Shown here one piece after another: positions 1-64,000 of a DNA stretch of 64,000 nt. Positions within the stretch are counted from its first letter, which is position 1. Each line of letters opens with the position of its first letter. A program made the translations under genes and the position numbers. The stretch is from assembly GCA_041917855.1 (NCBI GenBank), contig JAYRWT010000044.1, positions 21,563 to 85,562 on the forward strand, in the 5' to 3' direction. The notes below the pieces were generated by a model. That model saw nothing but the letters and a program-made list of their open reading frames with translations, ran no database searches and had not been told where the DNA came from. The stretch is from Patescibacteria group bacterium (GTDB lineage Bacteria > Patescibacteriota > UBA1384 > CAILIB01).

Positions 1-47
1 TAAGCACGCTAGATAGAAAGAAAACTGGCCCTAGATTGGGGCCGGTT

Positions 48-359
48 TTACTTTTTGGCGATTGACTCCGCCCACTCACCCAGATCCGCAATAATCCCCT
101 TAAGGGCGATGCCCTGCGGTGTGAGTGAGTACTCCACTTGAGGAGGGGATGTTGGTACCACCGTCTTTTTTAGTAGCTTATGCTCTACTAAATCTTTCAA
201 GCGCAGCGACAGGGCACGCGGGTTTATGCCGTCTACGGCATGTAAGAGTTCGTTAAAACCGCGTGGTCGTGTGCATAGCTGGTGAATGATGAGTAGGGTC
301 CACTTGCTACCAATCAGCTGTGTTGCTTTCTGGATTCCACAGGTATCTTCAAAACTCAT
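48..359 (-). CDS. HxlR-family winged-helix transcriptional regulator
   Basis: 103 aa; the GSKWTLLIIHQL...RPRGFNEL...ALSLRLKDLVEHKLL pattern is typical of HxlR/MarR-like wHTH regulators. Confidence 0.8.
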   Translation of the reverse strand: MSFEDTCGIQKATQLIGSKWTLLIIHQLCTRPRGFNELLHAVDGINPRALSLRLKDLVEHKLLKKTVVPTSPPQVEYSLTPQGIALKGIIADLGEWAESIAKK

Positions 360-368
360 GAGAAACGC

Positions 369-397
369 TTGACACTATAAATAGTATAGTTAATAAT
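369..397 (+). promoter_or_regulatory. Candidate sigma70-like promoter with a short inverted repeat (CTATA-N5-TATAG) in the divergent hxlR / NTF2-like intergenic region
   Basis: TTGACA at 369-374, a 17-nt spacer, then an AT-rich TAATAAT element; possible HxlR operator. Read by eye only. Confidence 0.3.
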
Positions 398-419
398 TAT
401 TTTATATTAATAGCATAAA

Positions 420-785
420 GTGATCCACATGACCACTGAGGAAATAGTAGGGAAGTTAGTTGAATACATCAAGCGCGGTGAAAATGTTAAAGCAGAGGAA
501 GAGCTTTACGCAGATTCGGTTGTGTCGTTTGAGCAGGATGGTAGGTCTGCACACGGTAAAGAGGCAGTAATTGCTAAAACCAAGGCAGCAGTCGAGTACA
601 TTGAAGAGTTCCACTCCGTAGACGTCAGCAAGGCTTGGATTGGTGATAATAATTTTCTCCTCGAGATTACCATGGATGTTACCCCAAAGGGCGGCGAACG
701 AGTTACAATGACAGAGCTAGGCTTTTACAAGCTAACTGATGGTCTGGTAACAGAAGAGTACTTCTTTATGCAGCCAGCATTCTAG
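420..785 (+). CDS. NTF2-like / SnoaL-like small protein
   Basis: 121 aa, of the size and composition of SnoaL/NTF2-fold proteins often found next to HxlR regulators. Weak primary-sequence call. Confidence 0.45.
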   Translation: MIHMTTEEIVGKLVEYIKRGENVKAEEELYADSVVSFEQDGRSAHGKEAVIAKTKAAVEYIEEFHSVDVSKAWIGDNNFLLEITMDVTPKGGERVTMTELGFYKLTDGLVTEEYFFMQPAF

Positions 786-792
786 GAGGAGT

Positions 793-1356
793 ATGCGGAT
801 TGGAATTATTCTGGGTAGCGTTAGAGAAAAACGCTCAGGGGAGCGCGTGGCTCGTTGGGCAGAGCGCAAGCTTGCCGAGATACATGGGGTAGAGCCGGTA
901 CTGCTTGACCTTAAGGAGTTTGATCTGCCGTTTTATAGCGAGGCTCTGAACCCTAATGATATTGAGACTTACAGCACAGATTCTGCCAACCGCTGGGCAG
1001 CGGCTGTGGCCGGAGTAGATGGCTTTTTAATCTTGGTTGCCGAGTACAACCATGGCTACACAGGTGTACTAAAAAACGCATTAGACTACCTATATAAGGA
1101 GTGGAATGGTAAGCCAGCCGCTATGCTTAGCTACTCAAGTGGTATGATGGGCGGCGCGCGGGCTGTAGAGCAATTGCGGCCGACGCTTTCACATCTAAAA
1201 CTGGTTGCGCTGCCCGAGGTGCTACACCTTGGAAAAGTTACAGAGGTCCTAAATGAAGCAGGTGAGGTACAATCCGGGCCCTTTGATGAGATTTTAAGCA
1301 AGCAACTAGTCGAGTTAGTTAGGTGGACTAAGCTACTTAGGGAACAAAACAGCTAG
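793..1356 (+). CDS. NADPH-dependent FMN reductase (flavodoxin-like fold)
   Basis: 187 aa; MRIGIILGSVREKRSG N-terminus and LVAEYNHGYTGVLKNALDYL motif typical of the NADPH-dependent FMN reductase family. Confidence 0.8.
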   Translation: MRIGIILGSVREKRSGERVARWAERKLAEIHGVEPVLLDLKEFDLPFYSEALNPNDIETYSTDSANRWAAAVAGVDGFLILVAEYNHGYTGVLKNALDYLYKEWNGKPAAMLSYSSGMMGGARAVEQLRPTLSHLKLVALPEVLHLGKVTEVLNEAGEVQSGPFDEILSKQLVELVRWTKLLREQNS

Positions 1357-1410
1357 ACTATAGACCGGCACCCAGGTGCCGGTCTTCTCGTACTGGTATA
1401 GAATAGAGCT

Positions 1411-2916
1411 ATGTACGCACTGCTCTCACTGTTACCGGTAGCCGTTATTCTGTTTGGCCTACTATTCTTTAGGCGCCACATGCGCTTGGTTGCCCTGGCG
1501 GCTCTTGGTGTGGCAACCATACTAGCTTGGCAGATATGGCGAGTAGAGCCTGCAACCTTTAATGGCTCGGTGCTTAAAGGCATTATGACCATGATTGATA
1601 TTGGTATTGTGATCTTTGGCGCACTGGTATTTCTGGAAGTCATGCGGGCAGAGCGCGTGCTATCTTCTATTGAGCACTACCTACACAGTGTTTCGAGTGA
1701 TTCACGCATCCAAGTACTGTTACTTGCCTGGTTTTTTGGTGCTTTCCTGGAAGGCTCAGCAGGCTTTGGTATTCCTGCCTTAATTGTTGCCCCGTTGCTG
1801 GTAAATGTTGGGCTAAAGCCAGCTTTGGCAGTTATGCTTGCGCTCTTAGCAAATAGTGTTCCCGTAACCTTTGGCGCAGTAGGCACGCCAATCTTGGTTG
1901 GTTTAAGCGGCTTCCCAACCATGGCCATTGCTCAGCAGACGGCGTTCATTGCTGCGCTCTTGGGGCTCGGCTTACCCACCTTGCTATTGGCAGTCCTAAC
2001 AATCGGACTCAATCAGTCATGGAGGGAGTACTTTAGGGGCGGTTTGCCTTTTGCGCTTTGGAGCGGAGTAGCCTTTGTGGTTCCCTACTATTTTTCACTA
2101 CTGATCGGGCCAGAATTTCCCTCGCTCTTTGGAGCAATCATCGGCATGGTTTTGGCGATTATCCCACTAAAGTTTGGCTGGTTTGTACCGCCGCAACTGC
2201 ACAGAGCAAAAAACTACGAGCCTAACGAAAATCCACTCCACCTTGGCCGAACGCTCTTTCCCTACCTGCTACTAGTGGCGCTGCTGATTGGAGGTCGCCT
2301 GATTTTGCCGCAGTTTAGTATTAGTCTGCCAGGGGACTTGCTACACCAAGTGCGCCTGTTTAACCCAGGCTTACTCCTACTGTTTGTGGCCTCACTCTAC
2401 ATGCTGCGCTACCGCATGCCGCGCAGTGAAGTACTACGCTTTGCCAACGATGGCTTACTGCGTCTTGGTCGCCCGGCATTAATCATTTTTTGTACTGCCA
2501 CCATCATGCAAATTATGATGAACAGTGGTGTCAACACCTCAGGATTATCGAGTATGGTGGAGTATGGTTTTGATCGGCTGCAAACTGCCTGGCTGCCACT
2601 ATATGCGCCATTAGTGGGGGCGCTCGGTGGCTTTGTGGCGGGAAGCACAACCCTGTCAAATGTAATTTTTGGTAGCATACAGGCGTACTCTGCTTCTGTA
2701 GTTGGCTACTCCACGGTCGCAATTTTGGCCCTACAGGTAGTTGGCGCAACGGGAGGCAATATCATGTCGCTCACCAATGTAATTGCCGCGGTTTCTACGG
2801 TTGATGCCAAGCGAGAAGAAGGTCATATTATGCTTAGCCTGGTTGCGCCAGTCGCGCTCTACTTGGGGGCAGTGCTACTGATAGGTATAGCCGTAACAGG
2901 CATACTGCCTGGATAA
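1411..2916 (+). CDS. lctP: L-lactate permease (LctP family)
   Basis: 501 aa polytopic membrane protein; GFGIPALIVAPLL and overall LctP-like architecture. Confidence 0.8.
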   Translation: MYALLSLLPVAVILFGLLFFRRHMRLVALAALGVATILAWQIWRVEPATFNGSVLKGIMTMIDIGIVIFGALVFLEVMRAERVLSSIEHYLHSVSSDSRIQVLLLAWFFGAFLEGSAGFGIPALIVAPLLVNVGLKPALAVMLALLANSVPVTFGAVGTPILVGLSGFPTMAIAQQTAFIAALLGLGLPTLLLAVLTIGLNQSWREYFRGGLPFALWSGVAFVVPYYFSLLIGPEFPSLFGAIIGMVLAIIPLKFGWFVPPQLHRAKNYEPNENPLHLGRTLFPYLLLVALLIGGRLILPQFSISLPGDLLHQVRLFNPGLLLLFVASLYMLRYRMPRSEVLRFANDGLLRLGRPALIIFCTATIMQIMMNSGVNTSGLSSMVEYGFDRLQTAWLPLYAPLVGALGGFVAGSTTLSNVIFGSIQAYSASVVGYSTVAILALQVVGATGGNIMSLTNVIAAVSTVDAKREEGHIMLSLVAPVALYLGAVLLIGIAVTGILPG

Positions 2917-2985
2917 TTGCCCCCTTTTTCATCTACATTTCATCTCACAAAACTAGACTACGTAAGAAAACTCATAAGGAATTAC

Positions 2986-3522
2986 ATGGAGCAAAAGAAA
3001 CCAAATACAACGGTAATCACGGTCGGTGTTCTAGCTCTCGTTCTAGCTATAGCCGGGGGAGTATCACTACTAAATAAGCAAGAGACTACCGAAACAGCAG
3101 ATGCTGAATCTAATGACGGATCCAGGCAAACGACTGCGAGTAGCTCTGCGCAAAGCACGCCAACGAGCAGTGCTACAACTACAGCGGCCAGTACCGCTCC
3201 TGCAACTGCCTCTACGGCTGCAAACACATATAAAAACGGTACGTACTCGGCCAGTGGTACCTACAGTACTCCCGGAGGGGCGGAAAGCATAAACGTAACC
3301 TTAACCATAAAAGATGGTGTAGTTACAGACTCTAGCGTTAGCCAGTCAACGACTAACCGTGAGAGTCAGGAATTCTTTAACTCTTTTGCAGCGAGCTACA
3401 AAGGCAAAGTTGTTGGGCAAAAGCTAGAGAGCCTAAGCCTGAGTCGTGTCTCTGGCTCCTCACTCACCCCAAGAGGATTCAACAGCGCCCTGGCAAGCAT
3501 TAAATCAAAAGCAAAGAGCTAG
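2986..3522 (+). CDS. Membrane-anchored extracytoplasmic FMN-binding (FMN_bind) domain protein with Ser/Thr-rich linker
   Basis: Start moved to ATG 2986, which has an AAGGA Shine-Dalgarno 7 nt upstream. N-in signal anchor (KK then hydrophobic stretch), S/T/A-rich linker, and a C-terminal YKNGTYSASGTY...INVTLTIKDGVVTD...RVSGSSLT segment resembling NqrC/RnfG-type FMN_bind domains with an SGAT-like flavinylation motif (SGSS). Confidence 0.6.
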   Translation: MEQKKPNTTVITVGVLALVLAIAGGVSLLNKQETTETADAESNDGSRQTTASSSAQSTPTSSATTTAASTAPATASTAANTYKNGTYSASGTYSTPGGAESINVTLTIKDGVVTDSSVSQSTTNRESQEFFNSFAASYKGKVVGQKLESLSLSRVSGSSLTPRGFNSALASIKSKAKS

Positions 3523-3523
3523 C

Positions 3524-4387
3524 GTGCAACGTCGAGAATTTGAGGCGATCGGCACGCACTGGATCATAGACCTAGAGTTGCCGGCAAAAACCCATGCCGA
3601 GCAACTTTTTACTACGGTTGATCAGCGTATTGCTCAGTTTGATAAAGACTACTCGAGGTTTCGGTCTGACTCACTAGTGCTGCGTATGGCTGAGCAGGCT
3701 GGAAAATACCGCTTGCCTGCAGATGCACAGCCTATGTTTGATCTGTATCAAAAACTATACACAGTCAGCGCTGGCGCGCTAACGCCGCTGATTGGTCAGG
3801 TTTTGGTTGATGCAGGTTACGATGCAGCCTATAGTTTAGAGCCCAAGCAGTTGCAACGCCCTCCTACCTGGGAAGAGGTACTTATTTATAACTATCCTCA
3901 CCTAACTTTACATAAACCCGCCTTGCTTGATGTCGGCGCAGCCGGAAAAGGTTACCTTGTAGATATTGTCGCAGAAATCTTACGCGAGGCTGGCTGTAAG
4001 CAATTTGTGATTGACGCAGGAGGCGATATAGCTGTAGACGTCTTGGCTAGCACACCGCAACGTATAGGGCTAGAGCATCCCGACGATCCGAGCAAAGCAA
4101 TTGGTGTGGTGACCGTAACAAAAGGTTCCCTCTGTGGCTCGGCGGGCAATAGGCGATCCTGGGAGGGTTTTACCCACACCATTGACCCTTTCACACTTGC
4201 TTCGCCCCGACACCTCAAGGCTACGTGGGTGCGCGCGGAAAGCACCCTGCTTGCTGACGGCTTAGCTACAGCCCTCTCATTTGTAGAGCCCTACGTTTTG
4301 CAACAGCACTTTAGTTTTGAGTATGTAGTGATGCAGGCTAATGATAGTGTTATCTATTCACCTGGGTTTGGCTTGGAGCTTGCCTAG
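3524..4387 (+). CDS. apbE: ApbE-family FAD:protein FMN transferase
   Basis: GAAGKGYLVD motif and ApbE-like length. Preferred start is GTG 3524, immediately after the upstream stop; the tabulated ORF begins at GTG 3446, overlapping the previous gene. No signal peptide is visible. Confidence 0.75.
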   Translation: MQRREFEAIGTHWIIDLELPAKTHAEQLFTTVDQRIAQFDKDYSRFRSDSLVLRMAEQAGKYRLPADAQPMFDLYQKLYTVSAGALTPLIGQVLVDAGYDAAYSLEPKQLQRPPTWEEVLIYNYPHLTLHKPALLDVGAAGKGYLVDIVAEILREAGCKQFVIDAGGDIAVDVLASTPQRIGLEHPDDPSKAIGVVTVTKGSLCGSAGNRRSWEGFTHTIDPFTLASPRHLKATWVRAESTLLADGLATALSFVEPYVLQQHFSFEYVVMQANDSVIYSPGFGLELA

Positions 4388-4402
4388 CGCTATGCTGGAG
4401 CT

Positions 4403-5917
4403 ATGAAGTATATTGATCGTTTTCTCAACGCAATCACCATGTACCGGCTCTTGCTCTATGGGCTGGGCGTGCTGGTTACCGCTGCGTCTGTCCTGAGTTT
4501 ATTTGAGGATGTGCTACCCTTTACGACGCTGGCGTTGCTTGCCTCGCTCGGTGTTGCCCTGGCCGCTTGCGCGGGGAGTAACTGGGCGCTGGCTAAGCTG
4601 TATAGAGTACCCGCGAATGTAGAATCTAGCTACATTACAGCCTTAATTTTAGTGTGTATTATTACACCCACTGTTACTCTTGCTGACCTACTGACCATTG
4701 CTGCTGCTGGTGTGATCGCAATGGCTGCCAAGTACGTTCTGGCAATTAACCAAAAGCATGTCTTTAATCCAGCTGCTGTTGCTGCTGTATTGGTTGTTAT
4801 GCTTGGGTTTCACCATGTTAGTTGGTGGGTAGGAACGGGGGGAATGCTGCCACTTACCTTGGTTTTTGGCTTGCTCATAGTGCGTAAGATACGGCGTGCC
4901 GATTTATTTTTTGCTTACATTGTGCCCTCAGTCCTCATTTTGGCCTACCTCGGTATTGTGGTGGATCAGCGAACAACGGGCGAAGTGTTTGCCGAAATGT
5001 TTCGCTCTTGGCCACTGATTTTCTTTAGCACAGTTATGCTGACTGAACCGCTCACTACGCCACCAACAAGGTGGGGTAGGGTGGGGTACGGAGTTTTTGT
5101 AGCAGTAGTGATGAACAGTCGTTGGCACCTTGGTGCACTTGCTGTATCTCCGCAGTTGGCGCTAGTAGCAGGCAATCTTCTCTCATTTGCACTTAGTCCA
5201 AAACAGCGTCCAACGCTCACGCTCAAAGAAGTTGTAAAAATGGCACCAAATATTTGGGATTTTATTTTTACTCCCTCTGAGAAGGTACGATTTATTGCTG
5301 GGCAGTACGCTGAGTGGACGCTTGCACCAGATAAAGCAGACGATCGCGGTAACCGCCGTTACTTTACTATCGCATCAGCACCGCACGAGACGGATATTCA
5401 TTTAGGAGTAAAGTTCTACAGCCCATCGAGTTCTTTTAAAGAGATGCTCAGAGCCATGCAGCCAGGTGACACGCTTATGCTCGGACAAGTTTGTGGCGAC
5501 TTTGTACTGCCAACTCAGCCTCAACCGCTACTATTTTTAGCAGGAGGAATAGGGGTTACCCCCTTTAGGAGTATGCTGCACCACCTTTTGCAGCAGAAAG
5601 GCCCACTAGACGCTGTGCTTGTGTATTCAGCAGCTAGGGCGGAAGAAGTCGTATATCGCGATACTATAGCCTTAGCCCAATCACGAGGCCTGAGGGTAAT
5701 CTATGTATTGGGCACACCAGACAATGTCCCGGCTGACTGGAATGCACACCTGGGGTACATTACTCAAGAGCTACTAGCAAAATCTGTGCCAGATATTGCC
5801 AAGCGACGCGCCTATATTTCAGGTCCCAATCTATTTGTAGATGCAAGCAAGAAGGCAGTCCGTAGTCTAGGGGTACCAGCTAGCTCAATCGTCACAGATT
5901 ACTTTCCCGGGTACTAG
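4403..5917 (+). CDS. Fusion protein: RnfD/NqrB-like polytopic membrane domain plus C-terminal ferredoxin-NADP reductase-like FAD/NAD(P)-binding domain
   Basis: N-terminal SSYITALIL, HVFNPAAVAAV and TEPLTTPPT resemble RnfD/NqrB motifs (NPFNPAM, TDPVT). C-terminal RRYFTIASAP (RxY[ST] FAD motif) and LAGGIGVTPF (NAD(P)-binding GxGxxP) are FNR/NOX-like. Confidence 0.65.
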   Translation: MKYIDRFLNAITMYRLLLYGLGVLVTAASVLSLFEDVLPFTTLALLASLGVALAACAGSNWALAKLYRVPANVESSYITALILVCIITPTVTLADLLTIAAAGVIAMAAKYVLAINQKHVFNPAAVAAVLVVMLGFHHVSWWVGTGGMLPLTLVFGLLIVRKIRRADLFFAYIVPSVLILAYLGIVVDQRTTGEVFAEMFRSWPLIFFSTVMLTEPLTTPPTRWGRVGYGVFVAVVMNSRWHLGALAVSPQLALVAGNLLSFALSPKQRPTLTLKEVVKMAPNIWDFIFTPSEKVRFIAGQYAEWTLAPDKADDRGNRRYFTIASAPHETDIHLGVKFYSPSSSFKEMLRAMQPGDTLMLGQVCGDFVLPTQPQPLLFLAGGIGVTPFRSMLHHLLQQKGPLDAVLVYSAARAEEVVYRDTIALAQSRGLRVIYVLGTPDNVPADWNAHLGYITQELLAKSVPDIAKRRAYISGPNLFVDASKKAVRSLGVPASSIVTDYFPGY

Positions 5918-5919
5918 TA

Positions 5920-6954
5920 CTACTTAAATCCGTCCTTTGCGTAGGAGTAGACCGTTTCAGAGATTTTAGCGATGGTGTGCTCCACCTTGGCCACATCCGA
6001 CGCCTTACTCTTGGTCATGACACAGAGGAGGTAAGGGTGCTCACGGGTGTACACTATGCCACAGTCGTGCAGCTCTCCTTGCTCGGTGCCGCCACTTTTT
6101 TGCACAGTGCCTATGCCAAATTTGTGAGCTACTTTTACTTCACTCGGGACTCCTGCCACAAGACCGCTTTTATAGTCTGTTCGGCTAAGTAGTGCTAGCA
6201 CAGACTCAGAGTTTGCCTTATTCAGGTAAGTGGCATTAAATAGTGTGCGGAAGAAAAGTGAAAACTGGTAAGCCGTCATGTAGTCATCAATGGAGGTGAT
6301 GTTGTCGGGGTAGTGCAGTTGTAGGTCTTGGTAGGCTTGATTAAATTTTTCAATACCAAGATTTCGTAGTAGCACCTGAAAACTAATATTGTCGGAGTAG
6401 TTGATCATGTAGTCGATCAGCTGTGCATTAGTATAGCTCTTGCCAAACTGCGGTACTTCTTTGGGTACAATTGTAGTCCCAGCGTTATAATCAGTAGGAT
6501 CATCGATGGTAATAGTTTGGGTAAGGAGGCCCTGTACTGATTCAGATTCCTTATAGTACTGCAGCATAAGGGGGACCTTTTTCAGGCTAGCTGGGTAAAA
6601 CGTTTCGTCTGGATCAATGCTCATTTCACGACGATTAATAAGGTCACGCAGATAGACCGAAACCTTTGTGATATCACCCCGCGCTTTTGCCTCCGCAATA
6701 GTTTTTTCCAGTGCAGTTTTTACGGCAATCATTTCTTTATAATCATCCCCAGCCGGGTTTGTATCGCAGGTTAGGAGCGGTCTAATGTATGTGTAACCCG
6801 ATAGTCTCAAACAACCAGAAGTAGGGGGAACAACTGTTGTGTTAGGTTTAGAGTACCAGCCTACCCCAAAACCAATAGCCAACAGCGTGGTAGCGCCCAG
6901 TAAAACAGCTGTAGTTTTCCAGGTATGTGAATCAGATTTACGTGTGTTGCTCAT
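5920..6954 (-). CDS. Secreted/anchored serine hydrolase of the beta-lactamase/transpeptidase fold
   Basis: N-terminal membrane anchor; SxxK (ASLKK), SDN (YSDN) and a KFG (KTG-like) motif in the right order. Confidence 0.55.
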   Translation of the reverse strand: MSNTRKSDSHTWKTTAVLLGATTLLAIGFGVGWYSKPNTTVVPPTSGCLRLSGYTYIRPLLTCDTNPAGDDYKEMIAVKTALEKTIAEAKARGDITKVSVYLRDLINRREMSIDPDETFYPASLKKVPLMLQYYKESESVQGLLTQTITIDDPTDYNAGTTIVPKEVPQFGKSYTNAQLIDYMINYSDNISFQVLLRNLGIEKFNQAYQDLQLHYPDNITSIDDYMTAYQFSLFFRTLFNATYLNKANSESVLALLSRTDYKSGLVAGVPSEVKVAHKFGIGTVQKSGGTEQGELHDCGIVYTREHPYLLCVMTKSKASDVAKVEHTIAKISETVYSYAKDGFK

Positions 6955-6989
6955 GGCTACATACTAACAAATTCTTCAGTCGCGTGTAG

Positions 6990-9425
6990 CTAGCGAATTA
7001 TTGTGCTTTCGCTGGCAAAAAATCGATGCTTGGCAATTTCAACAACACCTAGGTAGAGGGCAACTATACTGGCAATAGTAAGAAGGGCTGGGAAAGGTAG
7101 GGGGGTAAATCCAAGAAGGGAGCCAATAGGGAGCACGGTAATTAACCAGCTAACTCCTACTGCAGCAGATGCTCCTATAAGCAGGGTCAGACTAGGGCTG
7201 CTCTGTAGGAAGGGGATCTTTTTCGTGCGAATAATGTATACGACCAGCGTTTGGGTTGCTAACGACTCCAAAAACCATCCAGTTTGAAAGCTGCCATTTA
7301 GTAGGTTAAAGCCCCAATACAGCACACCAAAGGTCATAAAATCGAATACTGAACTGATTGGACCAAATACTAGCATAAAGCGCTTAATCTCTTGTATGTG
7401 CAGGCGGCGCGGCTTGAGAATCTCTTCTTCGTCTACATTGTCGCTGGGCAGGGCAAACTGCGAGGCCTCGTAGAGTAGATTATTTAATAGAACTTGTGTT
7501 GGTAGCATGGGGAGAAAGGGAAGGATGACGGAAGCGCCGGCCATGGAAAATACATTGCCGTAGTTAGAGGCAAGTACCATGCGCAGGTATTTGAGGGTAT
7601 TCACAAATGTTTTACGTCCCTCGCGTACGCCCCCTACGAGATCCTGCAAGCTTTTGTGCAGCAAAATAAGGTCGGCTGAATCTTTGGCAATATCGGTGGC
7701 GTTGTTAACAGAGATCCCCACATCTGCGGCGCGTAGTGAAGGGGCGTCGTTAATACCATCACCCATGTACCCAACTACGTTACCTGCCTTTTGTAGGGTT
7801 TGGATAATCCTGAGCTTCTGCTCTGGATTAACTCTTGCAAAAATACTTATCTCTCGTACAGCCTTCTCTAGTTGCTGGGGTGAGAGCGTATCTAGTTGGT
7901 CACCAGTAACTACACCTGTAACGGGTAGCGAGATATCTTGAGCAATACGTTGAGTAACGAGCTCGTTATCTCCAGTAATAATCTTGATTGCAATACCTAA
8001 GCGCTGCATTTCAGCCAAGGTGGGTGCAGCGGTTAGCTTGGCAGGATCAAGAAAGGCGACAAACCCCTGAAAACTCATGTCCTTTTCTTCAGTTGTTTCG
8101 TAACTTGCTTTACGCTTTACCACCCGAGAAGCTATGGCGAGCACCCTAAACCCGTCTCGGCTCAGCTGCTGGTAGGTTTTTTTAGCAACGGCTCGGGTGG
8201 CGGCATCGTCAAACTCACTACATACTCGCATTACTCCTTCAGGCGAGCCCTTGGCAATTAATAAAATCTTTCCTGCGTGCTCAACAACAACTGACTCTCG
8301 TCGTCGTTCAAAGTCAAAGGGCAGCTCATCAATCTTTTTGTACGATTTACTGTCCAAATGCCTAAAGTCGCGGATGGCATCATCGAGGGGATTCTTAAAG
8401 CCGGTAGTGAGTACACTATTTAAATAGGCATAGAGTAGTGTTGCATCGCAGGTTTTCCCAGCTCCATCTACGTATTTAACTAGTGAAATGTGATCTTCAG
8501 TTAATGTGCCTGTTTTATCTGTGCAGAGCACATTCATGCTACCGAAATTTTGTAGCGAGGAAAGTTTCTTGACGATTACGCCATGCTTGGCCATGGCTAA
8601 TGAACCCTTAGTTAGGTTAAGGGTTATGATCATGGGTAGTAGCTCGGGGGTGATACCTACGGCAAGTGCAATGGCAAAGAGTAGAGAGGTTAGCGCACTA
8701 CCTTTCAGAATGGTATTAACCGCAAAAACAACTATCACCAAAATGAGGGCTACTCGCAGTATTAGAAAGCTAAAGTCACGTATCTCACGATCAAATTCAG
8801 TGAGTCCAACCTTAGTATTAAGCGCAACAACCACCTTACTAAACTGCGTGGCCGCCCCTGTTTTTGTCACCTGCATAATTCCCTCACCACTGGATATGCT
8901 GCTACCCATGTAGAGTTCGCTGCCAACATTTTTTGCTTGTGGATAGGCCTCGCCGGTGAGTGAGGACTCGTTGCTAAATAAGTGTGTGGCGGCCACCACG
9001 TTGCCATCGGCGGGAACAATGTCTCCAGCTGAAAGAATCACAATGTCGCCAGGAACAAGCGCGCTCACTGGAATATTGCTCTGCTCTGCATCGCGTATAA
9101 CGGTGACGGTAATCCTTACACGCTTCTTTAATTCCTGCGCGGCTTTATCTGACTTATAGCTATTTACTGCGTCAAAAATGCTGCTCGCCAAAACTATGAG
9201 AATAATGATGGCTGAGCTTAGGGTTTCGCCAAAGTAGGCGGAGAGAGCTGCTGCTACTAGCAAAATTATGCCGAGCGGGTTCTTAAAGGAAGTTACTAAA
9301 AAAGAAAGAAGTGTATGATTCTTACGAATCTCAATTTCATTTGGTCCGTACTGGAGCGTGAGGCGAGTAATATCCTTACTGCTCAATCCAGTTTTGAACG
9401 GCGGTGTATGTAGTGGTGCCGGCAT
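6990..9425 (-). CDS. P-type cation-transporting ATPase, MgtA-like (Mg2+ importer type)
   Basis: 811 aa; DKTGTLT phosphorylation motif, TGDN, and the MGDGINDAPSLRAADVGISV hinge motif. The N-terminal region resembles MgtA. Confidence 0.85.
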   Translation of the reverse strand: MPAPLHTPPFKTGLSSKDITRLTLQYGPNEIEIRKNHTLLSFLVTSFKNPLGIILLVAAALSAYFGETLSSAIIILIVLASSIFDAVNSYKSDKAAQELKKRVRITVTVIRDAEQSNIPVSALVPGDIVILSAGDIVPADGNVVAATHLFSNESSLTGEAYPQAKNVGSELYMGSSISSGEGIMQVTKTGAATQFSKVVVALNTKVGLTEFDREIRDFSFLILRVALILVIVVFAVNTILKGSALTSLLFAIALAVGITPELLPMIITLNLTKGSLAMAKHGVIVKKLSSLQNFGSMNVLCTDKTGTLTEDHISLVKYVDGAGKTCDATLLYAYLNSVLTTGFKNPLDDAIRDFRHLDSKSYKKIDELPFDFERRRESVVVEHAGKILLIAKGSPEGVMRVCSEFDDAATRAVAKKTYQQLSRDGFRVLAIASRVVKRKASYETTEEKDMSFQGFVAFLDPAKLTAAPTLAEMQRLGIAIKIITGDNELVTQRIAQDISLPVTGVVTGDQLDTLSPQQLEKAVREISIFARVNPEQKLRIIQTLQKAGNVVGYMGDGINDAPSLRAADVGISVNNATDIAKDSADLILLHKSLQDLVGGVREGRKTFVNTLKYLRMVLASNYGNVFSMAGASVILPFLPMLPTQVLLNNLLYEASQFALPSDNVDEEEILKPRRLHIQEIKRFMLVFGPISSVFDFMTFGVLYWGFNLLNGSFQTGWFLESLATQTLVVYIIRTKKIPFLQSSPSLTLLIGASAAVGVSWLITVLPIGSLLGFTPLPFPALLTIASIVALYLGVVEIAKHRFFASESTIIR

Positions 9426-9506
9426 ATGCTCTACCAGTATACATCTGGTTACCTTAAAAAAGTGGGGGCTTTGTGCTAGACTACAGCCAAATCAGTAAGC
9501 CATCCT

Positions 9507-9761
9507 ATGAATTGTCCAGTATGCAGTGCGAACTTGGTTATGTCTGAGCGTTCTGGGGTAGAGATCGACTACTGTCCTCAGTGTCGCGGTGTTTGGTTAG
9601 ACCGCGGTGAGCTCGACAAGATTATCGAAAAAGCAGAAGGAGCAACTCCAGCAGCGCAACGTGCTCCCCAGCCACAGCAACACTACCCGCAGCACGACCG
9701 ACACGAGCATCGCCCGCACAAGCGACGTGAGTCATTCTTGGGTGATTTATTCGACTTTTAG
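9507..9761 (+). CDS. Zinc-ribbon protein (TFIIB-type zf family) with basic His/Arg-rich tail
   Basis: CPVC...CPQCRGVWLDRGELDKI matches the bacterial zf-TFIIB-like pattern. Confidence 0.6.
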   Translation: MNCPVCSANLVMSERSGVEIDYCPQCRGVWLDRGELDKIIEKAEGATPAAQRAPQPQQHYPQHDRHEHRPHKRRESFLGDLFDF

Positions 9762-9766
9762 CCGAG

Positions 9767-10495
9767 CTACAAGCTCCGCTCTAGCTTAGAGATTGGGTCG
9801 TACCAACCATGCTCTAGGGCAAAGGTCTGGATCTTTTTGTCGTAGCCAAATAGTATTGCAAGTCCAATCAAAATAAAGAGCAACCCAATGCCTCTGCGGA
9901 CTATGCCCTGGGGGTTAGCTAGCGAGCGTAGCCGGCTGCTAATCTTTTTACCGAGCAGCGCAATAGCAAGTAGCGCTATGCCTAGGCCTAGAGCATAGGC
10001 AGTCAGGTGTACAAACCCCTCTGCGAATGATCGGGGCAAGATAATGGCCACTATTAAAGCATAAGTCGGGCTGCAGCTATTGAATACAGGTCCAAGTGCT
10101 GCGCCAATTAAGAAATTTCCGAGTACTCCTTGTTTTTTAGCACTTTGGTTGAGTAGTGCATCTGACTGTTTTTGTAAGCCTGCCCTTATACTAATTGCGT
10201 CCCAAAGCTGAGGAAGCACTAGGGTCATGCCAAATAATACAAGGATAGATGCAGAGATTGCTTGCCAGAATAAATCAGGGATATTTAGTAGGGCCGTAGA
10301 TGCCTTGAGCAGCAAGGTGAACACAATCACCGAAGCAATTAGGCCGGCAATAATTTGATAGGGAGCAGCTTTAGAGCTTGCCTGTTGCTCCGTACGCACA
10401 ATACTGCCACCTAAAATAACCGGCAGTAGCGGCAGTACACAGGGAGCGGCCACGGTAAGGAAGCCAGCGAAAAAAGAACCAAGCAGCTCAATCAT
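9767..10495 (-). CDS. ccdA: CcdA/DsbD-family transmembrane thiol:disulfide electron transporter
   Basis: 242 aa polytopic membrane protein; conserved Cys in TM1 (AAPCVLPLLPV) and a CcdA-like architecture. Confidence 0.8.
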   Translation of the reverse strand: MIELLGSFFAGFLTVAAPCVLPLLPVILGGSIVRTEQQASSKAAPYQIIAGLIASVIVFTLLLKASTALLNIPDLFWQAISASILVLFGMTLVLPQLWDAISIRAGLQKQSDALLNQSAKKQGVLGNFLIGAALGPVFNSCSPTYALIVAIILPRSFAEGFVHLTAYALGLGIALLAIALLGKKISSRLRSLANPQGIVRRGIGLLFILIGLAILFGYDKKIQTFALEHGWYDPISKLERSL

Positions 10496-10996
10496 TTACA
10501 GAATATTCTTGATCAGTGCTGTTAGGCTTGGGTCACTCGAAGCGACAAAACTTGCCTCAAGCTTGCCATCGTCACCAACGCGAACCAAGGTGGTTTGTAC
10601 CTTTACGCCATAGGTTTTGCGCAGCGCTTGGTTAGAATCATAGTCAACTTTAATAATCGTTACACCCTGAGGAATTTTACCTGATCGAATACTCGCGTCG
10701 AGTGCGCGGCAGTCTGGACACCACGAGGCATGAAAGAAAAGAATCTTCTTGCCAGACGTTTTCTCAATAATGCCCGGCTCATAGGTAGTATAGGTTCCTG
10801 TGCTCGCAGTGTTGGCTTGCGCCGAAGCAGTGACACTAGCGACCGAAGCACTTGCTGTAGGAGTAGGAGTGCTCTCAGCTACTTGATTGCTATTCATAGT
10901 GCTCTGGCGCATATAGGCATATACGCCACCTGCAACAAGTACCAACGCACCAACCAGGATAAAAACCATCTGAGGAGTTTGGGATTTTTGCTTCAT
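10496..10996 (-). CDS. Membrane-anchored thioredoxin-like protein (TlpA/ResA type)
   Basis: Signal anchor, S/T-rich linker, WCPDC active-site motif. Confidence 0.8.
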   Translation of the reverse strand: MKQKSQTPQMVFILVGALVLVAGGVYAYMRQSTMNSNQVAESTPTPTASASVASVTASAQANTASTGTYTTYEPGIIEKTSGKKILFFHASWCPDCRALDASIRSGKIPQGVTIIKVDYDSNQALRKTYGVKVQTTLVRVGDDGKLEASFVASSDPSLTALIKNIL

Positions 10997-11059
10997 GGGG
11001 ATGTGTAATGGATTAGTCGGTACTTTTGTATGCGCCTACTATAGTTCATCAGATAGTCT

Positions 11060-12052
11060 GTGTACACTAAATCTATGATGCAGGTGACAAATAAAAACTT
11101 TTGGGATCCAAGTGGCATCGGTTTTAACGAGGCTGTTTGGGTAGAAGCTTATGCAGGCTTTGCGGAAACATACGCAAAATCAACAAATTTAATCCAGCTG
11201 CGCCGTAAGAGAAGAATCCTACTAACTATTGGTTGGGTGGGTATGATGGTTATGCCTGCGTTGGTTGGCTACGCCACGTATGCCCTAAAGCTATCACTAG
11301 ATGGTAATATTTTGTTTTTATTGTGTATTAGCTGGATGCCGTACTTGGCCATGTACGGTAATCTGAAAAAGATGCAGCACGATATCGCCAAGCTGCAAAT
11401 AGCAAAGGAAAAAGGATGGACCTACTGGCCAAGTGAAGACCGTGATCGCTATGGTCGATTATCTACCCTGTACCCTGCGGTATTTAATGTTGGCACTAGC
11501 TCCCAATACTTTTCAGATGAGTTTTGGGGAGAGCAGCCGGGGAAACATTTGACTACACCTTTTTGGGTTGCCGACTTTACCTACACCGTGGGTAGCGGTA
11601 AAAACGAAACAGTGATTCACGAAACTGCATTTGCGGTGCACTTAGCGCGTCCTGTGCAAACAGAATTAACAATCCTACCGGAAAACTTTGCTACGCGCGT
11701 GGCTAATGTTTTCACCCGTTCAGATATACAACTTGAATCTGCCGAGTTTAACCAAAAATTTCACCTAAGCTATGCGGCGGACAATGACGTACAAAAGAAA
11801 CAAAAAATATTTCAAGTTCTTAATCCGCCGGCGATGGCAACACTGTTAGATATTAACGATCACATTGGAAGGTTCAGGCTTACATTTAAGGATGATGTAA
11901 TTGCTGGCAGCTTCAGTAATCAAATTTTTAGACCAAAGTATTCAAACTTTTTTAAGAGCACGGCGGTTGACCCGCGTGACTTGCAAAACCTGAATGATTT
12001 TTTAACAAAGATCACCACGCTTGCTACTCAGCTCTCCTTTGATTTGGATTAA
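11060..12052 (+). CDS. Hypothetical membrane-associated protein
   Basis: 330 aa; internal hydrophobic helices (LLTIGWVGMMVMPALVGYATYAL, ILFLLCISWMPYLAMYG); no recognisable catalytic motifs. Confidence 0.4.
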   Translation: MYTKSMMQVTNKNFWDPSGIGFNEAVWVEAYAGFAETYAKSTNLIQLRRKRRILLTIGWVGMMVMPALVGYATYALKLSLDGNILFLLCISWMPYLAMYGNLKKMQHDIAKLQIAKEKGWTYWPSEDRDRYGRLSTLYPAVFNVGTSSQYFSDEFWGEQPGKHLTTPFWVADFTYTVGSGKNETVIHETAFAVHLARPVQTELTILPENFATRVANVFTRSDIQLESAEFNQKFHLSYAADNDVQKKQKIFQVLNPPAMATLLDINDHIGRFRLTFKDDVIAGSFSNQIFRPKYSNFFKSTAVDPRDLQNLNDFLTKITTLATQLSFDLD

Positions 12053-12114
12053 GTATGGAGTGGCTGTGATGCCTTCCAAGTCCTCTTAAGAGTACGCACC
12101 TACGTGAGTCACTT

Positions 12115-12681
12115 TTGATACGGCGTGTATTTTTTCATGTGTATACTGAGTGTGTGAATCCAGAGGAAGTCTATCGTCTGCATGTTAAGTCAGTGCACCG
12201 CTACTTTTACTATAAGGGCGTCACTATTAATGATGTAGAGGATCTTGTGCAAGAGTCTTTCTTTAGATTTTTTCAGGCCTATCCCGATCAACGCTCAGAA
12301 GTAGATACTCGCAAGATCCTCTATGTAATTTCACGGAATGTCTGGCGCGAGTGGGTGCGTAATCAGCTAAAACACCGGGTTTACGAATTAGATGAGCTAA
12401 AAGCCATCCCTGAAACGGCAGAAGATTTCTCAGAAGAAGATCCAGCAGAATACGATGGCCAGCGCGCTGTGTTGTTGGCTGTCATTGAGAAGCTAAACCC
12501 AACAGTTAAAGCAGTTTTAACCATGCGATTTATTGATGGAAAAACTAGGAAAGAGATAGCAGCACACCTAGGGATTGCTGAAAAAGATGTGCATACCTAT
12601 CAAAAACGCGGTATTAAATCCTTACACAAACTAGTTGCAAAAGATAAGTCGCTGGGAGAAGTTGTACCCCCTGCTGCATAA
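12115..12681 (+). CDS. ECF-type RNA polymerase sigma-70 family factor
   Basis: Region-2-like segment (DVEDLVQESFFRFF) and region-4 HTH (TRKEIAAHLGIAEKDVHTYQKRGIKSL). TTG start assumed. Confidence 0.7.
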   Translation: MIRRVFFHVYTECVNPEEVYRLHVKSVHRYFYYKGVTINDVEDLVQESFFRFFQAYPDQRSEVDTRKILYVISRNVWREWVRNQLKHRVYELDELKAIPETAEDFSEEDPAEYDGQRAVLLAVIEKLNPTVKAVLTMRFIDGKTRKEIAAHLGIAEKDVHTYQKRGIKSLHKLVAKDKSLGEVVPPAA

Positions 12682-12686
12682 ACTAA

Positions 12687-14222
12687 GTGGAGATGCATAT
12701 GTTTTCCAAACTATTTACCAACCTACGCCATGCTCTCTACCGTTCGCGCAAGCCTCTCTCTCCGGAGGAGCAGCAGGCAAGTGAAGACAGGGTGTGGCAA
12801 GGCCTCGCTACGAGGTTAAACAACCAATCAATGACTCAGAATGTCACTACGGCCAAGTCAGGTCGCAACAGCCTTTCATTTTTGCTGCCCGCGCTAGCCT
12901 TTGTGCTCGTGCTTGGGGTGGTCGCAACTATGGTGTATCGCCCTCAGCAAAACAAGGAGAAAAATCAGGTAGCAAGCAACGACGTAACAAGTGTCAAAGT
13001 AAACCCGGATATTGTTAACGATGTAGGTGTTGTCGCTCGTAAGCAAGGAGCTACGTCAAATGGAGTGGTTGGCTACGTACCTAAGCCAAAAAAAGCTGCC
13101 CAAGCCAGTCTTTTTGCTAGCACCGCATACGCTGCAGAAGACGAGTACACACCAGTTTTGTTCTACACCAAGAGCAATGCAGGCACACAGTCCCAATTAT
13201 TCTCTTATGATATTACATCAGGTACAGAGAAAGCTCTTACCTCTGCTGACGATTACGCTACAACACCTGTATTTAGTTCAAAAGGTCAGAAGCTGGCATA
13301 CAATATTTTGACGGGTCCAAACTCTAGTATGTTCCGCCCATGTCAGATTGCTATTCAGGACCACACCACAGGTAAGGTGATCGCCACTATCCAAAAGGAT
13401 GATACCCGCTGCCTTATTCCCGTTAGCTGGTCTGCAGACGGTAATTACTTAGTCATTACTGATGACTTTAAGGGTCGTCCACTAGATATCAGTGAGGACT
13501 CGATTATCCCTAAGACCGACACTCATGTACGTGTGTATAACGTGGCTACAAACGTACTTAGCGATTACGTTGAGCCAACAAATCAAGGTGATTGCTTTTC
13601 ATCTGGCGGGTGGAAGGATGATGTAAACTTTTATATCCATTGCTCTACATACGGTGTAAAAGTAGGTAGCGAAAAGCGAAGCGTGTTTAGCATCAACGTC
13701 GACACAAAAGTCGCAACAGAATTTACAGCGCCAACTCAATCGTTCTATGGATTTCAGCGTGTGGGTAATGACGACTTTTACATGGCAAGTATTCCACCAA
13801 AGAATCCTAAGCCAAATAGTAGTTACAGTCCGTATCGTATTGTGCGGCGCTCAGCCACAGACACGGAGCCATTTGTCTACCCGTTTAGTCAAATGACCTC
13901 CAACTTCATGGTGAGTAAAACAAGTAATGGTTCGGCAGGATATGTTGTCGCTGGTCAAACCACCGCAGATTGGTTCGCAGATGAAGATCCTGATGCCAAA
14001 ACCAGTCCGAGTTGGTTGGCCAAGGGTGGTGTGGTCATGTTTGATGTTAAAACAGGTAAGCCGACTCACTTTAATACCGCAAAAGGTTATGTTGAGTTAG
14101 TTGGTTGGTATGGTGATTATACTCACATTATTTACGTGAATAGTGAAGATAGCGGTGCACGTCAGTATCGTCTGCTCAACCTGCAGGATGGCAAGGATAG
14201 CCTAATCAAGAGTGTTGAGTAA
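12687..14222 (+). CDS. Putative anti-sigma factor: cytoplasmic N-terminus, one TM helix, extracytoplasmic TolB/WD40-like beta-propeller domain
   Basis: Directly downstream of the ECF sigma; TM at about aa 62-85; the large extracytoplasmic part has propeller-like repeats (FYTKSNAGTQSQLFSYDITSG, SWSADGNYLVITDD). Confidence 0.5.
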   Translation: MEMHMFSKLFTNLRHALYRSRKPLSPEEQQASEDRVWQGLATRLNNQSMTQNVTTAKSGRNSLSFLLPALAFVLVLGVVATMVYRPQQNKEKNQVASNDVTSVKVNPDIVNDVGVVARKQGATSNGVVGYVPKPKKAAQASLFASTAYAAEDEYTPVLFYTKSNAGTQSQLFSYDITSGTEKALTSADDYATTPVFSSKGQKLAYNILTGPNSSMFRPCQIAIQDHTTGKVIATIQKDDTRCLIPVSWSADGNYLVITDDFKGRPLDISEDSIIPKTDTHVRVYNVATNVLSDYVEPTNQGDCFSSGGWKDDVNFYIHCSTYGVKVGSEKRSVFSINVDTKVATEFTAPTQSFYGFQRVGNDDFYMASIPPKNPKPNSSYSPYRIVRRSATDTEPFVYPFSQMTSNFMVSKTSNGSAGYVVAGQTTADWFADEDPDAKTSPSWLAKGGVVMFDVKTGKPTHFNTAKGYVELVGWYGDYTHIIYVNSEDSGARQYRLLNLQDGKDSLIKSVE

Positions 14223-14258
14223 GTAGTGCGGCCGCTAGCGGCATAGGGCAGTAGGCTA

Positions 14259-14292
14259 GTAGAGTAAGGGGGAGACACCCCTTACTCTACTG
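14259..14292 (+). terminator. Strong perfect hairpin (14-bp stem, 6-nt loop) between the anti-sigma gene and the heliorhodopsin gene; terminator or attenuator
   Basis: AGTAGAGTAAGGGG-gagaca-CCCCTTACTCTACT; no T-tract follows. Confidence 0.5.
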
Positions 14293-14361
14293 TGTGTGGC
14301 TACACGTCACTACTTCCTTTGTAGAACTATGTATACTAAACGTACATAAGTAACCTATGCC

Positions 14362-15126
14362 ATGCAAAGCCAAAAAACCTTTAGCACCCTTAACCGATAC
14401 AATCTTGTAGCGGCGCTCCTGCACGCTGTGCAGGGTATTGCCGTGATTATTCTTAGTCGAGATTTTTCTCTGCCGATAAGTACTAGTTTCTTAAAGTTTG
14501 ATACAGCTAGCCAGACCTTACTTCCGTCTAGCGATACTGTGTTTAACCTTTCGCTGCCAGCACTACTAGCAGGTTTCTTCTTTCTCTCCGCTCTCTTTCA
14601 CCTAATTATTGCTACGTTCTACCGCAAAACCTATGAGACTAACCTAGAGGTTGGCCTCAATAAGGCGCGTTGGCATGAGTACTCTATTTCGGCCAGCGTA
14701 ATGATGGTGGCTATCTCACTCTTGGTAGGTATTTACGATCTTGGTAGCTTGCTCATGATTTTTGGACTCACTTGGGGAATGAACCTTATGGGCTTAGTCA
14801 TGGAAGTGCACAACCAAACAACCAAGACAACCAGCTGGCTGTCTTACTGGGTTGGCTGTGTGCTCGGGGCTATCCCATGGTTGGTGGTGGCACTCTACCT
14901 GTGGTCAGGCTACGCGAATGGCAGTGCTGCTCCAACCTTTGTATACTGGATTTTTGTTTCAATCTTTGTGTTCTTCAACTGTTTTGCCATCAACATGTGG
15001 CTGCAGTACAAGCAAATTGGTCCCTGGAAGAATTACCTGTACGGCGAGCGTGCGTACATGATCTTAAGTCTGGTTGCAAAAACACTACTAGCCTGGCAGG
15101 TATTTGGCGGAACACTCCGTCCTTAG
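14362..15126 (+). CDS. Heliorhodopsin (7-TM retinal-binding protein, inverted topology family)
   Basis: 254 aa; collinear similarity to heliorhodopsin 48C12 along the whole length (NRYNLVAALLHAVQGIAV; WHEYSISASVMMV with the counterion Glu; FVYWIFVSIFVFFNCFA; GERAYMILSLVAKTLLAWQVFGGTL with the Schiff-base Lys). Confidence 0.85.
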   Translation: MQSQKTFSTLNRYNLVAALLHAVQGIAVIILSRDFSLPISTSFLKFDTASQTLLPSSDTVFNLSLPALLAGFFFLSALFHLIIATFYRKTYETNLEVGLNKARWHEYSISASVMMVAISLLVGIYDLGSLLMIFGLTWGMNLMGLVMEVHNQTTKTTSWLSYWVGCVLGAIPWLVVALYLWSGYANGSAAPTFVYWIFVSIFVFFNCFAINMWLQYKQIGPWKNYLYGERAYMILSLVAKTLLAWQVFGGTLRP

Positions 15127-15146
15127 CAGCTTGCTTACGCCTATAT

Positions 15147-15178
15147 AAAAAGAGGTCGCTTCATCGCGACCTCTTTTG
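15147..15178. terminator. Bidirectional rho-independent terminator between convergent genes
   Basis: AAAAAGAGGTCGC-ttcat-GCGACCTCTTTT, a perfect 9-bp stem flanked by A/T runs on both strands. Confidence 0.7.
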
Positions 15179-15188
15179 CTGTAACCGA

Positions 15189-16100
15189 TTACTGGCAGTA
15201 GTCACTTGTTTTACCTTCGGTACCTGATCCTGGTAGTGCTTTTGCTGTAGTAGCGTCAGGCTCTGGCAGCGCATTCAACCAGCAGGTTCCGTAGTAGCTG
15301 AGCTCGGTAAATTGCCCCACTTTTTTCTGGAAGGTCGTTGAGCGTGAGGCTTGGTTGGCTTGGCGTAAATCGTATACACCAAAGTCAAAGCTGACGTTGC
15401 TGGTAGCACGGAACCCAACTTCTGTAGCTATAGCTGTTCCTTTACTAAAGCTTAAACCACTGGGAAATGGTGTGGTTTGCGACGCATCCTTCTTGGCGGC
15501 TGGTAAGTGCGCATCTACAAGTTTCTGCAGCTCTGGCGTAAGGGTAAGCAGGTGGTCGTAGCGGAGTAGATAGCCGCAAGGGTGAACAAAGTCGAGCATG
15601 GTTTGTACCTCTCCAGCTTCAATGTAGCGCGAGCCTCGCAGAAGTGAGCTATCAAGTGCTAGTGTCACCCCTACAGCGTTGCGTGTACCTGTTTGACTCT
15701 GCCCATCAAAGCGAAAACCGCCGTGAGGTTTGTAGTTACCGCCCCGCGTTTGACCGGGGTATAGAATGGCCGTGGCAAGCTGTATGTTTGTGGGTGTGGC
15801 AAGCCCAAGTGGGGTTGGGCAACTTGGTGCCGATCCTAAAGCCTTCCAGCCCTCACCGCTATACGACCAGGATACTGCCGTACTAGGCTCTGTGGCCTTG
15901 GGACTACTTGCCGCTGTGGCCTTTGTACTGCTCGCCGGCGTTTTGCTGGTTTCGGTGCCGGACTTGTCGGTGGCGGTGTCTGCAGTGTTTTCGGTGCGCG
16001 GGCGCATTGCAGCCGTGGCTCCTAAAATTACGCCAATGATAACTACAGTAGATAATCCAATAATAAGGATTCGACTTGGGTGAGGGGTAGGGTTGGGCAT
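15189..16100 (-). CDS. Hypothetical membrane-anchored secreted protein with Thr/Ala/Ser-rich linker
   Basis: N-terminal signal anchor, low-complexity linker, C-terminal globular domain with Cys residues; no recognisable family. Confidence 0.45.
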   Translation of the reverse strand: MPNPTPHPSRILIIGLSTVVIIGVILGATAAMRPRTENTADTATDKSGTETSKTPASSTKATAASSPKATEPSTAVSWSYSGEGWKALGSAPSCPTPLGLATPTNIQLATAILYPGQTRGGNYKPHGGFRFDGQSQTGTRNAVGVTLALDSSLLRGSRYIEAGEVQTMLDFVHPCGYLLRYDHLLTLTPELQKLVDAHLPAAKKDASQTTPFPSGLSFSKGTAIATEVGFRATSNVSFDFGVYDLRQANQASRSTTFQKKVGQFTELSYYGTCWLNALPEPDATTAKALPGSGTEGKTSDYCQ

Positions 16101-16174
16101 ATGAGTGCTGCAGGGTTATATGTGTGCCTACAGTATACAGGGCTTTCTTCTGATAACACTAGCCATACCCCCAG

Positions 16175-16203
16175 ACATAAAAAAGAGAGGTCGCGATTAC
16201 GCG
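16175..16203 (-). terminator. Rho-independent terminator of the minus-strand Gmk-like gene
   Basis: AGAGGTCGCG-att-CGCGACCTCT, a perfect 10-bp stem, followed by a T-run on the minus strand. Shares the AGAGGTCGC core with the 15147-15178 hairpin. Confidence 0.7.
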
Positions 16204-16233
16204 ACCTCTTTCAGTTTTTGCTTGCTACCTGAT

Positions 16234-17046
16234 CTAGGCAATTGATTCACGCACCACAGATACAATGCGCTCAATTGTGTCGTTGACCAAGTAGCAGGTT
16301 GCAATGCTGCCATCATAGGTTGCGCCAAACTCGTTTACCTGGCGCATGCCAAGGGTAGAGTCGTAGGCTGCTAAGCTTTCCTGTTCACCACTGTCCTCCA
16401 TGCGTTTTTGTAGACGCTCAAGCAATGTGTCGAACACAGGATCAGGTGGTAGCAAGTAGATGAGGGCAGCTCCTGTGGTTTCTTGATCTAGGCCAGCAAC
16501 AAGCTGGGCAACTACCTCAGCCGATTCCTCTACAAGACAGAGAGGGCTCTGCAGAGCTGCTTCTAGATGGGCTCTCTGAAAGCCATACCAGCCGCGCCCC
16601 TCGCGGAACTTTTTGGTTACAAGTTCTCCGTTTGCCTCTAGCTGTTTGTAGACTTCTTCAGTTACAAAGTGGTAGTCCACGCCGTCTGTCTCGTTTTCAC
16701 GAGGTTTGCGGGTTGTGGTGTTCAAGAGACGAGTCGCGCCGGTTTCGTTCAAGACTGCCTGAATAAAGGTTCCCTTGCCAACAGCGCCAGGGCCGTTGAT
16801 GGCCAGTACGCGCCGGGGTTTAGCCAGTGCGTCCGTAAGGTTGGATCGCGTTGCCGCCTCTAGGGTTGCAACAACCGATTCGTTCGGGACAGTATCCTGC
16901 CCCTGCCAGTAGTTGAGTGCGCTGCTGAGTGCATCCCGCCACCCTTGGCGCATGGTCGCGGTGAACTGCTGTAACTCACGCTGTTGAGTGGGGGAAGGTG
17001 TTTCTGCCATGGGGTTAGTTTTAGCAAAAATATGCAATTTTGACAA
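16234..17046 (-). CDS. Guanylate kinase-like P-loop nucleoside monophosphate kinase with ~70-aa N-terminal extension
   Basis: P-loop INGPGAVGKGT and the Gmk hallmark TTTRKPRENETDGVDYHFVTEEVY. Confidence 0.6.
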   Translation of the reverse strand: MSKLHIFAKTNPMAETPSPTQQRELQQFTATMRQGWRDALSSALNYWQGQDTVPNESVVATLEAATRSNLTDALAKPRRVLAINGPGAVGKGTFIQAVLNETGATRLLNTTTRKPRENETDGVDYHFVTEEVYKQLEANGELVTKKFREGRGWYGFQRAHLEAALQSPLCLVEESAEVVAQLVAGLDQETTGAALIYLLPPDPVFDTLLERLQKRMEDSGEQESLAAYDSTLGMRQVNEFGATYDGSIATCYLVNDTIERIVSVVRESIA

Positions 17047-17207
17047 TGAATATGATAGAGCCAGCTGCTAGCTGAGGCTCGTGTGTACACATTTATTTCA
17101 CACTACTAAGAGCGCGCTGCATAGACAAAAACCAAGATTTCCCGTATACATATAAAGCTAAATTCTTACGGCAACTTCTGCGCGAGAGTTAGCTCTGGAG
17201 AAAGATA

Positions 17208-17828
17208 TTGACACAACGAGGTATTGGAATCGTCCTCATGGGCCCCCCGGGCTCAGGCAAGGGCACACTTGGTGAGCGACTGCTCGCCACCGACTGGGGA
17301 AGAACGAAACTTAAACGAGTAGTCTCCCACACTGACCGACCAAGGCGAGAAAGTGATCACGAAGGGCAATACGAGTTCATCACTAAAGAAGAGATGGATG
17401 CAGTCTTTGCCGAGAGTGGCTGGGCAACACACGGTGAAATGAATGGTATTCGCTATGTGTACCGGCGCAGCAGCATCTTGAGTATTGTGGAAGCGGGCGA
17501 GGTGCCCCTACTCGATATTCGCACGCAGACACTAGCACGGCTAGTGACGAACGTGCCTGAGCTTGATTTTGCTGCTATGCTGGTTCACCCTGGCAATGTG
17601 CAAGACCTGCTTAACAGGATCATCGGCCGCGATGGCGACTCGCCATCAAGTCGGGACCGTGCCGCTCTTGCGGTAGATGAGTATGCCTGTGCTCGTACAC
17701 TGCTGCGGCAGCGCCCAGGCCTCTACACTACCATCTATAACCGAGATGGCGAGCAAGAAGCAGCCTTTGGCGCCATGCTTACTTTCTTGGGCAAGTATGT
17801 GCCTGAACTCATTGCGGTTCCGGCGTAA
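17208..17828 (+). CDS. Guanylate kinase-like P-loop kinase (paralog, divergently transcribed)
   Basis: P-loop LMGPPGSGKGT and TDRPRRESDHEGQYEFITKEEM, i.e. a Gmk-like TTRPxR...DGxDYxFV pattern with TDR in place of TTR. Confidence 0.55.
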   Translation: MTQRGIGIVLMGPPGSGKGTLGERLLATDWGRTKLKRVVSHTDRPRRESDHEGQYEFITKEEMDAVFAESGWATHGEMNGIRYVYRRSSILSIVEAGEVPLLDIRTQTLARLVTNVPELDFAAMLVHPGNVQDLLNRIIGRDGDSPSSRDRAALAVDEYACARTLLRQRPGLYTTIYNRDGEQEAAFGAMLTFLGKYVPELIAVPA

Positions 17829-17968
17829 TCGATCGTTTGGTCATTCTGATTGGGGCGCGCGTAGGCGTGCCCCGTTTTTTATTTCCTTTAGTCAGCGTAG
17901 CGCCAATCGTAGTTTGTAGTTGGTCAGAACTCCATCGTATACTAGTGGTATCACACTTAACATGTACT

Positions 17969-19381
17969 ATGGGCACACATAAGGTATCTCCTGTTCTTTG
18001 GATTGGTTTGATCGTAGTTTTGCTTGGTGGGGGTGTGGCGGTATATAGCCAGCGTAATACAAAAGAAGAGCAGGGCAAGAATCAAGCTGTTGATAAAAAA
18101 GAAGATCAGGGTAAAACTACAGGTGCGCTCACACCTGCAAAATCGAATGGGTACACAGGCTTAGCTGGTGACGTTATTAGCAGTAGCGCGTTCGAGTGTC
18201 AGCCGCGTAGCGAGCACGAGTGGTATCGTACCGATCGTACTTTTGCAGTAGATCCTAAGAATCCACAGGTGATGTACACCAGTGTGGAGTATAAGGGTGT
18301 GTACAAATCTGTCGATGGCGGTACAACCTGGAAGTCTGCCAGCAAGGGGATTCGCGCCTACAGTCGCCAGGATGACAAAACAAAGCCCTGCTATAGCGAG
18401 TATCCGGTGATCAAGATTAACCCCAAGGACAGCAATCACATCGTGATCGCTATCAGTAGTGGCGGCGGTGGCCATCTACACCCAACTAACATGAACCAGC
18501 AAGTGGGCGGTGTCTACCAGAGCTTTAACGCAGGTGAAAGTTGGGAACTGATGATTGATAACACCATGAACACCTATGTTACTGACGTGGTATTTGACGC
18601 CGATGGCGCGGTATACTACGGCACAGCTTCTAACCCAGGATCGTGGACCGAGGCTGACCAGAACCAGCTCTTCGTCAGCAAGGGGCTTATCTATAAAACC
18701 AGCGACAAGGGGAACACCTGGACTGAGCTGCCAACCGGCATTGGCAGCCGAACCTCGGCGACTAAGGTGTTCGTCAACCCGGCAAATACCCAGCAGATTA
18801 TGGCTCCGACCTACTCGGCAGTGCGACAATCGGCTGATGGCACGGGGACGGGTATCAGCACGGGTAAAGATACAAACGTAGCTCAGCTGGGAATTTTAAG
18901 CTCAAGTGATGCTGGTAAAACCTGGAAGCGCATTGCGCTGCCTGGAAACGTGCCGGTGCTGAGTGCCGCAGTTTCGTCAGCCAAGTTTGCTAACCAGATC
19001 TACATTAGTGCAACAACCGACGAGTCCTTTGTTACCTTTGACGCAGGCGCTACTTTTACCAAAACCAAGTACCTGAACACCGTCGCCTACGACCCATTCG
19101 ACGCGACTGGCAAGCACCTGCTAGCCTACAGTATGCAGTCCATGAACGGGCCAGGGCTAAATTTACACGAGAGCCTTGACGGTGGGCTTACCTGGAAAGC
19201 AAAAGGCTCGCTGCCACGCGAGATTACTGACCTGAACGATAAAAAGACCCGCGTCAGCAACCTATTCTGGCACCCAACCGACAAGAACACTATCTATATG
19301 AATGGTGCTTCCGGGTACCTATGGGTCAGTACCGACCTAGGTACAACCTGGAAGCGTCTACTTACCTATACTGACTTATAA
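17969..19381 (+). CDS. Secreted BNR/Asp-box repeat protein (sialidase-/Ycf48-like beta-propeller)
   Basis: Start moved to ATG 17969 (MGTHKVSPVLWIGLIVVLLGG signal anchor). Five or more SxDxGxTW Asp-box repeats (SVDGGTTW, SDKGNTW, SSDAGKTW, SLDGGLTW, STDLGTTW). Confidence 0.65.
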   Translation: MGTHKVSPVLWIGLIVVLLGGGVAVYSQRNTKEEQGKNQAVDKKEDQGKTTGALTPAKSNGYTGLAGDVISSSAFECQPRSEHEWYRTDRTFAVDPKNPQVMYTSVEYKGVYKSVDGGTTWKSASKGIRAYSRQDDKTKPCYSEYPVIKINPKDSNHIVIAISSGGGGHLHPTNMNQQVGGVYQSFNAGESWELMIDNTMNTYVTDVVFDADGAVYYGTASNPGSWTEADQNQLFVSKGLIYKTSDKGNTWTELPTGIGSRTSATKVFVNPANTQQIMAPTYSAVRQSADGTGTGISTGKDTNVAQLGILSSSDAGKTWKRIALPGNVPVLSAAVSSAKFANQIYISATTDESFVTFDAGATFTKTKYLNTVAYDPFDATGKHLLAYSMQSMNGPGLNLHESLDGGLTWKAKGSLPREITDLNDKKTRVSNLFWHPTDKNTIYMNGASGYLWVSTDLGTTWKRLLTYTDL

Positions 19382-19382
19382 T

Positions 19383-20165
19383 ATGAAGCCTCACTCTCAC
19401 TCAAAAGTTATTTTAGTTGGTGTTGCAGTTGTGCTGGTCTGTGGCGGCATTGTGGCCTTTACTTCGGGGAGGAAGGATACCAAAACTGGAGGGCAGCAGA
19501 TCGAGCAAGGTACGAGCACAAATACTCAGAGAACTACTGAGCCGAAAGAAGCAGATATTGTACTCAAGAACTTGGGCCTCAGTAGCATTGCGGATAGCAC
19601 GGTGTACACACGCTTTGCCGTGCAGGACTATGCAAGTAATGGCATGAAGGGGCTGTATTTGTTTGGTGATAAGCTACCCGGTAACCGCCTGAATCCTAAC
19701 TTTGAGTTTTCTTCGGTCAAGCAGGACGCGCCGGTGATTGCGGCAATTGACGGCATTGTCGCTTTTATTAAGGAGCAGGCCGAAAGTAAGGATTATGAAG
19801 TATTTCTGCAACCAAAAGATGGTTCAATCTGGACAGTAGGCTATGATCACCTAGTTGGGCTAAAGGTAAAGAGGGGAGACAAAGTAAAGACTGGAGATGT
19901 GCTTGGAACGGCGGCGGTGCAGAACAATGGCCTCTATCGCTTTGAGCTCCAAATCAATAAAGATGTAGCTGGGGTTACAACACACCATTGCCCTGTACTA
20001 TTTTTAGACCCAGCAGTTGCGCCAGGTGTGACAGCTGATCTGTCGGCTACCCAGCAAGCCTGGGAGGCGGTAAAGGGTCAGCAAGATCTGTACAACCCTT
20101 CTACTCAGAGCCCAGTTGGGTGCATAAAGACCACTCTGAGCGTTGCGGAGGCGGAGGGTAGGTAG
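19383..20165 (+). CDS. Hypothetical membrane-anchored secreted protein with possible degenerate LytM (M23-like) domain
   Basis: Signal anchor; GYDHL...VKRGDKVKTGDVLGTAA resembles an M23 peptidase core but lacks the HxH metal ligands. Confidence 0.4.
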   Translation: MKPHSHSKVILVGVAVVLVCGGIVAFTSGRKDTKTGGQQIEQGTSTNTQRTTEPKEADIVLKNLGLSSIADSTVYTRFAVQDYASNGMKGLYLFGDKLPGNRLNPNFEFSSVKQDAPVIAAIDGIVAFIKEQAESKDYEVFLQPKDGSIWTVGYDHLVGLKVKRGDKVKTGDVLGTAAVQNNGLYRFELQINKDVAGVTTHHCPVLFLDPAVAPGVTADLSATQQAWEAVKGQQDLYNPSTQSPVGCIKTTLSVAEAEGR

Positions 20166-20190
20166 GCTTATAGTAGCACCTAGTAGAGTG

Positions 20191-20212
20191 CCCACCTGGA
20201 AATCCAGGTGGG
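20191..20212. terminator. Bidirectional terminator hairpin between convergent genes
   Basis: CCCACCTGG-aaat-CCAGGTGGG, a perfect 9-bp stem. Confidence 0.65.
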
Positions 20213-20222
20213 CGGGACGAGG

Positions 20223-20516
20223 TTACTTACCAGGGTCTAGTCCGAGCAGGTGCGCGATTTCTAGAGCGTGGATTGCTGCGATGAGCCTTGTTCTAAAACC
20301 AGGGTTTTGACAAGCAGAGCGCAGCTCCTGTTTTGCTTCGGCTGTTAAGCCACAACCACAAGCTAGGCCTATGGCAATGGCGAGCGCCCATTGTTCGGCA
20401 GTCAGGCTTTCTTGCTGCTTTGCTAGAACAGCTTCCTCAGTGACACGTGCATGGAGTCGTCCTCGCTGGAATAGTCCAAGGAGGTACACGTACAGTTTGT
20501 TTACCAGTTTATTCAT
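20223..20516 (-). CDS. Hypothetical small protein
   Basis: 97 aa ORF; no recognisable motifs. Confidence 0.35.
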   Translation of the reverse strand: MNKLVNKLYVYLLGLFQRGRLHARVTEEAVLAKQQESLTAEQWALAIAIGLACGCGLTAEAKQELRSACQNPGFRTRLIAAIHALEIAHLLGLDPGK

Positions 20517-20880
20517 CTTCAGTCTCGCTGTCCTGTAAGGACTTTGAAAACTGCTAGTGAATCCTGATTTACATGCTGGCGCGCTGTATCACTCCTACCT
20601 CATATGAGGGTGTGTGTTTTCTGATTCTCACTCGTTTTTTCAGTCCTTGCGGACACACAGACGATACCAAAAAGCTACTAGCTAGCCTAGTATCTGTATC
20701 CCCGTTGAGGGAGCCCGACGAGAGCAGGTAGTGGATAAAAGTTTTAATCCGTGGCTGCTGGCAGTCGATGTTATGGTAAAAACGTGGCCAAAGTTCGTTC
20801 TTACAAGGATTATCCTGAGTAGATTGATGTATATGTTGGCTCTAGATAATATAGAAGCATAGATAAAATAAACTATTCTT

Positions 20881-21273
20881 ATGGAAAACATGTCTATGAA
20901 TTGGCTTGCCATCTTTCTCGCGGCGCTATCTGCCTTTTTAGTCGGAGGTATTTGGTACTCCGCACTTTTTGCTAAAAGCTGGCAGCGTTTGGCGGGAGTA
21001 TCAGACGATCAGATGAAAACCGGTATGGCCAAAATATTTATTGGGTCATTTGTATTGTCGCTCATCATGTCGGTAAACCTAGGCTTTTTCATCGGAAAAG
21101 AAAGTGCCATTTTTGGACTAGGAGCAGGACTGGCCGTTGGGTTGGGGTGGGTAGCTACTTCGTTCGGTATGAACTACTTATTTGAACGTAAGCCAGTTGG
21201 ATTATTTCTTATAAATGCGGGATACAACATTGTCTCCTACGCGCTGATGGGATTTATTTTGGGTGCGTTTTAA
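20881..21273 (+). CDS. Small integral membrane protein (DUF1761-like)
   Basis: 130 aa, 4 TM helices; the N-terminal MNWLAIFLAALSAFLVGGIWYSALFAKSW resembles the DUF1761 family. Confidence 0.45.
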   Translation: MENMSMNWLAIFLAALSAFLVGGIWYSALFAKSWQRLAGVSDDQMKTGMAKIFIGSFVLSLIMSVNLGFFIGKESAIFGLGAGLAVGLGWVATSFGMNYLFERKPVGLFLINAGYNIVSYALMGFILGAF

Positions 21274-21580
21274 TTCAGGGGTTTGCTGCAGATTTATAGC
21301 GTTCTGCTCCTCGCAATCTAACAAGGTTAGGGAGCTTTTTGCTCGATCTGTGATAGTGCGGTATTGCTGACCAGTAGTTTCTGCCAGGGTGGCACAGTCT
21401 AAGTTCGATAGGTGCACGGCTTTTGACTGTGACGGTCTAATGTATGTTTGGTTATTTGGCACTTCTATGTATGCACATACCACATCGCAGGCATCACGGC
21501 TCAAAATTAAACCTTGCAAATAGCGCAAAGAAAAAAGCACAGCGACGATTGTCGCTGTGCCGAGAGGGTCGGTGACTGCG

Positions 21581-21754
21581 CTACGCTTCTCGAGGGATTC
21601 GCGTACTGCAGCCAGTTGACGTTCCTTCTGTGCCTGCCCGCTCTGCCATGATGGTATCCACCATCTTTGCCAGTTTCGGGTGGTTGGTCTTGATTGCTTC
21701 GGGAGTCATGCTACCGAGCAACTTTTCAACTTGCTTTCTTTTATTTTGCGCCAT
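21581..21754 (-). CDS. Small ORF (57 aa) overlapping the 3' end of the upstream gene; possibly the N-terminal fragment of a frameshifted gene
   Basis: ATG overlaps the C-terminal codons of the 567-aa gene; a GAGGAG Shine-Dalgarno lies 5 nt upstream. The reading continues in another frame as the 21202-21540 ORF (EKRSAVTDPLGT...). Confidence 0.25.
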   Translation of the reverse strand: MAQNKRKQVEKLLGSMTPEAIKTNHPKLAKMVDTIMAERAGTEGTSTGCSTRIPREA

Positions 21755-23444
21755 TGGATCTCCTCAAAACAGGATGCAGCATTGTTGGCTTCAGTGAGCC
21801 AAAATGCTTTCGGGCATTTTCCTGTGCGTTTCTGACTGATAGCAAGCTACTTGCATCAGGTGATTGAGTTATACCAGAATTACCAAGATCACACCAGAGT
21901 GCCTGGCTGGTGAACATGCACAGTAACTCGGGGGATAACCGAGCGCGAATAGCTGTAGTCGCCGCATGTGCAGCCGCCATTCCCAAGTATGCCATTGAAT
22001 CGGCACAAATCTCTAAACAGGCATGGCCAGGGCTATTCTGGTACTGAATCTCAGATACCTCATCAGCCACAAAACGCAACAGCCTTGTGAGATCGGTGCT
22101 TCGCTTCTTAGGGCTCCTAGCAAGCTGTTCAACAATCGAAGCGCCTAATGACGAATCGATCATGTAGCGTGAAAGGAAAAACTCGAGCTGCGAATCATCT
22201 TGGGCGACGCGGGTTGCTCTCTTGGCAATAGCCGCAAACAAGTTATCCTGATGAGTTGCTGATATCCCATGCGTCTCAGAAATATCCCACCGGCGCATCC
22301 TTCTGTGGAAGTTTCTCCTTACTCGATGGTAGAGTGCTTCCGATCCAAAAGATCTGGTGTCAGTCATAACCGGTACGCAGAGGCCTGGATGGCAGCTACG
22401 CACAGACTCCAGATTGTCAGTCATTGCGGTTAAGCAATGACCGCTATCGAGATATCGGGCAACTCCCTGAAATGGATCCAGGCATGCCCAAATATTGCGC
22501 TCTCGATCAAGCTCAACTAGCACGCAGTAGTGGAGCATGCGTTGGAATGTATCTTCCGCTAGTGCCTCACCCCACTTTGTGCGCATTCCATCAATTTCTT
22601 TTGTTGAAAAAATTGCTGAAAAATTACACATGTAGGTGTACATACTCTGACGGGCGCCTACCAAGATTGCTCGATCACATTCTTGTTCTCCGGCAACCAC
22701 CAACGCAAGGTGATGGCGAAAGCCAAGCTTGGCTAGTACCGCAAGGCAGATCACGGCAAATCCGAGGCAATTTGGCATTTGAAGTGCAGAAAACCGGTAG
22801 GGGTTAACACGATCAAATGAATCAGGCTTATGAATACTTTCAAAGCCATGTCTTCTGAGTTTTGTGTAGATGTCCCAGCATTCTTTAGGAACTCCTTGAA
22901 GGAATTTTTCATTCAGACACTCATACAATCCCTCTAACATCCCATACAGGTATGAGAACAAGTCTTCAGGGCTGAGGGCTTGTTGCGCGGCTGTGGGTAA
23001 AGAGGAGATACGCTGTCTTTGCTGATCCTTCTTAAGGGTTCTGACTGCAAGGTTGCTGATTGATAAGAGCGATCCCACCAAGCAGTTTCCTAAATGTCTG
23101 TAGCAAGTTACCAACGATGTGGTTTCGGAGTTGGATAATATCTGTGCTCCTGTGTAGGTTTGGTGAGTAATCTCACCACACAAGCGCCATAGTTCAACTG
23201 GTGATGGAAGAGGTTTGATGTGACGACGATTACCAGTGAGCAGTCCAAGTCGAACCGCTTCTCTGGTGAGAATGTGTGTAGGTTCTAGTGGTTGCATTGT
23301 TAAGTTCCGATGTGTCGGCACAATACCAGGTTTGTAACAATTTGTCACGTAAGGAGGGGGCGACTGTACGATTAACGTAATAGAGGTCTCGTATATCATT
23401 GACAAATTACTGCTGTATGGTACATTTGCGCCGTTCTTTAACAA
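21741..23444 (-). CDS. Transglutaminase-like superfamily cysteine protease domain protein (Cys-rich, no signal peptide)
   Basis: Cys/His/Asp triad context: NCLGFAVICLAVLAKLGF (catalytic Cys), LHYCVLVEL (His), IWACLDPFQG (Asp in a W..DP motif). Start uncertain (TTG 23444, ATG 23399 or ATG 23297). Confidence 0.55.
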   Translation of the reverse strand: MLKNGANVPYSSNLSMIYETSITLIVQSPPPYVTNCYKPGIVPTHRNLTMQPLEPTHILTREAVRLGLLTGNRRHIKPLPSPVELWRLCGEITHQTYTGAQILSNSETTSLVTCYRHLGNCLVGSLLSISNLAVRTLKKDQQRQRISSLPTAAQQALSPEDLFSYLYGMLEGLYECLNEKFLQGVPKECWDIYTKLRRHGFESIHKPDSFDRVNPYRFSALQMPNCLGFAVICLAVLAKLGFRHHLALVVAGEQECDRAILVGARQSMYTYMCNFSAIFSTKEIDGMRTKWGEALAEDTFQRMLHYCVLVELDRERNIWACLDPFQGVARYLDSGHCLTAMTDNLESVRSCHPGLCVPVMTDTRSFGSEALYHRVRRNFHRRMRRWDISETHGISATHQDNLFAAIAKRATRVAQDDSQLEFFLSRYMIDSSLGASIVEQLARSPKKRSTDLTRLLRFVADEVSEIQYQNSPGHACLEICADSMAYLGMAAAHAATTAIRARLSPELLCMFTSQALWCDLGNSGITQSPDASSLLSVRNAQENARKHFGSLKPTMLHPVLRRSNGAK

Positions 23445-23448
23445 GGAA

Positions 23449-23503
23449 GATTAAGAAGAGCTTCGGGGAAATATGACGTATTTCTCGGTAGTTCTTCTTA
23501 ATC
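23449..23503. promoter_or_regulatory. 55-bp imperfect palindrome (operator-like) in the divergent promoter region of the islet genes
   Basis: GATTAAGAAG ... CTTCTTAATC, perfect 10-bp outer arms, with inner aaata/tattt symmetry. Confidence 0.45.
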
Positions 23504-23555
23504 ATGAGAAGACCTGGATCCCGCGGAACACTACCGCAAGGAGAAGTGACCCACA

Positions 23556-24224
23556 ATGAGTGAAGTCACCCTCAATCCCGATCTTGCCAACTGCGCTGCT
23601 GACTACGCTCGCCGATGCGAAAGTATCGGAGGCGAACGTCATAAGATCATAGATCTTCAGCATGCGATGAGTCACCCCCAGTTCAAAGAACGGCATCACG
23701 CCTTGCTGAACGAACTGGCTAATGAATACCGCCAAAGGCTTCCGTTGCTCGAGCGGCCTGCTCGATTCACCCTGAAACTCGGCGTCTATGGCACCAAAGA
23801 GAACATGCTCAAGTCTGTCACAGACAAAGGCCACAAGTTCACATATTGCGCCACACGCGTGATTGCCAGCGACCGGTTTCTGATGTTGGATGCGCCCGGA
23901 GAATACGAATTCATCCAGACCACCGCCAAGGAAGTGAGTGGCAAGAACAGCCCGACCATCACAGAGCTACGCAAAGCCATGCATCGTCTTGGTTTCATTG
24001 ATGCTCCTCACGAATCGGCTCCAGCCATTCGTGAGATCTATAACGACCAGCCCATGGACGAATGGTGCGCTGTTCTCAGCAAGCCAATAGCGGACTCTAA
24101 TGGTGACGCGAACATTCTCAACGTGGCACGGCACTCTGGCGGTTCTTGTGTGGGCAGGTACTTTGCCCATCGTGGCCTTGATTGGGATGGTGATACTCTG
24201 CTTCTGGTCTGCCGCAAGCTTTAG
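23556..24224 (+). CDS. Hypothetical protein (222 aa)
   Basis: ORF with an AAGGAGAAG Shine-Dalgarno-like sequence upstream; no recognisable family. Confidence 0.5.
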   Translation: MSEVTLNPDLANCAADYARRCESIGGERHKIIDLQHAMSHPQFKERHHALLNELANEYRQRLPLLERPARFTLKLGVYGTKENMLKSVTDKGHKFTYCATRVIASDRFLMLDAPGEYEFIQTTAKEVSGKNSPTITELRKAMHRLGFIDAPHESAPAIREIYNDQPMDEWCAVLSKPIADSNGDANILNVARHSGGSCVGRYFAHRGLDWDGDTLLLVCRKL

Positions 24225-24263
24225 TGCTCGGCTTAGGCCCTTTGTCTTTTCGATTCCTTGTGC

Positions 24264-24293
24264 TTTTGCATGGGGCCGCTCCTTGAGCGGCTC
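24264..24293 (+). terminator. Rho-independent terminator
   Basis: GCCGCTC-ctt-GAGCGGC 7-bp stem followed by TCTATTTTTTT. Confidence 0.65.
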
Positions 24294-24387
24294 TATTTTT
24301 TTCTCAAAAATCAGGTAACACGGTCTGGGTGGAGCCTCCCTATACAAAAGAAATACCGCCAGACCTTGCGGCCTGACGGCATTTCTT

Positions 24388-24461
24388 TGGCAGGGGCACT
24401 AGGAATCGAACCTAGAACAAGGGTTTTGGAGACCCGTGTGATACCACTTCACCATACCCCT
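24388..24461 (-). tRNA. tRNA-Trp (anticodon CCA), 3' CCA encoded
   Basis: Manual cloverleaf: acceptor AGGGGTA/TGCCCCT, anticodon loop CTCCAAA, T-arm CTAGG-TTCGATT-CCTAG. Confidence 0.8.
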
Positions 24462-24587
24462 ACAACGTTCGAAGTATACCAAATCATTTCCACTCTTTCC
24501 AGGTCTGTCGCGCTAAAACAAATCTACCACTAGATAAGAAATCAGGGCCAATCCTGAATAGAAAAGGCCCTGTGCTGACGAGTGTTG

Positions 24588-24914
24588 CTAAACCTCAGCT
24601 GGCTGGGGCTCGGCTTTGAGTAGTGTTCTGATTTGTTGCAAGACCACTGGGTAATTTCTCCCTGTGATTGTGTGCGTTGAGCCGTCTGACTCTAGAACCA
24701 CCTTTGCCTCAATTGATCGAACATACTGGCTGTCGGCAAGTCCGTCGCACCAGAAGCGGTTTTGCCCATCCTCTTGCAAGAAAACTCCCTGGTTTTTGTA
24801 GTGCGCGACCCCTGCTGGGGTGAGTTGGCTACGATAGTCCACATGCTGGACTCCCTGTATCTTTTCCATAGCAGAAAATTTATACCAGATTTCTACAACT
24901 AAGCCAAGCAACAT
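24588..24914 (-). CDS. Hypothetical protein (108 aa)
   Basis: ORF between tRNA-Trp and rpmG; no motifs recognised. Confidence 0.3.
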   Translation of the reverse strand: MLLGLVVEIWYKFSAMEKIQGVQHVDYRSQLTPAGVAHYKNQGVFLQEDGQNRFWCDGLADSQYVRSIEAKVVLESDGSTHTITGRNYPVVLQQIRTLLKAEPQPAEV

Positions 24915-24964
24915 ACCAAAAAGACCGACGTAGGCCGGTCGTAATGGCTGCAGGGCAAGGGAGG

Positions 24965-25135
24965 CTACTTTACCTCTTTGAACCAGACGTACTTTTTGAC
25001 GTCAGGAGCAAAACGCTTCAGGCGTAGCTTCTCTTTGTTGTTTACCTTGTTGCGCTCAGTTTGGAAACGGTGCTTAGACTCTTTCTTGTCTTCGGCAGCC
25101 ATCCAAACCCAGCTGCGATTGCCTTTCTTGGCCAT
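24965..25135 (-). CDS. rpmG: 50S ribosomal protein L33 (zinc-less form)
   Basis: 56 aa, MAKKGNRSWVWMAAEDKKESKHRFQTERNKVNNKEKLRLKRFAPDVKKYVWFKEVK. Matches the L33 pattern KNKxN..(D/E)KLxLKK(Y/F)xP...KHV..KExK. Under 60 aa, so absent from the ORF table. Confidence 0.75.
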   Translation of the reverse strand: MAKKGNRSWVWMAAEDKKESKHRFQTERNKVNNKEKLRLKRFAPDVKKYVWFKEVK

Positions 25136-25170
25136 GGTCGGAGGGTGGTGAATAAAATATGGTTGCTAGT

Positions 25171-25256
25171 TGGTGGGCAGACTAGGATTCGAACCTAGGT
25201 AGGCGTATGCCAAGAGATTTACAGTCTCCCCTCGTTGACCGCTTGAGTATCTGCCC
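25171..25256 (-). tRNA. tRNA-Tyr (anticodon GTA), class II with long variable arm, CCA encoded
   Basis: Acceptor GGGCAGA/TCTGCCC, anticodon loop CTGTAAA, T-arm CTAGG-TTCGAAT-CCTAG. Confidence 0.85.
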
Positions 25257-25273
25257 ATATGCAACTTGTTATT

Positions 25274-25348
25274 TGGAGCCCCTTCAGAGAATCGAACTCT
25301 GCTCTATAGTTTACAAAACTACCGCTCTAACCACTGAGCTAAAGGGGC
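25274..25348 (-). tRNA. tRNA-Thr (anticodon TGT), CCA encoded
   Basis: Acceptor GCCCCTT/AAGGGGC, D-arm GCTC-AGTGGTTA-GAGC, anticodon loop TTTGTAA, T-arm CAGAG-TTCGATT-CTCTG. Confidence 0.85.
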
Positions 25349-25746
25349 AACGATCTGCGTTGCTGTCTGCCTCGACCCCTATTAAGATTCCGAAATGTGG
25401 GGGTTAATGAGTGACAGTTCGGACAAACAAGCCGTAGGTTCTCTGGTCTACTGTTCTGGTGATCACCATTGATGTGGTCGACCTCCAGTGGGACTTTGCC
25501 TGTGATAGGATTACGTTCCTGCCAATTGCAGAGTGAACAGCGCTCACCATGCTGTTCTAGAAGATAGCGCTTAATAGAGTATGAAACTCCACTCGCTGCT
25601 GTACCTTCTAACTTCCCACAAAGCCAGTCAGAAATCCTATTGGCATACTGAAATGCTTGCTGGCAACTCAAGCTGCAGTATACTGCGGGGGTTCGTTTAA
25701 CGGGCTTGCCACAGTTTTTACACAAATTTCGTACTTTTCTAGGCAT
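25339..25746 (-). CDS. HNH endonuclease
   Basis: VDHINGDHQNSRPENLRLVCPNCH is a classic HNH motif; N-terminal CxxC zinc ribbon. The 3' end overlaps the 5' end of tRNA-Thr(TGT) by about 10 nt. Confidence 0.75.
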   Translation of the reverse strand: MPRKVRNLCKNCGKPVKRTPAVYCSLSCQQAFQYANRISDWLCGKLEGTAASGVSYSIKRYLLEQHGERCSLCNWQERNPITGKVPLEVDHINGDHQNSRPENLRLVCPNCHSLTPTFRNLNRGRGRQQRRSLPL

Positions 25747-25814
25747 AGTTTATGTATCAGATTAAACTGATTCGCCAAGAATTGTCCGATGTCGTTGAAA
25801 AGGTGCGATTTTTC

Positions 25815-25890
25815 TGGAGCCCTTGACCGGGATTGAACCGGTGACCTCTTCCTTACCATGGAAACGCTCTACCAACTGAGCTACAAGGGC
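25815..25890 (-). tRNA. tRNA-Thr (anticodon GGT), CCA encoded
   Basis: Acceptor GCCCTTG/CAAGGGC, D-arm GCTC-AGTTGGTA-GAGC, anticodon loop ATGGTAA, T-arm ACCGG-TTCAATC-CCGGT. Confidence 0.85.
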
Positions 25891-26250
25891 TTGAGTGAGG
25901 AACATGCGAAAACTTGTTTTCGTATGTTCCGAGCGAGAGCCTGCGCGTCGCTGAAGGCGACGCAAGGGCGCTAACCCGAAATGAGCGAATGAGCTTTTGC
26001 GGTGCGAAGCAGCGCAAGGGCAATATCTCACTACTACAACAGGTACGCAACGTTCAATTGCAGCAGGACTACTATACATAAAATCTCAGGTCTGGGCAAG
26101 TTACACAGTGCCACTACGCACTAAAGACCATACCTGAGCCACAAAGGGGAGTGCTGACAAGCTCCTCCCACATGGGCTAGGTGAGGCAGGCTTGCAGCGT
26201 CTTGAGTTCCTCACGTATACTATAGGGTGTAATCATATCAAAGGAGGAGA

Positions 26251-26841
26251 GTGCCTAGCTACGCCGATCCCACAATTGTACAGCTCGACGAAAAACCACG
26301 GGTCGCACCTGCAGCCTATATTGTACTTGTGGCTGGTATCCTCTCCGTGCTTGCTGCGCTTGGCTTCATGGTCATGTCTATGATCACGCAAAATAAGGCC
26401 AAGGATCTTCAAACCCAAATCTCAGCCGCTCAAGCTCAACTCAGGGCACTTGAGCCAACTGCAAATGAGCTAACTAAGCTCGATCGTCAGGCAACCAACC
26501 TGCATACTCTCTTCGACAATCAAAAAGAGTGGCAATTTGTGTTCAACCACATTGAAAACAGCCTATATAAAAATATGAAAATTAGCCGCGTCGCACTCGA
26601 CGACAGGGCAAAATTCACCCTTGGAGGTACCACTAAGAGCTACGTAGACTACGCCAAAATCTACCAAAGCCTTACTGATGATGTTGGCAAAACATTCTAC
26701 TCCAGTGTCAGGCCGGCTAGCATAACTCGCATAAATGCCACAGATGGCAGTGTAGATAGCGTGCAGTTCACCTTTGATCTCGTCTTGCAGCCGAGCGTCT
26801 TAAATGCGCGCAAGAACTACGTACCACCGCAAGCAAAATAA
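26251..26841 (+). CDS. Type IV pilus assembly protein, PilN-like (bitopic)
   Basis: GTG start with an AAGGAGGAG Shine-Dalgarno; single TM then a coiled-coil and periplasmic-type domain; sits at the head of the T4P locus. Confidence 0.5.
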   Translation: MPSYADPTIVQLDEKPRVAPAAYIVLVAGILSVLAALGFMVMSMITQNKAKDLQTQISAAQAQLRALEPTANELTKLDRQATNLHTLFDNQKEWQFVFNHIENSLYKNMKISRVALDDRAKFTLGGTTKSYVDYAKIYQSLTDDVGKTFYSSVRPASITRINATDGSVDSVQFTFDLVLQPSVLNARKNYVPPQAK

Positions 26842-26845
26842 AGAT

Positions 26846-27505
26846 ATGGCCGCAGCAAAAAACCCAACTCAGCAAACTGCACTCATCGGCTTTCTTTTAG
26901 TCATCCTAGGCTTTGCGTTGGTCTTTTATATTTTTTCGCCGCAGTTAATTACCGCTCGCACGGAATATGAGACACGACGCGCAGAGCTGCAAGGCTATAA
27001 GAAAGATGTCGAAACCCTGCAAAGTGCCAGCAAAAAGCTAGAAAGCGCTAAGGCTGCGCTCGTTGCGGCAGGTGTTAAGCTTGAGAATTCTTCAATAGTC
27101 GTTCCCAAAACAGAGAATGTTCCAGATCTCTACCTGCAAATGGAAGACCTTGTTGCACGTACTAAGTTTTACGTAAGTGACACTACGTATCTAATTGGTC
27201 AGCCCGCCGGTACAGCAGCAACAGCAGAAGGCGCTACAAAATCTGAGGTGACTATTCCAGTTACAGTTAGTTTTGTCGCGACGTACCCAGCACTCAAGGC
27301 GTTTATTCAAGAAATGCAGGTTAACACTCGTCCACTTAGCATTACGCAGGTCACCATGAATGAAATTGCTAAGACCACCGCTAAGGCAACTGGGCCAAAT
27401 GATGCGCCAACCAAATCGTATCCAGATGGCAGCTTTGCCGTAACACTTACCGCCTTTGCCCGAGCCGAAGCTCTATCTTCTGCATACGGTGGAGGAACTA
27501 ACTAG
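26846..27505 (+). CDS. Type IV pilus assembly protein, PilO-like (bitopic)
   Basis: Start moved to ATG 26846 (MAAAKNP...); single TM plus a coiled coil; position in the locus. Confidence 0.45.
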   Translation: MAAAKNPTQQTALIGFLLVILGFALVFYIFSPQLITARTEYETRRAELQGYKKDVETLQSASKKLESAKAALVAAGVKLENSSIVVPKTENVPDLYLQMEDLVARTKFYVSDTTYLIGQPAGTAATAEGATKSEVTIPVTVSFVATYPALKAFIQEMQVNTRPLSITQVTMNEIAKTTAKATGPNDAPTKSYPDGSFAVTLTAFARAEALSSAYGGGTN

Positions 27506-27509
27506 GCAT

Positions 27510-27833
27510 ATGGCTAAACCAATTTCTGCACAAACAATCTGGTCTATCATGTCGGCACTGGTAGTTGTACTGGTGGGCGGTGGTATGGCCTATATGTTTT
27601 TTGTAACAGCGGCAGTGCCCGAGATTCAGCCCCAGCCAAAGCAATTTGCCACCAATGCCATTACCGAGCTCACACGCGACGCTGATCTAACGGGTTTGGA
27701 AAAATTTTCCTCAAATGTCTTCTTTAAGACTACCAAGATGCGAGCCTTGCCAGTCCCTTACGATGGTAAGCCCGCAGTTCCGTACAACCGTACTACGGAG
27801 TTTGGTAAATCAGATCTGAGTTCAGATAAGTAG
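27510..27833 (+). CDS. Small bitopic membrane protein of the pilus locus (possible PilP-like accessory)
   Basis: Start at ATG 27510 (MAKPISAQ...); one TM helix. Confidence 0.35.
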   Translation: MAKPISAQTIWSIMSALVVVLVGGGMAYMFFVTAAVPEIQPQPKQFATNAITELTRDADLTGLEKFSSNVFFKTTKMRALPVPYDGKPAVPYNRTTEFGKSDLSSDK

Positions 27834-27840
27834 GTCGCAG

Positions 27841-30240
27841 ATGTCAGAGGTAGGGTCAAAACAGACGCTGCCGGTCGTTGCTTTGCAGCAACGTACTATT
27901 GATGATGATGTCTTACGCGTCATTCCTCTTAAAGTCGCAGAGCAATTTAGTATTATTCCTTTTGAGGAAACTGCTACCGAACTCAAGCTAGCCATTGTTT
28001 ACCCAGAACAGCTCAAGCAAGGTTTTTACGTAGCTCTGGAACAAATAGGTACGCGTATAGGTAAAAAAGTTGTACTTTACCGTACTGACCAAGGTGGGTT
28101 TAAAAAGGCGATCGACGGTTACAGGCGTTTAGAGAAAGAGCCAAAAAAGGTGCAGGTGGCGGCTTCTTCCGCTGCTGCGCCTATGCAGGCAGTAGGTTGG
28201 CCACCAGCTCCCGCCCCACCACTCTTTCAGTTGGGTTCACTAGTAGCCTACAACTACTTACGCCGTATTCCGCTCGATGTCTCTCGCGACAAGCGAGTGC
28301 TCTGCGTTGACTACCTCAAGCCAAATACATACTGGTTTGTGACAGATGGCACAAAGGATAAAGAGGCCCACGAACTAGTGAGCTTTATTCGTGATGACGG
28401 CCAAATTACGGCACACGTCATGCAGGTTACTCCTGCGCAGTTTGACGATCTGGTTACCTACTATCAAACGCTTGTTCGCCACGAAGAGCAGGACAATGCC
28501 ATTGTGGTTGCTAATCCTACCGACGTACAGCAGCAGGAGGTGAGTAACGCCAATGTGGTGATTCCAGATATTCAGGCAGAAATTGTCAGCAACGAAGAAG
28601 AAAAAACCGGTCTTGCGGGGCTGTTCCAGCGGGTTGCTCAAAATCTTACTGCCAACAAGAGTGAAAAAGGTAAAAATGAACGGGCAGAAATTGCCGCTGA
28701 ACTTTCTAAGACGCTTCCACAAGCTGAGGCGCCTAGCCGAGCCGGTCAGCCATCTGAGGCCGAAAAGCTCAACCAAGCACCACAGTCTGCGGCAACTCCA
28801 AAGCTGCCTGAGGCACCAAAGAGTTTGCTATCCAATGCCCCTACACCGCCCGGGCTACCCCAAGCGCCACAACCCGCTGCCCCTAAGGCACCAACGCCAA
28901 GTAGCGCTCAGATTGTTGCTGTGCCTACTGAAGAGTCAGATGCGGCAACACGCTCCGCTGCTCTAGAAGAAGACGATCTCGGCACCCAGGTTGATAGCCA
29001 AATTAGCACCCTAGACGAGCTCAAGACCAACCTAAAAACCGGTGTAATTCCTAAGATTGTAGCGGCTGTACTTTCCTTTGCGATTCACGAAAAAGCCTCC
29101 GACGTGCACATTGAATCTTTTGAGGACGAAGTACGTATCCGCTACCGTATTGATGGTCAGCTCGTAGACGTGGTTAAACTACCCGCAGATGTAGCCAGCC
29201 CACTGGTTTCGCGCATTAAGATTTTGGCTCGTCTGCGCCTTGATGAAAACCGAGTGCCACAGGATGGGCGCTTTGACGTAAAGTTCAGCGATGAAACGCA
29301 GGTAGATGTGCGTGTCTCGGTAATGCCAACGGTGTACGGTGAGAAAGTGGTAATGCGTATCCTAGATAAATCGAGGGGAATTGCCTCACTGGAAAAGCTT
29401 GGCATAGAGGGAGGTGCCTACCAAAATCTTACGCGAGCAATTCAAAAACCGTACGGCATCTGTCTGGCTACCGGCCCAACTGGTTCGGGTAAGTCTACTA
29501 GTCTGTACGCCATTTTGCAGCGTATCGCTACTCCAAATGTAAATGTGGTTACCCTAGAAGATCCGATCGAGTACGAAATGAAGGGGATTAACCAGTCGCA
29601 GGTACGACCAAAAATCGGCTTTACTTTTGCCGATGGCCTACGTTCAGTACTGCGTCAGGATCCAAATATCATTATGGTAGGTGAGATTCGTGATGGTGAA
29701 ACAGCCAACATGGCTACCCAGGCTGCGCTAACTGGTCACCTTGTGCTCTCTACGCTCCACACTAACGATGCCGCTGGTGCTATCCCACGCTTAACCAACA
29801 TGGGAATTGAGCCATTCTTAATTACCAGCTCAGTGAATGTAATCATGGGTCAGCGTTTGGTGCGTAAAATTTGTTCCAACTGTCGCCAAGAAGTAGCTCT
29901 GCCCGATGGAGTACGGCATCAGTTAGAAGAAGATATTGAGCAAATTGCAGCACTCTATCCCGCCGAACAATCACGCGTAAAGCGACCAATCAAGTTTTTC
30001 CACGGCATGGGTTGTGGCGAGTGTGGCGGCAAGGGCTACCAAGGTCGTGTAGGTATTTACGAAGTGCTAACCATGGAAGAAAACATGGAGGAACTGGTAA
30101 TTAAGCGATCTTCGGCAACCGATATTGACGCCCAGGCACGTAAAAACGGCATGATCTCCATGTACCAAGATGGGTTGCTTAAAGCCATTAATGGAGTAAC
30201 CACAATTGACGAAGTCTTACGCGAGACAACCAACAAGTGA
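27841..30240 (+). CDS. pilB: Type IV pilus assembly ATPase PilB (GspE family) with long Pro/Ala/Gln-rich insertion
   Basis: Walker A GPTGSGKST, Asp box, His box, tetra-Cys motif (CSNCRQE...CGECGGKG); N-terminal GSPII_E_N-like domain. Confidence 0.9.
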   Translation: MSEVGSKQTLPVVALQQRTIDDDVLRVIPLKVAEQFSIIPFEETATELKLAIVYPEQLKQGFYVALEQIGTRIGKKVVLYRTDQGGFKKAIDGYRRLEKEPKKVQVAASSAAAPMQAVGWPPAPAPPLFQLGSLVAYNYLRRIPLDVSRDKRVLCVDYLKPNTYWFVTDGTKDKEAHELVSFIRDDGQITAHVMQVTPAQFDDLVTYYQTLVRHEEQDNAIVVANPTDVQQQEVSNANVVIPDIQAEIVSNEEEKTGLAGLFQRVAQNLTANKSEKGKNERAEIAAELSKTLPQAEAPSRAGQPSEAEKLNQAPQSAATPKLPEAPKSLLSNAPTPPGLPQAPQPAAPKAPTPSSAQIVAVPTEESDAATRSAALEEDDLGTQVDSQISTLDELKTNLKTGVIPKIVAAVLSFAIHEKASDVHIESFEDEVRIRYRIDGQLVDVVKLPADVASPLVSRIKILARLRLDENRVPQDGRFDVKFSDETQVDVRVSVMPTVYGEKVVMRILDKSRGIASLEKLGIEGGAYQNLTRAIQKPYGICLATGPTGSGKSTSLYAILQRIATPNVNVVTLEDPIEYEMKGINQSQVRPKIGFTFADGLRSVLRQDPNIIMVGEIRDGETANMATQAALTGHLVLSTLHTNDAAGAIPRLTNMGIEPFLITSSVNVIMGQRLVRKICSNCRQEVALPDGVRHQLEEDIEQIAALYPAEQSRVKRPIKFFHGMGCGECGGKGYQGRVGIYEVLTMEENMEELVIKRSSATDIDAQARKNGMISMYQDGLLKAINGVTTIDEVLRETTNK

Positions 30241-30252
30241 TAAAATAACCAT

Positions 30253-31323
30253 ATGGCTCAGAAAACTCTTGGGGCGGAGCTGACCTTCCTCCTCGACTAC
30301 GCAATCGAAAAAGGTGCATCCGATCTGCATATTTTGGCAGACAGCTCGCCTATGATCCGTGTGGATACGGTACTGTTACCGGTGGACAAGCCTGTATACG
30401 ACGCAGACAAAGCTAATGAAGTTATTACAAGCTTAATTGGCGCGCAGCTACTCGAGCGTGTCACCCAAACACGCAAAGAGCTAGACTTTTCCTTCTCATA
30501 TAAGGGTCTGCGCTTCCGCTGTAACGTTTTCTTTAATAAAGGTGTACTCTCAGCCAGCTTGCGCTTGCTTCAGAACGAGGTGCCAGATTTTGACGCGCTC
30601 GGCGTGCCTCAAATTGCCGATAAACTCATTCAGCACAACCAAGGTCTGCTGATTGTGTCTGGCCCCACTGGTCACGGTAAGTCCACCACGCTAGCTTCAA
30701 TGGTTAACCGGATTGCCGCTGCTCGCCGCGCCCACATTATTACGATTGAAGATCCAATTGAGTACGTGTTCCAGCACAAAAAGAGCATTATCTCGCAGCG
30801 CGAGCTTGGCTCAGATACACCATCGTTTGGCTCTGCACTTAGGGCAGCTCTACGCGAAGATCCAGATGTAGTTCTGGTTGGCGAAATGCGTGACCTAGAA
30901 ACTATGGAGGCCGCCCTACAGATTGCAGAGACTGGCCACCTTGTACTAAGTACGCTGCACACTAACTCTGCCGCACAAACGGCTGATCGTATTATTGATG
31001 TTTTTCCGCCGCACCAGCAGCCACAGGTACGTGCACAGCTCTCCTCCGTGCTACTTGGTGTAATATCACAGCGCTTGCTACCTAGAACCAAGGGTGGGCG
31101 CGTGCTCGCTACCGAAGTTATGGTTGCTAACGCAGCCGTTAGGGCAATAGTGCGTGAAGGTAAAACACACCAACTACCTAACCTGATTCAGACCTCGGCA
31201 TCTGAGGGAATGATTTCGCTCGATAAATCCCTGGCAGAGCTAGTAAGTAAGGGGGAAATTTCGATTGATGATGCGATGGCGTGGTCACTCGACCCTAAGG
31301 CTCTCAAAATGCTGGTCTACTAA
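30253..31323 (+). CDS. pilT: Twitching motility retraction ATPase PilT
   Basis: Walker A SGPTGHGKSTT; PilT-like length and motifs (GEMRD, HLVLSTLHTN). Confidence 0.9.
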   Translation: MAQKTLGAELTFLLDYAIEKGASDLHILADSSPMIRVDTVLLPVDKPVYDADKANEVITSLIGAQLLERVTQTRKELDFSFSYKGLRFRCNVFFNKGVLSASLRLLQNEVPDFDALGVPQIADKLIQHNQGLLIVSGPTGHGKSTTLASMVNRIAAARRAHIITIEDPIEYVFQHKKSIISQRELGSDTPSFGSALRAALREDPDVVLVGEMRDLETMEAALQIAETGHLVLSTLHTNSAAQTADRIIDVFPPHQQPQVRAQLSSVLLGVISQRLLPRTKGGRVLATEVMVANAAVRAIVREGKTHQLPNLIQTSASEGMISLDKSLAELVSKGEISIDDAMAWSLDPKALKMLVY

Positions 31324-31457
31324 CGAATTACCAATGCAGCGGATTTCATTGTCACTTACTCCGTTCCTCGTTCACTGCACTGCTAGTGCGCTTCACTACG
31401 GTACTCGACGTTTCTTGAAATCCATCTGTCTGGGTAATTCGTACAACTTCTAACTAG

Positions 31458-32663
31458 ATGTCTCAAAGCTACAGCTACCGCGCGCGGAACAAGGACAACA
31501 AGATAGTCACTGGTGTAGTCCAGGCGAGTGGTCTTGATGCTGCAAAAAAGATTTTGCTCCAGAACGATCTCACGCCACTCTCAATTAGTACGCCAAAGAC
31601 CATTGCTGATTACCTGCCGTTTGTGAGCAAGGTTAAGCTGAAAGACCGTACCATGTTTGCGCGCCAGATCAGCACCATGATCGAGGCTGGTCTCACCCTT
31701 TCACAATCACTGCGTCTGCTCATTCAGCAGATGAAGAAGGGGAAGTTCCGCTTGGTAATTGAGAGTATCTTGAACGACATTCAAGATGGTTTTAGCTTCT
31801 CAACCGCACTTTCCAAGTACCCTGATGTCTTTGATTCGATCTTTGTAAACGTGGTACGCTCCGGTGAAACTACCGGTAAGCTTGAGATTGTCTTGGCACA
31901 GCTAGCTACCAATATGGAAAAAGAGGTGAAGGTGCGTAGCAAAATTAAGAGCGCGCTTATGTACCCGGCTTTTGTAGTGACTGCTATGGCGGCTATGGCG
32001 GCTGTAATGATGGTTAAGGTTATTCCGCAGATTACCAGTGTATTCGCGGATAGCAAAATGGAGCTGCCCTTCTCTACTAAACTGCTCATTGGCATTTCTA
32101 CCTTCATGGCCCACTACTGGGGTTGGTTGATTGTAGGCATAATTGCCTTTGTAGTGTTCATGCGTTGGTTTGCGCGTACCGAGGCCGGCATACAACTGAT
32201 TAGTAAGTACTCACTACGCATTCCTATTGCTGGCAAGATTATCGAGGAAAGTAACATGGCGCGCTTGGGTCGCTTGCTGTCTATGCTACTCGCCTCTGGC
32301 GTACCGCTCTTAGAGGGGTTACGACTCATCACCGAGTCTTTCCCTAACGACCTCTATAAAAAAGGCCTAATGAGTATTGCCGCCCAGGTTGAGCGGGGTG
32401 TGCCAATGAGCGTACCGATTACCGAAAACCCCGTGTTCCCGCTTATGGTTGGCCAAATGGTAGCAGTGGGTGAGCAGACAGGTAAGATGGATGAAATTAT
32501 GGGCAGGCTCGCAGAGTACTACGATGATGAAGTAGATGCCAAAGTAGGAGGCCTATCTACCCTGATTGAACCAATCATCATTGTTATTTTGGGTATTGGT
32601 GTTGCTTGGTTAGTTATTTCCGTTCTACTACCTATTTACCAGATTAGCACCAGCGCCTCCTAG
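31458..32663 (+). CDS. pilC: Type IV pilus inner-membrane platform protein PilC (GspF family)
   Basis: 401 aa, two GspF repeats, 3 TM segments. Confidence 0.9.
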   Translation: MSQSYSYRARNKDNKIVTGVVQASGLDAAKKILLQNDLTPLSISTPKTIADYLPFVSKVKLKDRTMFARQISTMIEAGLTLSQSLRLLIQQMKKGKFRLVIESILNDIQDGFSFSTALSKYPDVFDSIFVNVVRSGETTGKLEIVLAQLATNMEKEVKVRSKIKSALMYPAFVVTAMAAMAAVMMVKVIPQITSVFADSKMELPFSTKLLIGISTFMAHYWGWLIVGIIAFVVFMRWFARTEAGIQLISKYSLRIPIAGKIIEESNMARLGRLLSMLLASGVPLLEGLRLITESFPNDLYKKGLMSIAAQVERGVPMSVPITENPVFPLMVGQMVAVGEQTGKMDEIMGRLAEYYDDEVDAKVGGLSTLIEPIIIVILGIGVAWLVISVLLPIYQISTSAS

Positions 32664-32757
32664 GTTTACCTAGATGGGCAAAGTGTTGACAGGGGTTTTA
32701 GGCAGTACCCATAATAGTAATATCAACTTAGTAATCAAACATAAGTAGGAGGGATCA

Positions 32758-33381
32758 ATGCATACTCGCAAGGGTTTTACGCTCATTGAGCTCCTGGTTG
32801 TTATCACGATCATCGCAATCCTTGCGGTAATCGTATTCACCCAGGTACAAGGTTTAACAGCACGTGCTCGTAACACGACCACACAAACCACGGTTCGTGA
32901 GGCAGGTAACGCAATTAACGTGTTCCGTAACACTGACGGAACAAATGACAGTGTTATTCTTCCTACTCAAGCAGAAGCAGATGGTGGTAATAACTTTTCT
33001 GATGTACGTCTATCTTCAGTAAGTGGTACAGCAGCCTGGGGTCCGTTCACTGGCACACTGAGCGCATCTGGTCAGACAAGTGGTACTTACAGCGCTGCCG
33101 CACAGTTCCAGTACCCAGTCCGTATCACGCGTACTGCGAGCACCAACCACGCTCTTCGTTACGCTGTGTTCAGTACAGGTTCTACACTCTATGCATCAGG
33201 TGGTACGTTCCGTACTCTTCAGACTATCGGTACAAATGCTTGTGTAGTAATTGAGGGTATTTTGGTCAATGATGCTGCTTACCTGTACAGTTTCTACCGC
33301 AATGGAACAGTAGGAACAGGTGGTACGGGTACCGGTTCTGCAACAGGTACTGTTGCTACTGTAAATTGTACAACACCTTAG
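32758..33381 (+). CDS. Type IV pilin (probable major pilin) with class III prepilin signal
   Basis: MHTRKG|FTLIELLVVITIIAILA, a prepilin cleavage/methylation motif with Glu at +5; a strong terminator follows. Confidence 0.85.
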   Translation: MHTRKGFTLIELLVVITIIAILAVIVFTQVQGLTARARNTTTQTTVREAGNAINVFRNTDGTNDSVILPTQAEADGGNNFSDVRLSSVSGTAAWGPFTGTLSASGQTSGTYSAAAQFQYPVRITRTASTNHALRYAVFSTGSTLYASGGTFRTLQTIGTNACVVIEGILVNDAAYLYSFYRNGTVGTGGTGTGSATGTVATVNCTTP

Positions 33382-33397
33382 CTCTTCCTAAAGCTGC

Positions 33398-33430
33398 AAA
33401 AGACCCGGATCATGGATCTGGGTCTTTTTG
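33398..33430 (+). terminator. Rho-independent terminator after the major pilin gene
   Basis: AAAAGACCCGGATC-atg-GATCTGGGTCTTTTTG. Confidence 0.7.
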
Positions 33431-33459
33431 TGTCTGAGTGTAGGATATATAATTAAGAC

Positions 33460-34053
33460 ATGCAAAAGAAACAGGGCTTTACACTTATTGAGTTGCTGGT
33501 TGTTATCACGATTATTGCTATTCTGTCTGTAATAGTTTTCCTAACAGTCACAGGTCTTACAAGGCGAGCAAGGAATTCATCTCTTTCGGCAACCGTGCGT
33601 GAGGCTGGAAACGGTATAAGTGTTTTTAGAAATGCAGAGGGGAACGCTAATAATGTGATTACGTTTGGTATTTCAGAGAATCCAAACTTTTCTACTATTA
33701 ATGGGGTAGCTTCCTGGGGCCCATTTACTGGGACTACGCTTGCTACCGCTAACACCTCTGGTACTTTTGATCCTCCAACAGAGCTCCAGTATCCAACCGC
33801 AATAAATAGAGTGCCTACTAGCCAGCATGCTCTGCACTATCGCATACTAGCGCCAGATGATACTGACTATACACTTTCTGCAACCCAAAATCGTCAGATG
33901 TTCTCATTAGGAGAGAGTAATATATCTGCTTGTGTGATGGTTCTCGGTGAACTTGTGGATGATACTGGTGGTGACATTACTATGTTTTACCGTAACGGCA
34001 CGGTTTCAGGTACGGCCACTGTATATAGCGCAATTACTTGTTCCAACCCATAA
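33460..34053 (+). CDS. Type IV pilin paralog
   Basis: MQKKQG|FTLIELLVVITIIAIL prepilin motif. Confidence 0.8.
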   Translation: MQKKQGFTLIELLVVITIIAILSVIVFLTVTGLTRRARNSSLSATVREAGNGISVFRNAEGNANNVITFGISENPNFSTINGVASWGPFTGTTLATANTSGTFDPPTELQYPTAINRVPTSQHALHYRILAPDDTDYTLSATQNRQMFSLGESNISACVMVLGELVDDTGGDITMFYRNGTVSGTATVYSAITCSNP

Positions 34054-34514
34054 TGAGCCGCCGCACCGCTTTCACTCTGGTTGAGCTTCTAATAACAGTA
34101 ACAATCATCGCAATCCTTACAGGCATTGCTGCTGTTTCTTATTCCAGTATTCAGCTGCGCGCTCGCGATGCTCAGCGCAAAAATGATTTAGCACAGATAA
34201 AACTCGCGCTATCAAACTACTTTACGGGGCAAACTCCTACCGTTTACCCAGCCGCAGCCACGGCCATAACGCTTAATAATAGCAACGACGCACTCACTTC
34301 TGCTCTAAAGCCAAACTTTATTAAAGATGTGCCACTTGATCCGGTTAATTCTGGTAGTAATGTGTACAAGTATATTTCGCAGAATGGCCCTACCGGCTTA
34401 GCAAACCGCTCGTTTACCCTTTACGCAACCTTGGAAAATAAAGAAGACAAAAAGGGCTGGGCAGGTGGCAGTGCTTGGGCTGCTGATGGCTATAGGGTTA
34501 CCCCAGACTTTTAA
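34053..34514 (+). CDS. Type IV pilin-like protein (PilE-like)
   Basis: Start at ATG 34053, overlapping the upstream stop as TAATG; MSRRTA|FTLVELLITVTIIAIL prepilin motif. Confidence 0.7.
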   Translation: MSRRTAFTLVELLITVTIIAILTGIAAVSYSSIQLRARDAQRKNDLAQIKLALSNYFTGQTPTVYPAAATAITLNNSNDALTSALKPNFIKDVPLDPVNSGSNVYKYISQNGPTGLANRSFTLYATLENKEDKKGWAGGSAWAADGYRVTPDF

Positions 34515-34516
34515 CC

Positions 34517-35152
34517 ATGCGCGGCGTAAAGGCATTCACTCTGATTGAGCTTTTGACGGTGGTCACAATTATTAGCATTCTTGCAACAGTGGTATACGGA
34601 GTGGCGCAGGGCGCTCGTAGCAGGGCGTTGAATACTGCCCAAAAAAAGCTGGTGCAAGAAATGGGCAAAGCAGTGTCGGTTTTTCAGGTCTCAGACGAAC
34701 TTGAGCGGGTAATAGTTATTAGTGATACAGACTATACCTGTCCGTATACGATTGCCATACTCCGTCTACCATACTTTCGTGCTAACCAGTGTCAGAGCGC
34801 ACCACTTCCAACTACTTTCGGGCCGTTTACCGGAGAATTACAAACTGCTCCGATCAGTTTGGCATATCCCGATGTTGGAGAATTTACTTACCCCGTTCGT
34901 GTTACAGCCCCTGTATCACCTACTCACAGGTTGACCTATCTTGTGTTTGAAGATACTACACTGGTAAGTAAATCACCAGATGCGTATAGACGTCTGTACA
35001 ACCTAGGTAATGATCCCGCAAGGCGTTGCGTGACAATTTCCGGAGCGCTTAGGGGTGAAACTGATGGGTCTCGTGCGTTTTTTTGGAGAAATGGACAAGT
35101 TGCAAGTACAACAGAGAGTGACATAAATATTACTTGCACCAACCCTCTCTAG
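34517..35152 (+). CDS. Type IV pilin paralog
   Basis: MRGVKA|FTLIELLTVVTIISILA prepilin motif. Confidence 0.75.
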   Translation: MRGVKAFTLIELLTVVTIISILATVVYGVAQGARSRALNTAQKKLVQEMGKAVSVFQVSDELERVIVISDTDYTCPYTIAILRLPYFRANQCQSAPLPTTFGPFTGELQTAPISLAYPDVGEFTYPVRVTAPVSPTHRLTYLVFEDTTLVSKSPDAYRRLYNLGNDPARRCVTISGALRGETDGSRAFFWRNGQVASTTESDINITCTNPL

Positions 35153-35157
35153 CTAGT

Positions 35158-36039
35158 TTACTGGGCGTCTAGTGACTTTCTGTAGGCCTCTTGATCGAGG
35201 GTAGTAAAGCTTATCCTGCCGGTATCGCTATCCAAAATAAGCTTGCGGTAAATAGGCGACGGTGGCACCGCTTTAATATACTTTGCCGTTACAAGTTCTT
35301 GTAAATCTGTTGGGTAGCGCCCAACTTTTTGTTTAAATGCCGCAGCCTGAATCTCCAGAGCATAGACAATCTGCATGTGCTCAAGCCACGCCTCTGAGCG
35401 AGCTTTCTCAGCCTCGTTCTTTGCATTAGCAATCACGGTCTCCCAAAAATTGATGGCAATTAAGCGGTCGTTAATGTCTTCTCTGGTTTGTGAGTAGGCA
35501 ATAGCCGCCAGTTGCTTGGACGCCTCTGGTGCACCTTCTTGTTTGCTGGCGCGGTCGTAGTACTCCGCGGCTTTTTTATAATTCTTAAGGTTAATATGGT
35601 AGTTACTAGCCATGTAAAAGCTGATCATGCCATCATTGTTGATGTACTTTTCGCTCTTTAGGCCAAGCTGTTCTGCTTCTTCAGCCTTATTCATAAACGG
35701 CAGTACGAGCAAGCCAAACTCATAGGCATAGGCAAACTTTGGGTCAAGATCGGTAACTCGCTGTACGTAGCCAGGAATAGCCTGGTAGGTAGCAAAAGCA
35801 CTAGCTGTACCAAAGTACTGAATTAGGCGCACCCACAGTAAATCTGCAGCCAAAGCATTGTTGCCAAGGCTAAGGGCGCGTAGGGCATCTGCCTCTGGGA
35901 TTAGCACCTTTTCGTTATCTAGGGCAGCGTTACGGATGTTCTTGCGGTACTGCTTACTGGCGCTGTCCCAGAGTGCTTGGCTGCTAACGCTGCCTACAAT
36001 AAAAACTAGCGTAATAAGCCAGGCAACTGATCGCTTCAT
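35158..36039 (-). CDS. Secreted TPR-like helical repeat protein
   Basis: Signal peptide; Ala/Tyr-rich helical repeats; no catalytic motifs. Confidence 0.45.
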   Translation of the reverse strand: MKRSVAWLITLVFIVGSVSSQALWDSASKQYRKNIRNAALDNEKVLIPEADALRALSLGNNALAADLLWVRLIQYFGTASAFATYQAIPGYVQRVTDLDPKFAYAYEFGLLVLPFMNKAEEAEQLGLKSEKYINNDGMISFYMASNYHINLKNYKKAAEYYDRASKQEGAPEASKQLAAIAYSQTREDINDRLIAINFWETVIANAKNEAEKARSEAWLEHMQIVYALEIQAAAFKQKVGRYPTDLQELVTAKYIKAVPPSPIYRKLILDSDTGRISFTTLDQEAYRKSLDAQ

Positions 36040-36800
36040 AGCTCCTGCTTATGCATTACGCGGCTAGCTAAAAACAGAGAAAGAGAGGTAAAGACTATCC
36101 AGTAAAAAATGGCCCACGCGTAGGCGTTAAAGGGTACGCTTATGCTGTAGAGGGTGGCATCGCGGAGATTAAACTTTTCTAGGTTGGGCAGCAGGTAGTA
36201 CACACCATTGGTAAGATAGGTAAGTGCATTGCTGTCCAGTTTATCTACAAAATTCTTAATACTCGTTTGTCCATTGCCAATCACAAACAGCGCCAGGGTG
36301 TAGAGGGCTGCATTAAGTGGGGCAGTAAATGAAGCAAAGAGCAGCGCAACGGCCAACAGCAGCGAAATCTCTAAAAAGCTAAAGAGTACATTAATGCCCA
36401 CTGCCGGTAGAATACTTGGGCTGAGTAAGCCTGCGCCAATTGCAAATAAGCCACCCAAAATGCCCAGTGTGGTTAGGGTAAGCAGCACAAAGCCAAGGTA
36501 CTTACCCAGAATGTACTGGGTACGGCTGATTGGCTTAGGGAACAAAAAGTAGAGGGCTCGGCGCTCAAAGTCACGGTGCACGCTGTTAGTGGCTACAAAT
36601 ACGCATATAAACAGCGTCATAAAGTGAATGGCGGCTACGCCAGAGTTCTGCATAATTCTCGCGTTCTGATCTAGCGAGATGGTAGCTAAAAAGAAGCTTA
36701 CCGCGGTAAATAGGGCGGCAATAACCAAGATGCCGTAGAGCAGGCGCTCACGGATAATCTCTTTGTAGTTGGTAATGGCGATAATCCAGATAGTTTTCAT
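36036..36800 (-). CDS. ABC-2 type transporter permease
   Basis: 254 aa, 6 TM helices, overlaps the ATPase gene by 4 nt. Confidence 0.7.
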   Translation of the reverse strand: MKTIWIIAITNYKEIIRERLLYGILVIAALFTAVSFFLATISLDQNARIMQNSGVAAIHFMTLFICVFVATNSVHRDFERRALYFLFPKPISRTQYILGKYLGFVLLTLTTLGILGGLFAIGAGLLSPSILPAVGINVLFSFLEISLLLAVALLFASFTAPLNAALYTLALFVIGNGQTSIKNFVDKLDSNALTYLTNGVYYLLPNLEKFNLRDATLYSISVPFNAYAWAIFYWIVFTSLSLFLASRVMHKQEL

Positions 36801-37525
36801 GCTGCCTCAACTGTTTTTATGAATACATCCTCGAGTGTCTTATCCTTTGGTATGAGCTTGCTCACGCTATCGAGTTTCAGAATCATGCCGTGATCCATAA
36901 TTGCTATCCTATCGCTGATCGCGGCTACATCACTCAAAATGTGTGAGTTAAACACCACGGCCGTGCCTTTGCTGCGAATTTCTAGCAGGGTTTCCTTCAT
37001 GCGAATACGTCCAATCGGGTCTAGGCCGTCCATGGGTTCATCTAGAAAGATAATCTCGGGTTGGTTAATCAGTGCCTGTGCAAGGCAGATACGCTGTAAC
37101 ATGCCCTTGGAGTATTCGCGCAGTGGGCGGTGTGCCGCTTCGCTGAGGCCTACTAGCTCAATTAATTCCTGACTGCGCGTAGCAAGTTCTGCCTTAGGAA
37201 TACTAAACAGCGTGCCAGCTACCCGCAAGAGCTCTGCCCCAGACAGGTGGTTATAGAACGATGGAGTTTCTGGCATGTAGCCAATTCGGGAGCGCACCTT
37301 GGTGTCAGCTATAGTGCTGCCAAATAGGCTAACTGAGCCGCTGGTTGGCTCCAGCAGGCCAAGAATCATTTTAATAGTGGTGCTCTTGCCGGCGCCATTT
37401 GGTCCGACAATACCTAGTACCTCACCGGCCTCTACGCTAAAACTTACATCTCGTACTGCTTGGACCCGACCAAAGCTTTTTTTCAGGTTTGAAACAACCA
37501 ATGGAGTGTCTGTCTTTTTGCTCAT
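36797..37525 (-). CDS. ABC transporter ATP-binding protein
   Basis: Walker A GPNGAGKST, signature LSGAE-like YSKGMLQR, Walker B IIFLDEP. Confidence 0.9.
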   Translation of the reverse strand: MSKKTDTPLVVSNLKKSFGRVQAVRDVSFSVEAGEVLGIVGPNGAGKSTTIKMILGLLEPTSGSVSLFGSTIADTKVRSRIGYMPETPSFYNHLSGAELLRVAGTLFSIPKAELATRSQELIELVGLSEAAHRPLREYSKGMLQRICLAQALINQPEIIFLDEPMDGLDPIGRIRMKETLLEIRSKGTAVVFNSHILSDVAAISDRIAIMDHGMILKLDSVSKLIPKDKTLEDVFIKTVEAA

Positions 37526-37554
37526 ATCCAGATCATACCGTATACTTTTGGCAT

Positions 37555-38346
37555 ATGCTAGAACGTGAAATTATTCTCTTTGCCGCCATCTTTGGTCTAC
37601 TGATTGGATCATTTCTGAATGTGGTTGTGCTACGCGATAGGTCACGCTGGAGCATCCTTACAGGTCGCTCAGCTTGCCCACACTGTCACCATCCTCTTGC
37701 GTGGTACGAGCTCTTACCTGTTGTCAGCTTTTTGCTGCAAATGGGCCGCTGTCGTTCGTGCAAGCGGCAAATCAGTTGGCAGTACCCGGTGGTTGAACTG
37801 ATCACGGCTGTACTTACCGCAACCACTGTCTGGTATGGTGGAGTGTACCTAGATAGCACCATCTTTGCTATTGGCCTCAGCATTGCTGCTTGGCTCCTGC
37901 TGGTGGTGAGTGTTATCGACATTAAAACGCAGATGGTTTCTTTGGAGTATGTTATTGCAGCCGCCCTGGTTGGTTCGGGCTCTGCTGTATTGAGTGGGGT
38001 ACTAAGCTGGCAGTCTGCCTTACTTGGGGCTGCGACTGGCGCATTTGTACTTGGTTTTGTGATTGCAGCCTGGTGGCTAGCCACAAAACAGCAGGGAATG
38101 GGTGATGGAGATGTGTGGATTGCGGCTGCGGTTGGTGCCATAGTTGGCTATCCCCATATTTGGGTTGCTCTAGTGATGGCGGTAGTGAGCGGCGCGGTTA
38201 TTGGGGTTGCCTATATAGCCGCGCAACGGAAGAGTATGAACCTGGCGATTCCATTCGGTCCATTCTTATTCTCCGGACTACTTGTAGCGCTGCTATGGGG
38301 AGATCAGCTGGTTACTTGGTATACTAATTACATACATGGCTTCTAA
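37555..38346 (+). CDS. pilD: Prepilin peptidase / N-methyltransferase PilD (peptidase A24)
   Basis: Start moved to ATG 37555. Tetra-Cys zinc motif CPHCHH...CRSCKRQ; DIKTQMV and GMGDGDV catalytic-Asp contexts. Confidence 0.85.
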   Translation: MLEREIILFAAIFGLLIGSFLNVVVLRDRSRWSILTGRSACPHCHHPLAWYELLPVVSFLLQMGRCRSCKRQISWQYPVVELITAVLTATTVWYGGVYLDSTIFAIGLSIAAWLLLVVSVIDIKTQMVSLEYVIAAALVGSGSAVLSGVLSWQSALLGAATGAFVLGFVIAAWWLATKQQGMGDGDVWIAAAVGAIVGYPHIWVALVMAVVSGAVIGVAYIAAQRKSMNLAIPFGPFLFSGLLVALLWGDQLVTWYTNYIHGF

Positions 38347-38367
38347 CATGGCTACTAAGGCTTAACC

Positions 38368-38988
38368 GTGCAAAAGAGGGGATTCACACTGCTTGAGGTA
38401 ATTGTGGCGGTAACCATTGGGGTTGCTCTTATTGGTATTGGCATACCTTCGTTTACTAACTTAGTACGCCGCCAAGAGTTTCAATCTGAGGCAGGTAGAT
38501 TAGCTGGGTGTCTGCAGAGCGCGCAGGAGTATGCGCTTTCTGCTCGCCAGCTCAGTAACGGCCAGTCAGTGCGCTGGTCTGCTGCAGACATTAGCTATAA
38601 CGCTAGTACCCAGGTGATTACCTGCAAGAAGATGCTATTTTCTACGCCCAGGCCAACAAATTCACTGTGGACAGACTTCTTAACAGGCAGTCTTGCAGAA
38701 GATGAGCTAGCTGGCACCGAAACCATCAATAGCATTTACGCTACTGGTTTTACGTACGGTACGGCGACTACCGGGCTCCTCGCTTCAGAGAAGATTAGAG
38801 TATACTTTGGTCAAACCGAACGAGGTGCTGTTGTACGCTTGATTGCGGGCAACTACGGCATGCCATCTAAATACAGCCAGTACGGTACGGCCATGTCAAT
38901 TAGCCTTACTTCATCTGTTGATGACCAGCAAACTGCCAAAATTATAATTGGTAGTACTGGCACTCCAATTCAGCTTACGTCAGAATAG
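38368..38988 (+). CDS. Minor pilin / pseudopilin (GspH/FimT-like)
   Basis: MQKRG|FTLLEVIVAVTIGVAL prepilin motif. Confidence 0.7.
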   Translation: MQKRGFTLLEVIVAVTIGVALIGIGIPSFTNLVRRQEFQSEAGRLAGCLQSAQEYALSARQLSNGQSVRWSAADISYNASTQVITCKKMLFSTPRPTNSLWTDFLTGSLAEDELAGTETINSIYATGFTYGTATTGLLASEKIRVYFGQTERGAVVRLIAGNYGMPSKYSQYGTAMSISLTSSVDDQQTAKIIIGSTGTPIQLTSE

Positions 38989-38992
38989 AGCC

Positions 38993-39679
38993 ATGCAACG
39001 TCGCGGTTTTACCCTCATAGAAACACTTATTTCACTGGCTATTGTGATTATCGTGTTGGCTGGAGCTGTAAGCTTTAGTCGCAGCTTTTTTGTTACGGGT
39101 CAGGTGAGTGAAGATCGGGCACAGGCAGAGGGCTTGGTAGATGACGCACTTGGGTTACTGGTTTCACTCCAGCGAACGGTGCGCTCCGTTGATTGTAGTC
39201 CCACGCCGACATGTGCGGTGAATAACTTATCAACGTTTTTGTACGTAGACAAAAACGACACCACAGCCTATGTTATTCCGTACCGTGTATCCAATGACCT
39301 CTTCTGGTGCGCAGTTGCTAATCAGGATGCAGATAGGTATAGACCAGGTGGCTGTAATCTGCAAGTCAGCAAAGTTGGTAACTTAAATTTAGGTACTATG
39401 TTAAAGGGCACCGGTGAGTTGATTGGTGTAAATCGTGCAGCCTGGGGCGTGGCTGATGAGGGGGAGTCAAGCCCCCTTGTTAATGCTGTATTCGACGCGA
39501 CTACTACTCTGGGGGACCCAATTACTACCTCAGACAAACGACTTGACTATTACAAACGAGTCATCTCACTACAGAAATCTACTCTTAGTGGCATCACCAT
39601 GCACACTGCAAAAGTTACAGTTACAAATACAAGAACAAATCTTTCAGTAACCAAGAGTATAGTGTTGAGTGATGAGTAA
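38993..39679 (+). CDS. Minor pilin (PilV/PilW-like)
   Basis: Start moved to ATG 38993: MQRRG|FTLIETLISLAIVIIV. Confidence 0.65.
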   Translation: MQRRGFTLIETLISLAIVIIVLAGAVSFSRSFFVTGQVSEDRAQAEGLVDDALGLLVSLQRTVRSVDCSPTPTCAVNNLSTFLYVDKNDTTAYVIPYRVSNDLFWCAVANQDADRYRPGGCNLQVSKVGNLNLGTMLKGTGELIGVNRAAWGVADEGESSPLVNAVFDATTTLGDPITTSDKRLDYYKRVISLQKSTLSGITMHTAKVTVTNTRTNLSVTKSIVLSDE

Positions 39680-40421
39680 GCGCGCCTTCACCCTAGTAGA
39701 GCTGCTTATTACGGCAACCATCATGGTGGCAGTCTCTTTCTTAACGTTGAGTATTTTTTCTACGGTAGCAAAAGTGCAAGCCGACAGGAGGACCACACAA
39801 ACTGTTCTCAATCAAATTGACACCGTTGTAGACCAAATTGCCGTTGAGCTTGAGTCGATCAACCGAACCGTGGATGGGCAAAATGAGCGCATAAAGACAT
39901 TTCCTCAGACGTTTACTCAGACGGGAAGTCAGTATGCATCATTTATTGCTGTGAACGTTCCGCTCCTCGATGATAGGGGGGTGCAAACTGGGAATAACGT
40001 GCTGCGTATTTACTGCCGTAGCCTATACGTTAGTCCTGCCCAGGCTGGGGAATACTATCGGTTATCCGTGTTCAGCACGCCCCCCCTAAACTCCTCCGAT
40101 ACAACTGTGCCACTTACAGCTGAGCCTACCTCATGCACAATGCCTGCGCTGCAATCAGCGTTGCAATCAGCAATGGGTAATACTCTTTCGCTTACTGAAA
40201 CAGTACTGACTGACGAATTTACAAACATTAGATTTTTCGGGGCTTACCCAATGCAGTCTAAAGTAGAAAATGCAGGATCAGCTGCAACTGGTCCTAATAT
40301 GACTTTACGTCTGACGCTCACTGCAAGCTATGATGAGCGAATGAAGTACTCAGATGTGCCTCCGCTAGACCCCCAACAAAGCGTGACAACACTGAGAACA
40401 ATAAGTAGAGCCAAGCCATGA
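39669..40421 (+). CDS. Minor pilin
   Basis: MMSKRA|FTLVELLITATIMVAV prepilin motif. Confidence 0.65.
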   Translation: MMSKRAFTLVELLITATIMVAVSFLTLSIFSTVAKVQADRRTTQTVLNQIDTVVDQIAVELESINRTVDGQNERIKTFPQTFTQTGSQYASFIAVNVPLLDDRGVQTGNNVLRIYCRSLYVSPAQAGEYYRLSVFSTPPLNSSDTTVPLTAEPTSCTMPALQSALQSAMGNTLSLTETVLTDEFTNIRFFGAYPMQSKVENAGSAATGPNMTLRLTLTASYDERMKYSDVPPLDPQQSVTTLRTISRAKP

Positions 40422-41491
40422 ATAGACCCGCCTCTTCCCTTGTCTTAGTCACTCTAAGCATGGCTGCTGTAGCTGTAGTAATACTGGCGGGTAGCCGTGC
40501 GTTAATTCAGTCATTGCGTACGCGATCTAGTCTAGATTCTGCTTCAAACGCACGCGTATTATCTGAAGCCGCAATTCAGGAAGGTATGCAGCGAGTTCGT
40601 AAAGGGGCGGCAGGTGGACTTGATGGATATGGTCAGTACGGCACTTGGAACCTAGAACAGGCAACCCTAGAGCCGCTGACCAGAGGGTTTAGTGATGCAA
40701 ACTGCTCCCAGGTTGTAGAGAAAAACTATACGACGGATTGTGGTACGTATAAGGTTGCTGTTCGAACAATCGTCAAAGGTGATACATATGACTATCAGGT
40801 ACAAGATTTACCTGGGGGTTCAGAATTAGACTTAGTTATCGCAAAACCAGGAAGACTAGGGTTTACTCTGAGGACGAGTGTAGACGGAGTTCTTGCTCAG
40901 GCAAGATTTGATATACAGGTTTATATTGCCGGTAGATGGAGTCAGAAGCAAAGAGGCGTTACAAATTACTCTGTGCCTACAACGGCTACGGCATTTCGCA
41001 TTACTATGAACTACGGCGGTGCGACACCGTCTGCAACTGACGTTGCCCTAACAGCAGAACAGAACGGAACTCTAACCGTCTCTGGTGACCAGTTTGCCAT
41101 ACAGAAAGGCTACACAACCATAGAGGGCACTGGGCTTGCTGCTGATGGCAGCCAGTATCGTACAGTTGTGGTATTTCGTCCTGATTTTACAAAACGCCCA
41201 GGATTCTCTGACCCGGGCGGTACTGATTCGGGGGGAACCCAGCTGCGAACCGGGCCTGATCGTACTACTACGCGCACGGGGAACGTTACTGGCGGTGCCG
41301 CAGGGGAAGTAATTTCGGCAGTAGACGGCAAAGATGTGGTTGCCACTGAGGATACTGTAGATGGTGAAATAGTACCTCGCATCAATGGTTTCGGCGGTTT
41401 TGCATCGGGTCCCTACTTGATTCGTCGCAACATTTCACCTAAGTTTAAGTCCACTGGCTTCTGTGAGCCTTACCAAGAGCTTTGTCGTTAA
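40418..41491 (+). CDS. PilX-like minor pilin / pilus tip-associated protein
   Basis: N-terminal hydrophobic segment LVLVTLSMAAVAVVILAG without the canonical G/F cleavage site, then a large Thr/Gly-rich domain; last gene of the minor pilin operon. Confidence 0.45.
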   Translation: MNRPASSLVLVTLSMAAVAVVILAGSRALIQSLRTRSSLDSASNARVLSEAAIQEGMQRVRKGAAGGLDGYGQYGTWNLEQATLEPLTRGFSDANCSQVVEKNYTTDCGTYKVAVRTIVKGDTYDYQVQDLPGGSELDLVIAKPGRLGFTLRTSVDGVLAQARFDIQVYIAGRWSQKQRGVTNYSVPTTATAFRITMNYGGATPSATDVALTAEQNGTLTVSGDQFAIQKGYTTIEGTGLAADGSQYRTVVVFRPDFTKRPGFSDPGGTDSGGTQLRTGPDRTTTRTGNVTGGAAGEVISAVDGKDVVATEDTVDGEIVPRINGFGGFASGPYLIRRNISPKFKSTGFCEPYQELCR

Positions 41492-41494
41492 CGT

Positions 41495-42391
41495 ATGTCT
41501 GAACACATCCCCGTACTAGTCAAGGAGGTTGTAACAGCGCTCCGCCCGAGCAAGGGCGGTGTTTTTCTAGATGCAACACTTGGTCTAGCTGGTCACACCT
41601 TGGCCATGCAGCGCGAGGTAGACGGAACCCTGACGACTTACGGCATAGATCAAGATGAGCAAGCACTGGCCATAGCGGGCGAACGGTTAGGCGCAACATT
41701 CCCGAGCAACCCCGGTACTCTCATTAAGGGAAACTTTATGGACCTGACTTCTTTAGCTGAGGAGTATGGTATACCAAAGGCAGATGCCATTTTAATGGAC
41801 GTAGGTGTTTCTAGTTTACAGCTGGATGAGCCTGAGCGCGGCTTTTCTTTTACGCAAGATGGTCTACTCGACATGCGCATGGATGCTGATAACTCGGTCA
41901 GTGCTTTTACTATTGTAAACACTTGGTCAGAGCATAAATTAGCTATGTTGCTACGCAACTACGGGGAAGAGCGCTTGGCGGCAAAAATTGCCAAGGCAAT
42001 CGTACACAGGCGACGCAAACGACAAATTGAAACAACAAAAGAACTTGCCGACCTCATAGTCGAGCAGTACCATCCCGCACTGCGCCACAAAAAGCCACAT
42101 CCAGCAACCCGCAGCTTCCAGGCTATTCGTATAGAGGTGAACCAAGAGCTTGAGGCACTAGAGCAGGGGATTTGTGCAGCCTTAGAGCTACTTGCCCCAG
42201 CTGGGCGCTTGGCAGTGATTAGCTTTCACTCACTAGAAGATCGCATTGTCAAAGAACTATTTCGCCAAGCCACAGAAACTGGCAGCTTTGTACTGGTTAC
42301 AAAAAAGCCGCTTACAGCATCTGAGCAAGAGCAGGTAGAAAACTCACGCAGCAGGAGTGCAAAATTACGAGTAATCGAGAGAGTACAGTAG
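41495..42391 (+). CDS. rsmH: 16S rRNA (cytosine1402-N4)-methyltransferase RsmH
   Basis: HIPVLVKEV...GGVFLDATLGLAGHT and SFHSLEDRIVK motifs. Confidence 0.9.
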   Translation: MSEHIPVLVKEVVTALRPSKGGVFLDATLGLAGHTLAMQREVDGTLTTYGIDQDEQALAIAGERLGATFPSNPGTLIKGNFMDLTSLAEEYGIPKADAILMDVGVSSLQLDEPERGFSFTQDGLLDMRMDADNSVSAFTIVNTWSEHKLAMLLRNYGEERLAAKIAKAIVHRRRKRQIETTKELADLIVEQYHPALRHKKPHPATRSFQAIRIEVNQELEALEQGICAALELLAPAGRLAVISFHSLEDRIVKELFRQATETGSFVLVTKKPLTASEQEQVENSRSRSAKLRVIERVQ

Positions 42392-42842
42392 TAGTGGTCA
42401 TAAAGAAAACGCCCCGTCGCCTAGTAAAAGACGAACGGGGCCGGGGGACAAGAGCTACGAGAAAGGGAGGTGTAGCTCGGGGTCGGATGTGATGCTTTGC
42501 GGACCGACGTCCTGCACCTGGGGGCCTTGTACTCGGGCCTTAGCTGCGCATTACGCTATGGACGTTGATCGGAGGGCCCAATCGTGTCTAACTTAGCGTA
42601 GGTATTACCGCTGGCGGTGCATCCTTCTATCGCTTCAGGGACGAAGGTAGGGTGTTTCCACTGATTTGAGAGGTTGCAACCGGCAGATCCAGCCAGAAGA
42701 GATAGCCCGCAGGCGTACTCTCCACATGACATAATTATATACGCCATTTTCTAAGAATTGTCAATAATTTTGCTTAGCACACAAGTTGCTCGGTAGGGAG
42801 GCGCCGTTGGTTTCAGAACTGAAATAGGCTAGTATAAAACGT

Positions 42843-43262
42843 ATGACAGTTCTTACCATCCATACTGATGGCGGAGCGCGCGGTAACCCAGGACCAGCTG
42901 CTGTTGGCGTGCATTTTCAATTGGGCGATTGGGAGCATAAACACGGCCGTTGCATTGGTGAGGCTACAAACAATGTTGCTGAGTACACTGCAGTTATTGA
43001 TGCCTTAGCTCAAATTCAAGATTTTCGTATCGCCGGTGCACCGCAATTTGAATCGCTTCACTTTTATTTAGATAGTGAGCTCGTTGTTAAGCAGTTGCTT
43101 GGCATTTACCGTATAAAAGAGCCTAGTTTGCAGGAGCTTGCTCAAAAGATACTCATTACCTTAAAAACCATTGCCGTTCCGTACCAGTTCACCCACGTGC
43201 GCCGTGAACAGAATAAGATTGCTGACTCGCTGGTTAACGCTGCGCTCGACGGTATTCTATAA
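42843..43262 (+). CDS. rnhA: Ribonuclease HI-family protein
   Basis: 139 aa; IHTDGGARGNPGPAAVGV start with the catalytic Asp and the EYTAVIDAL and DSELVVKQ RNase H motifs. Confidence 0.8.
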   Translation: MTVLTIHTDGGARGNPGPAAVGVHFQLGDWEHKHGRCIGEATNNVAEYTAVIDALAQIQDFRIAGAPQFESLHFYLDSELVVKQLLGIYRIKEPSLQELAQKILITLKTIAVPYQFTHVRREQNKIADSLVNAALDGIL

Positions 43263-43270
43263 CTTGCCAT

Positions 43271-46162
43271 ATGTACGCTCCGCTTGAACCAAGCCCCCAT
43301 TTTCCTTCTAAAGAAGAAGAGCTCCTCACCTTTTGGAAAGAGAAGGGGATTATTGCCAAGGCTCGTTCCCTAAACAGGGGGAGGGAGCGCTTTGTGTTTT
43401 ACGATGGCCCACCAACCGCCAATGCTAAGCCGGCCCTGCATCACGCTGAACCTAGTTCTTTTAAAGATGCTGCCTGCCGGTACAAGGTAATGCGTGGGTT
43501 TGATGTAGTGAGGCAGCCAGGTTGGGACACTCACGGTCTACCTGTAGAGGTGCAGGTAGAAAAAGCCCTGGGGCTGAGTAGTAAAAAAGAGGTGTTGGGG
43601 CTCGTGCCTGGTGATGAGCGCGCTTCTATTGCCAAGTTTAACACTGCCTGTGCTGAAAGTGTTTGGCAGTACATTCAGGATTGGAATAGATTCATTGAGC
43701 GGTTAGCACGTTGGGACGACCTTAGTGATGCCTATGCCACTAACCAAGTCTCCTATGTAGAGGGGGTTTGGTCAGTCTTTAAGCAAATTTGGGACAAGGA
43801 TCTAGTCTTCAAAGATTACAAGGTTGTCCCATACTGTCCGCGCTGCGGCACCGGTCTTTCTGCGGCTGAGCTTGCCATGGAGTACCAAGATGTGAAGGAT
43901 GTCTCGGTATTTGTGACTTTCCCTTGGGTAGACAAACCAGCTCGCTCCTTTATAGCTTGGACAACTACACCGTGGACCCTGCCGGGTCATGTTGCCTTAG
44001 CACTAGGTCCGGACATTGAGTACGTTGTGATTGAAAAAGACGGTCGTGAATTCGTCTTGGCCAAGGAGCGCCTTGAGATTGTAGAGGGCGAGTACGTAAT
44101 CGTAGAGCAAAAGCTAGGTAAAGACTTACTTGGTATTCGCTATCAACCACTATTTCAGGGTGTATTAGATTCAGCAGAGGGCGAAAAGTTTGTCACCGTA
44201 CCTGCCAGTTTTGTGACCACAACAGATGGAAGCGGCATTGTGCATACTGCCTGTATGTATGGTGAGGACGACTTTGTGCTCGGCAAAGAACTGGGCTTAG
44301 CTCGCCAGCACACGGTTGATCTAACTGGAGCCTTCCTGCCACAAGTTACGGAGTTTGCTGGAATGAATGTGCGAGACGCACTAGTGCCAATCCTTAAATC
44401 GCTCACCGAAAAAGGCAAACTCTTTAAAAAGCAGACCATTACGCACAGCTACCCACACTGCTGGCGCTGTAAAACTCCACTGATCTACTACGCAAAAGAC
44501 TCTTGGTACATCCGAATGTCGGCTAAGCGTGAAGAGCTCAAAAAGAGCAACGCCGCAGTTGAATGGATTCCATCTCATATTAAAGAAGGTCGTTTTGGTG
44601 ACTTTATTCGCGAAGCTCGCGACTGGGCAGTTTCTCGCGAGCGATTTTGGGGGACTCCGCTGCCAATCTGGAAAAGTGAGAGTGGCAAGTACCTCTGCGT
44701 AGGCTCTCTCAGCGAACTCCGTGCACTAGCTAAAGACTCTAGTTTGGTAGGCGCAGACTTTGACCCACATCGTCCAAATATCGATGCCGTTGTCTTGGTT
44801 AAAGATGGTGAGGACTACCTGCCGGAACCATACGTACTTGATGTCTGGTTTGATTCTGGTGCTATGCCTTTTGCTTCTGGCCGCGTTGCAAAGGGTGAGT
44901 TCCCCGCAGATTTCATTGCAGAAGCTATCGATCAAACTCGTGGCTGGTTCTACAGCTTAATGGCGATCAGCACCCTGCTAAAGGGTGAATCTGCATATAA
45001 GCGGGTAATCTGCATGGGGCACCTCGTAGATGCTGATGGCCGCAAAATGTCTAAATCTATCGGCAACGTGATTGAACCAATGGGTGCGTTTGCAACGGCA
45101 GGAGCAGATGCGGTGCGCTGGTTCATCTTTACGGTAAATGCTCCGGGTGACACAAAGTCGGTCAGTATAGAAGAAGTACAGGCGTCGTTTAGGAGAATCC
45201 AGGTTCCACTCTGGAATATGCTCAACTACCTCGTTACCTATGCAAACCTTACCCAAGTAGATGTAAAAAGCCTTGATGCAACTGCTATAGCAGAGCGTAC
45301 CGATCTTACAGAGCTTGATCGTTGGGCGCTTGCGCTGCAAGAGGCCAGCCTAGCAAGTACTACGGCCAGCCTAGATGCCCTAGATTTTATGCGTGCTGGT
45401 CGCGAGCTTGAAAATCACATCGTCGATCTTTCAACCTGGTACCTGCGTCGTTCACGTAAGCGTACCGATGAAGCATTCTTCCTTACACTGCACGTGCTCC
45501 TAAAGCGCGTTGCGCTAATGCTCGCCCCGCTCACGCCTTTCCTAAGTGAATCGCTTTACCAGGCACTACGCAGTGAGAATGATCCTGAGTCTGTGCATGT
45601 AACTGAGTGGCCAGCTGCTATGCCGGCTCTGCAAAATCAAAATGTACTAGCAACCATGCAGAGTTTGCGTAATGCAGTAGAACTTGGTTTAGCAGTACGA
45701 GCTGAGCAAAAACAGAAGGTGCGTCAGCCGCTAGCGAGCGCCTACCTGCTTGGCGCTGTTGAATACAGCAGTGAGCACCTAGAGATACTTAAGGATGAGC
45801 TCAATGTAGAGCAAGTGCAAATTGTGCAGCGTATTGATCCTGGGCTTCCGGCAAAATCTGAAGGTGGGTTAACTGTTGCACTAGACGTTACACTAACACC
45901 TGAACTACAAGAAAAGGGTGAAGCCCGCGAATTACTCCGTCAACTACAAAACCTACGAAAGCAAAGCGGTTTGCAGCCTGGTCAGATGGCGCTCCTACTC
46001 TTTGGTCCAGCGCACCATGAGTATCTCAAAGAGATCTTACAAAAGTATCCGCAGATCCTGACGGATGGTTTCTTCCAAGTTAACGACGAAACCTGGCACC
46101 AAATGGGGGATACAGATGTTTCTATTAACGGTCTGACGGTGCAGGTAAGCCTCCGTGCCTAA
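43271..46162 (+). CDS. ileS: Isoleucine--tRNA ligase (type 2-like)
   Basis: 963 aa class I aaRS; KMSKS motif; DWAVSRERFWGTPLP (IleRS WCISRQRYWG-like); HIGH region PPTANAKPALHH. Confidence 0.8.
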   Translation: MYAPLEPSPHFPSKEEELLTFWKEKGIIAKARSLNRGRERFVFYDGPPTANAKPALHHAEPSSFKDAACRYKVMRGFDVVRQPGWDTHGLPVEVQVEKALGLSSKKEVLGLVPGDERASIAKFNTACAESVWQYIQDWNRFIERLARWDDLSDAYATNQVSYVEGVWSVFKQIWDKDLVFKDYKVVPYCPRCGTGLSAAELAMEYQDVKDVSVFVTFPWVDKPARSFIAWTTTPWTLPGHVALALGPDIEYVVIEKDGREFVLAKERLEIVEGEYVIVEQKLGKDLLGIRYQPLFQGVLDSAEGEKFVTVPASFVTTTDGSGIVHTACMYGEDDFVLGKELGLARQHTVDLTGAFLPQVTEFAGMNVRDALVPILKSLTEKGKLFKKQTITHSYPHCWRCKTPLIYYAKDSWYIRMSAKREELKKSNAAVEWIPSHIKEGRFGDFIREARDWAVSRERFWGTPLPIWKSESGKYLCVGSLSELRALAKDSSLVGADFDPHRPNIDAVVLVKDGEDYLPEPYVLDVWFDSGAMPFASGRVAKGEFPADFIAEAIDQTRGWFYSLMAISTLLKGESAYKRVICMGHLVDADGRKMSKSIGNVIEPMGAFATAGADAVRWFIFTVNAPGDTKSVSIEEVQASFRRIQVPLWNMLNYLVTYANLTQVDVKSLDATAIAERTDLTELDRWALALQEASLASTTASLDALDFMRAGRELENHIVDLSTWYLRRSRKRTDEAFFLTLHVLLKRVALMLAPLTPFLSESLYQALRSENDPESVHVTEWPAAMPALQNQNVLATMQSLRNAVELGLAVRAEQKQKVRQPLASAYLLGAVEYSSEHLEILKDELNVEQVQIVQRIDPGLPAKSEGGLTVALDVTLTPELQEKGEARELLRQLQNLRKQSGLQPGQMALLLFGPAHHEYLKEILQKYPQILTDGFFQVNDETWHQMGDTDVSINGLTVQVSLRA

Positions 46163-47277
46163 TGTGGGGACGATTTAAAACTCTTGATCCCTTACTATTT
46201 GTTCTGCCCATTATTTTTGCTGTAATCGGCGTAATTTTCATTTACGTACTTACCGTAGATACTGTTGGTACAGCACTTGCTTTACGTCAGGGTATTGCGG
46301 CTGGGCTAGGATGCATTGGCATGCTTGTATTTAGCTTTATCGACTACCGGGCGTGGCGAGCCTGGAAGCTGTGGATCTACCTGATTAGTATTGCCACACT
46401 TATTGCAGTTCTTGTTTTTGGTGAGGCGTCTTTTGGTGCGAAGAGCTGGATAAACTTTGGTTTTTACCAGTTTCAGCCTGGTGAATTTGCTAAGCTACTC
46501 CTTTTACTCGTACTACCGGCAATACTTCAGGTTAGAGCTCGAGCGGTTGGCTGGCAGCAGTTCCTACTTGCGGTTGGTGCGCTTGGGTTAGCCCTTGGGT
46601 TAGTTCTGCTACAGCCCGATCTTGGGACAACCTTAGTGCTCGCCGTGCTTGGTGTAACTGTGTTTATGACAAGCCGTACCACACGTTTGCAAAAAACAGT
46701 TGTTGGCCTTGTTGTTGCTCTTGGTGTTACTACAATCGGTCTCTCATTCATGAACGTCGGGCCTTTTGGAGGCTTGCTCAAGGAATACCAAAAGAACCGT
46801 CTGGCAAGTTTCATCTACCCTGATAGAGATCCAAGTGGTAGTGGTTACAATGTACTTCAATCAACCATCGCGGTGGGTTCGGGCGGACTAACAGGCAAGG
46901 GACTTGGCTTTGGTAGTCAGTCACAGCTAAACTTTTTACCCGTAGTACACTCAGACTTTATCTTTGCCGCTATAGCCGAGGCCTGGGGATTGGTAGGCTC
47001 GTATATAATCATCGGGCTCTTCATTTTGCTTACATACCGGTTAATTGTGGCAGCTCGCATAGCGCACGATGAGTACGGCTCGGTACTGTGTATCGGGTTG
47101 GCTGCTATGCTACTATTTGAGCTCCTAGTTAGTGTGGGCATGAACATAAAGGTAATGCCTGTTACCGGCATCCCGCTGCCGTTTATAAGTTACGGTGGAA
47201 CCGCTATGCTTACCTTCTTTTTTGCAATGGGGGTGGCTCAATCTGTTGTCATTCGCTCAAAGCGGTTGACCTTCTAA
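46162..47277 (+). CDS. SEDS-family peptidoglycan glycosyltransferase (FtsW/RodA)
   Basis: 371 aa polytopic membrane protein with FtsW/RodA/SpoVE signature regions. Confidence 0.85.
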   Translation: MWGRFKTLDPLLFVLPIIFAVIGVIFIYVLTVDTVGTALALRQGIAAGLGCIGMLVFSFIDYRAWRAWKLWIYLISIATLIAVLVFGEASFGAKSWINFGFYQFQPGEFAKLLLLLVLPAILQVRARAVGWQQFLLAVGALGLALGLVLLQPDLGTTLVLAVLGVTVFMTSRTTRLQKTVVGLVVALGVTTIGLSFMNVGPFGGLLKEYQKNRLASFIYPDRDPSGSGYNVLQSTIAVGSGGLTGKGLGFGSQSQLNFLPVVHSDFIFAAIAEAWGLVGSYIIIGLFILLTYRLIVAARIAHDEYGSVLCIGLAAMLLFELLVSVGMNIKVMPVTGIPLPFISYGGTAMLTFFFAMGVAQSVVIRSKRLTF

Positions 47278-47326
47278 AGCTGTTCTGATAGAGTAATCCA
47301 GTACTAACCGCTAGGGGTATTTTTGT

Positions 47327-47707
47327 ATGGCAACCACAAAGAAAACCACAACCAAGAATTCAGAAGCAGCACAAGCAACCGCCGTTATCTCTACCGGTGG
47401 CAAACAGTATGTCGTTACTAACGGCACTTGGTTGCGTGTTGAAAAATTAGAGACAGAAGTAGGCACAAAGCTTACCTTTGAGCCCCTCATGCTTACCGAT
47501 GAAAAGGGTGCGCTTGTAACCGGAGGTCAGGTTACCGCTGAGGTAGTTGATCACGGTAAGGGTACAAAACTGCGTGTATTTACCTACAAGTCAAAAAAGC
47601 GTCAGCGTCGCACCATTGGTCACCGTCAGCAGTACACCACACTTAAGGTTACCGCCATTGGGGGTGCAAAAGCAGCAAAGGCAGCTAAAGTTGAAAGCGC
47701 CGACTAA
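47327..47707 (+). CDS. rplU: 50S ribosomal protein L21
   Basis: AVISTGGKQYVV...LRVEKL...KVTAEVVDHGKGTKLRVFTYKSKKRQRRTIGHRQQYT matches the L21 consensus. Confidence 0.8.
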   Translation: MATTKKTTTKNSEAAQATAVISTGGKQYVVTNGTWLRVEKLETEVGTKLTFEPLMLTDEKGALVTGGQVTAEVVDHGKGTKLRVFTYKSKKRQRRTIGHRQQYTTLKVTAIGGAKAAKAAKVESAD

Positions 47708-47712
47708 TTCTT

Positions 47713-47895
47713 ATGAACCGCATCATTTCCTACATTAGGGGAGTTGCAACTGAGCTGCGTAAAGTGCAGTGGCCAACTGCTAAAACAGTGGTTCGTTACT
47801 TTGTAAGCGTAGTGCTCGGCATCGCTTTTGCGGCAGCACTTGTCGCTTTACTAGATGTTATCTTTAACCGAGTTCTGGTTTTCCTCATTAAGTAA
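47713..47895 (+). CDS. secE: Preprotein translocase subunit SecE
   Basis: 60 aa; ELRKVQWPTAKTVV plus a single TM. Confidence 0.75.
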   Translation: MNRIISYIRGVATELRKVQWPTAKTVVRYFVSVVLGIAFAAALVALLDVIFNRVLVFLIK

Positions 47896-47899
47896 TCGT

Positions 47900-48472
47900 A
47901 TGCCAGAAGAAACACAGCTCCTTCGCCGCTCCAGCGGTAAACAGTCAGGTGAACGCAACTGGTACATTATACACACCTATGCCGGGTATGAGGATCAGGT
48001 TGCTCAAAACCTGCTACAACGTATTGAGTCACTCGATATGAAAGACAAGGTATTCGATGTGCTTGTACCAACCGAAAAGGCAATCGAGATTAAAAACGGT
48101 AAGCGTCGCACAATCGAAAAAAAGATCTTCCCAGGGTACGTTATGGTAGATATGATCGTTACCGACGAATCTTGGTACATTGTACGCAACACCCCAAACG
48201 TTACCGGATTCTTAGGCTTTGGCGTTCGTCCTTCACCTGTTCCTCAGACCGAGGTTGACGCTATCAAAAAGCGTATGGGTCAGGATGAGCCTAAGTATAA
48301 GATTGAACTTTCTAAGGGTGACCTAGTTGAAATTACCGATGGCGCCCTCAAAGGCTTTCAGGCAAAGGTTGAAGACGTTGATTCAGAAAAAGGCAAGGTT
48401 AAGGTATTTGTTTCGATGTTTGGCCGTGAAACTCCCGTTACACTTGATTATCTTCAGTTAAAGCTCGTCTAA
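47900..48472 (+). CDS. nusG: Transcription termination/antitermination factor NusG
   Basis: Start moved to ATG 47900; NWYIIHTYAGYE NGN domain and C-terminal KOW (GDLVEITDGALKGFQAKV). Confidence 0.9.
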   Translation: MPEETQLLRRSSGKQSGERNWYIIHTYAGYEDQVAQNLLQRIESLDMKDKVFDVLVPTEKAIEIKNGKRRTIEKKIFPGYVMVDMIVTDESWYIVRNTPNVTGFLGFGVRPSPVPQTEVDAIKKRMGQDEPKYKIELSKGDLVEITDGALKGFQAKVEDVDSEKGKVKVFVSMFGRETPVTLDYLQLKLV

Positions 48473-48473
48473 G

Positions 48474-48908
48474 ATGGCAAAAAGCACAAAACCAATTAAG
48501 ACTATTATCAAGCTGCAAGTCCCAGCTGGTAAGGCAAATCCTGCTCCTCCAGTAGGTACTGCTCTTGGTCCCCAGGGCGTAAACATTATGGAGTTCTGCA
48601 CCAAGTTCAACGAGGCTACTCGTGAAATGGGCAACACAATTATTCCAGCACATATCACAATCTACGAAGACCGAACCTTTGACTTTATACTCAAGCAGCC
48701 GCCTGCTTCCGTGCTTATCAAGGAAACTCTTGGCCTAGCTACTGCCTCTAGCAATGCAAAAAAAACTAAAGTGGGTAAGCTCACTCAGGAGCAGCTAACA
48801 AAGATTGCAGAACGAAAGTTCCCAGATCTTTCAGCCCGCGATATGGATGCCGCTAAGCTTGTAATTGCCGGCACTGCCCGTTCCATGGGTGTAGAAGTAG
48901 AAAAGTAG
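48474..48908 (+). CDS. rplK: 50S ribosomal protein L11
   Basis: [35 protein letters not shown] consensus. Confidence 0.9.
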   Translation: [144 protein letters not shown]

Positions 48909-48923
48909 ATAATTTTCTACACA

Positions 48924-48953
48924 AAAAAGCTCCGAAGTTCGGAGCTTTTTTGG
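48924..48953 (+). terminator. Rho-independent terminator after rplK
   Basis: AAAAAGCTCCGAA-GTTCGGAGCTTTTTTGG, a perfect stem plus T-tract. Confidence 0.85.
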
Positions 48954-48971
48954 TTGCTTGCTACAATACAA

Positions 48972-49070
48972 AAGACCCTTATATCTATCTACCGAACCGA
49001 CCGGCACAGGGCCGGACCGATCCAAAGGAGGGGCAAAGATCGTTGGCCAGTAGATAGATATAAAGGTCTT
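48972..49070. repeat. About 100-bp element bounded by 20-bp near-perfect inverted repeats, with a nested inner palindrome
   Basis: Left arm AAGACCCTTATATCTATCTA (48972-48991). Right arm TAGATAGATATAAAGGTCTT (49051-49070), 19/20 complementary. Inner CCGGCacaggGCCGG hairpin. Confidence 0.6.
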
Positions 49071-49158
49071 AAACGTTCAACACATTTGTTCTATCAAATC
49101 AGGTTAAAACTGTCAATACTTTCTGATTTGCACAAATTATGCAAAGGTATGAAAGAGT

Positions 49159-51063
49159 ATGATAACACCTCACTACGCCGATCTTGTTAGAATGCTCCGC
49201 ACGGGCGGATACCGCGAAGCCACCGACATTATCCAGTCGGGGGATATGCTCGTGCAGGGTGACATAATCACCCTTTGGCCTGCTGCTGCTGTGCAACCAA
49301 TTCGCTTACATTACTTTGGCGATGACCTCGAGCGTTGGGATGTTCGACTTGCGGACGGTAGTTGGCAGCAGCAGACGGCGGAACTGCCAGAGATAGTGCC
49401 TAATGCCCTAGAGACTGAGCACGGTAAGATCTATCCTGGTGAGTATGTAGTGCATCCATTTCACGGCGTTGGCATCTTTCAGAGCATTATTACCCAAGAT
49501 AGTGTAGACGGTGCTGCTGTTACCTATATAGCGCTAGAGTATGCAGGCAACGATCGCTTGCTAGTACCTCACGATAGGCAGGCTGAGCTAATGCCATATA
49601 TAGGAAGCCGTCAACCACGACTTACTAGGCTCTATTCAAAAGCCTGGCAGAATACTAAGGAGCGCGTGCAGCGTGACCTCATTCGTGTTGCTAGAGGCTT
49701 GCTTAAAATTTATGCGGCACGCCAGCTACATGCACGCCAGCCTTACGCATTAGATACTGATATTGTAGATCGCCTGGCCGATAATGCTGGGTTTGATTTA
49801 ACAGACGATCAGGCAAGAGCCGTTAAAGAAATTACCCATGATTTGACCATAGGAGAGCAGCCAATGGACCGCCTGCTTTGCGGAGATGTTGGTTTTGGTA
49901 AAACCGAGGTTGCCCTGCGAGCTGCGGCACTGGTCGTTGCTTCAGGAAAACAGGTTGCCTTTATTGCTCCCACCACGGTGCTGGCCGAACAACACTTTAG
50001 TATGCTTAGCAACCGCTTCGTTGATTTACCGGTCAAGATTGCCCATATGAGCCGGTTGACCAAATCAACCGATGCGCAGACCCTCAAGGCTGTGACGGAA
50101 GGCGCGGTTGACATTTTAGTCGGCACTCACCGGGTGCTTGGGGGAGATATTCAGTGGAAGAATCTTGGATTATTGATTATTGATGAAGAACAAAAGTTCG
50201 GTGTCTCACAAAAGGAGCACCTCAAGAATCTGCGGCCAGTTATTGATGTGCTTTCACTCTCCGCAACTCCTATCCCGCGCACACTTTCCATGAGTCTTTC
50301 AGGCCTACGTGGCTTGAGTATACTCAGAACTCCACCTCACGGTCGCCTACCTATTACTACTTTAGTAGAGGAGTATAGCAATGGATTACTGCAGCAAGCC
50401 TTGCAGACTGAGCTAGAGCGCGGCGGCACTGTCTATGTAGTGCATAATCGTGTGCAGAGCTTGCCGCTTGTTCGCGACAGAGTAGAGCAGCTATTGGCTC
50501 AACTAAAGTTGGATGTTCCCGTAGCTATGGCACACGGCCAAATGGGAGAGGTAGAGCTAGCGCGAGCAGTATCTGGATTTATGCAGGGGAAAGTGAGGGT
50601 ACTGGTGGCGTCTAGCATTGTTGAGCATGGTTTGGATAGTCCTCTGGCTAATACGCTGGTTGTCTTGCATAGTGAGAGGTTTGGCTTGTCTGATCTGTAT
50701 CAGCTGCGTGGACGTGTTGGGCGGCGATCAACTCAAGCATACGCTTACTTTATGCTTGGCGGCGTGCTCCACGAGCCCTACACCATTCTAGATGAGCAAG
50801 GGAATGAGATCAGCGGTATCAGTCTGAGTAAAACCGCCAGAATGCGTCTGAATGCCTTACAAGAGGCAGATCAGTTAGGTAGTGGTTGGAGTATTGCAGT
50901 ACGAGACCTGGAGATTAGAGGTGGTGGCAATGTGCTCGGTAATGAGCAGCACGGAAATATGGAGGCCATAGGACTACTTCTGTATGGACAGCTCTTACAA
51001 GAAGAAATTGGTCGCCAGGCTAAGCTGGCAGGTATTACTCTCTTCCAACGTTCCGCAACGTAG
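49159..51063 (+). CDS. mfd: Transcription-repair coupling factor Mfd, N-terminally truncated form (RNAP-interaction domain plus RecG-like translocase)
   Basis: CarD/TRCF RNAP-interacting segment ([12 protein letters not shown]...LVPHDR). Helicase motifs I ([15 protein letters not shown]), II (DEEQKFG) and VI (QLRGRVGR). Only about 100 aa precede the RID, against about 450 aa in canonical Mfd. Confidence 0.8.
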
Positions 51064-51104
51064 AATAGGTTTTCGCTTACCCTGCGTCAGCGTATTGTTG
51101 GGGC

Positions 51105-51950
51105 ATGCGTGTTCTTAATAAAGAAGAGTTTCCCAGCCTACTGGCGCAGGCAGGCTTAGGCTACACACAGCTGTGGTTGAAAGGCCAGGAGGCTGTTCTT
51201 CACAAAACATGCATAAGCATTGTTGGTACCAGGCGTTGCACTGCTTACGGTAGGGCAGTAGTAGACTTACTCGTGCCAGGGCTTGTTAGGGCTGGCCTCA
51301 GTATTGTTTCTGGCCTTGCACTAGGTATCGATGCCTATGTTCATCGCTCTGCCCTGCAAGTTGGGGGTGGCTGTATTGCGGTACTAGGATCAGGGTTGCA
51401 GGCCGTATATCCTGCAACAAACCGGCTACTCGCTCAGCAAATAGCCGAGAACGGCTTGTTACTCTCAGCTTACGCACCAAGCGTTACAGCTCGCCCCTAC
51501 CATTTTCCAGAGCGCAACCGAATAATCGCTGCGCTTAGCCTGGTAACTCTGGTAATTGAGGCACGAGAAGATTCAGGAAGTTTGATCACAGCACGTGCAG
51601 CAATTAGTATGAATCGGGAGGTTGCAGCAATACCTGCAGATATAACCAGAGACACGGCCTTGGGCTGTATTCAATTACTACAGCAAGGGGCAAAACCAGT
51701 TGCTAGCGTTTCCGATATTCTCCAGCTGTACCAGCAAAGTTTACCAATACAGCTAGTAACAGAGATAAAGCCCGCCTTGACAGGTACAATGGGTACTCTG
51801 TATGCTACGATCTCGAACGGAGCTCATCGTGTTGATGAAATGTTACGCCTTACCGGGTTACCTCTCATTACCGCGCAGAACGCCCTTACACTATTAGAAA
51901 TAGAAGGATATATATGCCAAAGGCAGCAGGAGTGGCACGTAATCTCGTAA
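51105..51950 (+). CDS. dprA: DNA processing protein DprA (Smf)
   Basis: IVGTRRCTAYGRAVVDLLVPGLVRAGLSIVSGLALGIDAYVHRSAL, a DprA Rossmann-like core. Confidence 0.85.
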   Translation: MRVLNKEEFPSLLAQAGLGYTQLWLKGQEAVLHKTCISIVGTRRCTAYGRAVVDLLVPGLVRAGLSIVSGLALGIDAYVHRSALQVGGGCIAVLGSGLQAVYPATNRLLAQQIAENGLLLSAYAPSVTARPYHFPERNRIIAALSLVTLVIEAREDSGSLITARAAISMNREVAAIPADITRDTALGCIQLLQQGAKPVASVSDILQLYQQSLPIQLVTEIKPALTGTMGTLYATISNGAHRVDEMLRLTGLPLITAQNALTLLEIEGYICQRQQEWHVIS

Positions 51951-53968
51951 TTGTGGAGTCACCAGCAAAGGCCGGTACTATTAGTAAGTACCTGGGGCCA
52001 GATTTTGATGTAATTGCAAGTATGGGGCACATACGTGATCTGCCTTCCTCAAAGCTAGGTGTAGATGTTGCCGAGCAGTTTACTCCGCAGTACGTTATAC
52101 CACCTAAGGCGCGTACCACCATTAAGAAACTTAAGGAAGCGGTAAAGAATAAAGATGTCGTGTATCTTGCAACAGACTTGGACCGTGAGGGAGAAGCCAT
52201 TTCGTGGCACCTTGCGCAGGCGCTAGACCTAGGCAGCAACCCAAAACTGCAAGTGTTTCGGATTACCTTTGACGAAATTACTAAAACAGCAGTTACGGCA
52301 GCCATTGCTAGCCCGCGCGACATTAACACGGCACTGGTAGACGCGCAGCAGGCAAGGCGAGTGCTTGACCGTCTAGTTGGGTATACCCTCTCTCCAGTTC
52401 TCTGGAAAAAGGTATACAAAGGCTTATCAGCAGGTCGTGTGCAATCTGTTGCGCTCAAGCTTATCGTTGACCGCGAAGCCGAGCGTAATGCTTTTCAACC
52501 AGTAGAGTACTGGTCAATTGCTGCAGATCTCATACATAACAGCGCTGAATTTGAGGCAAAACTTGTTGAATACAACGCTAAAAAGATTGAGCAACTGACT
52601 ATTTCCGGTGGAGAGGAAGCGCAGTCAATCAAGGCAGATCTGGAAAAGGCAGTGTACACTGTTTCGAATGTAGAGAAAAAGCCACTAAAACGCCGCCCAA
52701 GCGCCCCGTATACAACCTCAAGTTTCCAGCAAGATGCGGTAAATAGGCTTGGGATATCATCAAAAAATGCTATGCGATCTGCTCAGCAGCTCTACGAAGC
52801 CGGTTTGATTACCTACATGCGTACCGATTCAGTAGATCTTGCCGTAGAGGCTGTTCAGGCCATTCGCTCCTATGTACAGACTGAATTTGGGGCTAACTAC
52901 ATCCCAGCATCACCAAATCGTTACCAAACTAAGAACAAGCAAGCACAAGAAGCGCACGAGGCAATTCGTCCAACCGATCCAACGCGTAGCGCAGAGAGCC
53001 TTGGTTTAGATGGGCAAACCCAAAAGGTATACGACCTAATTCGTCGGCGCGCCCTGGCTAGTCAGATGGCTGAAGCCGAGCTTGAGCAAACCCAGGTTAC
53101 TATTACAGCGGGCAAGGGTGTTTTTCGTGCCACTGGTCAGCGCATTGTCTTCCCAGGTTTCTTAGCCGTTAACCAAAAAGATACGGACGACGAGCAGAAG
53201 CTCCCTGCTTTGGCCGCAAACGATGCACTCACCCTACACCAGCTCAAAGCTGACCAGCACTTTACCGAGCCGCCACCGCGCTTCACAGAAGCTACCTTAA
53301 TTAAGGCTCTAGAAGAAAACGGTATTGGTAGGCCTTCAACCTATGCGCCAACCATCGATACGTTGGTGCAGCGCAAGTATGTACTCTTAGAGCAGCGTCG
53401 TTTTGCTCCAGAAGAAGTGGGGGTAATCGTCACAAATCTTTTGGCTGAGCACTTCCCAGATATTGTAGACGTTACATTCACCGCTTCTATGGAAGAAAAG
53501 CTCGATAAAATTGCCGATGGCGATGCGAGCTATGTGGGGGTACTCAAAGACTTCTGGGCACCTTTTAAGCAAAATGTTGATCAAAAGACAGAATCTATCG
53601 CCAAGGTAGACATGACAGAAGAGACAGATAAAGTCTGTCCAAACTGCTCATCGCCAATGATCATTAAAACCGGCAGATTTGGTAAGTTCTTGGCCTGCTC
53701 AAACTTCCCAGAGTGTAAAACCACACAGCCGATTCAGGAAGCTAAACCAACCGGTATGATCTGCCCACGTGATGGTAAGCCCTTAATCTGGAAGCGCGCA
53801 CGCAAGGGTCAGTTCCTGGGCTGTAGCGGCTACCCAGATTGCAAATTTGCCCTCTGGAAACCAGAGCAGCTTGCTGCCAAGATAGCTGACCTAGAAAAAG
53901 AAGGGGAGACTTTGCCGCATAAGCAGGCAGCTCTAGACGCACTCGCCCCATTGCCAAAAACCAAGTAG
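51914..53968 (+). CDS. topA: DNA topoisomerase I
   Basis: LVIVESPAKAGTISKYLG Toprim start, active-site Tyr region, C-terminal Cys4 zinc ribbons (CPNC...C..C; CPRDGKPL...CSGYPDC). Confidence 0.9.
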   Translation: MPKAAGVARNLVIVESPAKAGTISKYLGPDFDVIASMGHIRDLPSSKLGVDVAEQFTPQYVIPPKARTTIKKLKEAVKNKDVVYLATDLDREGEAISWHLAQALDLGSNPKLQVFRITFDEITKTAVTAAIASPRDINTALVDAQQARRVLDRLVGYTLSPVLWKKVYKGLSAGRVQSVALKLIVDREAERNAFQPVEYWSIAADLIHNSAEFEAKLVEYNAKKIEQLTISGGEEAQSIKADLEKAVYTVSNVEKKPLKRRPSAPYTTSSFQQDAVNRLGISSKNAMRSAQQLYEAGLITYMRTDSVDLAVEAVQAIRSYVQTEFGANYIPASPNRYQTKNKQAQEAHEAIRPTDPTRSAESLGLDGQTQKVYDLIRRRALASQMAEAELEQTQVTITAGKGVFRATGQRIVFPGFLAVNQKDTDDEQKLPALAANDALTLHQLKADQHFTEPPPRFTEATLIKALEENGIGRPSTYAPTIDTLVQRKYVLLEQRRFAPEEVGVIVTNLLAEHFPDIVDVTFTASMEEKLDKIADGDASYVGVLKDFWAPFKQNVDQKTESIAKVDMTEETDKVCPNCSSPMIIKTGRFGKFLACSNFPECKTTQPIQEAKPTGMICPRDGKPLIWKRARKGQFLGCSGYPDCKFALWKPEQLAAKIADLEKEGETLPHKQAALDALAPLPKTK

Positions 53969-53977
53969 GCTAGAGCT

Positions 53978-54604
53978 ATGTCTGCTCGCCTACCTGAACC
54001 TGTCCAAAACCTAATCGATGCCTTTGGGCGTCAGCCAGGCATTGGTCCCAAAATGGCTGCCAGGCTTACCTTTAACCTGTTGCAGCGCAGTGACCAAGAG
54101 GTTACCAGGTTTATTCATGCGCTAGAAGGTATTACATCAGGTCTGCAATCATGCGAGCAGTGTGGCAATATCTCCGAGAAGTCACTTTGTGTAATTTGTC
54201 GTGAATCTGGTAGGTCTGAAGGGCAAATCTGTGTTGTAGAAGGCCCACTAGACGTTATTGCAATCGAGAAAACCAATCTATTCCACGGATTATACCTAGT
54301 TTTAGGGGGTGCACTTTCACCAATCGATGGCATTGGACCAGACCAGCTCCGTATGCGTCTATTGCAAAGCAGAGTGCAAAAGCGCCTAGATGCGGGCGAA
54401 ATTACCGAATTAATCTTGGCAACTAACCCGTCTCTAGAAGGTGAAGCCACGGCTAGCTACATTGTGCAGCTATTTACTAAAGCGACAGAAGAAAAGAAGG
54501 TAAGTATTACCAGAATCGCGCGTGGGTTGCCGATGGGTAGCGATATTGAGTATGCTGATCCTACGACCCTAGCTCGCGCGCTTGAAGGTCGCAGTAGTTT
54601 CTAA
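53978..54604 (+). CDS. recR: Recombination protein RecR
   Basis: HhH, C4 zinc finger (CEQCGN...CVIC), Toprim domain. Confidence 0.9.
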   Translation: MSARLPEPVQNLIDAFGRQPGIGPKMAARLTFNLLQRSDQEVTRFIHALEGITSGLQSCEQCGNISEKSLCVICRESGRSEGQICVVEGPLDVIAIEKTNLFHGLYLVLGGALSPIDGIGPDQLRMRLLQSRVQKRLDAGEITELILATNPSLEGEATASYIVQLFTKATEEKKVSITRIARGLPMGSDIEYADPTTLARALEGRSSF

Positions 54605-54618
54605 TCTATAGCAAGACT

Positions 54619-54921
54619 ATGCCAGTAGCCACCCACATTCCGGGACAAGACGAAGAACTCGACCCAGTAGAGGCCATTGATGAACATGATGATGAATCTG
54701 CAGATGAAGAAAGTATGGGGGTGCACATTACGGACCCTGAGCATCCCGAAGCAGCTCCAGCCGAGGAAGGTCTCGACAAGATAATTGCAGCTATTGAGGT
54801 GCCGGTGGCAGAAGATGGTCATGATGATCTAGCGGCTGTCCCCAAAAAAGCACAGGTTTCAGACGAGCTGATTAAAAGGGAGCTGACCATTGACGATTTA
54901 CAGGATAGCGATCGAATCTAA
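54619..54921 (+). CDS. Hypothetical highly acidic protein
   Basis: 100 aa, rich in Asp/Glu/Pro/Ala; no motifs. Confidence 0.35.
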   Translation: MPVATHIPGQDEELDPVEAIDEHDDESADEESMGVHITDPEHPEAAPAEEGLDKIIAAIEVPVAEDGHDDLAAVPKKAQVSDELIKRELTIDDLQDSDRI

Positions 54922-54925
54922 TACC

Positions 54926-56293
54926 TTGCTGTACGACACCTTAACCCGATCACTTGTTGCGTTGAAGCCCCAGGAAGCTGGGGCTATTCGTATATACACC
55001 TGTGGACCAACTGTTTATAACGATCAACACATAGGGAACTACCGAACATTTATTTTTGAAGATGTGCTGGTAAAAACCTTGGAGCAAGCTGGCTACGAGG
55101 TTACCCGAGTGATGAACATTACCGATGTCGGCCACCTAGTAGGAGATGGCGATGATGGAGAAGATAAGCTGGAGGTTGGCGCTCGTCGTGAGGGCAATAC
55201 AGCTTGGGAGGTAGCAAAGCGCTACGAAGAGCGCTTTCTGGCAGATATGGCTGAGCTTCACCTGCAACAGCCAACACTGTTAGTACGGGCAACAGAAGCA
55301 ATCGAGGCTCAGATTTCTATGGTAAAAAGCCTGGAAGAAAAAGGGCTCACCTATACTACGAGTGACGGGGTTTACTTTGATAGCGCCAAGCTACCAGATT
55401 ACGGGAAGCTAGCCCAGCTCGATATAGCCGGCTTACAGGCTGGTGCGCGCGTTGAAGTAGGGGAGAAGCGCTCGGCAACTGATTTTGCCCTCTGGAAGTT
55501 TTCACCAACAGATCACCAGCGTGATATGGAATGGGACAGTCCCTGGGGTACGGGCTTTCCAGGGTGGCATATTGAGTGCTCAGCCATTATTAAAGAGAAC
55601 TTAGGTGACAGCATAGACATTCACTGTGGGGGAGTAGATCACATTCCGGTACACCACACCAACGAAATTGCTCAGAGTGAATCTGTGACTGGTCAGCCCT
55701 TGGCCCAAATTTGGATGCATGCCGAATTTTTACTGGTTGATGGTGGCAAAATGGCTAAGTCTGAAGGAAATGTGTACACCTTAGCTGATCTAAAAGAAAA
55801 AGGGTTCGATCCGCTTGCGCTGCGTATGCTCACCTATACTGCCCACTACCGTAGCAAGCTCAATTTTACCTGGGATGGGCTCACCGCCGCTCAAAAAAGC
55901 CTGGATAAGCTGCGTAGAACGTTTCATGCAGCACTGGAAGCTGATGAAACCGATGCAGTACGTGGCTACCAGGAAAGGTTTCAGCAGCAGCTTTTAGATG
56001 ATCTAAATACGCCCCGTGCTCTCGCCGTGCTCTGGGAAGCGCTGGATTCTCTGCAAACCCCAGAGGAAAAGCGTGCCTTCCTGGAATATATTGATGTAGT
56101 ATTGTCGCTTGATTTAGCCCATGTAGTGCTGCAGCAAGAGATTCCTGCCGGGGTGCAACAGTTAGTAACAGAGCGTGATGCCGCCCGGGCCAGTAGGGAC
56201 TGGGCAGTCAGCGATGCACTACGAACTCAGCTAGAAAACCAAGGGTATACAGTGCAAGACACACCTGAAGGAACTGTTATTGAAAAGATATAA
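54926..56293 (+). CDS. cysS: Cysteine--tRNA ligase
   Basis: CGPTVYNDQHIGN (HIGH-class motif) and KMAKSEGN (KMSKS). A TTG start at 54926 (MLYDTLTRS...) fits the CysRS N-terminal consensus; the tabulated ORF starts at ATG 54890, overlapping the upstream gene. Confidence 0.85.
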   Translation: MLYDTLTRSLVALKPQEAGAIRIYTCGPTVYNDQHIGNYRTFIFEDVLVKTLEQAGYEVTRVMNITDVGHLVGDGDDGEDKLEVGARREGNTAWEVAKRYEERFLADMAELHLQQPTLLVRATEAIEAQISMVKSLEEKGLTYTTSDGVYFDSAKLPDYGKLAQLDIAGLQAGARVEVGEKRSATDFALWKFSPTDHQRDMEWDSPWGTGFPGWHIECSAIIKENLGDSIDIHCGGVDHIPVHHTNEIAQSESVTGQPLAQIWMHAEFLLVDGGKMAKSEGNVYTLADLKEKGFDPLALRMLTYTAHYRSKLNFTWDGLTAAQKSLDKLRRTFHAALEADETDAVRGYQERFQQQLLDDLNTPRALAVLWEALDSLQTPEEKRAFLEYIDVVLSLDLAHVVLQQEIPAGVQQLVTERDAARASRDWAVSDALRTQLENQGYTVQDTPEGTVIEKI

Positions 56294-56317
56294 AATCATA
56301 AACCAATGCTGATTAAA

Positions 56318-56349
56318 GGGCTCTAGTACTTGACAAGAGCTCTTTTTTG
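56318..56349 (+). terminator. Rho-independent terminator after cysS
   Basis: GGGCTCT-agtacttgaca-AGAGCTC followed by TTTTTTG. Confidence 0.55.
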
Positions 56350-56802
56350 TTCTATAGTCCTTTCGAATTGATCTTTCCCACATTCAGAACCGTCGAATAA
56401 GTAACAGGCAGCGCTTTTGCATAGTGATCTGGCTGAGAAGTGTGTACCGCAAGGTACGTGGATGACTGGTTCACAGCACTCAACCAGAAGGTTACCTTAG
56501 GCTTCAAGCCATACAACCATCTGTCTCTGTGACCACGCCCGCTTCTTGGCTGGATCACTGGGCACAAGCGTTTTTTATTTCAGAGGGGCAACCCGACGGA
56601 ACTGAACCGATCTGCTCCCAGTCTACTGAAACTTTCCTTGCAGGATTGGTGAAGTAGATCGGTGCGCTCAGTAAGCATCGGAATTTGAAAATGAGGTAGT
56701 ATGATCCGCCCGGACGTACATCTCTACATATATAGATTTTTACCAAGCACCAGGTGGGTGTCGCAAGCATGCGTTATATGCACGATTAGGAGCAAAAAAG
56801 AC

Positions 56803-57921
56803 ATGAAGAAGATCATTCCTCTCGTCGCCCTGGCGCTCGCTCTTGCGGTCGCGCCCATGACCTCTTTCGCCCAAACAACGGGTGGGGGAACCGGTAACGG
56901 CACAGCGACCACCGTGAATAATGGTGGGGCGTCTCGTGCGACCAGTGTTGGGCTCAGCCTCTGGACAGAAGTTCAGAAGTTTAGCCAGGCCGGCCTGGAG
57001 TTGAGCATTAACCTGCGCAACAATCGGTCGGGTCAGCTGGTGACCGGAATCAAGGGCAAGACCCTTGAAATGATTCCTTTTTGGGGAGTCGCTGGCATCG
57101 ATTACACGATCGAGATCGAGATCTTGCCGCAGGCGGCAGGTCTCCGATTCGATCGTAATGGTCGGCCTCTCATGAAAGTGAGGGCTACCGGCGATGACTC
57201 AACTGATCAGCGAATCACGCTGAGCAAGCCTGATGAGAAGGGAAGAGTTGTTGTAAAGATCAACCTGGCTAAGTTCACCGGCGCCGAAATGATCAATTTC
57301 GGGTGCAGGGTGGACATGGCTACAGGAAGAGACTACAGCAAGACTCTCTGTATCACATGGTCAGCTCGCGACCACTACGAAGGGGCGATGGCCCGGATCA
57401 CCATTCCCGTAAAGGGCGTGTGGCCCAAGGACATCCCCCTTAATGACGACAGCGTCGCAGACTACCAAGTCCTCGCCGCGGCCGAGACCGTGACGAATGT
57501 CCCCCAGAACATTGGTGGGATCATTCGTTACGCCAACTCACAAGCCCTGACGGATGCTCTGCGCAGGCTGCACAACCCGCAGCCTGTACAGCAGGATCCG
57601 CCAGTCGTCACGACCCAAACCGTTACTGTCACAGTCGACCAGAAGGGTCGAATTGTTGAGAGTGATTCGGCAAAGTGTCCCTTTGTCGTCTCCACGAAGG
57701 ACGGAGATCTCATCATCAAGGCGTTTAACCCGAGTGAGGTTACAGTCTACTGGAAGCTCCAAGACGGATATAACGTCAACGGAGCTAAGGCAGGCAAAAA
57801 CCTTATCGGTGCCGACCCGCTCGTGATGATGAAAGAGGCCTTGGCCTCCGTAGACATCGAGTGGAAAGACCTGGACGGCAAGGTTCACGTGTACATCGTG
57901 AACCTGGCCTCCGCCAACTGA
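56803..57921 (+). CDS. Hypothetical secreted protein, in a high-GC cassette
   Basis: Start moved to ATG 56803, which has an AGGAGC Shine-Dalgarno; signal peptide MKKIIPLVALALALAVAPMTSFA. Coding GC by eye near 60%, against about 48-50% in the flanks. Confidence 0.55.
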   Translation: MKKIIPLVALALALAVAPMTSFAQTTGGGTGNGTATTVNNGGASRATSVGLSLWTEVQKFSQAGLELSINLRNNRSGQLVTGIKGKTLEMIPFWGVAGIDYTIEIEILPQAAGLRFDRNGRPLMKVRATGDDSTDQRITLSKPDEKGRVVVKINLAKFTGAEMINFGCRVDMATGRDYSKTLCITWSARDHYEGAMARITIPVKGVWPKDIPLNDDSVADYQVLAAAETVTNVPQNIGGIIRYANSQALTDALRRLHNPQPVQQDPPVVTTQTVTVTVDQKGRIVESDSAKCPFVVSTKDGDLIIKAFNPSEVTVYWKLQDGYNVNGAKAGKNLIGADPLVMMKEALASVDIEWKDLDGKVHVYIVNLASAN

Positions 57922-57931
57922 GAGAAAAAGA

Positions 57932-59050
57932 ATGAAGTTTATCGCTTTAATCATCAGTCTGGTCTTGGCCGCTTGCGGCTTTGGTCAGACCCTCGACATC
58001 AAGCCAACGAACTCCGGTTCGGTGGCTACAACCAAGGACACGGTGACCATCTACCGTATGGAAAGAAAGGACGGAGTCGTCCAACAGACCATCAAAGTGA
58101 TGCCCGCCAGCACACCAGAAGAGCGTGCAGCGGTGGTAGCCCAGCGAGGCTTCCGTACAATCAACCTTGCGAAGGTGTCTGCCGAGAAAAAGGCGGCACT
58201 TGCAAGGGCTGAGCTGTCGGAGGCTCAGTTGAATGCTCGGCAGGGGATTGCGGCGGAGTTTCCGCCCGGGGCCTTCTACCAAGCGGACTACAGCGACGTG
58301 GCAATGTTCACCTCACACACTGAGCGGATTACCCAAGGTCACTACGACCCTGATCCTATGGTGTGGAAAGGTGTAGAACGTGTTCGGCTTCCTCACGAGG
58401 CCCAACCGCTGCTCGGGTGGATGGTCTTCAAGAAGCGGTCAGGAATCAAGTACTACCGGTTTGGTTACGTTGACGAAAATGAAGACGTAGTTGGCCTGAG
58501 TACTCCTGATCCGGCGACCGGAAAGTCGAAACCATTGTTCTACACTGAGGTTTGGAGCCACCCCCAAGCGGGAGGAAAAACCACCGAGGCGTACCTGAAC
58601 TTTGGTTTCGCCACCAATGCCACACGCTGCAAAAACCACTTCCCAACAGTCACGCTCAGCAGCTCCGCCTTCATGGTGGAGCGACCGACCTTGACCAAGC
58701 AAGTGGATCGCTACCGAGAGGTGGTGCGCACACTTACTACTACGGTCACCACCACAGTGGAGAAGACCGTCAGGGTGAACGTGCCGCAGGTGCCTAACAT
58801 GGGTGGAGGGATATTCATCGCCTTCAACGGCTATAGCCAGGTCAATGACAGTCAGCAGATCCGGACGGAGATGATCACTATGGATCTCTTCTTCTTTAGC
58901 GCAGGCTGCCGTCGTCTGCCCAAAACTGTCTGTGATGACGGTTGGGCCATTGACTGGGACAACCTTCCAGGCAGCTTTGGCGATACTGGTCCCAACCCGT
59001 GGTTGGGCGGGGACACCGAATGGGGTCCACCACCTCCTCGGGGAGGCTAG
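57932..59050 (+). CDS. Hypothetical lipoprotein, in the same high-GC cassette
   Basis: Lipobox LVLAAC|G after the MKFIALIISLV signal; Gly/Pro/Trp-rich C-terminus. Confidence 0.55.
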   Translation: MKFIALIISLVLAACGFGQTLDIKPTNSGSVATTKDTVTIYRMERKDGVVQQTIKVMPASTPEERAAVVAQRGFRTINLAKVSAEKKAALARAELSEAQLNARQGIAAEFPPGAFYQADYSDVAMFTSHTERITQGHYDPDPMVWKGVERVRLPHEAQPLLGWMVFKKRSGIKYYRFGYVDENEDVVGLSTPDPATGKSKPLFYTEVWSHPQAGGKTTEAYLNFGFATNATRCKNHFPTVTLSSSAFMVERPTLTKQVDRYREVVRTLTTTVTTTVEKTVRVNVPQVPNMGGGIFIAFNGYSQVNDSQQIRTEMITMDLFFFSAGCRRLPKTVCDDGWAIDWDNLPGSFGDTGPNPWLGGDTEWGPPPPRGG

Positions 59051-59091
59051 TCCAAAAAGCGGTTAACTCACCGCGCCCAAACGAGAAATTC

Positions 59092-59130
59092 TCAGGCCTA
59101 CCTTGCCAACGCGAGGGGGCCTGATTTTTT
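59092..59130 (+). terminator. Possible terminator
   Basis: TCAGGCC...GGCCTGA stem with a long loop, followed by TTTTTTATT. Confidence 0.35.
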
Positions 59131-59332
59131 ATTGCAAAAAGTTCATGTCAATTTCACATATAACCTGCTACCAGAGCCTTTTTCTATTGACAAATCTGTA
59201 AAAAAATGGTAAATAGAAATGTTAACAGTGTTACGGGTAGTCAGTCGTGAGACTGCCTCACCACCGCTTAACGAATACCCGCTCCTATAGCTAAAAAGGA
59301 GAAGGTACAGTTTAATCGTAACGTACACACAT

Positions 59333-61276
59333 ATGCTATCGCTTTTCACAAAGCTAGCGCGTGCTGCTAAAAAGCTACTTCCGGTAGCTGTACTCGGTCT
59401 TGCTGCGTCTGCTGGTGTCCTCACTGCAGTTGCTGACGGTCCAGAGTTCAACAACGGAGCGCTTGATCCCGCAACACTGCGCGGTGTAATCGCTGGGGAG
59501 AGTGCAAACAACCTCTCTACCACGGTTAACGCCACTGTAGGTCAGACGGTAAACCTAGTTATCTGGGTTCACAACAACCGCCCTGATACTACTGCTATCA
59601 ACACTCGGGCTAAGGTAGCCCTCCCGAGTACCATCGGCACTACCCACCAGGCAACTGGGCGAGTAAGCGCTGATAACGCAAGTCCTGCGAATGGTCTCAC
59701 CACTATCAACGTAGGCACCGAGAGTAAGCTCTCGTATGTGCCAAACTCCGCGCGTCTGTACAAGGCAGTTCCTAACGGAAACCAACTTGTCATGACCGAA
59801 GTTTCTTGGCCACAGGGTACAAATGGTAACGATGTAGTTGGTCCTAATGGTGTTAACCTAGGCAACATCAACGGTTGTTACCAGTACACACAGGCAGTTC
59901 TTATTCAGGTGCGTGTCGATGGAACCACTCCACAGATTACCGCCGAAAAGAAAGTTGCCAAGAGTGATGGTACAGGTGAAGCAGACACTATTGCTGCTAA
60001 CCCCAATGACCGCGTTCGTTTCCGCATTTACGTGCGAAACACTGGTACCGGAACAGGTACCAACACTACTGTTGTAGATACCCTCGACGCTAAGTTGAGC
60101 TATGTCGCCGGTAGTTCATGGATTCGCTACAAAGAAAACGGTGTAGATAAGGATTACAACTTCAACGATGCTGGTTCAGACATCGCGTTTGAAACCCTCG
60201 CTGATGGTAAGACCAAGATTACGTGGAAGTGGCGCGATATGGCTCCAGCTGCCTCGTCTTCGTTCTACCTGTACTTTAACGCTCGCCTCGCTGACACTAA
60301 CGCCTTCCCAATTGGTGACACAACTATCCCTAACACTGCGAACGCATGTTTCGGCACCCTGTGTACAACCACCAATCAGGTAACAGTTACTGTTCACCGC
60401 GATGTTGACCCAGTTGTAAGCTTCACCCTTGCAAAGGCTGCAGCTAACCTTGGTTCAAGCGAGTGGAAAGAAATTGTTCCCCTAAACGCTGTTCCTGGTG
60501 AGACCATCGCTTTCCGCCTGGTTCTTACCAACACCGGTAACACTACCGCTACCAACGTTACCCTTAAGGATATCCTACCTAACGGGCTGACTTTCGTTCC
60601 TGGTTACACGTATCTGTATAACAAGGACACAGGTAGCAACGGTTCTCAGATTACCAACGACACCGTTCTGGTGAACAATGGGTACGTATTCGCCTCTGTG
60701 GCAACTGGTACCCTCAACCAACAGATTATCGTGTTCCGCGCTAAGGTTGCGGACACCGTCTGTGGCAGCATTATCAATACTGCAAAAGTGTTCTGGAATA
60801 ACGCCGAACGCGCTCAAGACACCGCTGAAGTTATTGCTAACTGCCAGCCAGGTCTGAACATTGTAAAGCAGGTAAAGGACAACACTACCAGTGCATACTT
60901 GAAGGAAATCTTCAATGTACGTGAGAGTGAAGTACTAACCTTCCGTGTTGTGGTAAGTAACACCGGTAACACCACACTGAACAACGTAGTTGCTCGCGAT
61001 GTGTTGCCAGCTGGTCTCAGCTTTGTACCGGGTAGCCTGACCATTGACGGTCAGCGTTACAACGACACTGATGCCGCTAAGTTCTTCAACGCTGGTCTCA
61101 TTTTGACCAACCTGACTCAGAACATGAGCAAGACCATCATTTACCAGGTACGCGTTCCTGATTGTCCAAACGACGATCTGCGTCTCGTGAACACCGCGTT
61201 CGCCAAGGCTACTGGTATTGCCGAAAAGAACGACACTGCGATTGTTAACGTTAAAGTCCGTATCCCTGGCTTTTAA
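59333..61276 (+). CDS. Large secreted surface protein with DUF11-like (CARDB/conserved repeat) beta-sandwich repeats
   Basis: Signal peptide; repeated ...TNTGNTTATNVTLKDILPNGLTFVPG... and ...SNTGNTTLNNVVARDVLPAGLSFVPG... modules; no C-terminal sorting signal. Confidence 0.6.
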   Translation: MLSLFTKLARAAKKLLPVAVLGLAASAGVLTAVADGPEFNNGALDPATLRGVIAGESANNLSTTVNATVGQTVNLVIWVHNNRPDTTAINTRAKVALPSTIGTTHQATGRVSADNASPANGLTTINVGTESKLSYVPNSARLYKAVPNGNQLVMTEVSWPQGTNGNDVVGPNGVNLGNINGCYQYTQAVLIQVRVDGTTPQITAEKKVAKSDGTGEADTIAANPNDRVRFRIYVRNTGTGTGTNTTVVDTLDAKLSYVAGSSWIRYKENGVDKDYNFNDAGSDIAFETLADGKTKITWKWRDMAPAASSSFYLYFNARLADTNAFPIGDTTIPNTANACFGTLCTTTNQVTVTVHRDVDPVVSFTLAKAAANLGSSEWKEIVPLNAVPGETIAFRLVLTNTGNTTATNVTLKDILPNGLTFVPGYTYLYNKDTGSNGSQITNDTVLVNNGYVFASVATGTLNQQIIVFRAKVADTVCGSIINTAKVFWNNAERAQDTAEVIANCQPGLNIVKQVKDNTTSAYLKEIFNVRESEVLTFRVVVSNTGNTTLNNVVARDVLPAGLSFVPGSLTIDGQRYNDTDAAKFFNAGLILTNLTQNMSKTIIYQVRVPDCPNDDLRLVNTAFAKATGIAEKNDTAIVNVKVRIPGF

Positions 61277-61362
61277 GCCTGGGGTACTGGACAACGTTAG
61301 AAAAACGTGCTATAGTAGCGCGAAATCGCAAGTACAGCACGTATTAACCCTAACGCAACCGT

Positions 61363-62637
61363 ATGATCAATCGTAGCAACACAATCCGAAACATTCTCGG
61401 TGTGTTGGCCATTGCCTCACTGCTGGGTGGAGTAACCTCCTCTGCTCTTGCCGCTGAGCGCGCTCGTTTCAATGACCTTAGTGGTGACCTTGAAATGCTG
61501 CGTGGCCGTAATATTACCAAGAATGGTCCGGTAACCAAAGTTGGTTCAGATCTTATCGATCCTGTATCCGACGTAGAGAATAATGACCTGGTAGATGTGT
61601 GGTTGTACTACCACAACACCAACCCGAGTGCAGTAGCTGAGAATGTTCGCCTAAGGGTAAACCTTCCTACTACCGCCTCGTATAGCCACAAGATTACAGG
61701 ATCGATTTCTGCAGATAACGCAGACACTGTAACCGGTACCGTGGTGAACGGTGTAGAAAAAGGTCAGCCAGGCATGACCATTAACACGGTCAAACTATCT
61801 AAGATCAATTACGTTCCAGGTTCCTTCAAGTGGTACCCGAACGTAACCAGTCTAGGTATTACCAATTCAGCAGCCCTCCCAGGTGGTCAGAACGGTGACA
61901 CGCTTGTTTCAGGTGGTATCACCATCGGCGATCTGAACGGTTGTTTCCAGTACTCTGGTTTCGTAAAGGTTACCGTTAAGGTAATCGACGAGCCGGTACA
62001 GGAAGATAAGGCCATCCTTTCGGTTTCTAAGGACGTTCGTCTCGATCAGAGCGGTACGGTCTTTACCGAAGAGAACCGTATCAAACCAGGTGAGCAGGTT
62101 GTGTACCGTCTAACCGTTCGCAACAGCGATGGTAAGGGTATTGCCAAGAACGTTCGCCTAAAAGATACACTGCCTGCTGGCGTAACCTATGTTGGTCCAA
62201 CATACCTGACCCGCAACGGTAACACTGTACAGCTTCCAGATGGAATCACCTCTGCTGAAGGTATTGTCATCTTGAGTGATCTCCAGCCACTGGAAACGGT
62301 CACCGTAACCTTTAAAGCTAAGTCTGCTACTACCTTTGTTAACGACTCCTGTGTTGTGAACACCGTTCGCGTCTCAGGTCAGAACGTGGCAAACAACCCA
62401 GCAGATGATACTGCCAAGACGTGTTTCGATGTGCCGCCTACTCCTACTCCGACCCCAACCCCTACACCAACTCCAACTACTCCTCCGGTGAACCCACCGC
62501 ATGAGCTGCCAAAGACTGGTGCCGAGGTTAACCTGCTTGCAGGTCTTGGTCTCGTAGGTGCCGCCGGTACAACTGGCCGCTACCTCCAGCTTAAGCGCAA
62601 GCTGAAGAAGAGTGCTCGTTCGCTCGACATCATCTAA
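61363..62637 (+). CDS. LPXTG cell-wall-anchored surface protein, paralog of the upstream gene (DUF11-like domain, PT-repeat stalk)
   Basis: Signal peptide; the N-terminal domain parallels the upstream protein (GDLNGCFQYSGFVKV vs GNINGCYQYTQAV). (PT)n linker. C-terminal LPKTG, a hydrophobic stretch and an RYLQLKRKLKK tail. Confidence 0.7.
   Translation: MINRSNTIRNILGVLAIASLLGGVTSSALAAERARFNDLSGDLEMLRGRNITKNGPVTKVGSDLIDPVSDVENNDLVDVWLYYHNTNPSAVAENVRLRVNLPTTASYSHKITGSISADNADTVTGTVVNGVEKGQPGMTINTVKLSKINYVPGSFKWYPNVTSLGITNSAALPGGQNGDTLVSGGITIGDLNGCFQYSGFVKVTVKVIDEPVQEDKAILSVSKDVRLDQSGTVFTEENRIKPGEQVVYRLTVRNSDGKGIAKNVRLKDTLPAGVTYVGPTYLTRNGNTVQLPDGITSAEGIVILSDLQPLETVTVTFKAKSATTFVNDSCVVNTVRVSGQNVANNPADDTAKTCFDVPPTPTPTPTPTPTPTTPPVNPPHELPKTGAEVNLLAGLGLVGAAGTTGRYLQLKRKLKKSARSLDII
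62437..62486 (+). repeat. Coding Pro-Thr dipeptide tandem repeat (PTPTPTPTPTPTPTTPP stalk)
   Basis: cctactcctactccgaccccaacccctacaccaactccaact. Confidence 0.6.
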
Positions 62638-62643
62638 GCTAGC

Positions 62644-63765
62644 TTGGAAAGAAAAGGCTCCCTCCGGGGAGTCTTTTCTGATACCCTGAAAACCATGAAA
62701 CAGGAGTTAGAGGCTCGATTTATTCGAATCTGCGAAGTGCTGCAGCGATCTACCAAGCAAGCACGCCTGTTAGAAGTGCGAGCTGCTGTATCTGATCCGA
62801 CCCTCTGGGATGACCAAGAACGTGCTGTAGGCCTTCAGACTGAGCTCTCAGAGCTTGAAAGCCTAATCACACGCCTAGATGATACTGAGGCCCTTCTTGA
62901 GCTTTCTGAGCAGGAACAGGAGCTATCCGATGTGGCTATCGAGATCGCAAACCTCGAGCGCCTAGCTATTTTGTCCGGTGAGCACGACAATGCCACTGCA
63001 ATTCTGACTATTCACGCAGGTACTGGCGGTACCGACGCGCAAGATTGGGCTCAAATGCTCGAAAGAATGTTTTTGCGCTATGTAGAATCTGGAACGACTG
63101 AACTGCCAGAAGATCGTACGCTGAGCGTTCTGCGCAGTAACTGGAAAGCAGAGCTCTTAGATGAGAATAGGGGAGAAGAGGCGGGAATAAAAAAAGCTAC
63201 TATCCGAGTAACGGGCTCGTATGCCTTTGGCCTGCTTAAGGCAGAAGCGGGAGTGCATCGCCTGGTACGGCAGTCACCATTTAATGCCAAAGGTTTGCGC
63301 CAGACGAGCTTTGCCTTGGTAGAGGTAATTCCAGAGGTAGACCAGAGTAAAGCCCCTCAGATTGCTGAATCTGAGCTGAAAATTGATGTCTTTCGCTCCG
63401 GTGGAGCTGGTGGCCAGCATGTAAATACTACTGATTCGGCCGTCAGAATAACCCATATCCCCAGTGGTATCGTGGTAACCGTGCAGAATGAACGCAGTCA
63501 GCAGCAGAATAAGGCCACCGCTCTTAAAATCCTGCAATCTAGGCTTAGTCTGTTGCAAGCCCTGAAAAACGCTGAGGAACTTGCTATACTCAAGGGCGAG
63601 GTAAAAGAGGGAAGTTGGGGGAACCAAATTCGCTCCTATGTGCTTCACCCATACCAGCTGGTTAAAGATCATCGTACCGAATACGAAACCTCACAGACCA
63701 CAGCCGTCCTCGACGGTGATTTACAAGGATTCATTGAGGCCTATTTAACTAAAACAACCGTGTAG
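62644..63765 (+). CDS. prfB: Peptide chain release factor 2
   Basis: GGQ motif (SGGAGGQHVNTTDSAVRITHIPSGIVV) and RF2-specific SPF motif (RQSPFNAKG). Start is either TTG 62644 or ATG 62695; no upstream frame-0 ORF for a programmed +1 frameshift. Confidence 0.85.
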   Translation: MERKGSLRGVFSDTLKTMKQELEARFIRICEVLQRSTKQARLLEVRAAVSDPTLWDDQERAVGLQTELSELESLITRLDDTEALLELSEQEQELSDVAIEIANLERLAILSGEHDNATAILTIHAGTGGTDAQDWAQMLERMFLRYVESGTTELPEDRTLSVLRSNWKAELLDENRGEEAGIKKATIRVTGSYAFGLLKAEAGVHRLVRQSPFNAKGLRQTSFALVEVIPEVDQSKAPQIAESELKIDVFRSGGAGGQHVNTTDSAVRITHIPSGIVVTVQNERSQQQNKATALKILQSRLSLLQALKNAEELAILKGEVKEGSWGNQIRSYVLHPYQLVKDHRTEYETSQTTAVLDGDLQGFIEAYLTKTTV

Positions 63766-63767
63766 CT

Positions 63768-64000
63768 ATGGCAAATCCATTCTCAAAAGCAAAGGACACC
63801 TACGAGCTCGTCAAAAAGGCAAAAGCCTTACAAAAAGAGCTCAAAGAAACAGAGGTCGAGGCGAGCAACTCTGACGAAACACTGACGGTAGTATTCAATG
63901 GTGAACAGCGTTTAATCAGTGTAGACATCGACGAAAGCTGGCTCGAACCTGACAAAAAGCGCGATCTAGAAAAAGCTCTCGTGAACGTAATCGGCCAGGC
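63768..64000 (+). CDS. ybaB: YbaB/EbfC-family nucleoid-associated protein, partial (truncated by window end)
   Basis: MANPFSKAKDTYELVKKAKALQKELKETEVEASNSDETLTVVFNGEQRLISVDIDESWLEPDKKRDLEKALVNVIGQ matches the YbaB pattern (MQ.KMQ..Q.EL...EV.G..G.G.V.V..NG......V.ID..L...D.E.LEDL). Confidence 0.6.
   Translation, partial: MANPFSKAKDTYELVKKAKALQKELKETEVEASNSDETLTVVFNGEQRLISVDIDESWLEPDKKRDLEKALVNVIGQ

What the first reader, a model, noticed from the sequence alone, without database searches (positions are those of the whole stretch)
21581..24293. tRNA-proximal accessory islet: transglutaminase-like cysteine protease, divergent unknown gene and shared palindromic control region
Immediately downstream of tRNA-Trp lie two divergently transcribed genes of unknown function. 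The larger (about 530-567 aa, no signal peptide, many Cys) contains an ordered Cys-His-Asp transglutaminase-core signature (NCLGFA ... LHYCVLVEL ... WACLDPF). Cytoplasmic transglutaminase-like proteases occur in effector, toxin and defence contexts. The 222-aa partner has no recognisable family and ends in a clean terminator. Codon usage looks somewhat more C-ending than the flanks. Upstream lies about 1.2 kb of low-coding DNA (20517-20880, 21274-21740) including a probable frameshifted small gene (21202-21754). Together this looks like a decayed integration hotspot carrying a two-gene cargo.
Basis: partly seen in the sequence, partly recalled or inferred. Interest (0 to 1): 0.6.

Follow-up and report, generated by a model that had tools for sequence, protein, structure and literature searches.

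The report
Two unrelated accessory modules near tRNA-Trp
Beside a tRNA-Trp gene sit two unrelated accessory units: a stranded hypervariable-protein gene that has lost its mutagenic retroelement, and a very rare, uncharacterised enzyme with a transglutaminase-like active-site signature that is always paired with a tiny partner protein.

Summary
The genes, the Cys-His-Asp motif, the terminator and the palindrome are all real, but the "two-gene cargo with a shared control region" reading does not hold.

1. The 222-aa gene belongs to a family of diversity-generating retroelement (DGR) target proteins.
- In five homologous genes, the last ~126 bp is repeated downstream, with mismatches almost only at template adenines.
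- Reverse transcriptase and Avd genes lie alongside where the contig reaches far enough.
- The predicted fold is C-type lectin.
- The window copy has no template repeat, RT or Avd within 64 kb, and is base-identical in six other assemblies. It is best read as an orphan, static target.

2. The palindrome is a hairpin with covariation in the conserved 5' leader of this gene family. It is not a shared operator.

- A homologue follows every member of this very rare family.
- It carries an invariant Gly-Cys core in a [ST][GS]GC motif.
- It is fused to the enzyme in one homologue.

4. The transglutaminase-like triad is conserved and aligns in register with human TG2. Pfam and fold searches do not confirm it.

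5. The tRNA-Trp flank is strain-variable. Sister strains carry a 4.8-kb SMODS island there.

The parts
21536..21561 (-). Intrinsic terminator that closes the large-gene/57-aa operon
   Evidence: 11-bp stem with 7 GC pairs, followed by TTTTT. Also reported as inverted repeat I5.
21581..21754 (-). 57-aa partner protein gene. The N-terminal part is helical and variable. The C-terminal tail TEGTSTGCSTRIPREA is conserved and carries the family motif [ST][GS]GC[SR], with an invariant Gly-Cys.
   Evidence: Homologous small ORFs lie immediately downstream of every family member (L010, L011, L013, L014) and the ORF is fused in frame in P0019. An HMM of the six small proteins hits only these positions among 4513 ORFs. 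It has a GGAGGA Shine-Dalgarno sequence and overlaps the upstream stop by 14 nt.
21741..23399 (-). Large protein (552 aa as called; probable true start is the ATG at 23297, giving 518 aa). It has a transglutaminase/papain-like Cys211-His290-Asp308 core (codons 22767-22769, 22530-22532, 22476-22478) and an uncharacterised C-terminal domain.
   Evidence: An exhaustive phmmer search found only 8 clusters in 1.84 billion representatives. Conserved motifs are PNCLG.A, H, W..lDP, LPGL.VP, GHP..E.yAD and SSQLIW.E. The TG2 triad aligns in register by hhalign. Codon positions were checked. Homologue N-termini align near residue 31-35.
23320..23348 (-). Promoter-like site upstream of the ATG at 23297 (GTGACA-17-TG-TATTGT)
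   Evidence: Consensus scan, 9 of 12 matches. This is a consensus match only, not shown to function.
23399..23426 (+). Promoter of the 222-aa gene (TTGACA-16-TG-TACATT)
   Evidence: 10 of 12 matches. Equivalent TTGAC.. / TATAAT-like boxes sit at the same distance upstream in L004, L006, L007, L023 and L024.
23433..23513 (+). Conserved structured 5' leader of the DGR-target gene family: a GTTCTTTAACAA box plus a 22-bp hairpin (23449-23503).
   Evidence: In 7 loci, 14 of 22 pairs show compensatory changes. 93.5% of cells are paired, against 81.4 +/- 1.7 in shuffles (0 of 500) and 49% or less when the partner is slid. One pair is an invariant G-U. The covariance model scores 75.8 bits on + and 27 bits on -. 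There is no convincing Rfam match (three hits overlap the leader at E 0.69-0.98, far below gathering score). RNA folding gives -29.1 kcal/mol.
23556..24224 (+). 222-aa orphan DGR variable protein: an N-terminal helical domain plus a C-type-lectin-fold domain.
24090..24215 (+). Variable-repeat-equivalent segment (aa 179-220) of the 222-aa gene
   Evidence: Collinear with the 126-nt VR/TR of L004. No matching TR anywhere in the window or in L001. There are 0 mismatches in six other assemblies.
24270..24296 (+). Terminator hairpin of the 222-aa cassette. Homology to DGR-bearing loci ends just after it.
   Evidence: 12-bp stem followed by TTTTTTT. An equivalent GC-rich hairpin follows the gene in L004, L006, L007, L023, L024 and L015. 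In those loci the DGR RNA/TR region follows; here it does not.
24351..24381 (.). Strain-variable junction. These 31 bp are replaced by a 4795-bp island in sister strains.
   Evidence: blastn breakpoints: L001 1-4254 matches window 28635-24382, and L001 9050-21659 matches window 24350-11744. Junction sequences were read.
24388..24461 (-). tRNA-Trp (CCA)
   Evidence: ARAGORN. Rfam tRNA model, 61.6 bits.

Best explanation
The interval holds two independent accessory units that happen to be neighbours beside a strain-variable tRNA-Trp flank.

(A) The 222-aa cassette, 23399-24306(+). It comprises its own promoter, a conserved hairpin-containing leader, the ORF and a terminator. It encodes a C-type-lectin-fold variable protein of the Patescibacteria-type DGR family. 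The part of the retroelement that normally follows (DGR RNA with template repeat, Avd, reverse transcriptase) is absent, so the gene is an orphan target that is no longer being diversified. Its function is inferred to be ligand binding with a frozen specificity.

(B) The large-gene/57-aa operon, 21581-23399(-). It is a self-contained two-gene module from a very rare, uncharacterised family. The large cytoplasmic protein carries a transglutaminase/papain-like Cys-His-Asp centre. The translationally coupled small protein presents a conserved [ST][GS]GC tail. I infer that the tail is the enzyme's substrate or pseudo-substrate, that is, cleavage or transacylation at or next to the Gly-Cys. What is shown is the conserved pairing, the motif conservation and one natural fusion. 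The chemistry and the biological role are inferred.

The two units are not functionally linked, and the palindrome belongs to unit A.
For: Unit A:
- TR-to-VR mismatches fall only at TR adenines in L015 (13/13), L004 (19/19 and 17/17), L007 (24/24) and L006 (20/21). L024 also has a TR.
- RT homologues are present in L015 and L006, and Avd homologues in L015, L004 and L006. Neither is found in the window or L001-3.
- No TR-like repeat of 24000-24260 occurs in the 64-kb window.
- Homology to DGR loci stops just after the terminator.
- The gene and its leader show 0 mismatches in six assemblies, while the neighbouring large gene differs at 26 of 1659 nt.
- GC3 and C3 are atypical for the window.
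- The literature reports that CPR DGR targets lack recognisable domains, and that non-adjacent targets exist (PMC8144416, PMC5758913).

Unit B:
- The family has 8 clusters in 1.84 billion representatives.
- Cys, His and Asp are conserved.
- The TG2 triad aligns in register, score 32.8 against 13.4 +/- 2.3 for shuffles.
- The AF2 topology places Cys at a helix N-terminus, followed by a strand, then the His strand and the Asp strand.
- A small ORF lies downstream in every locus that reaches that far, and P0019 is a fusion.
- The operon has a Shine-Dalgarno sequence, an overlapping stop/start and its own terminator.

Independence of the two units:
- The families co-occur only in this lineage.
- The hairpin covaries and travels with the 222-aa family.
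Against: Unit A:
- A template repeat and RT could lie elsewhere in the genome, beyond the 64-kb window. The gene would then be a remote target.
- Zero divergence is also seen in the neighbouring DUF1761 and L33 genes. It may therefore reflect recent recombination rather than loss of activity.

Unit B:
- Pfam Transglut_core and its relatives give no hit even at E = 10.
- The PNGase core, another superfamily member, does not align.
- No experiment or docking links the small protein's tail to the active site.
- The distant paralogue's partner in L011 has GSGP rather than GSGC, and the small-protein HMM does not detect it.
Confidence: 0.6

Rival explanations
1. First reader's model. The large transglutaminase-like protein is an effector or toxin. 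The divergent 222-aa protein is its immunity or antitoxin partner. Both are co-regulated through a shared palindromic operator and were carried in as a two-gene cargo.
For: The genes are adjacent and divergent, with a palindrome between them. Both lack known families. Both lie next to a variable tRNA flank.
Against: The two families co-occur only in this lineage; 6 other 222-family loci and 9 other loci carrying the large-protein family have one without the other. The 222-aa family is a DGR target family. The hairpin, with the promoter and leader box, accompanies the 222-aa family in 7 loci and carries G-U pairs that indicate a plus-strand RNA. The conserved partner of the large protein is the 57-aa ORF. 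The two genes differ in composition.
Confidence: 0.05
2. The large-gene/57-aa operon is a protease-inhibitor or toxin-antitoxin pair. The small protein's tail occupies the active site as a pseudo-substrate and keeps a potentially harmful cytoplasmic cysteine peptidase silent. This would be analogous to staphopain/staphostatin or to toxin-first type II modules.
For: The small gene is co-transcribed immediately downstream. The module is rare, patchy and found in islands or mobile elements: L011 lies among type I R-M, relaxase, T4CP and DUF3768 genes. The N-terminal part of the small protein diverges very fast between strains, with 12 of 57 aa changed against 13 of 552 in the enzyme, as is common in conflict systems.
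Against: There is no homology to any known antitoxin, inhibitor or PADLOC family. No DNA-binding domain is recognisable. The natural in-frame fusion in P0019 would be odd for a labile antitoxin. Toxicity has not been tested.
Confidence: 0.22
3. The large-gene/57-aa operon is a peptide- or protein-maturation system. One form is RiPP-like release of a short Cys-initiated peptide. The other is ubiquitin-like exposure of a C-terminal Gly, with transfer by transglutaminase-type transacylation.
For: The Gly-Cys junction is invariant and is followed by a short basic tail of 8-13 residues. Papain/transglutaminase-fold enzymes do serve as leader peptidases; lasso B2 proteins are one example (bioRxiv 10.1101/2022.04.06.487251, PMC10885120). 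The enzyme has a second conserved C-terminal domain of unknown function that could supply further chemistry.
Against: There is no cyclase, RRE, transporter or E1/E2-like gene nearby in any locus. No NCBIfam or Pfam precursor family matches. The tail has no conserved acidic residue at lasso ring positions.
Confidence: 0.18
4. The 222-aa gene is still an active DGR target, served in trans by a template repeat and reverse transcriptase elsewhere in the genome.
For: Non-adjacent and remote DGR targets are documented (PMC5758913). The ORF, promoter, leader and terminator are all intact.
Against: No TR, RT or Avd lies within 64 kb. The VR is base-identical in six other assemblies from six runs spanning two haplotypes. 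[quoted passage not shown]
Confidence: 0.12
5. The Cys-His-Asp pattern is a coincidental motif, and the large protein is not a transglutaminase/papain-fold enzyme.
For: No Pfam, NCBIfam or PDB sequence hit was found. Fold searches were not significant. The PNGase core does not align.
Against: The three residues and their local motifs are the most conserved features across homologues at 19-33% identity. They also recur in a still more distant paralogue. The TG2 alignment is in register and lies about 8 sd above shuffles. The predicted secondary-structure order matches the core.
Confidence: 0.15

Closest known systems
DGR variable (target) proteins with a C-type-lectin fold, for example Treponema TvpA, Bordetella phage Mtd, and the domain-poor targets of Patescibacteria DGR clade 2
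   Same: The window protein is homologous (48-67% identity) to proteins with demonstrable VR/TR pairs showing adenine-specific mismatches. The variable segment is C-terminal. The predicted fold is C-type lectin or FGE-like. There is no signal peptide or other recognisable domain, as reported for CPR targets.
   Different: The window copy has no TR, Avd or RT within 64 kb and shows no variation between strains. The family also carries a conserved hairpin-containing 5' leader. It matched no Rfam family convincingly; I did not search the literature for it.
Transglutaminase-like cysteine peptidase superfamily (animal transglutaminases, lasso-peptide B/B2 leader peptidases, bacterial BTLCP/LapG-type proteases)
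   Same: The Cys, His and Asp occur in order, with Cys at a helix N-terminus in a C..[FA]A.....L..LG context, His in an H-aromatic-x-V-E-like strand, and Asp in W..[LI]DP. The triad aligns in register with TG2 C277/H335/D358.
   Different: The protein is not recognised by any Pfam or NCBIfam model. A helical insertion of about 50 residues lies between the Cys and His elements. There is an extra conserved C-terminal domain (GHP..E.yAD, SSQLIW.E, LHPLV.RRRR). It is obligatorily paired with a small [ST][GS]GC protein. No lasso cyclase, RRE or periplasmic signal is present.
Staphopain/staphostatin-type operons (cysteine protease followed by a small cytoplasmic inhibitor gene). This comparison rests on my own knowledge, not on a tool result.
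   Same: A papain-clan enzyme gene is immediately followed by a co-transcribed small protein gene. The small protein has a Gly-containing loop that could sit in the active site.
   Different: There is no sequence or predicted structural similarity. Staphostatins are beta-barrels of about 105 aa, whereas this partner is a 57-75-aa helical protein with a disordered tail. The enzyme here is not secreted.
CBASS-like SMODS/AGS-C islands at tRNA flanks (present in sister strains only)
   Same: They occupy the same chromosomal site, just 3' of tRNA-Trp, which shows the site is a gain/loss hotspot.
   Different: The island is absent from the window and is not part of either module described here.

Membership tests
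DGR variable (target) protein | Sequence homology to proteins that are demonstrable DGR targets | tested here: met
   48-61% identity over 97% or more of the length to P0005, P0007, P0009, P0010 and P0011. The genes for these carry VR/TR pairs.
DGR variable (target) protein | Cognate template repeat whose differences from the VR fall at TR adenines | tested here: not met
   Met in homologues: 13/13, 19/19, 17/17, 20/21 and 24/24 mismatches fall at TR adenines. For the window gene, no TR-like repeat of 24000-24260 exists in the 64-kb window or the L001 flanks. The rest of the genome was not available.
DGR variable (target) protein | DGR reverse transcriptase and Avd accessory gene nearby | tested here: not met
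   tblastn with the L015 and L006 RT and the L015 and L004 Avd finds nothing in the window or L001-3 at E <= 0.01. RT hits were found in L015 and L006, and Avd hits in L015, L004 and L006.
DGR variable (target) protein | C-type-lectin-fold domain carrying the variable residues at the C-terminus | tested here: met
DGR variable (target) protein | Ongoing hypervariation of the VR within or between populations | tested here: not met
   0 mismatches in 669 nt (VR included) across six assemblies from six runs, while the neighbouring large gene differs at 26 of 1659 nt. Read-level data were not available.
Transglutaminase-like / papain-clan cysteine peptidase | Ordered catalytic Cys, His and Asp conserved across the family | tested here: met
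   Cys211, His290 and Asp308 are conserved in all sequences that cover those columns. They also appear in a distant paralogue, hhalign E 2.3e-5.
Transglutaminase-like / papain-clan cysteine peptidase | Recognition by curated family models (Pfam Transglut_core and relatives; NCBIfam) | tested here: not met
   No such hit for the window protein at E <= 1. None for any of the 8 family members at E <= 10.
Transglutaminase-like / papain-clan cysteine peptidase | Profile alignment to a bona fide member with the triad in register | tested here: inconclusive
   Human TG2 core (sequence verified against PDB): hhalign score 32.8, P 5e-4, C/H/D in register, against shuffles of 13.4 +/- 2.3 with a maximum of 21.3. 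The PNGase core (verified) gives no alignment, score 14.4.
Transglutaminase-like / papain-clan cysteine peptidase | Three-dimensional superposition of the triad on the papain/transglutaminase core | tested here: inconclusive
Lasso-peptide (RiPP) B-protein system | Neighbouring Asn-synthetase-like lasso cyclase, a PqqD-like RRE, and a precursor with Thr at -2 and Asp/Glu at ring position 7-9 | tested here: not met
   No such genes occur in any of the loci. The small proteins match no precursor family. Their tails have no consistently placed acidic residue.
Known anti-phage defence or toxin-antitoxin families | Match to PADLOC, Pfam or NCBIfam models of defence or TA components | tested here: not met
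   No PADLOC hit for the large, 222-aa or 57-aa proteins or for their homologues. No Pfam or NCBIfam hit.

The most novel reading that the evidence does not exclude
The large protein and its 57-aa partner are the founding example of a previously undescribed two-component system. In it, a transglutaminase-fold enzyme acts on the invariant Gly-Cys junction of a dedicated, ribosomally made small protein. One possibility is that it releases a short Cys-initiated peptide. Another is that it forms an acyl-enzyme on the exposed Gly and transfers the helical N-terminal part onto another molecule, as a minimalist tagging or signalling system. The rapidly diverging N-terminal part of the partner would set specificity. 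Separately, the covarying hairpin leader upstream of Patescibacteria DGR target genes would be a new cis-regulatory RNA class.
Probability: 0.25. Interest if true: 0.8.

Novelty: new variant of a known kind. Interest (0 to 1): 0.5.

Why it matters
**The enzyme and its partner.** The large protein belongs to one of the rarest families one can still call conserved: 8 clusters among 1.84 billion representative proteins. It nevertheless has a clear catalytic signature and an obligate small partner with an invariant Gly-Cys site. That gives a concrete, cheap experiment: co-express the two, measure the partner's mass, and test a C211A mutant. The result could reveal new cysteine-peptidase or transacylase chemistry, or a new kind of conflict module in ultrasmall bacteria.

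**The orphan DGR target.** It shows how DGR cassettes decay and leave behind frozen C-type-lectin binders. It also exposes a conserved structured leader that may regulate variable-protein expression in Patescibacteria-type DGRs.

**For annotation.** Proximity and a palindrome were not evidence of a functional pair. The 'frameshifted' small ORF turned out to be the informative gene.

Tried and rejected
**Searches that found nothing**
- Pfam, NCBIfam, PADLOC and PHROG scans of the large, 222-aa and 57-aa proteins and their homologues gave no meaningful hits.
- PDB sequence searches with both family profiles found nothing relevant.
- The word-indexed homologue search for the large protein returned only a 98% identical copy. 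Repeating it with the family alignment did no better.
- The search for related loci with the large-protein family failed in genome contigs because no block was conserved enough. It found nothing in viral contigs. In metagenome contigs it found only a duplicate of P0014.
- Rfam gave no convincing match for the leader hairpin: three hits overlap it at E 0.69-0.98, far below their gathering scores.
- The covariance model of the leader found no extra copies in the window or the loci.

**Fold searches with the low-confidence large-protein model**
- All Foldseek PDB hits had E > 0.9.
- The afdb50 library was unavailable.

**Ideas considered and dropped**
- The PNGase core gave no hhalign match to the family.
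- I looked for long direct repeats or att-like duplications of the tRNA 3' end flanking the 4.8-kb island in L001. No exact repeat of 10 bp or more was found; by eye only a short CTTTTGT recurs at both junctions.
- The 98-aa ORF next to the L011 paralogue resembles the small partner by eye but is not detected by the small-protein HMM. I do not count it.
- I considered lipobox, CAAX and N-myristoylation readings of the GC motif. Motif position and context do not fit.
- The 112-aa ORF at 21202-21540(-) was rejected as a gene. It overlaps the DUF1761 3' end, lies beyond the operon terminator, and is not called in any assembly.


Full report
**What is at the coordinates.** tRNA-Trp(CCA) lies at 24388-24461 on the minus strand. 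Below it are three genes:
- a 222-aa ORF at 23556-24224(+);
- a large ORF at 21741-23399(-). It is 552 aa as called in public assemblies, 567 aa from an upstream TTG, and 518 aa from the ATG at 23297;
- a 57-aa ORF at 21581-21754(-), which overlaps the large ORF's stop by 14 nt.

Intrinsic terminators follow the 222-aa gene (24270-24296) and the 57-aa ORF (21561-21536). A 25-nt-arm palindrome sits at 23449-23503. None of the three proteins matches Pfam, NCBIfam, PADLOC or PHROGs. The surrounding window is ordinary chromosome, with IleRS, Mfd, type IV pilus genes, a P-type ATPase and heliorhodopsin.

**The tRNA flank is variable, but not in the way proposed.**
- Three metagenome contigs that are 97.4-98.7% identical to the window carry 4795 bp in place of window 24351-24381, a few bases after the tRNA.
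- The insert encodes a LexA/S24-like protein, a CTD6-like protein, a SMODS+AGS-C nucleotidyltransferase, NUDIX, GNAT and a MazG-like protein.
- Of six contigs carrying the identical 222-aa protein, five have the insert. One (L021) has the window's arrangement.
- The hotspot idea is therefore right. However, the 222-aa, large and 57-aa genes lie outside the indel and are present in both haplotypes.

**The 222-aa gene is a DGR target.** The family is small, with 11 clusters.
- In L015 (a Patescibacteria MAG), L004 (two tandem genes), L006, L007 and L024, the last ~116-134 bp of the gene is repeated 340-410 bp downstream at 79-90% identity.
- The mismatches fall at adenines of the downstream copy in 13/13, 19/19, 17/17, 20/21 and 24/24 cases. 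This is the signature of a template repeat and variable repeat.
- RT genes accompany them in L015 and L006, and Avd-like four-helix genes in L015, L004 and L006.
- This agrees with published descriptions of Patescibacteria DGR targets as domain-poor C-type-lectin proteins (PMC8144416).

**The window copy is an orphan.**
- There is no repeat of its 3' end in the 64-kb window or in the sister contigs. There is no RT or Avd either.
- Similarity to DGR-bearing loci ends just after the terminator. In those loci a conserved non-coding stretch and then the TR follow.
- The TR would fall about 340 bp past the stop, which is where tRNA-Trp now lies.
- The gene and its leader are base-identical in six other assemblies. 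The adjacent large gene differs at 26 of 1659 positions, and the tRNA-Trp/108-aa segment at 35 of 533.
- The gene is compositionally atypical, with GC3 0.59 and C3 0.37 against window means of 0.475 and 0.25. The large gene is typical.
- A remote TR elsewhere in the genome cannot be excluded. Non-adjacent targets are known (PMC5758913).

**The palindrome belongs to the 222-aa family.**
- Upstream of seven family genes the same layout recurs: TTGAC.../TATAAT-like boxes, a GTTCATTAACAA box, a long hairpin, and an AAGGAGAAGTAACCC ribosome-binding region.
- The hairpin has 22 pairs, and 14 of them show compensatory double changes. 93.5% of cells pair, against 81.4 +/- 1.7 in shuffles (0 of 500) and 49% or less when the partner is slid.
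- One pair is G-U in all seven sequences, and several others are G-U in some. This favours an RNA on the plus strand, in the 5' leader, over a DNA operator.
- There is no convincing Rfam match; three hits overlap the leader at E 0.69-0.98, far below gathering score.
- The two families co-occur only in this lineage. The 'shared control region' reading is therefore rejected.

**The large protein and its real partner.**
- An exhaustive HMMER search of 1.84 billion representatives found only 8 clusters at E <= 1e-3, most of them 538-578 aa.
- Despite 19-33% identity, they share PNCLG.A (Cys211), an invariant His290, W..lDP (Asp308) and LPGL.VP. They also share a conserved C-terminal region: GHP..E.yAD..hALG, SSQLIW.E and LHPLV.RRRR.
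- A still more distant paralogue, with the same motifs, sits convergently next to the family member in L011 (hhalign E 2.3e-5).
- Every locus that extends past the large gene has a 57-75-aa ORF immediately downstream. Each has a Shine-Dalgarno sequence or overlaps the upstream stop. In P0019 the small ORF is fused in frame.
- The small proteins share a helical N-terminal part (K..V..LL.G.s.eqI...hP.L..av) and a [ST][GS]GC[SR] motif with an invariant Gly-Cys, followed by a short basic tail.
- Between the two strain haplotypes, the small gene differs at 22 of 174 nt, giving 12 amino-acid changes. All are N-terminal to ERAGTEG; one more falls inside the tail (S46P), and the final TGCSTRIPREA is invariant. 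The enzyme has 13 changes in 552 aa.
- The ORF dismissed as a frameshifted remnant is therefore a bona fide, conserved and fast-evolving partner.

**Is the large protein transglutaminase-like?**

In favour:
- The triad is conserved.
- The AF2 secondary-structure order places Cys at the N-terminus of helix 211-225, then a strand, a helical insert, the His strand and the Asp strand.
- A family profile aligns with the human TG2 core (sequence verified against PDB) with C277/H335/D358 in register. The score is 32.8 against 13.4 +/- 2.3 (maximum 21.3) for 100 shuffles.

Against, or inconclusive:
- No Pfam hit at E <= 10 for any member.
- The AF2 model is poor, with pLDDT 52.
- The PNGase core does not align.

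I rate a transglutaminase/papain-like catalytic core at about 0.75.

**Mechanism.**
- Shown: the conserved two-gene operon, translational coupling, the invariant Gly-Cys site, one natural fusion, and catalytic-type motifs.
- Inferred: the small protein's tail is the enzyme's substrate or pseudo-substrate.
- I cannot separate three variants: a processing or tagging system, a protease-inhibitor or toxin-antitoxin pair, and a RiPP-like maturation system.
- Contexts point to an accessory, mobile character. L011 lies among type I R-M, relaxase, coupling-protein and DUF3768 genes. L008-L010 sit in a chromosomal metal-resistance neighbourhood. The window copy is beside a hotspot.

**Verdict.** The region contains an orphan DGR target, which is a new member of a known kind, and a very rare transglutaminase-like enzyme with a small-protein partner, which is a new variant of a known kind and possibly a new system. 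They are juxtaposed by chance next to a strain-variable tRNA-Trp flank.

Noticed in passing
window 24351-24381; L001 4255-9049: Sister strains carry a 4.8-kb island exactly here. It encodes a LexA/S24-like protein, a CTD6-like (ABC-3C-type) protein, a SMODS+AGS-C nucleotidyltransferase, NUDIX, GNAT and a MazG-like protein. It looks like a CBASS-like defence island and has no integrase. No exact repeat of 10 bp or more flanks it; by eye only a short CTTTTGT recurs at both junctions.
   Followed up: partly
window 21581-21754 compared with L001 11646-11819: The 57-aa gene is a local divergence hotspot: 22 of 174 nt and 12 of 57 aa differ between haplotypes. Almost all the changes (11 of 12) lie N-terminal to ERAGTEG. 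The flanking large gene differs by 1.6% and DUF1761 by 0%.
   Followed up: partly
window 24382-24914: The tRNA-Trp to 108-aa-gene segment is 6.6% divergent from the island-bearing haplotype, whereas the adjacent L33 gene is identical. This suggests the island arrived with a flank by recombination from a more distant relative.
   Followed up: no
L004 about 11700-11960, L006 about 1700-1930, L007 about 3060-3350, L024 about 1640-1860, L015 about 10830-11030: A conserved non-coding stretch (TAGGTGAATAC...GGTTACGG...CCGCTACCGAA.CCAGGAACTCG...CGCGAGA...AAAACA.AGATACTTGGTG) lies between the target-gene terminator and the template repeat in Patescibacteria-type DGRs. It is probably the 5' part of the DGR RNA.
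   Followed up: no
L015 11207-11701(-), L004 12135-12497(-): In these DGRs the Avd-like gene is encoded on the strand opposite to the target gene, TR and RT.
   Followed up: no
L011 8037-10038(-): A second, distant paralogue of the large protein (567 aa, with the same PNC.G / H / DPF / LPG..VP motifs) has its own downstream 98-aa ORF. It lies convergent to the family pair on a putative conjugative element. The 98-aa ORF has GSGP rather than GSGC, and the small-protein HMM does not detect it.
   Followed up: partly
window 56701-59050: Two adjacent ORFs (406 and 372 aa) have the highest GC3 in the window (0.66-0.67 against a mean of 0.475) and no Pfam match. They may be foreign DNA. They are followed by two DUF11-repeat surface-type proteins.
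   Followed up: partly
window 18727-18821: ARAGORN calls a 95-nt tRNA-Asn(att) inside the BNR/sortilin-like gene. Rfam does not support it, so it is probably a false positive.
   Followed up: partly
window 25339-25746: An HNH endonuclease ORF (135 aa) is wedged between the two tRNA-Thr genes of the tRNA cluster.
   Followed up: no
L004 1-9600; L007 1-1581: Members of the 222-aa DGR-target family sit on mobile elements. One is next to T4SS genes (VirB4/TraC-like, TrbC pilin, a coupling protein) and DUF3768. Another is next to a large serine recombinase.
   Followed up: partly

Follow-up and report, generated by a model that had tools for sequence, protein, structure and literature searches.

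Two adjacent genes for secreted proteins that differ in base composition from their neighbours raise the question of whether they were recently acquired from a foreign source or belong to the older inventory of this genomic region. They are located in a 64,000-nt stretch of contig JAYRWT010000044.1 from a Patescibacteria group bacterium (assembly GCA_041917855.1), which is called the window in the following; all positions refer to it, and all features discussed are on its plus strand. The original prediction regarded the two genes as a probable horizontal acquisition that had entered the region between cysS and the surface-protein genes, because by eye their GC and GC3 were well above those of the surrounding housekeeping genes. 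The compositional part of this view is supported by calculation. Total GC amounts to 0.559 for gene 1 (56803 to 57921) and 0.563 for gene 2 (57932 to 59050), compared with a mean of 0.485 for the other ORFs (z about 3), and GC3 reaches 0.676 and 0.657, respectively, compared with 0.469 ± 0.052 and a maximum of 0.592 among the other 49 ORFs (z 3.95 and 3.59), where the reference is the 64-kb window plus the fetched loci and not the whole genome. GC1 and GC2 of both genes are ordinary. A recount from position 56803 also returned the 37 G or C among the first 60 nt of gene 1 that had been given as an example. The proposed check of codon usage gave a divided answer: GC3 is outlying, but neither gene belongs to the eight lowest-scoring ORFs in a leave-one-out synonymous-codon likelihood. 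GC3 rather than codon likelihood is the informative statistic here.

However, the comparison with relatives does not agree with a recent insertion. All of the 11 other lineages have the same order of cysS, a long leader, one or two Pfam-less genes for secreted proteins, CLIPPER/DUF11 genes and prfB, with 320 to 520 nt between cysS and the cassette, while the identity of their CysS to that of the window ranges from 82% down to 56%; a genome scan with CysS returned only one close relative. The slot together with its leader RNA was found in 12 of 12 lineages examined, including lineage L089, in which an epimerase gene is situated between cysS and the RNA and the RNA still adjoins the cassette. 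Furthermore, the allele of the window is shared with lineage L001 despite synonymous saturation of the housekeeping genes between them. Integrase or transposase genes, a tRNA target and flanking direct repeats were found neither at the locus nor among the neighbouring genes; the closest tRNAs lie at a distance of 30 kb, and the repeats found are short and at chance level. Hence, among the properties of a recently acquired island the locus displays the atypical composition, whereas the corresponding site is filled in the relatives and hallmarks of mobility are lacking. Because orthologs occupy the same site in relatives, which the original prediction itself had named as contrary evidence, the claim of a recent foreign origin fails. 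Our preferred reading, with a probability of roughly 0.6, is that the locus is an ancestral slot present throughout the clade, from which a variable pair of secreted proteins is expressed, and not a recently inserted island. A recent acquisition of the two genes from a donor with higher GC appears very unlikely. The GC3 z-scores of 3.6 to 4.0 within the window, the orphan status of both proteins and the horizontal exchange of alleles at this locus in at least one pair of relatives would be in line with it, but besides the occupied sites, the shared allele and the lack of an integrase, tRNA or flanking repeat, the ancestral leader RNA upstream of the genes and the distribution of GC3 among the lineages speak against it.

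The latter point deserves attention, because the GC3 of the cassette exceeds that of its flanks in 12 of 12 lineages, whatever their background GC3, so that the excess belongs to the locus itself and is no donor signature. C3 is raised and T3 is lowered in the cassettes of the 10 lineages with base-specific tabulation, and G3 is also up in most of them. It might be assumed that translational selection is responsible, i.e. that a very highly expressed cassette prefers C-ending codons and that recombination is not involved. The consensus promoter driving the unit would fit, and a shift from T3 to C3 is what codon optimisation usually brings about; however, the ribosomal-protein genes L11, L1, L10 and L12 of the same loci show no GC3 rise, G3 is elevated as well, and the codon likelihood does not single out the two genes, which makes this explanation rather improbable. 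In our preferred reading, the high GC3 would be maintained by frequent recombination through GC-biased gene conversion or by a shared pool of cassette genes. That recombination and GC3 are linked in bacteria has been reported by Lassalle et al. 2015 (PMC4450053). In any case, a locus can stably inherit a pronounced local deviation in GC3, which should not be counted as evidence for recent transfer before relatives have been checked.

Exchange of alleles within the slot is documented by one clear swap. Between lineages L095 and L099, the flanks are 92 to 99% identical at the amino acid level and the leader RNA is identical, whereas the gene 1 products share 21% and the gene 2 products 35% identity, with sharp breakpoints. 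The replaced segment is unalignable and extends from about 130 nt after the rod-shaped RNA described below, which is 75 to 95 nt before the start of gene 1, to about 170 nt before the stop codon of gene 2. Near-identical flanks around unalignable cassettes point to horizontal allele swapping within a conserved slot, and as far as can be read from the sequences the locus is a site of such exchange among relatives. Homologous recombination may exchange the alleles by means of two homology arms, with the conserved leader as the upstream arm and the 3' end of gene 2 together with the clip1 intergenic region as the downstream one. The comparison of L095 and L099 also suggests that the distal leader of the window (56673 to 56802) belongs to the exchangeable module as its upstream portion; it contains the ribosome-binding site AGGAG (56788 to 56792), its portion from 56745 to 56802 is conserved with L001 only, and no promoter-like site was found in it.

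Both proteins also evolve 2 to 4 times faster than their neighbours, with dN values relative to L001 of 0.28 for gene 1 and 0.36 for gene 2 compared with 0.08 to 0.14 for the neighbouring genes. At the strain level, nonsynonymous changes are in excess in the cassette (N/S of 14/16 versus 15/74; Fisher p=0.0024), and the polymorphism is clustered, since 16 kb contain just three multi-nucleotide patches, all of which are inside the cassette. Silent copies of gene 1 or gene 2, as known from antigenic variation of the pilin type, were sought within the window and not found.

Each of the two genes encodes a protein of 372 amino acids. For gene 1, the ATG at 56803 with its ribosome-binding site is preferred over the upstream ORF start at 56701. 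Its N-terminus (MKKIIPLVALALALAVAPMTSFA/QTT) reads by eye as a predicted Sec signal peptide with basic region, hydrophobic core and AxA-type site, and the remainder contains a Thr/Gly-rich linker and is predicted to be mostly beta; signal-peptide-like N-termini were likewise recognised by eye in all positional counterparts. The signal peptide of the putative lipoprotein encoded by gene 2 ends in the predicted lipobox MKFIALIISLVLAAC (LAAC; pattern [LVI][ASTVI][GAS]C, read from the translation), which is kept in L001 and not in more distant gene 2 proteins. Hence, the earlier description of a signal-peptide protein and a lipoprotein agrees with our reading of both translations, and the statement that neither has a recognisable family is confirmed by searches of Pfam, NCBIfam and PDB sequences, which returned nothing but sub-threshold noise. 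Despite their equal length the two proteins are not paralogs, as BLASTP similarity between them is nil.

The only clear homolog of gene 1 is located at the same site in L001 (67% identity), and profile links to the other lineages are weak (hhalign at most 44%). For gene 2, HMMER was run exhaustively against 1.84 billion representatives and identified one convincing remote homolog (P0125), which is again situated in the same slot. Gene 2 proteins from six lineages are joined by hhalign with 97% probability over 309 columns and further linked by phmmer and hmmsearch, while three others (L088, L093 and L089) were not connected to the rest by hhalign. Given these three proteins and the weak orthology of gene 1, some slots may hold non-homologous genes. 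AlphaFold2 models of the two proteins, built from alignments of 2 to 3 sequences, were unreliable, with mean pLDDT values of 41.9 and 28.3. Both proteins might be surface-exposed factors under diversifying selection, and judged from their sequences a role in host interaction is plausible. Orphan, secreted and fast-evolving proteins that are exchanged between near-identical genomes are what one would expect of factors that face hosts, phages or competitors. As long as the lineage cannot be cultivated, they are sensible candidates with which to begin the search for interaction determinants.

The arrangement resembles surface-polysaccharide loci of other bacteria, whose contents are exchanged through homologous recombination in conserved flanks. 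The enterobacterial O-antigen cluster is located between galF and gnd and has a JUMPstart/ops leader and RfaH, and the pneumococcal cps cluster is found between dexB and aliA. As in these loci, a fixed slot with near-identical flanks has contents that differ sharply between close relatives, the composition is unlike that of the neighbours, and a conserved non-coding leader element lies 5' of the variable unit. However, the cargo here consists of one or two orphan secreted proteins instead of a biosynthetic cluster and is GC-richer instead of AT-richer, the leader is a structured RNA of about 165 nt instead of the 39-bp JUMPstart/ops element, and a partner of the RfaH type was not identified.

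The leader (56350 to 56802) corresponds to the non-coding region of about 450 nt that had been described before. It is preceded by a hairpin and T-run after cysS (56317 to 56348; arms at 56317 to 56324 and 56336 to 56343), which is kept in L001 through changes on both arms and was not seen in more distant lineages. The loop of this hairpin holds the -35 box of a sigma-70-type promoter (56330 to 56358; TTGACA-17-TATAGT), which matches 11 of 12 consensus positions and has a predicted transcription start at about 56365. The pattern TTGACA-17-TAnnnN is present at the same place in 10 of 10 lineages scanned as well as in L098 and L099, and this site is the only strong promoter-like one in most of these intergenic regions. 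The first segment of the putative transcript (56365 to 56409) is A/C-rich, predicted to be single-stranded and unpaired in the fold, with UUCGA near the predicted 5' end; by eye, other lineages likewise show (U)AUUCGA immediately downstream of the -10 box as well as an A/C-rich tract. Then follows the rod-shaped RNA (56410 to 56572), and directly 3' of its closing helix P1 a U-rich tract (56571 to 56580). With its GCGC/GCGC base followed by U6, P1 displays the predicted pattern of an intrinsic terminator, i.e. a stable GC-closed hairpin and a U-run. Such a U-rich tract is present in 9 of 10 leaders read; it is missing in L089, where a separate hairpin with U6 follows 15 nt later. Between the RNA and gene 1, this lineage carries a canonical terminator followed by a promoter (TTGACA-17-TATAAA).

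A second leader hairpin (56601 to 56672) has a minimum free energy of -29.4 kcal/mol. The paired 8-bp arms mentioned in the original prediction, ACCGATCT (56606 to 56613) and AGATCGGT (56656 to 56663), form the base of this predicted hairpin of about 70 nt; an equivalent fold with another sequence in its interior is found in L001. Downstream of gene 2, the suspected terminator was recovered as a predicted hairpin with the arms TCAGGCC/GGCCTGA followed by U6 (59092 to 59130), and L001 has a different hairpin and U-run in its place. Hence, the promoter at 56330 to 56358 would drive a structured leader of about 440 nt with the further hairpins, gene 1 and gene 2, and the terminator at 59092 to 59130 would close the unit.

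The first module of this leader is the rod, an RNA of about 165 nt with the helices P1 to P5 and 49 base pairs in the RNAalifold consensus. P1 is an almost perfect closing helix of 26 bp with an invariant, wobble-rich CUGGCUG/CUGGCUG segment, the bulges AUGAYUGNU and ACUCAAC are conserved, and four G-U wobble pairs are invariant. An optional expansion hairpin occurs at the P1/P2 junction (56438 to 56457; GUACC-GCAA-GGUAC in the window); its sequence is unrelated between the window with L001 (GCAA loop), L091 with L094, and L097 (UUCG loop), and it is absent in the other lineages. The predicted structure is supported by covariation. In alignment A7, which was fitted to the model and contains lineages that are phylogenetically non-independent, 25 of the 49 pairs are changed on both sides compared with 11.6 ± 2.1 in shuffled alignments (0 of 500 as high) and 3 to 8 in slid controls, and 94.6% of the alignment cells are paired. 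The window and L001 share 159 of 163 rod positions (97.5%) at a pS of 0.63 to 0.77 for the neighbouring genes, which on this comparative evidence means that the rod is under very strong purifying selection. A covariance model (R1) detected the rod in three lineages outside its training set, each time at this position. Its scores amount to 96 to 180 bits on the plus strand and 23 to 37 bits on the minus strand. Thus, the rod shows the compensatory substitutions on one strand that characterise a structured non-coding RNA.

This strand specificity also bears on the idea that the palindromic rod acts as DNA, i.e. as an attC-like recombination or attachment site for cassette exchange. A long imperfect palindrome next to an exchangeable cassette might invite such an interpretation, but the L095/L099 breakpoint is found about 130 nt beyond the rod and not within it, the invariant wobbles and the far lower minus-strand scores indicate a strand-specific RNA, a promoter is located upstream and a U-tract downstream, the variable expansion hairpins carry tetraloops typical of RNA, and no integrase gene is nearby. 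We consider a function as DNA site to be extremely improbable.

A relation of the rod to known RNA families did not emerge. The scan of the whole window with Rfam 15 at gathering thresholds returned only 4 tRNAs, permissive scans of the leaders of three lineages gave nothing relevant at E<=10, and ARAGORN found no tmRNA in the window. SRP RNA, RNase P, tmRNA, a T-box, a riboswitch and a CsrA sponge were rejected because neither a model match nor a nearby partner gene was found, and the same applies to a C/D-box or K-turn RNA, a retron or DGR template and a guide RNA of TnpB/IscB; a small ORF was dismissed since codon periodicity is lacking. R1 detected no copy near cysS at any of 79 loci of other phyla, among them Uhrbacteria, Saccharibacteria and Parcubacteria. 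Knowledge of regulatory RNAs in CPR/Patescibacteria is very limited, and a literature search on non-coding and structured RNAs of this group and on 6S RNA, with queries that were unspecific to the rod, revealed no description of it.

Regarding its function, the rod may act in cis on the cassette transcript, where P1 and the U-tract would bring about attenuation or antitermination or provide a site of processing, for instance by RNase III. Release of a stable RNA of about 200 nt is also conceivable; the 26 bp of P1 leave little room for a classical switch between alternative structures. Some known leaders offer parallels. The mRNA leaders of rnc, pnp and lambda N are processed by RNase III, and like them the rod has a long, near-perfect 5'-leader helix, which with 26 bp and more than two turns is of a length that RNase III recognises, but the likeness is one of helix geometry only and the wobble-rich segment has no known counterpart there. 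Processive antitermination is mediated in cis by the put RNA of phage HK022 and by EAR, which is associated with the Bacillus eps operon. Judged from sequence alone, the rod shares with them the location of a structured RNA within the leader of a surface-related operon, upstream of terminator-like signals through which transcription has to read; however, sequence or model similarity is lacking, the architecture is different, and EAR, which is included in Rfam, gave no match. Tentatively, the rod could represent a new class of cis-acting leader in episymbiotic bacteria with small genomes, an expression dock for swappable surface-protein genes that doubles as upstream homology arm, yet we hold this for less than an even chance. 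If true, the dock RNA might control read-through, processing or stability of any cassette that recombines behind it.

Alternatively, the rod could be an independent trans-acting sRNA or ribonucleoprotein RNA, for example a functional analogue of 6S RNA, with its own promoter and an end at the U-tract, so that its adjacency to the cassette would reflect regional synteny only. This possibility, too, we regard as somewhat doubtful. A consensus promoter and a terminator-like end were recognised in every leader read for these, and the extreme conservation is independent of the variable downstream genes, with the rod of L095 and L099 being identical. In L089, the separate terminator and the good promoter before gene 1 fit better to a stand-alone sRNA than to a leader; however, the RNA of this lineage has stayed beside the cassette and not beside cysS, a second promoter is not recognisable in most lineages, and conserved structured hairpins go on beyond the U-tract. 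Rod shape and a size of about 165 to 210 nt resemble 6S or SRP-type RNAs. 6S RNA (ssrS, RF00013) binds the sigma-70 holoenzyme and templates pRNA; in E. coli its transcript extends into the downstream gene ygfA. It shares with the rod a rod-like form of about 160 to 200 nt, a long closing helix, an own strong promoter and a position 5' of a protein-coding unit. Nevertheless, neither RF00013 and related models nor SRP or any other Rfam model matched at E<=10 in the leaders of three lineages. In overall shape and size the rod fits 6S RNA. Its centre has a 9-nt bulge and an 8/3 internal loop and is predicted to hold the helices P2 (5 bp) and P3 (6 bp), for which wobble as well as compensatory changes speak, rather than the large single-stranded bubble that mimics an open promoter in 6S RNA; the closing helix of the rod, almost perfect over 26 bp, is a further difference.

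Irrespective of its mode of action, the rod is among the most conserved sequences of the region and now has a working covariance model as well as a clear genomic anchor, which make it directly testable with metatranscriptomes. Scans with the rod-core pattern returned no viral contigs and two JGI metagenome contigs, both of which carry the rod at this very locus.

The cassette comprises two genes in the same direction, encoding unrelated proteins of 372 aa each that share no similarity. For gene 1 (56803-57921, + strand) an ATG start with AGGAG 10 nt upstream is preferred, the ORF-list start at 56701 being an in-frame ATG further upstream; gene 2 is the ORF at 57932-59050 (+). As expected from the original prediction of a signal-peptide protein and a lipoprotein, the N-terminus of gene 1 (MKKIIPLVALALALAVAPMTSFA/Q) reads as a Sec signal peptide, and a lipobox lies within that of gene 2 (MKFIALIISLVLAAC). 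A hairpin with U6 at 59092-59130 closes the two-gene unit as the suspected terminator, the 8-bp leader arms (56606-56613 and 56656-56663) were found to form the base of a hairpin of about 70 nt, and neither protein matched Pfam, NCBIfam or PDB chains, in line with the absence of a recognisable family. The compositional anomaly is likewise real, including the count of 37 G/C among the first 60 nt of gene 1, and is synonymous only. Total GC is 0.559 and 0.563 and GC3 0.676 and 0.657 for genes 1 and 2, respectively, with ordinary GC1 and GC2, compared with a mean total GC of 0.485 and a GC3 of 0.469 +/- 0.052 in the 49 other large ORFs of the window, none of which exceeds a GC3 of 0.592.

The proposed recent foreign origin of the cassette is not supported. 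Among 5.8 billion clustered proteins, each protein matched itself and one homolog (67% identity for gene 1, 57% for gene 2). Both homologs reside on L001, a 14-kb contig whose label, 'Candidatus Berkelbacteria', is the single MAG label behind the taxonomic placement; they occupy the identical site, with cysS on one side and CLIPPER/DUF11 surface-protein genes on the other. Further relatives were anchored by CysS at identities down to 56% (L088, L089, L090, L093, L094, L095, L096, L098 and L099) or recovered with a profile of gene 2 in an exhaustive HMMER search (L097). Every lineage has the order topA, recR, small ORF, cysS, a gap of 320-520 nt, slot genes, one or two CLIPPER genes and prfB. 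Genes at the same site, named in advance by the original prediction as evidence against itself, are present in 11 of the 11 other lineages, usually as a pair that lacks Pfam matches and encodes signal-peptide proteins of 280-425 aa; no genomic-island hallmarks were seen at the cassette. In L094 one fused 704-aa gene (8691-10805) replaces the pair, L089 carries an epimerase gene (11406-12347) between cysS and the leader RNA, and L097 a 2'-5' RNA ligase gene (8204-8773) 3' of gene 2. The small ORF before cysS, acidic, 100 aa long and without a Pfam match in the window (54619-54921), overlaps the cysS start and has counterparts of 87-137 aa in all lineages examined.

The content of the slot is nevertheless mobile, and one clear allele swap is documented. 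Between L095 and L099 identity is 92-99% for the flanking proteins, 95-96% for the CLIPPER proteins and 100% for the leader RNA, but falls to 21% for gene 1 and 35% for gene 2. Nucleotide alignment is lost about 130 nt past the structured leader RNA, immediately 3' of a conserved hairpin ending in GAUCCCCCUGGGACA, and identity returns about 170 nt upstream of the gene 2 stop, a pattern that reads as module replacement rather than gradual divergence. Moreover, L095 and L098 have a common allele type (66% and 77% identity for genes 1 and 2, flanks 62-87%), and the window shares its type with L001. Taken together, the shared types and the swap indicate that the slot is ancestral and its content exchangeable; alleles are exchanged horizontally at this locus, and the allele of the window itself is not recent. 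The leader on one side and the stretch from the gene 2 3' end to the first CLIPPER gene, clip1, on the other would serve as homology arms. The hairpin ending in GAUCCCCCUGGGACA, the third of the leader, is kept in several lineages (8700-8790 in both L095 and L099, about 8700-8760 in L094), and in L099 and L094 it is followed by an additional common helix, GGACAAGUC...GACUUGUCC, despite dissimilar proteins. Downstream, clip1 has a candidate promoter (TTGACA-17-TAAATA, 59187-59215) 3' of the cassette terminator, and the second CLIPPER gene, clip2, encodes a C-terminal LPKTG sortase anchor. Against L001, both (59333-62637) show a pS of 0.44-0.48, below the 0.63-0.77 of housekeeping neighbours, which may result from later inter-lineage exchange or from constraint.

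The slot proteins themselves evolve rapidly: against L001, dN reaches 0.28 (gene 1) and 0.36 (gene 2), whereas neighbours stay at 0.08-0.14. BLASTP returned almost no matches among them across lineages. Using phmmer and iterated HMMs, the gene 2 proteins of the window, L001, L097, L095, L090 and L096 could be joined (hhalign probability 97%, 309 collinear columns); three others remained without a link in hhalign, and gene 1 is only weakly linked across lineages (best hhalign 44%). A gene 2 search of 1.84 billion representative proteins yielded one convincing remote match, P0125 (E=2e-9), located in the same slot of L097. Compared with L004, a strain 99.2% identical to the window, the cassette differs by 14 nonsynonymous and 16 synonymous changes and other coding sequence by 15 and 74 (Fisher p=0.0024). 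All three multi-nucleotide patches in 16 kb fall inside the cassette (57303-57312, 58021-58027 and 58297-58304, where 7, 4 and 6 positions differ over 7-10 nt); they are in-frame and resemble short conversion tracts or complex mutations.

In 12 of 12 lineages GC3 is higher in the cassette than in the flanks (0.50-0.73 and 0.35-0.60, respectively), a pattern for which a donor signature cannot account, and C3 is raised in all ten lineages tabulated. An association of recombination with GC3 has been reported across bacteria (PMC4450053). Frequent recombination with GC-biased conversion is probably the best available explanation here; it fits the allele exchange and the patchy polymorphism at the locus. 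Translational selection is the weaker candidate; ribosomal-protein genes show no GC3 rise.

The most interesting content of the locus is a conserved structured RNA without an Rfam match ahead of this swappable, GC3-enriched orphan secreted pair. The rod-like element (56410-56572, +), found in all lineages examined, is identical at 159 of 163 positions between the window and L001, whereas identity of their slot proteins is 57-67% and the neighbouring genes have saturated synonymous sites (pS 0.63-0.77). RNAalifold gave an unbranched fold with helices P1 (26 bp, containing an invariant wobble-rich CUGGCUG/CUGGCUG segment), P2 (5 bp), P3 (6 bp), P4 (7 bp) and P5 (3 bp). The elements AUGAYUGNU and ACUCAAC are unpaired and conserved, and four lineages carry an optional expansion hairpin of differing sequence. 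In alignment A7, which was fitted to the model and contains lineages related to one another, 94.6% of cells pair (11 distinct sequences) and 25 of 49 pairs are changed on both sides, compared with 11.6 +/- 2.1 in shuffles and 3-8 in slid controls. A covariance model from nine lineages detected the remaining three at the expected place (96-169 bits), with far lower scores on the minus strand and no copy at 79 cysS loci of other phyla. No Rfam 15 family matched at E<=10, and literature searches on CPR/Patescibacteria structured or non-coding RNAs and 6S RNA yielded nothing relevant. By eye, the stretch ahead of the rod (56365-56409 in the window) shows two features that recur across lineages: a (U)AUUCGA motif where the transcript is predicted to begin and, after it, an A/C-rich unstructured tract.

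A promoter consensus (TTGACA-17-TATAGT, 56330-56358) precedes the rod, and the linkage of RNA and cassette holds in L089 despite the epimerase gene parting the RNA from cysS. A U-rich tract follows the rod in nine of the ten leaders read. We favour one transcription unit with the rod as its first leader module, because most lineages lack a second promoter-like site between the RNA and gene 1 and conserved hairpins persist beyond the U-tract. It is rather unlikely that the rod is a stand-alone sRNA, as L089 would suggest, where a separate terminator takes the place of the U-tract and is followed by a promoter ahead of gene 1. As a leader module, the rod could attenuate, undergo processing or condition read-through; P1 is of RNase III substrate length, and a stable RNA of about 200 nt could be released.

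Elsewhere in the window, a second, milder GC-rich patch (15000-19400, GC 0.51-0.53) includes two guanylate-kinase-like ORFs (16234-17046, - strand; 17208-17828, +) and a BNR/sortilin-repeat protein (17837-19381). An ARAGORN call of tRNA-Asn (att) at 18727-18821 (-) is probably a false positive, because it lies inside the latter ORF and is unseen by Rfam. In this presumably small, CPR-type genome, a heliorhodopsin gene is located at 14362-15126 (+; PF18761, E=2.5e-95).
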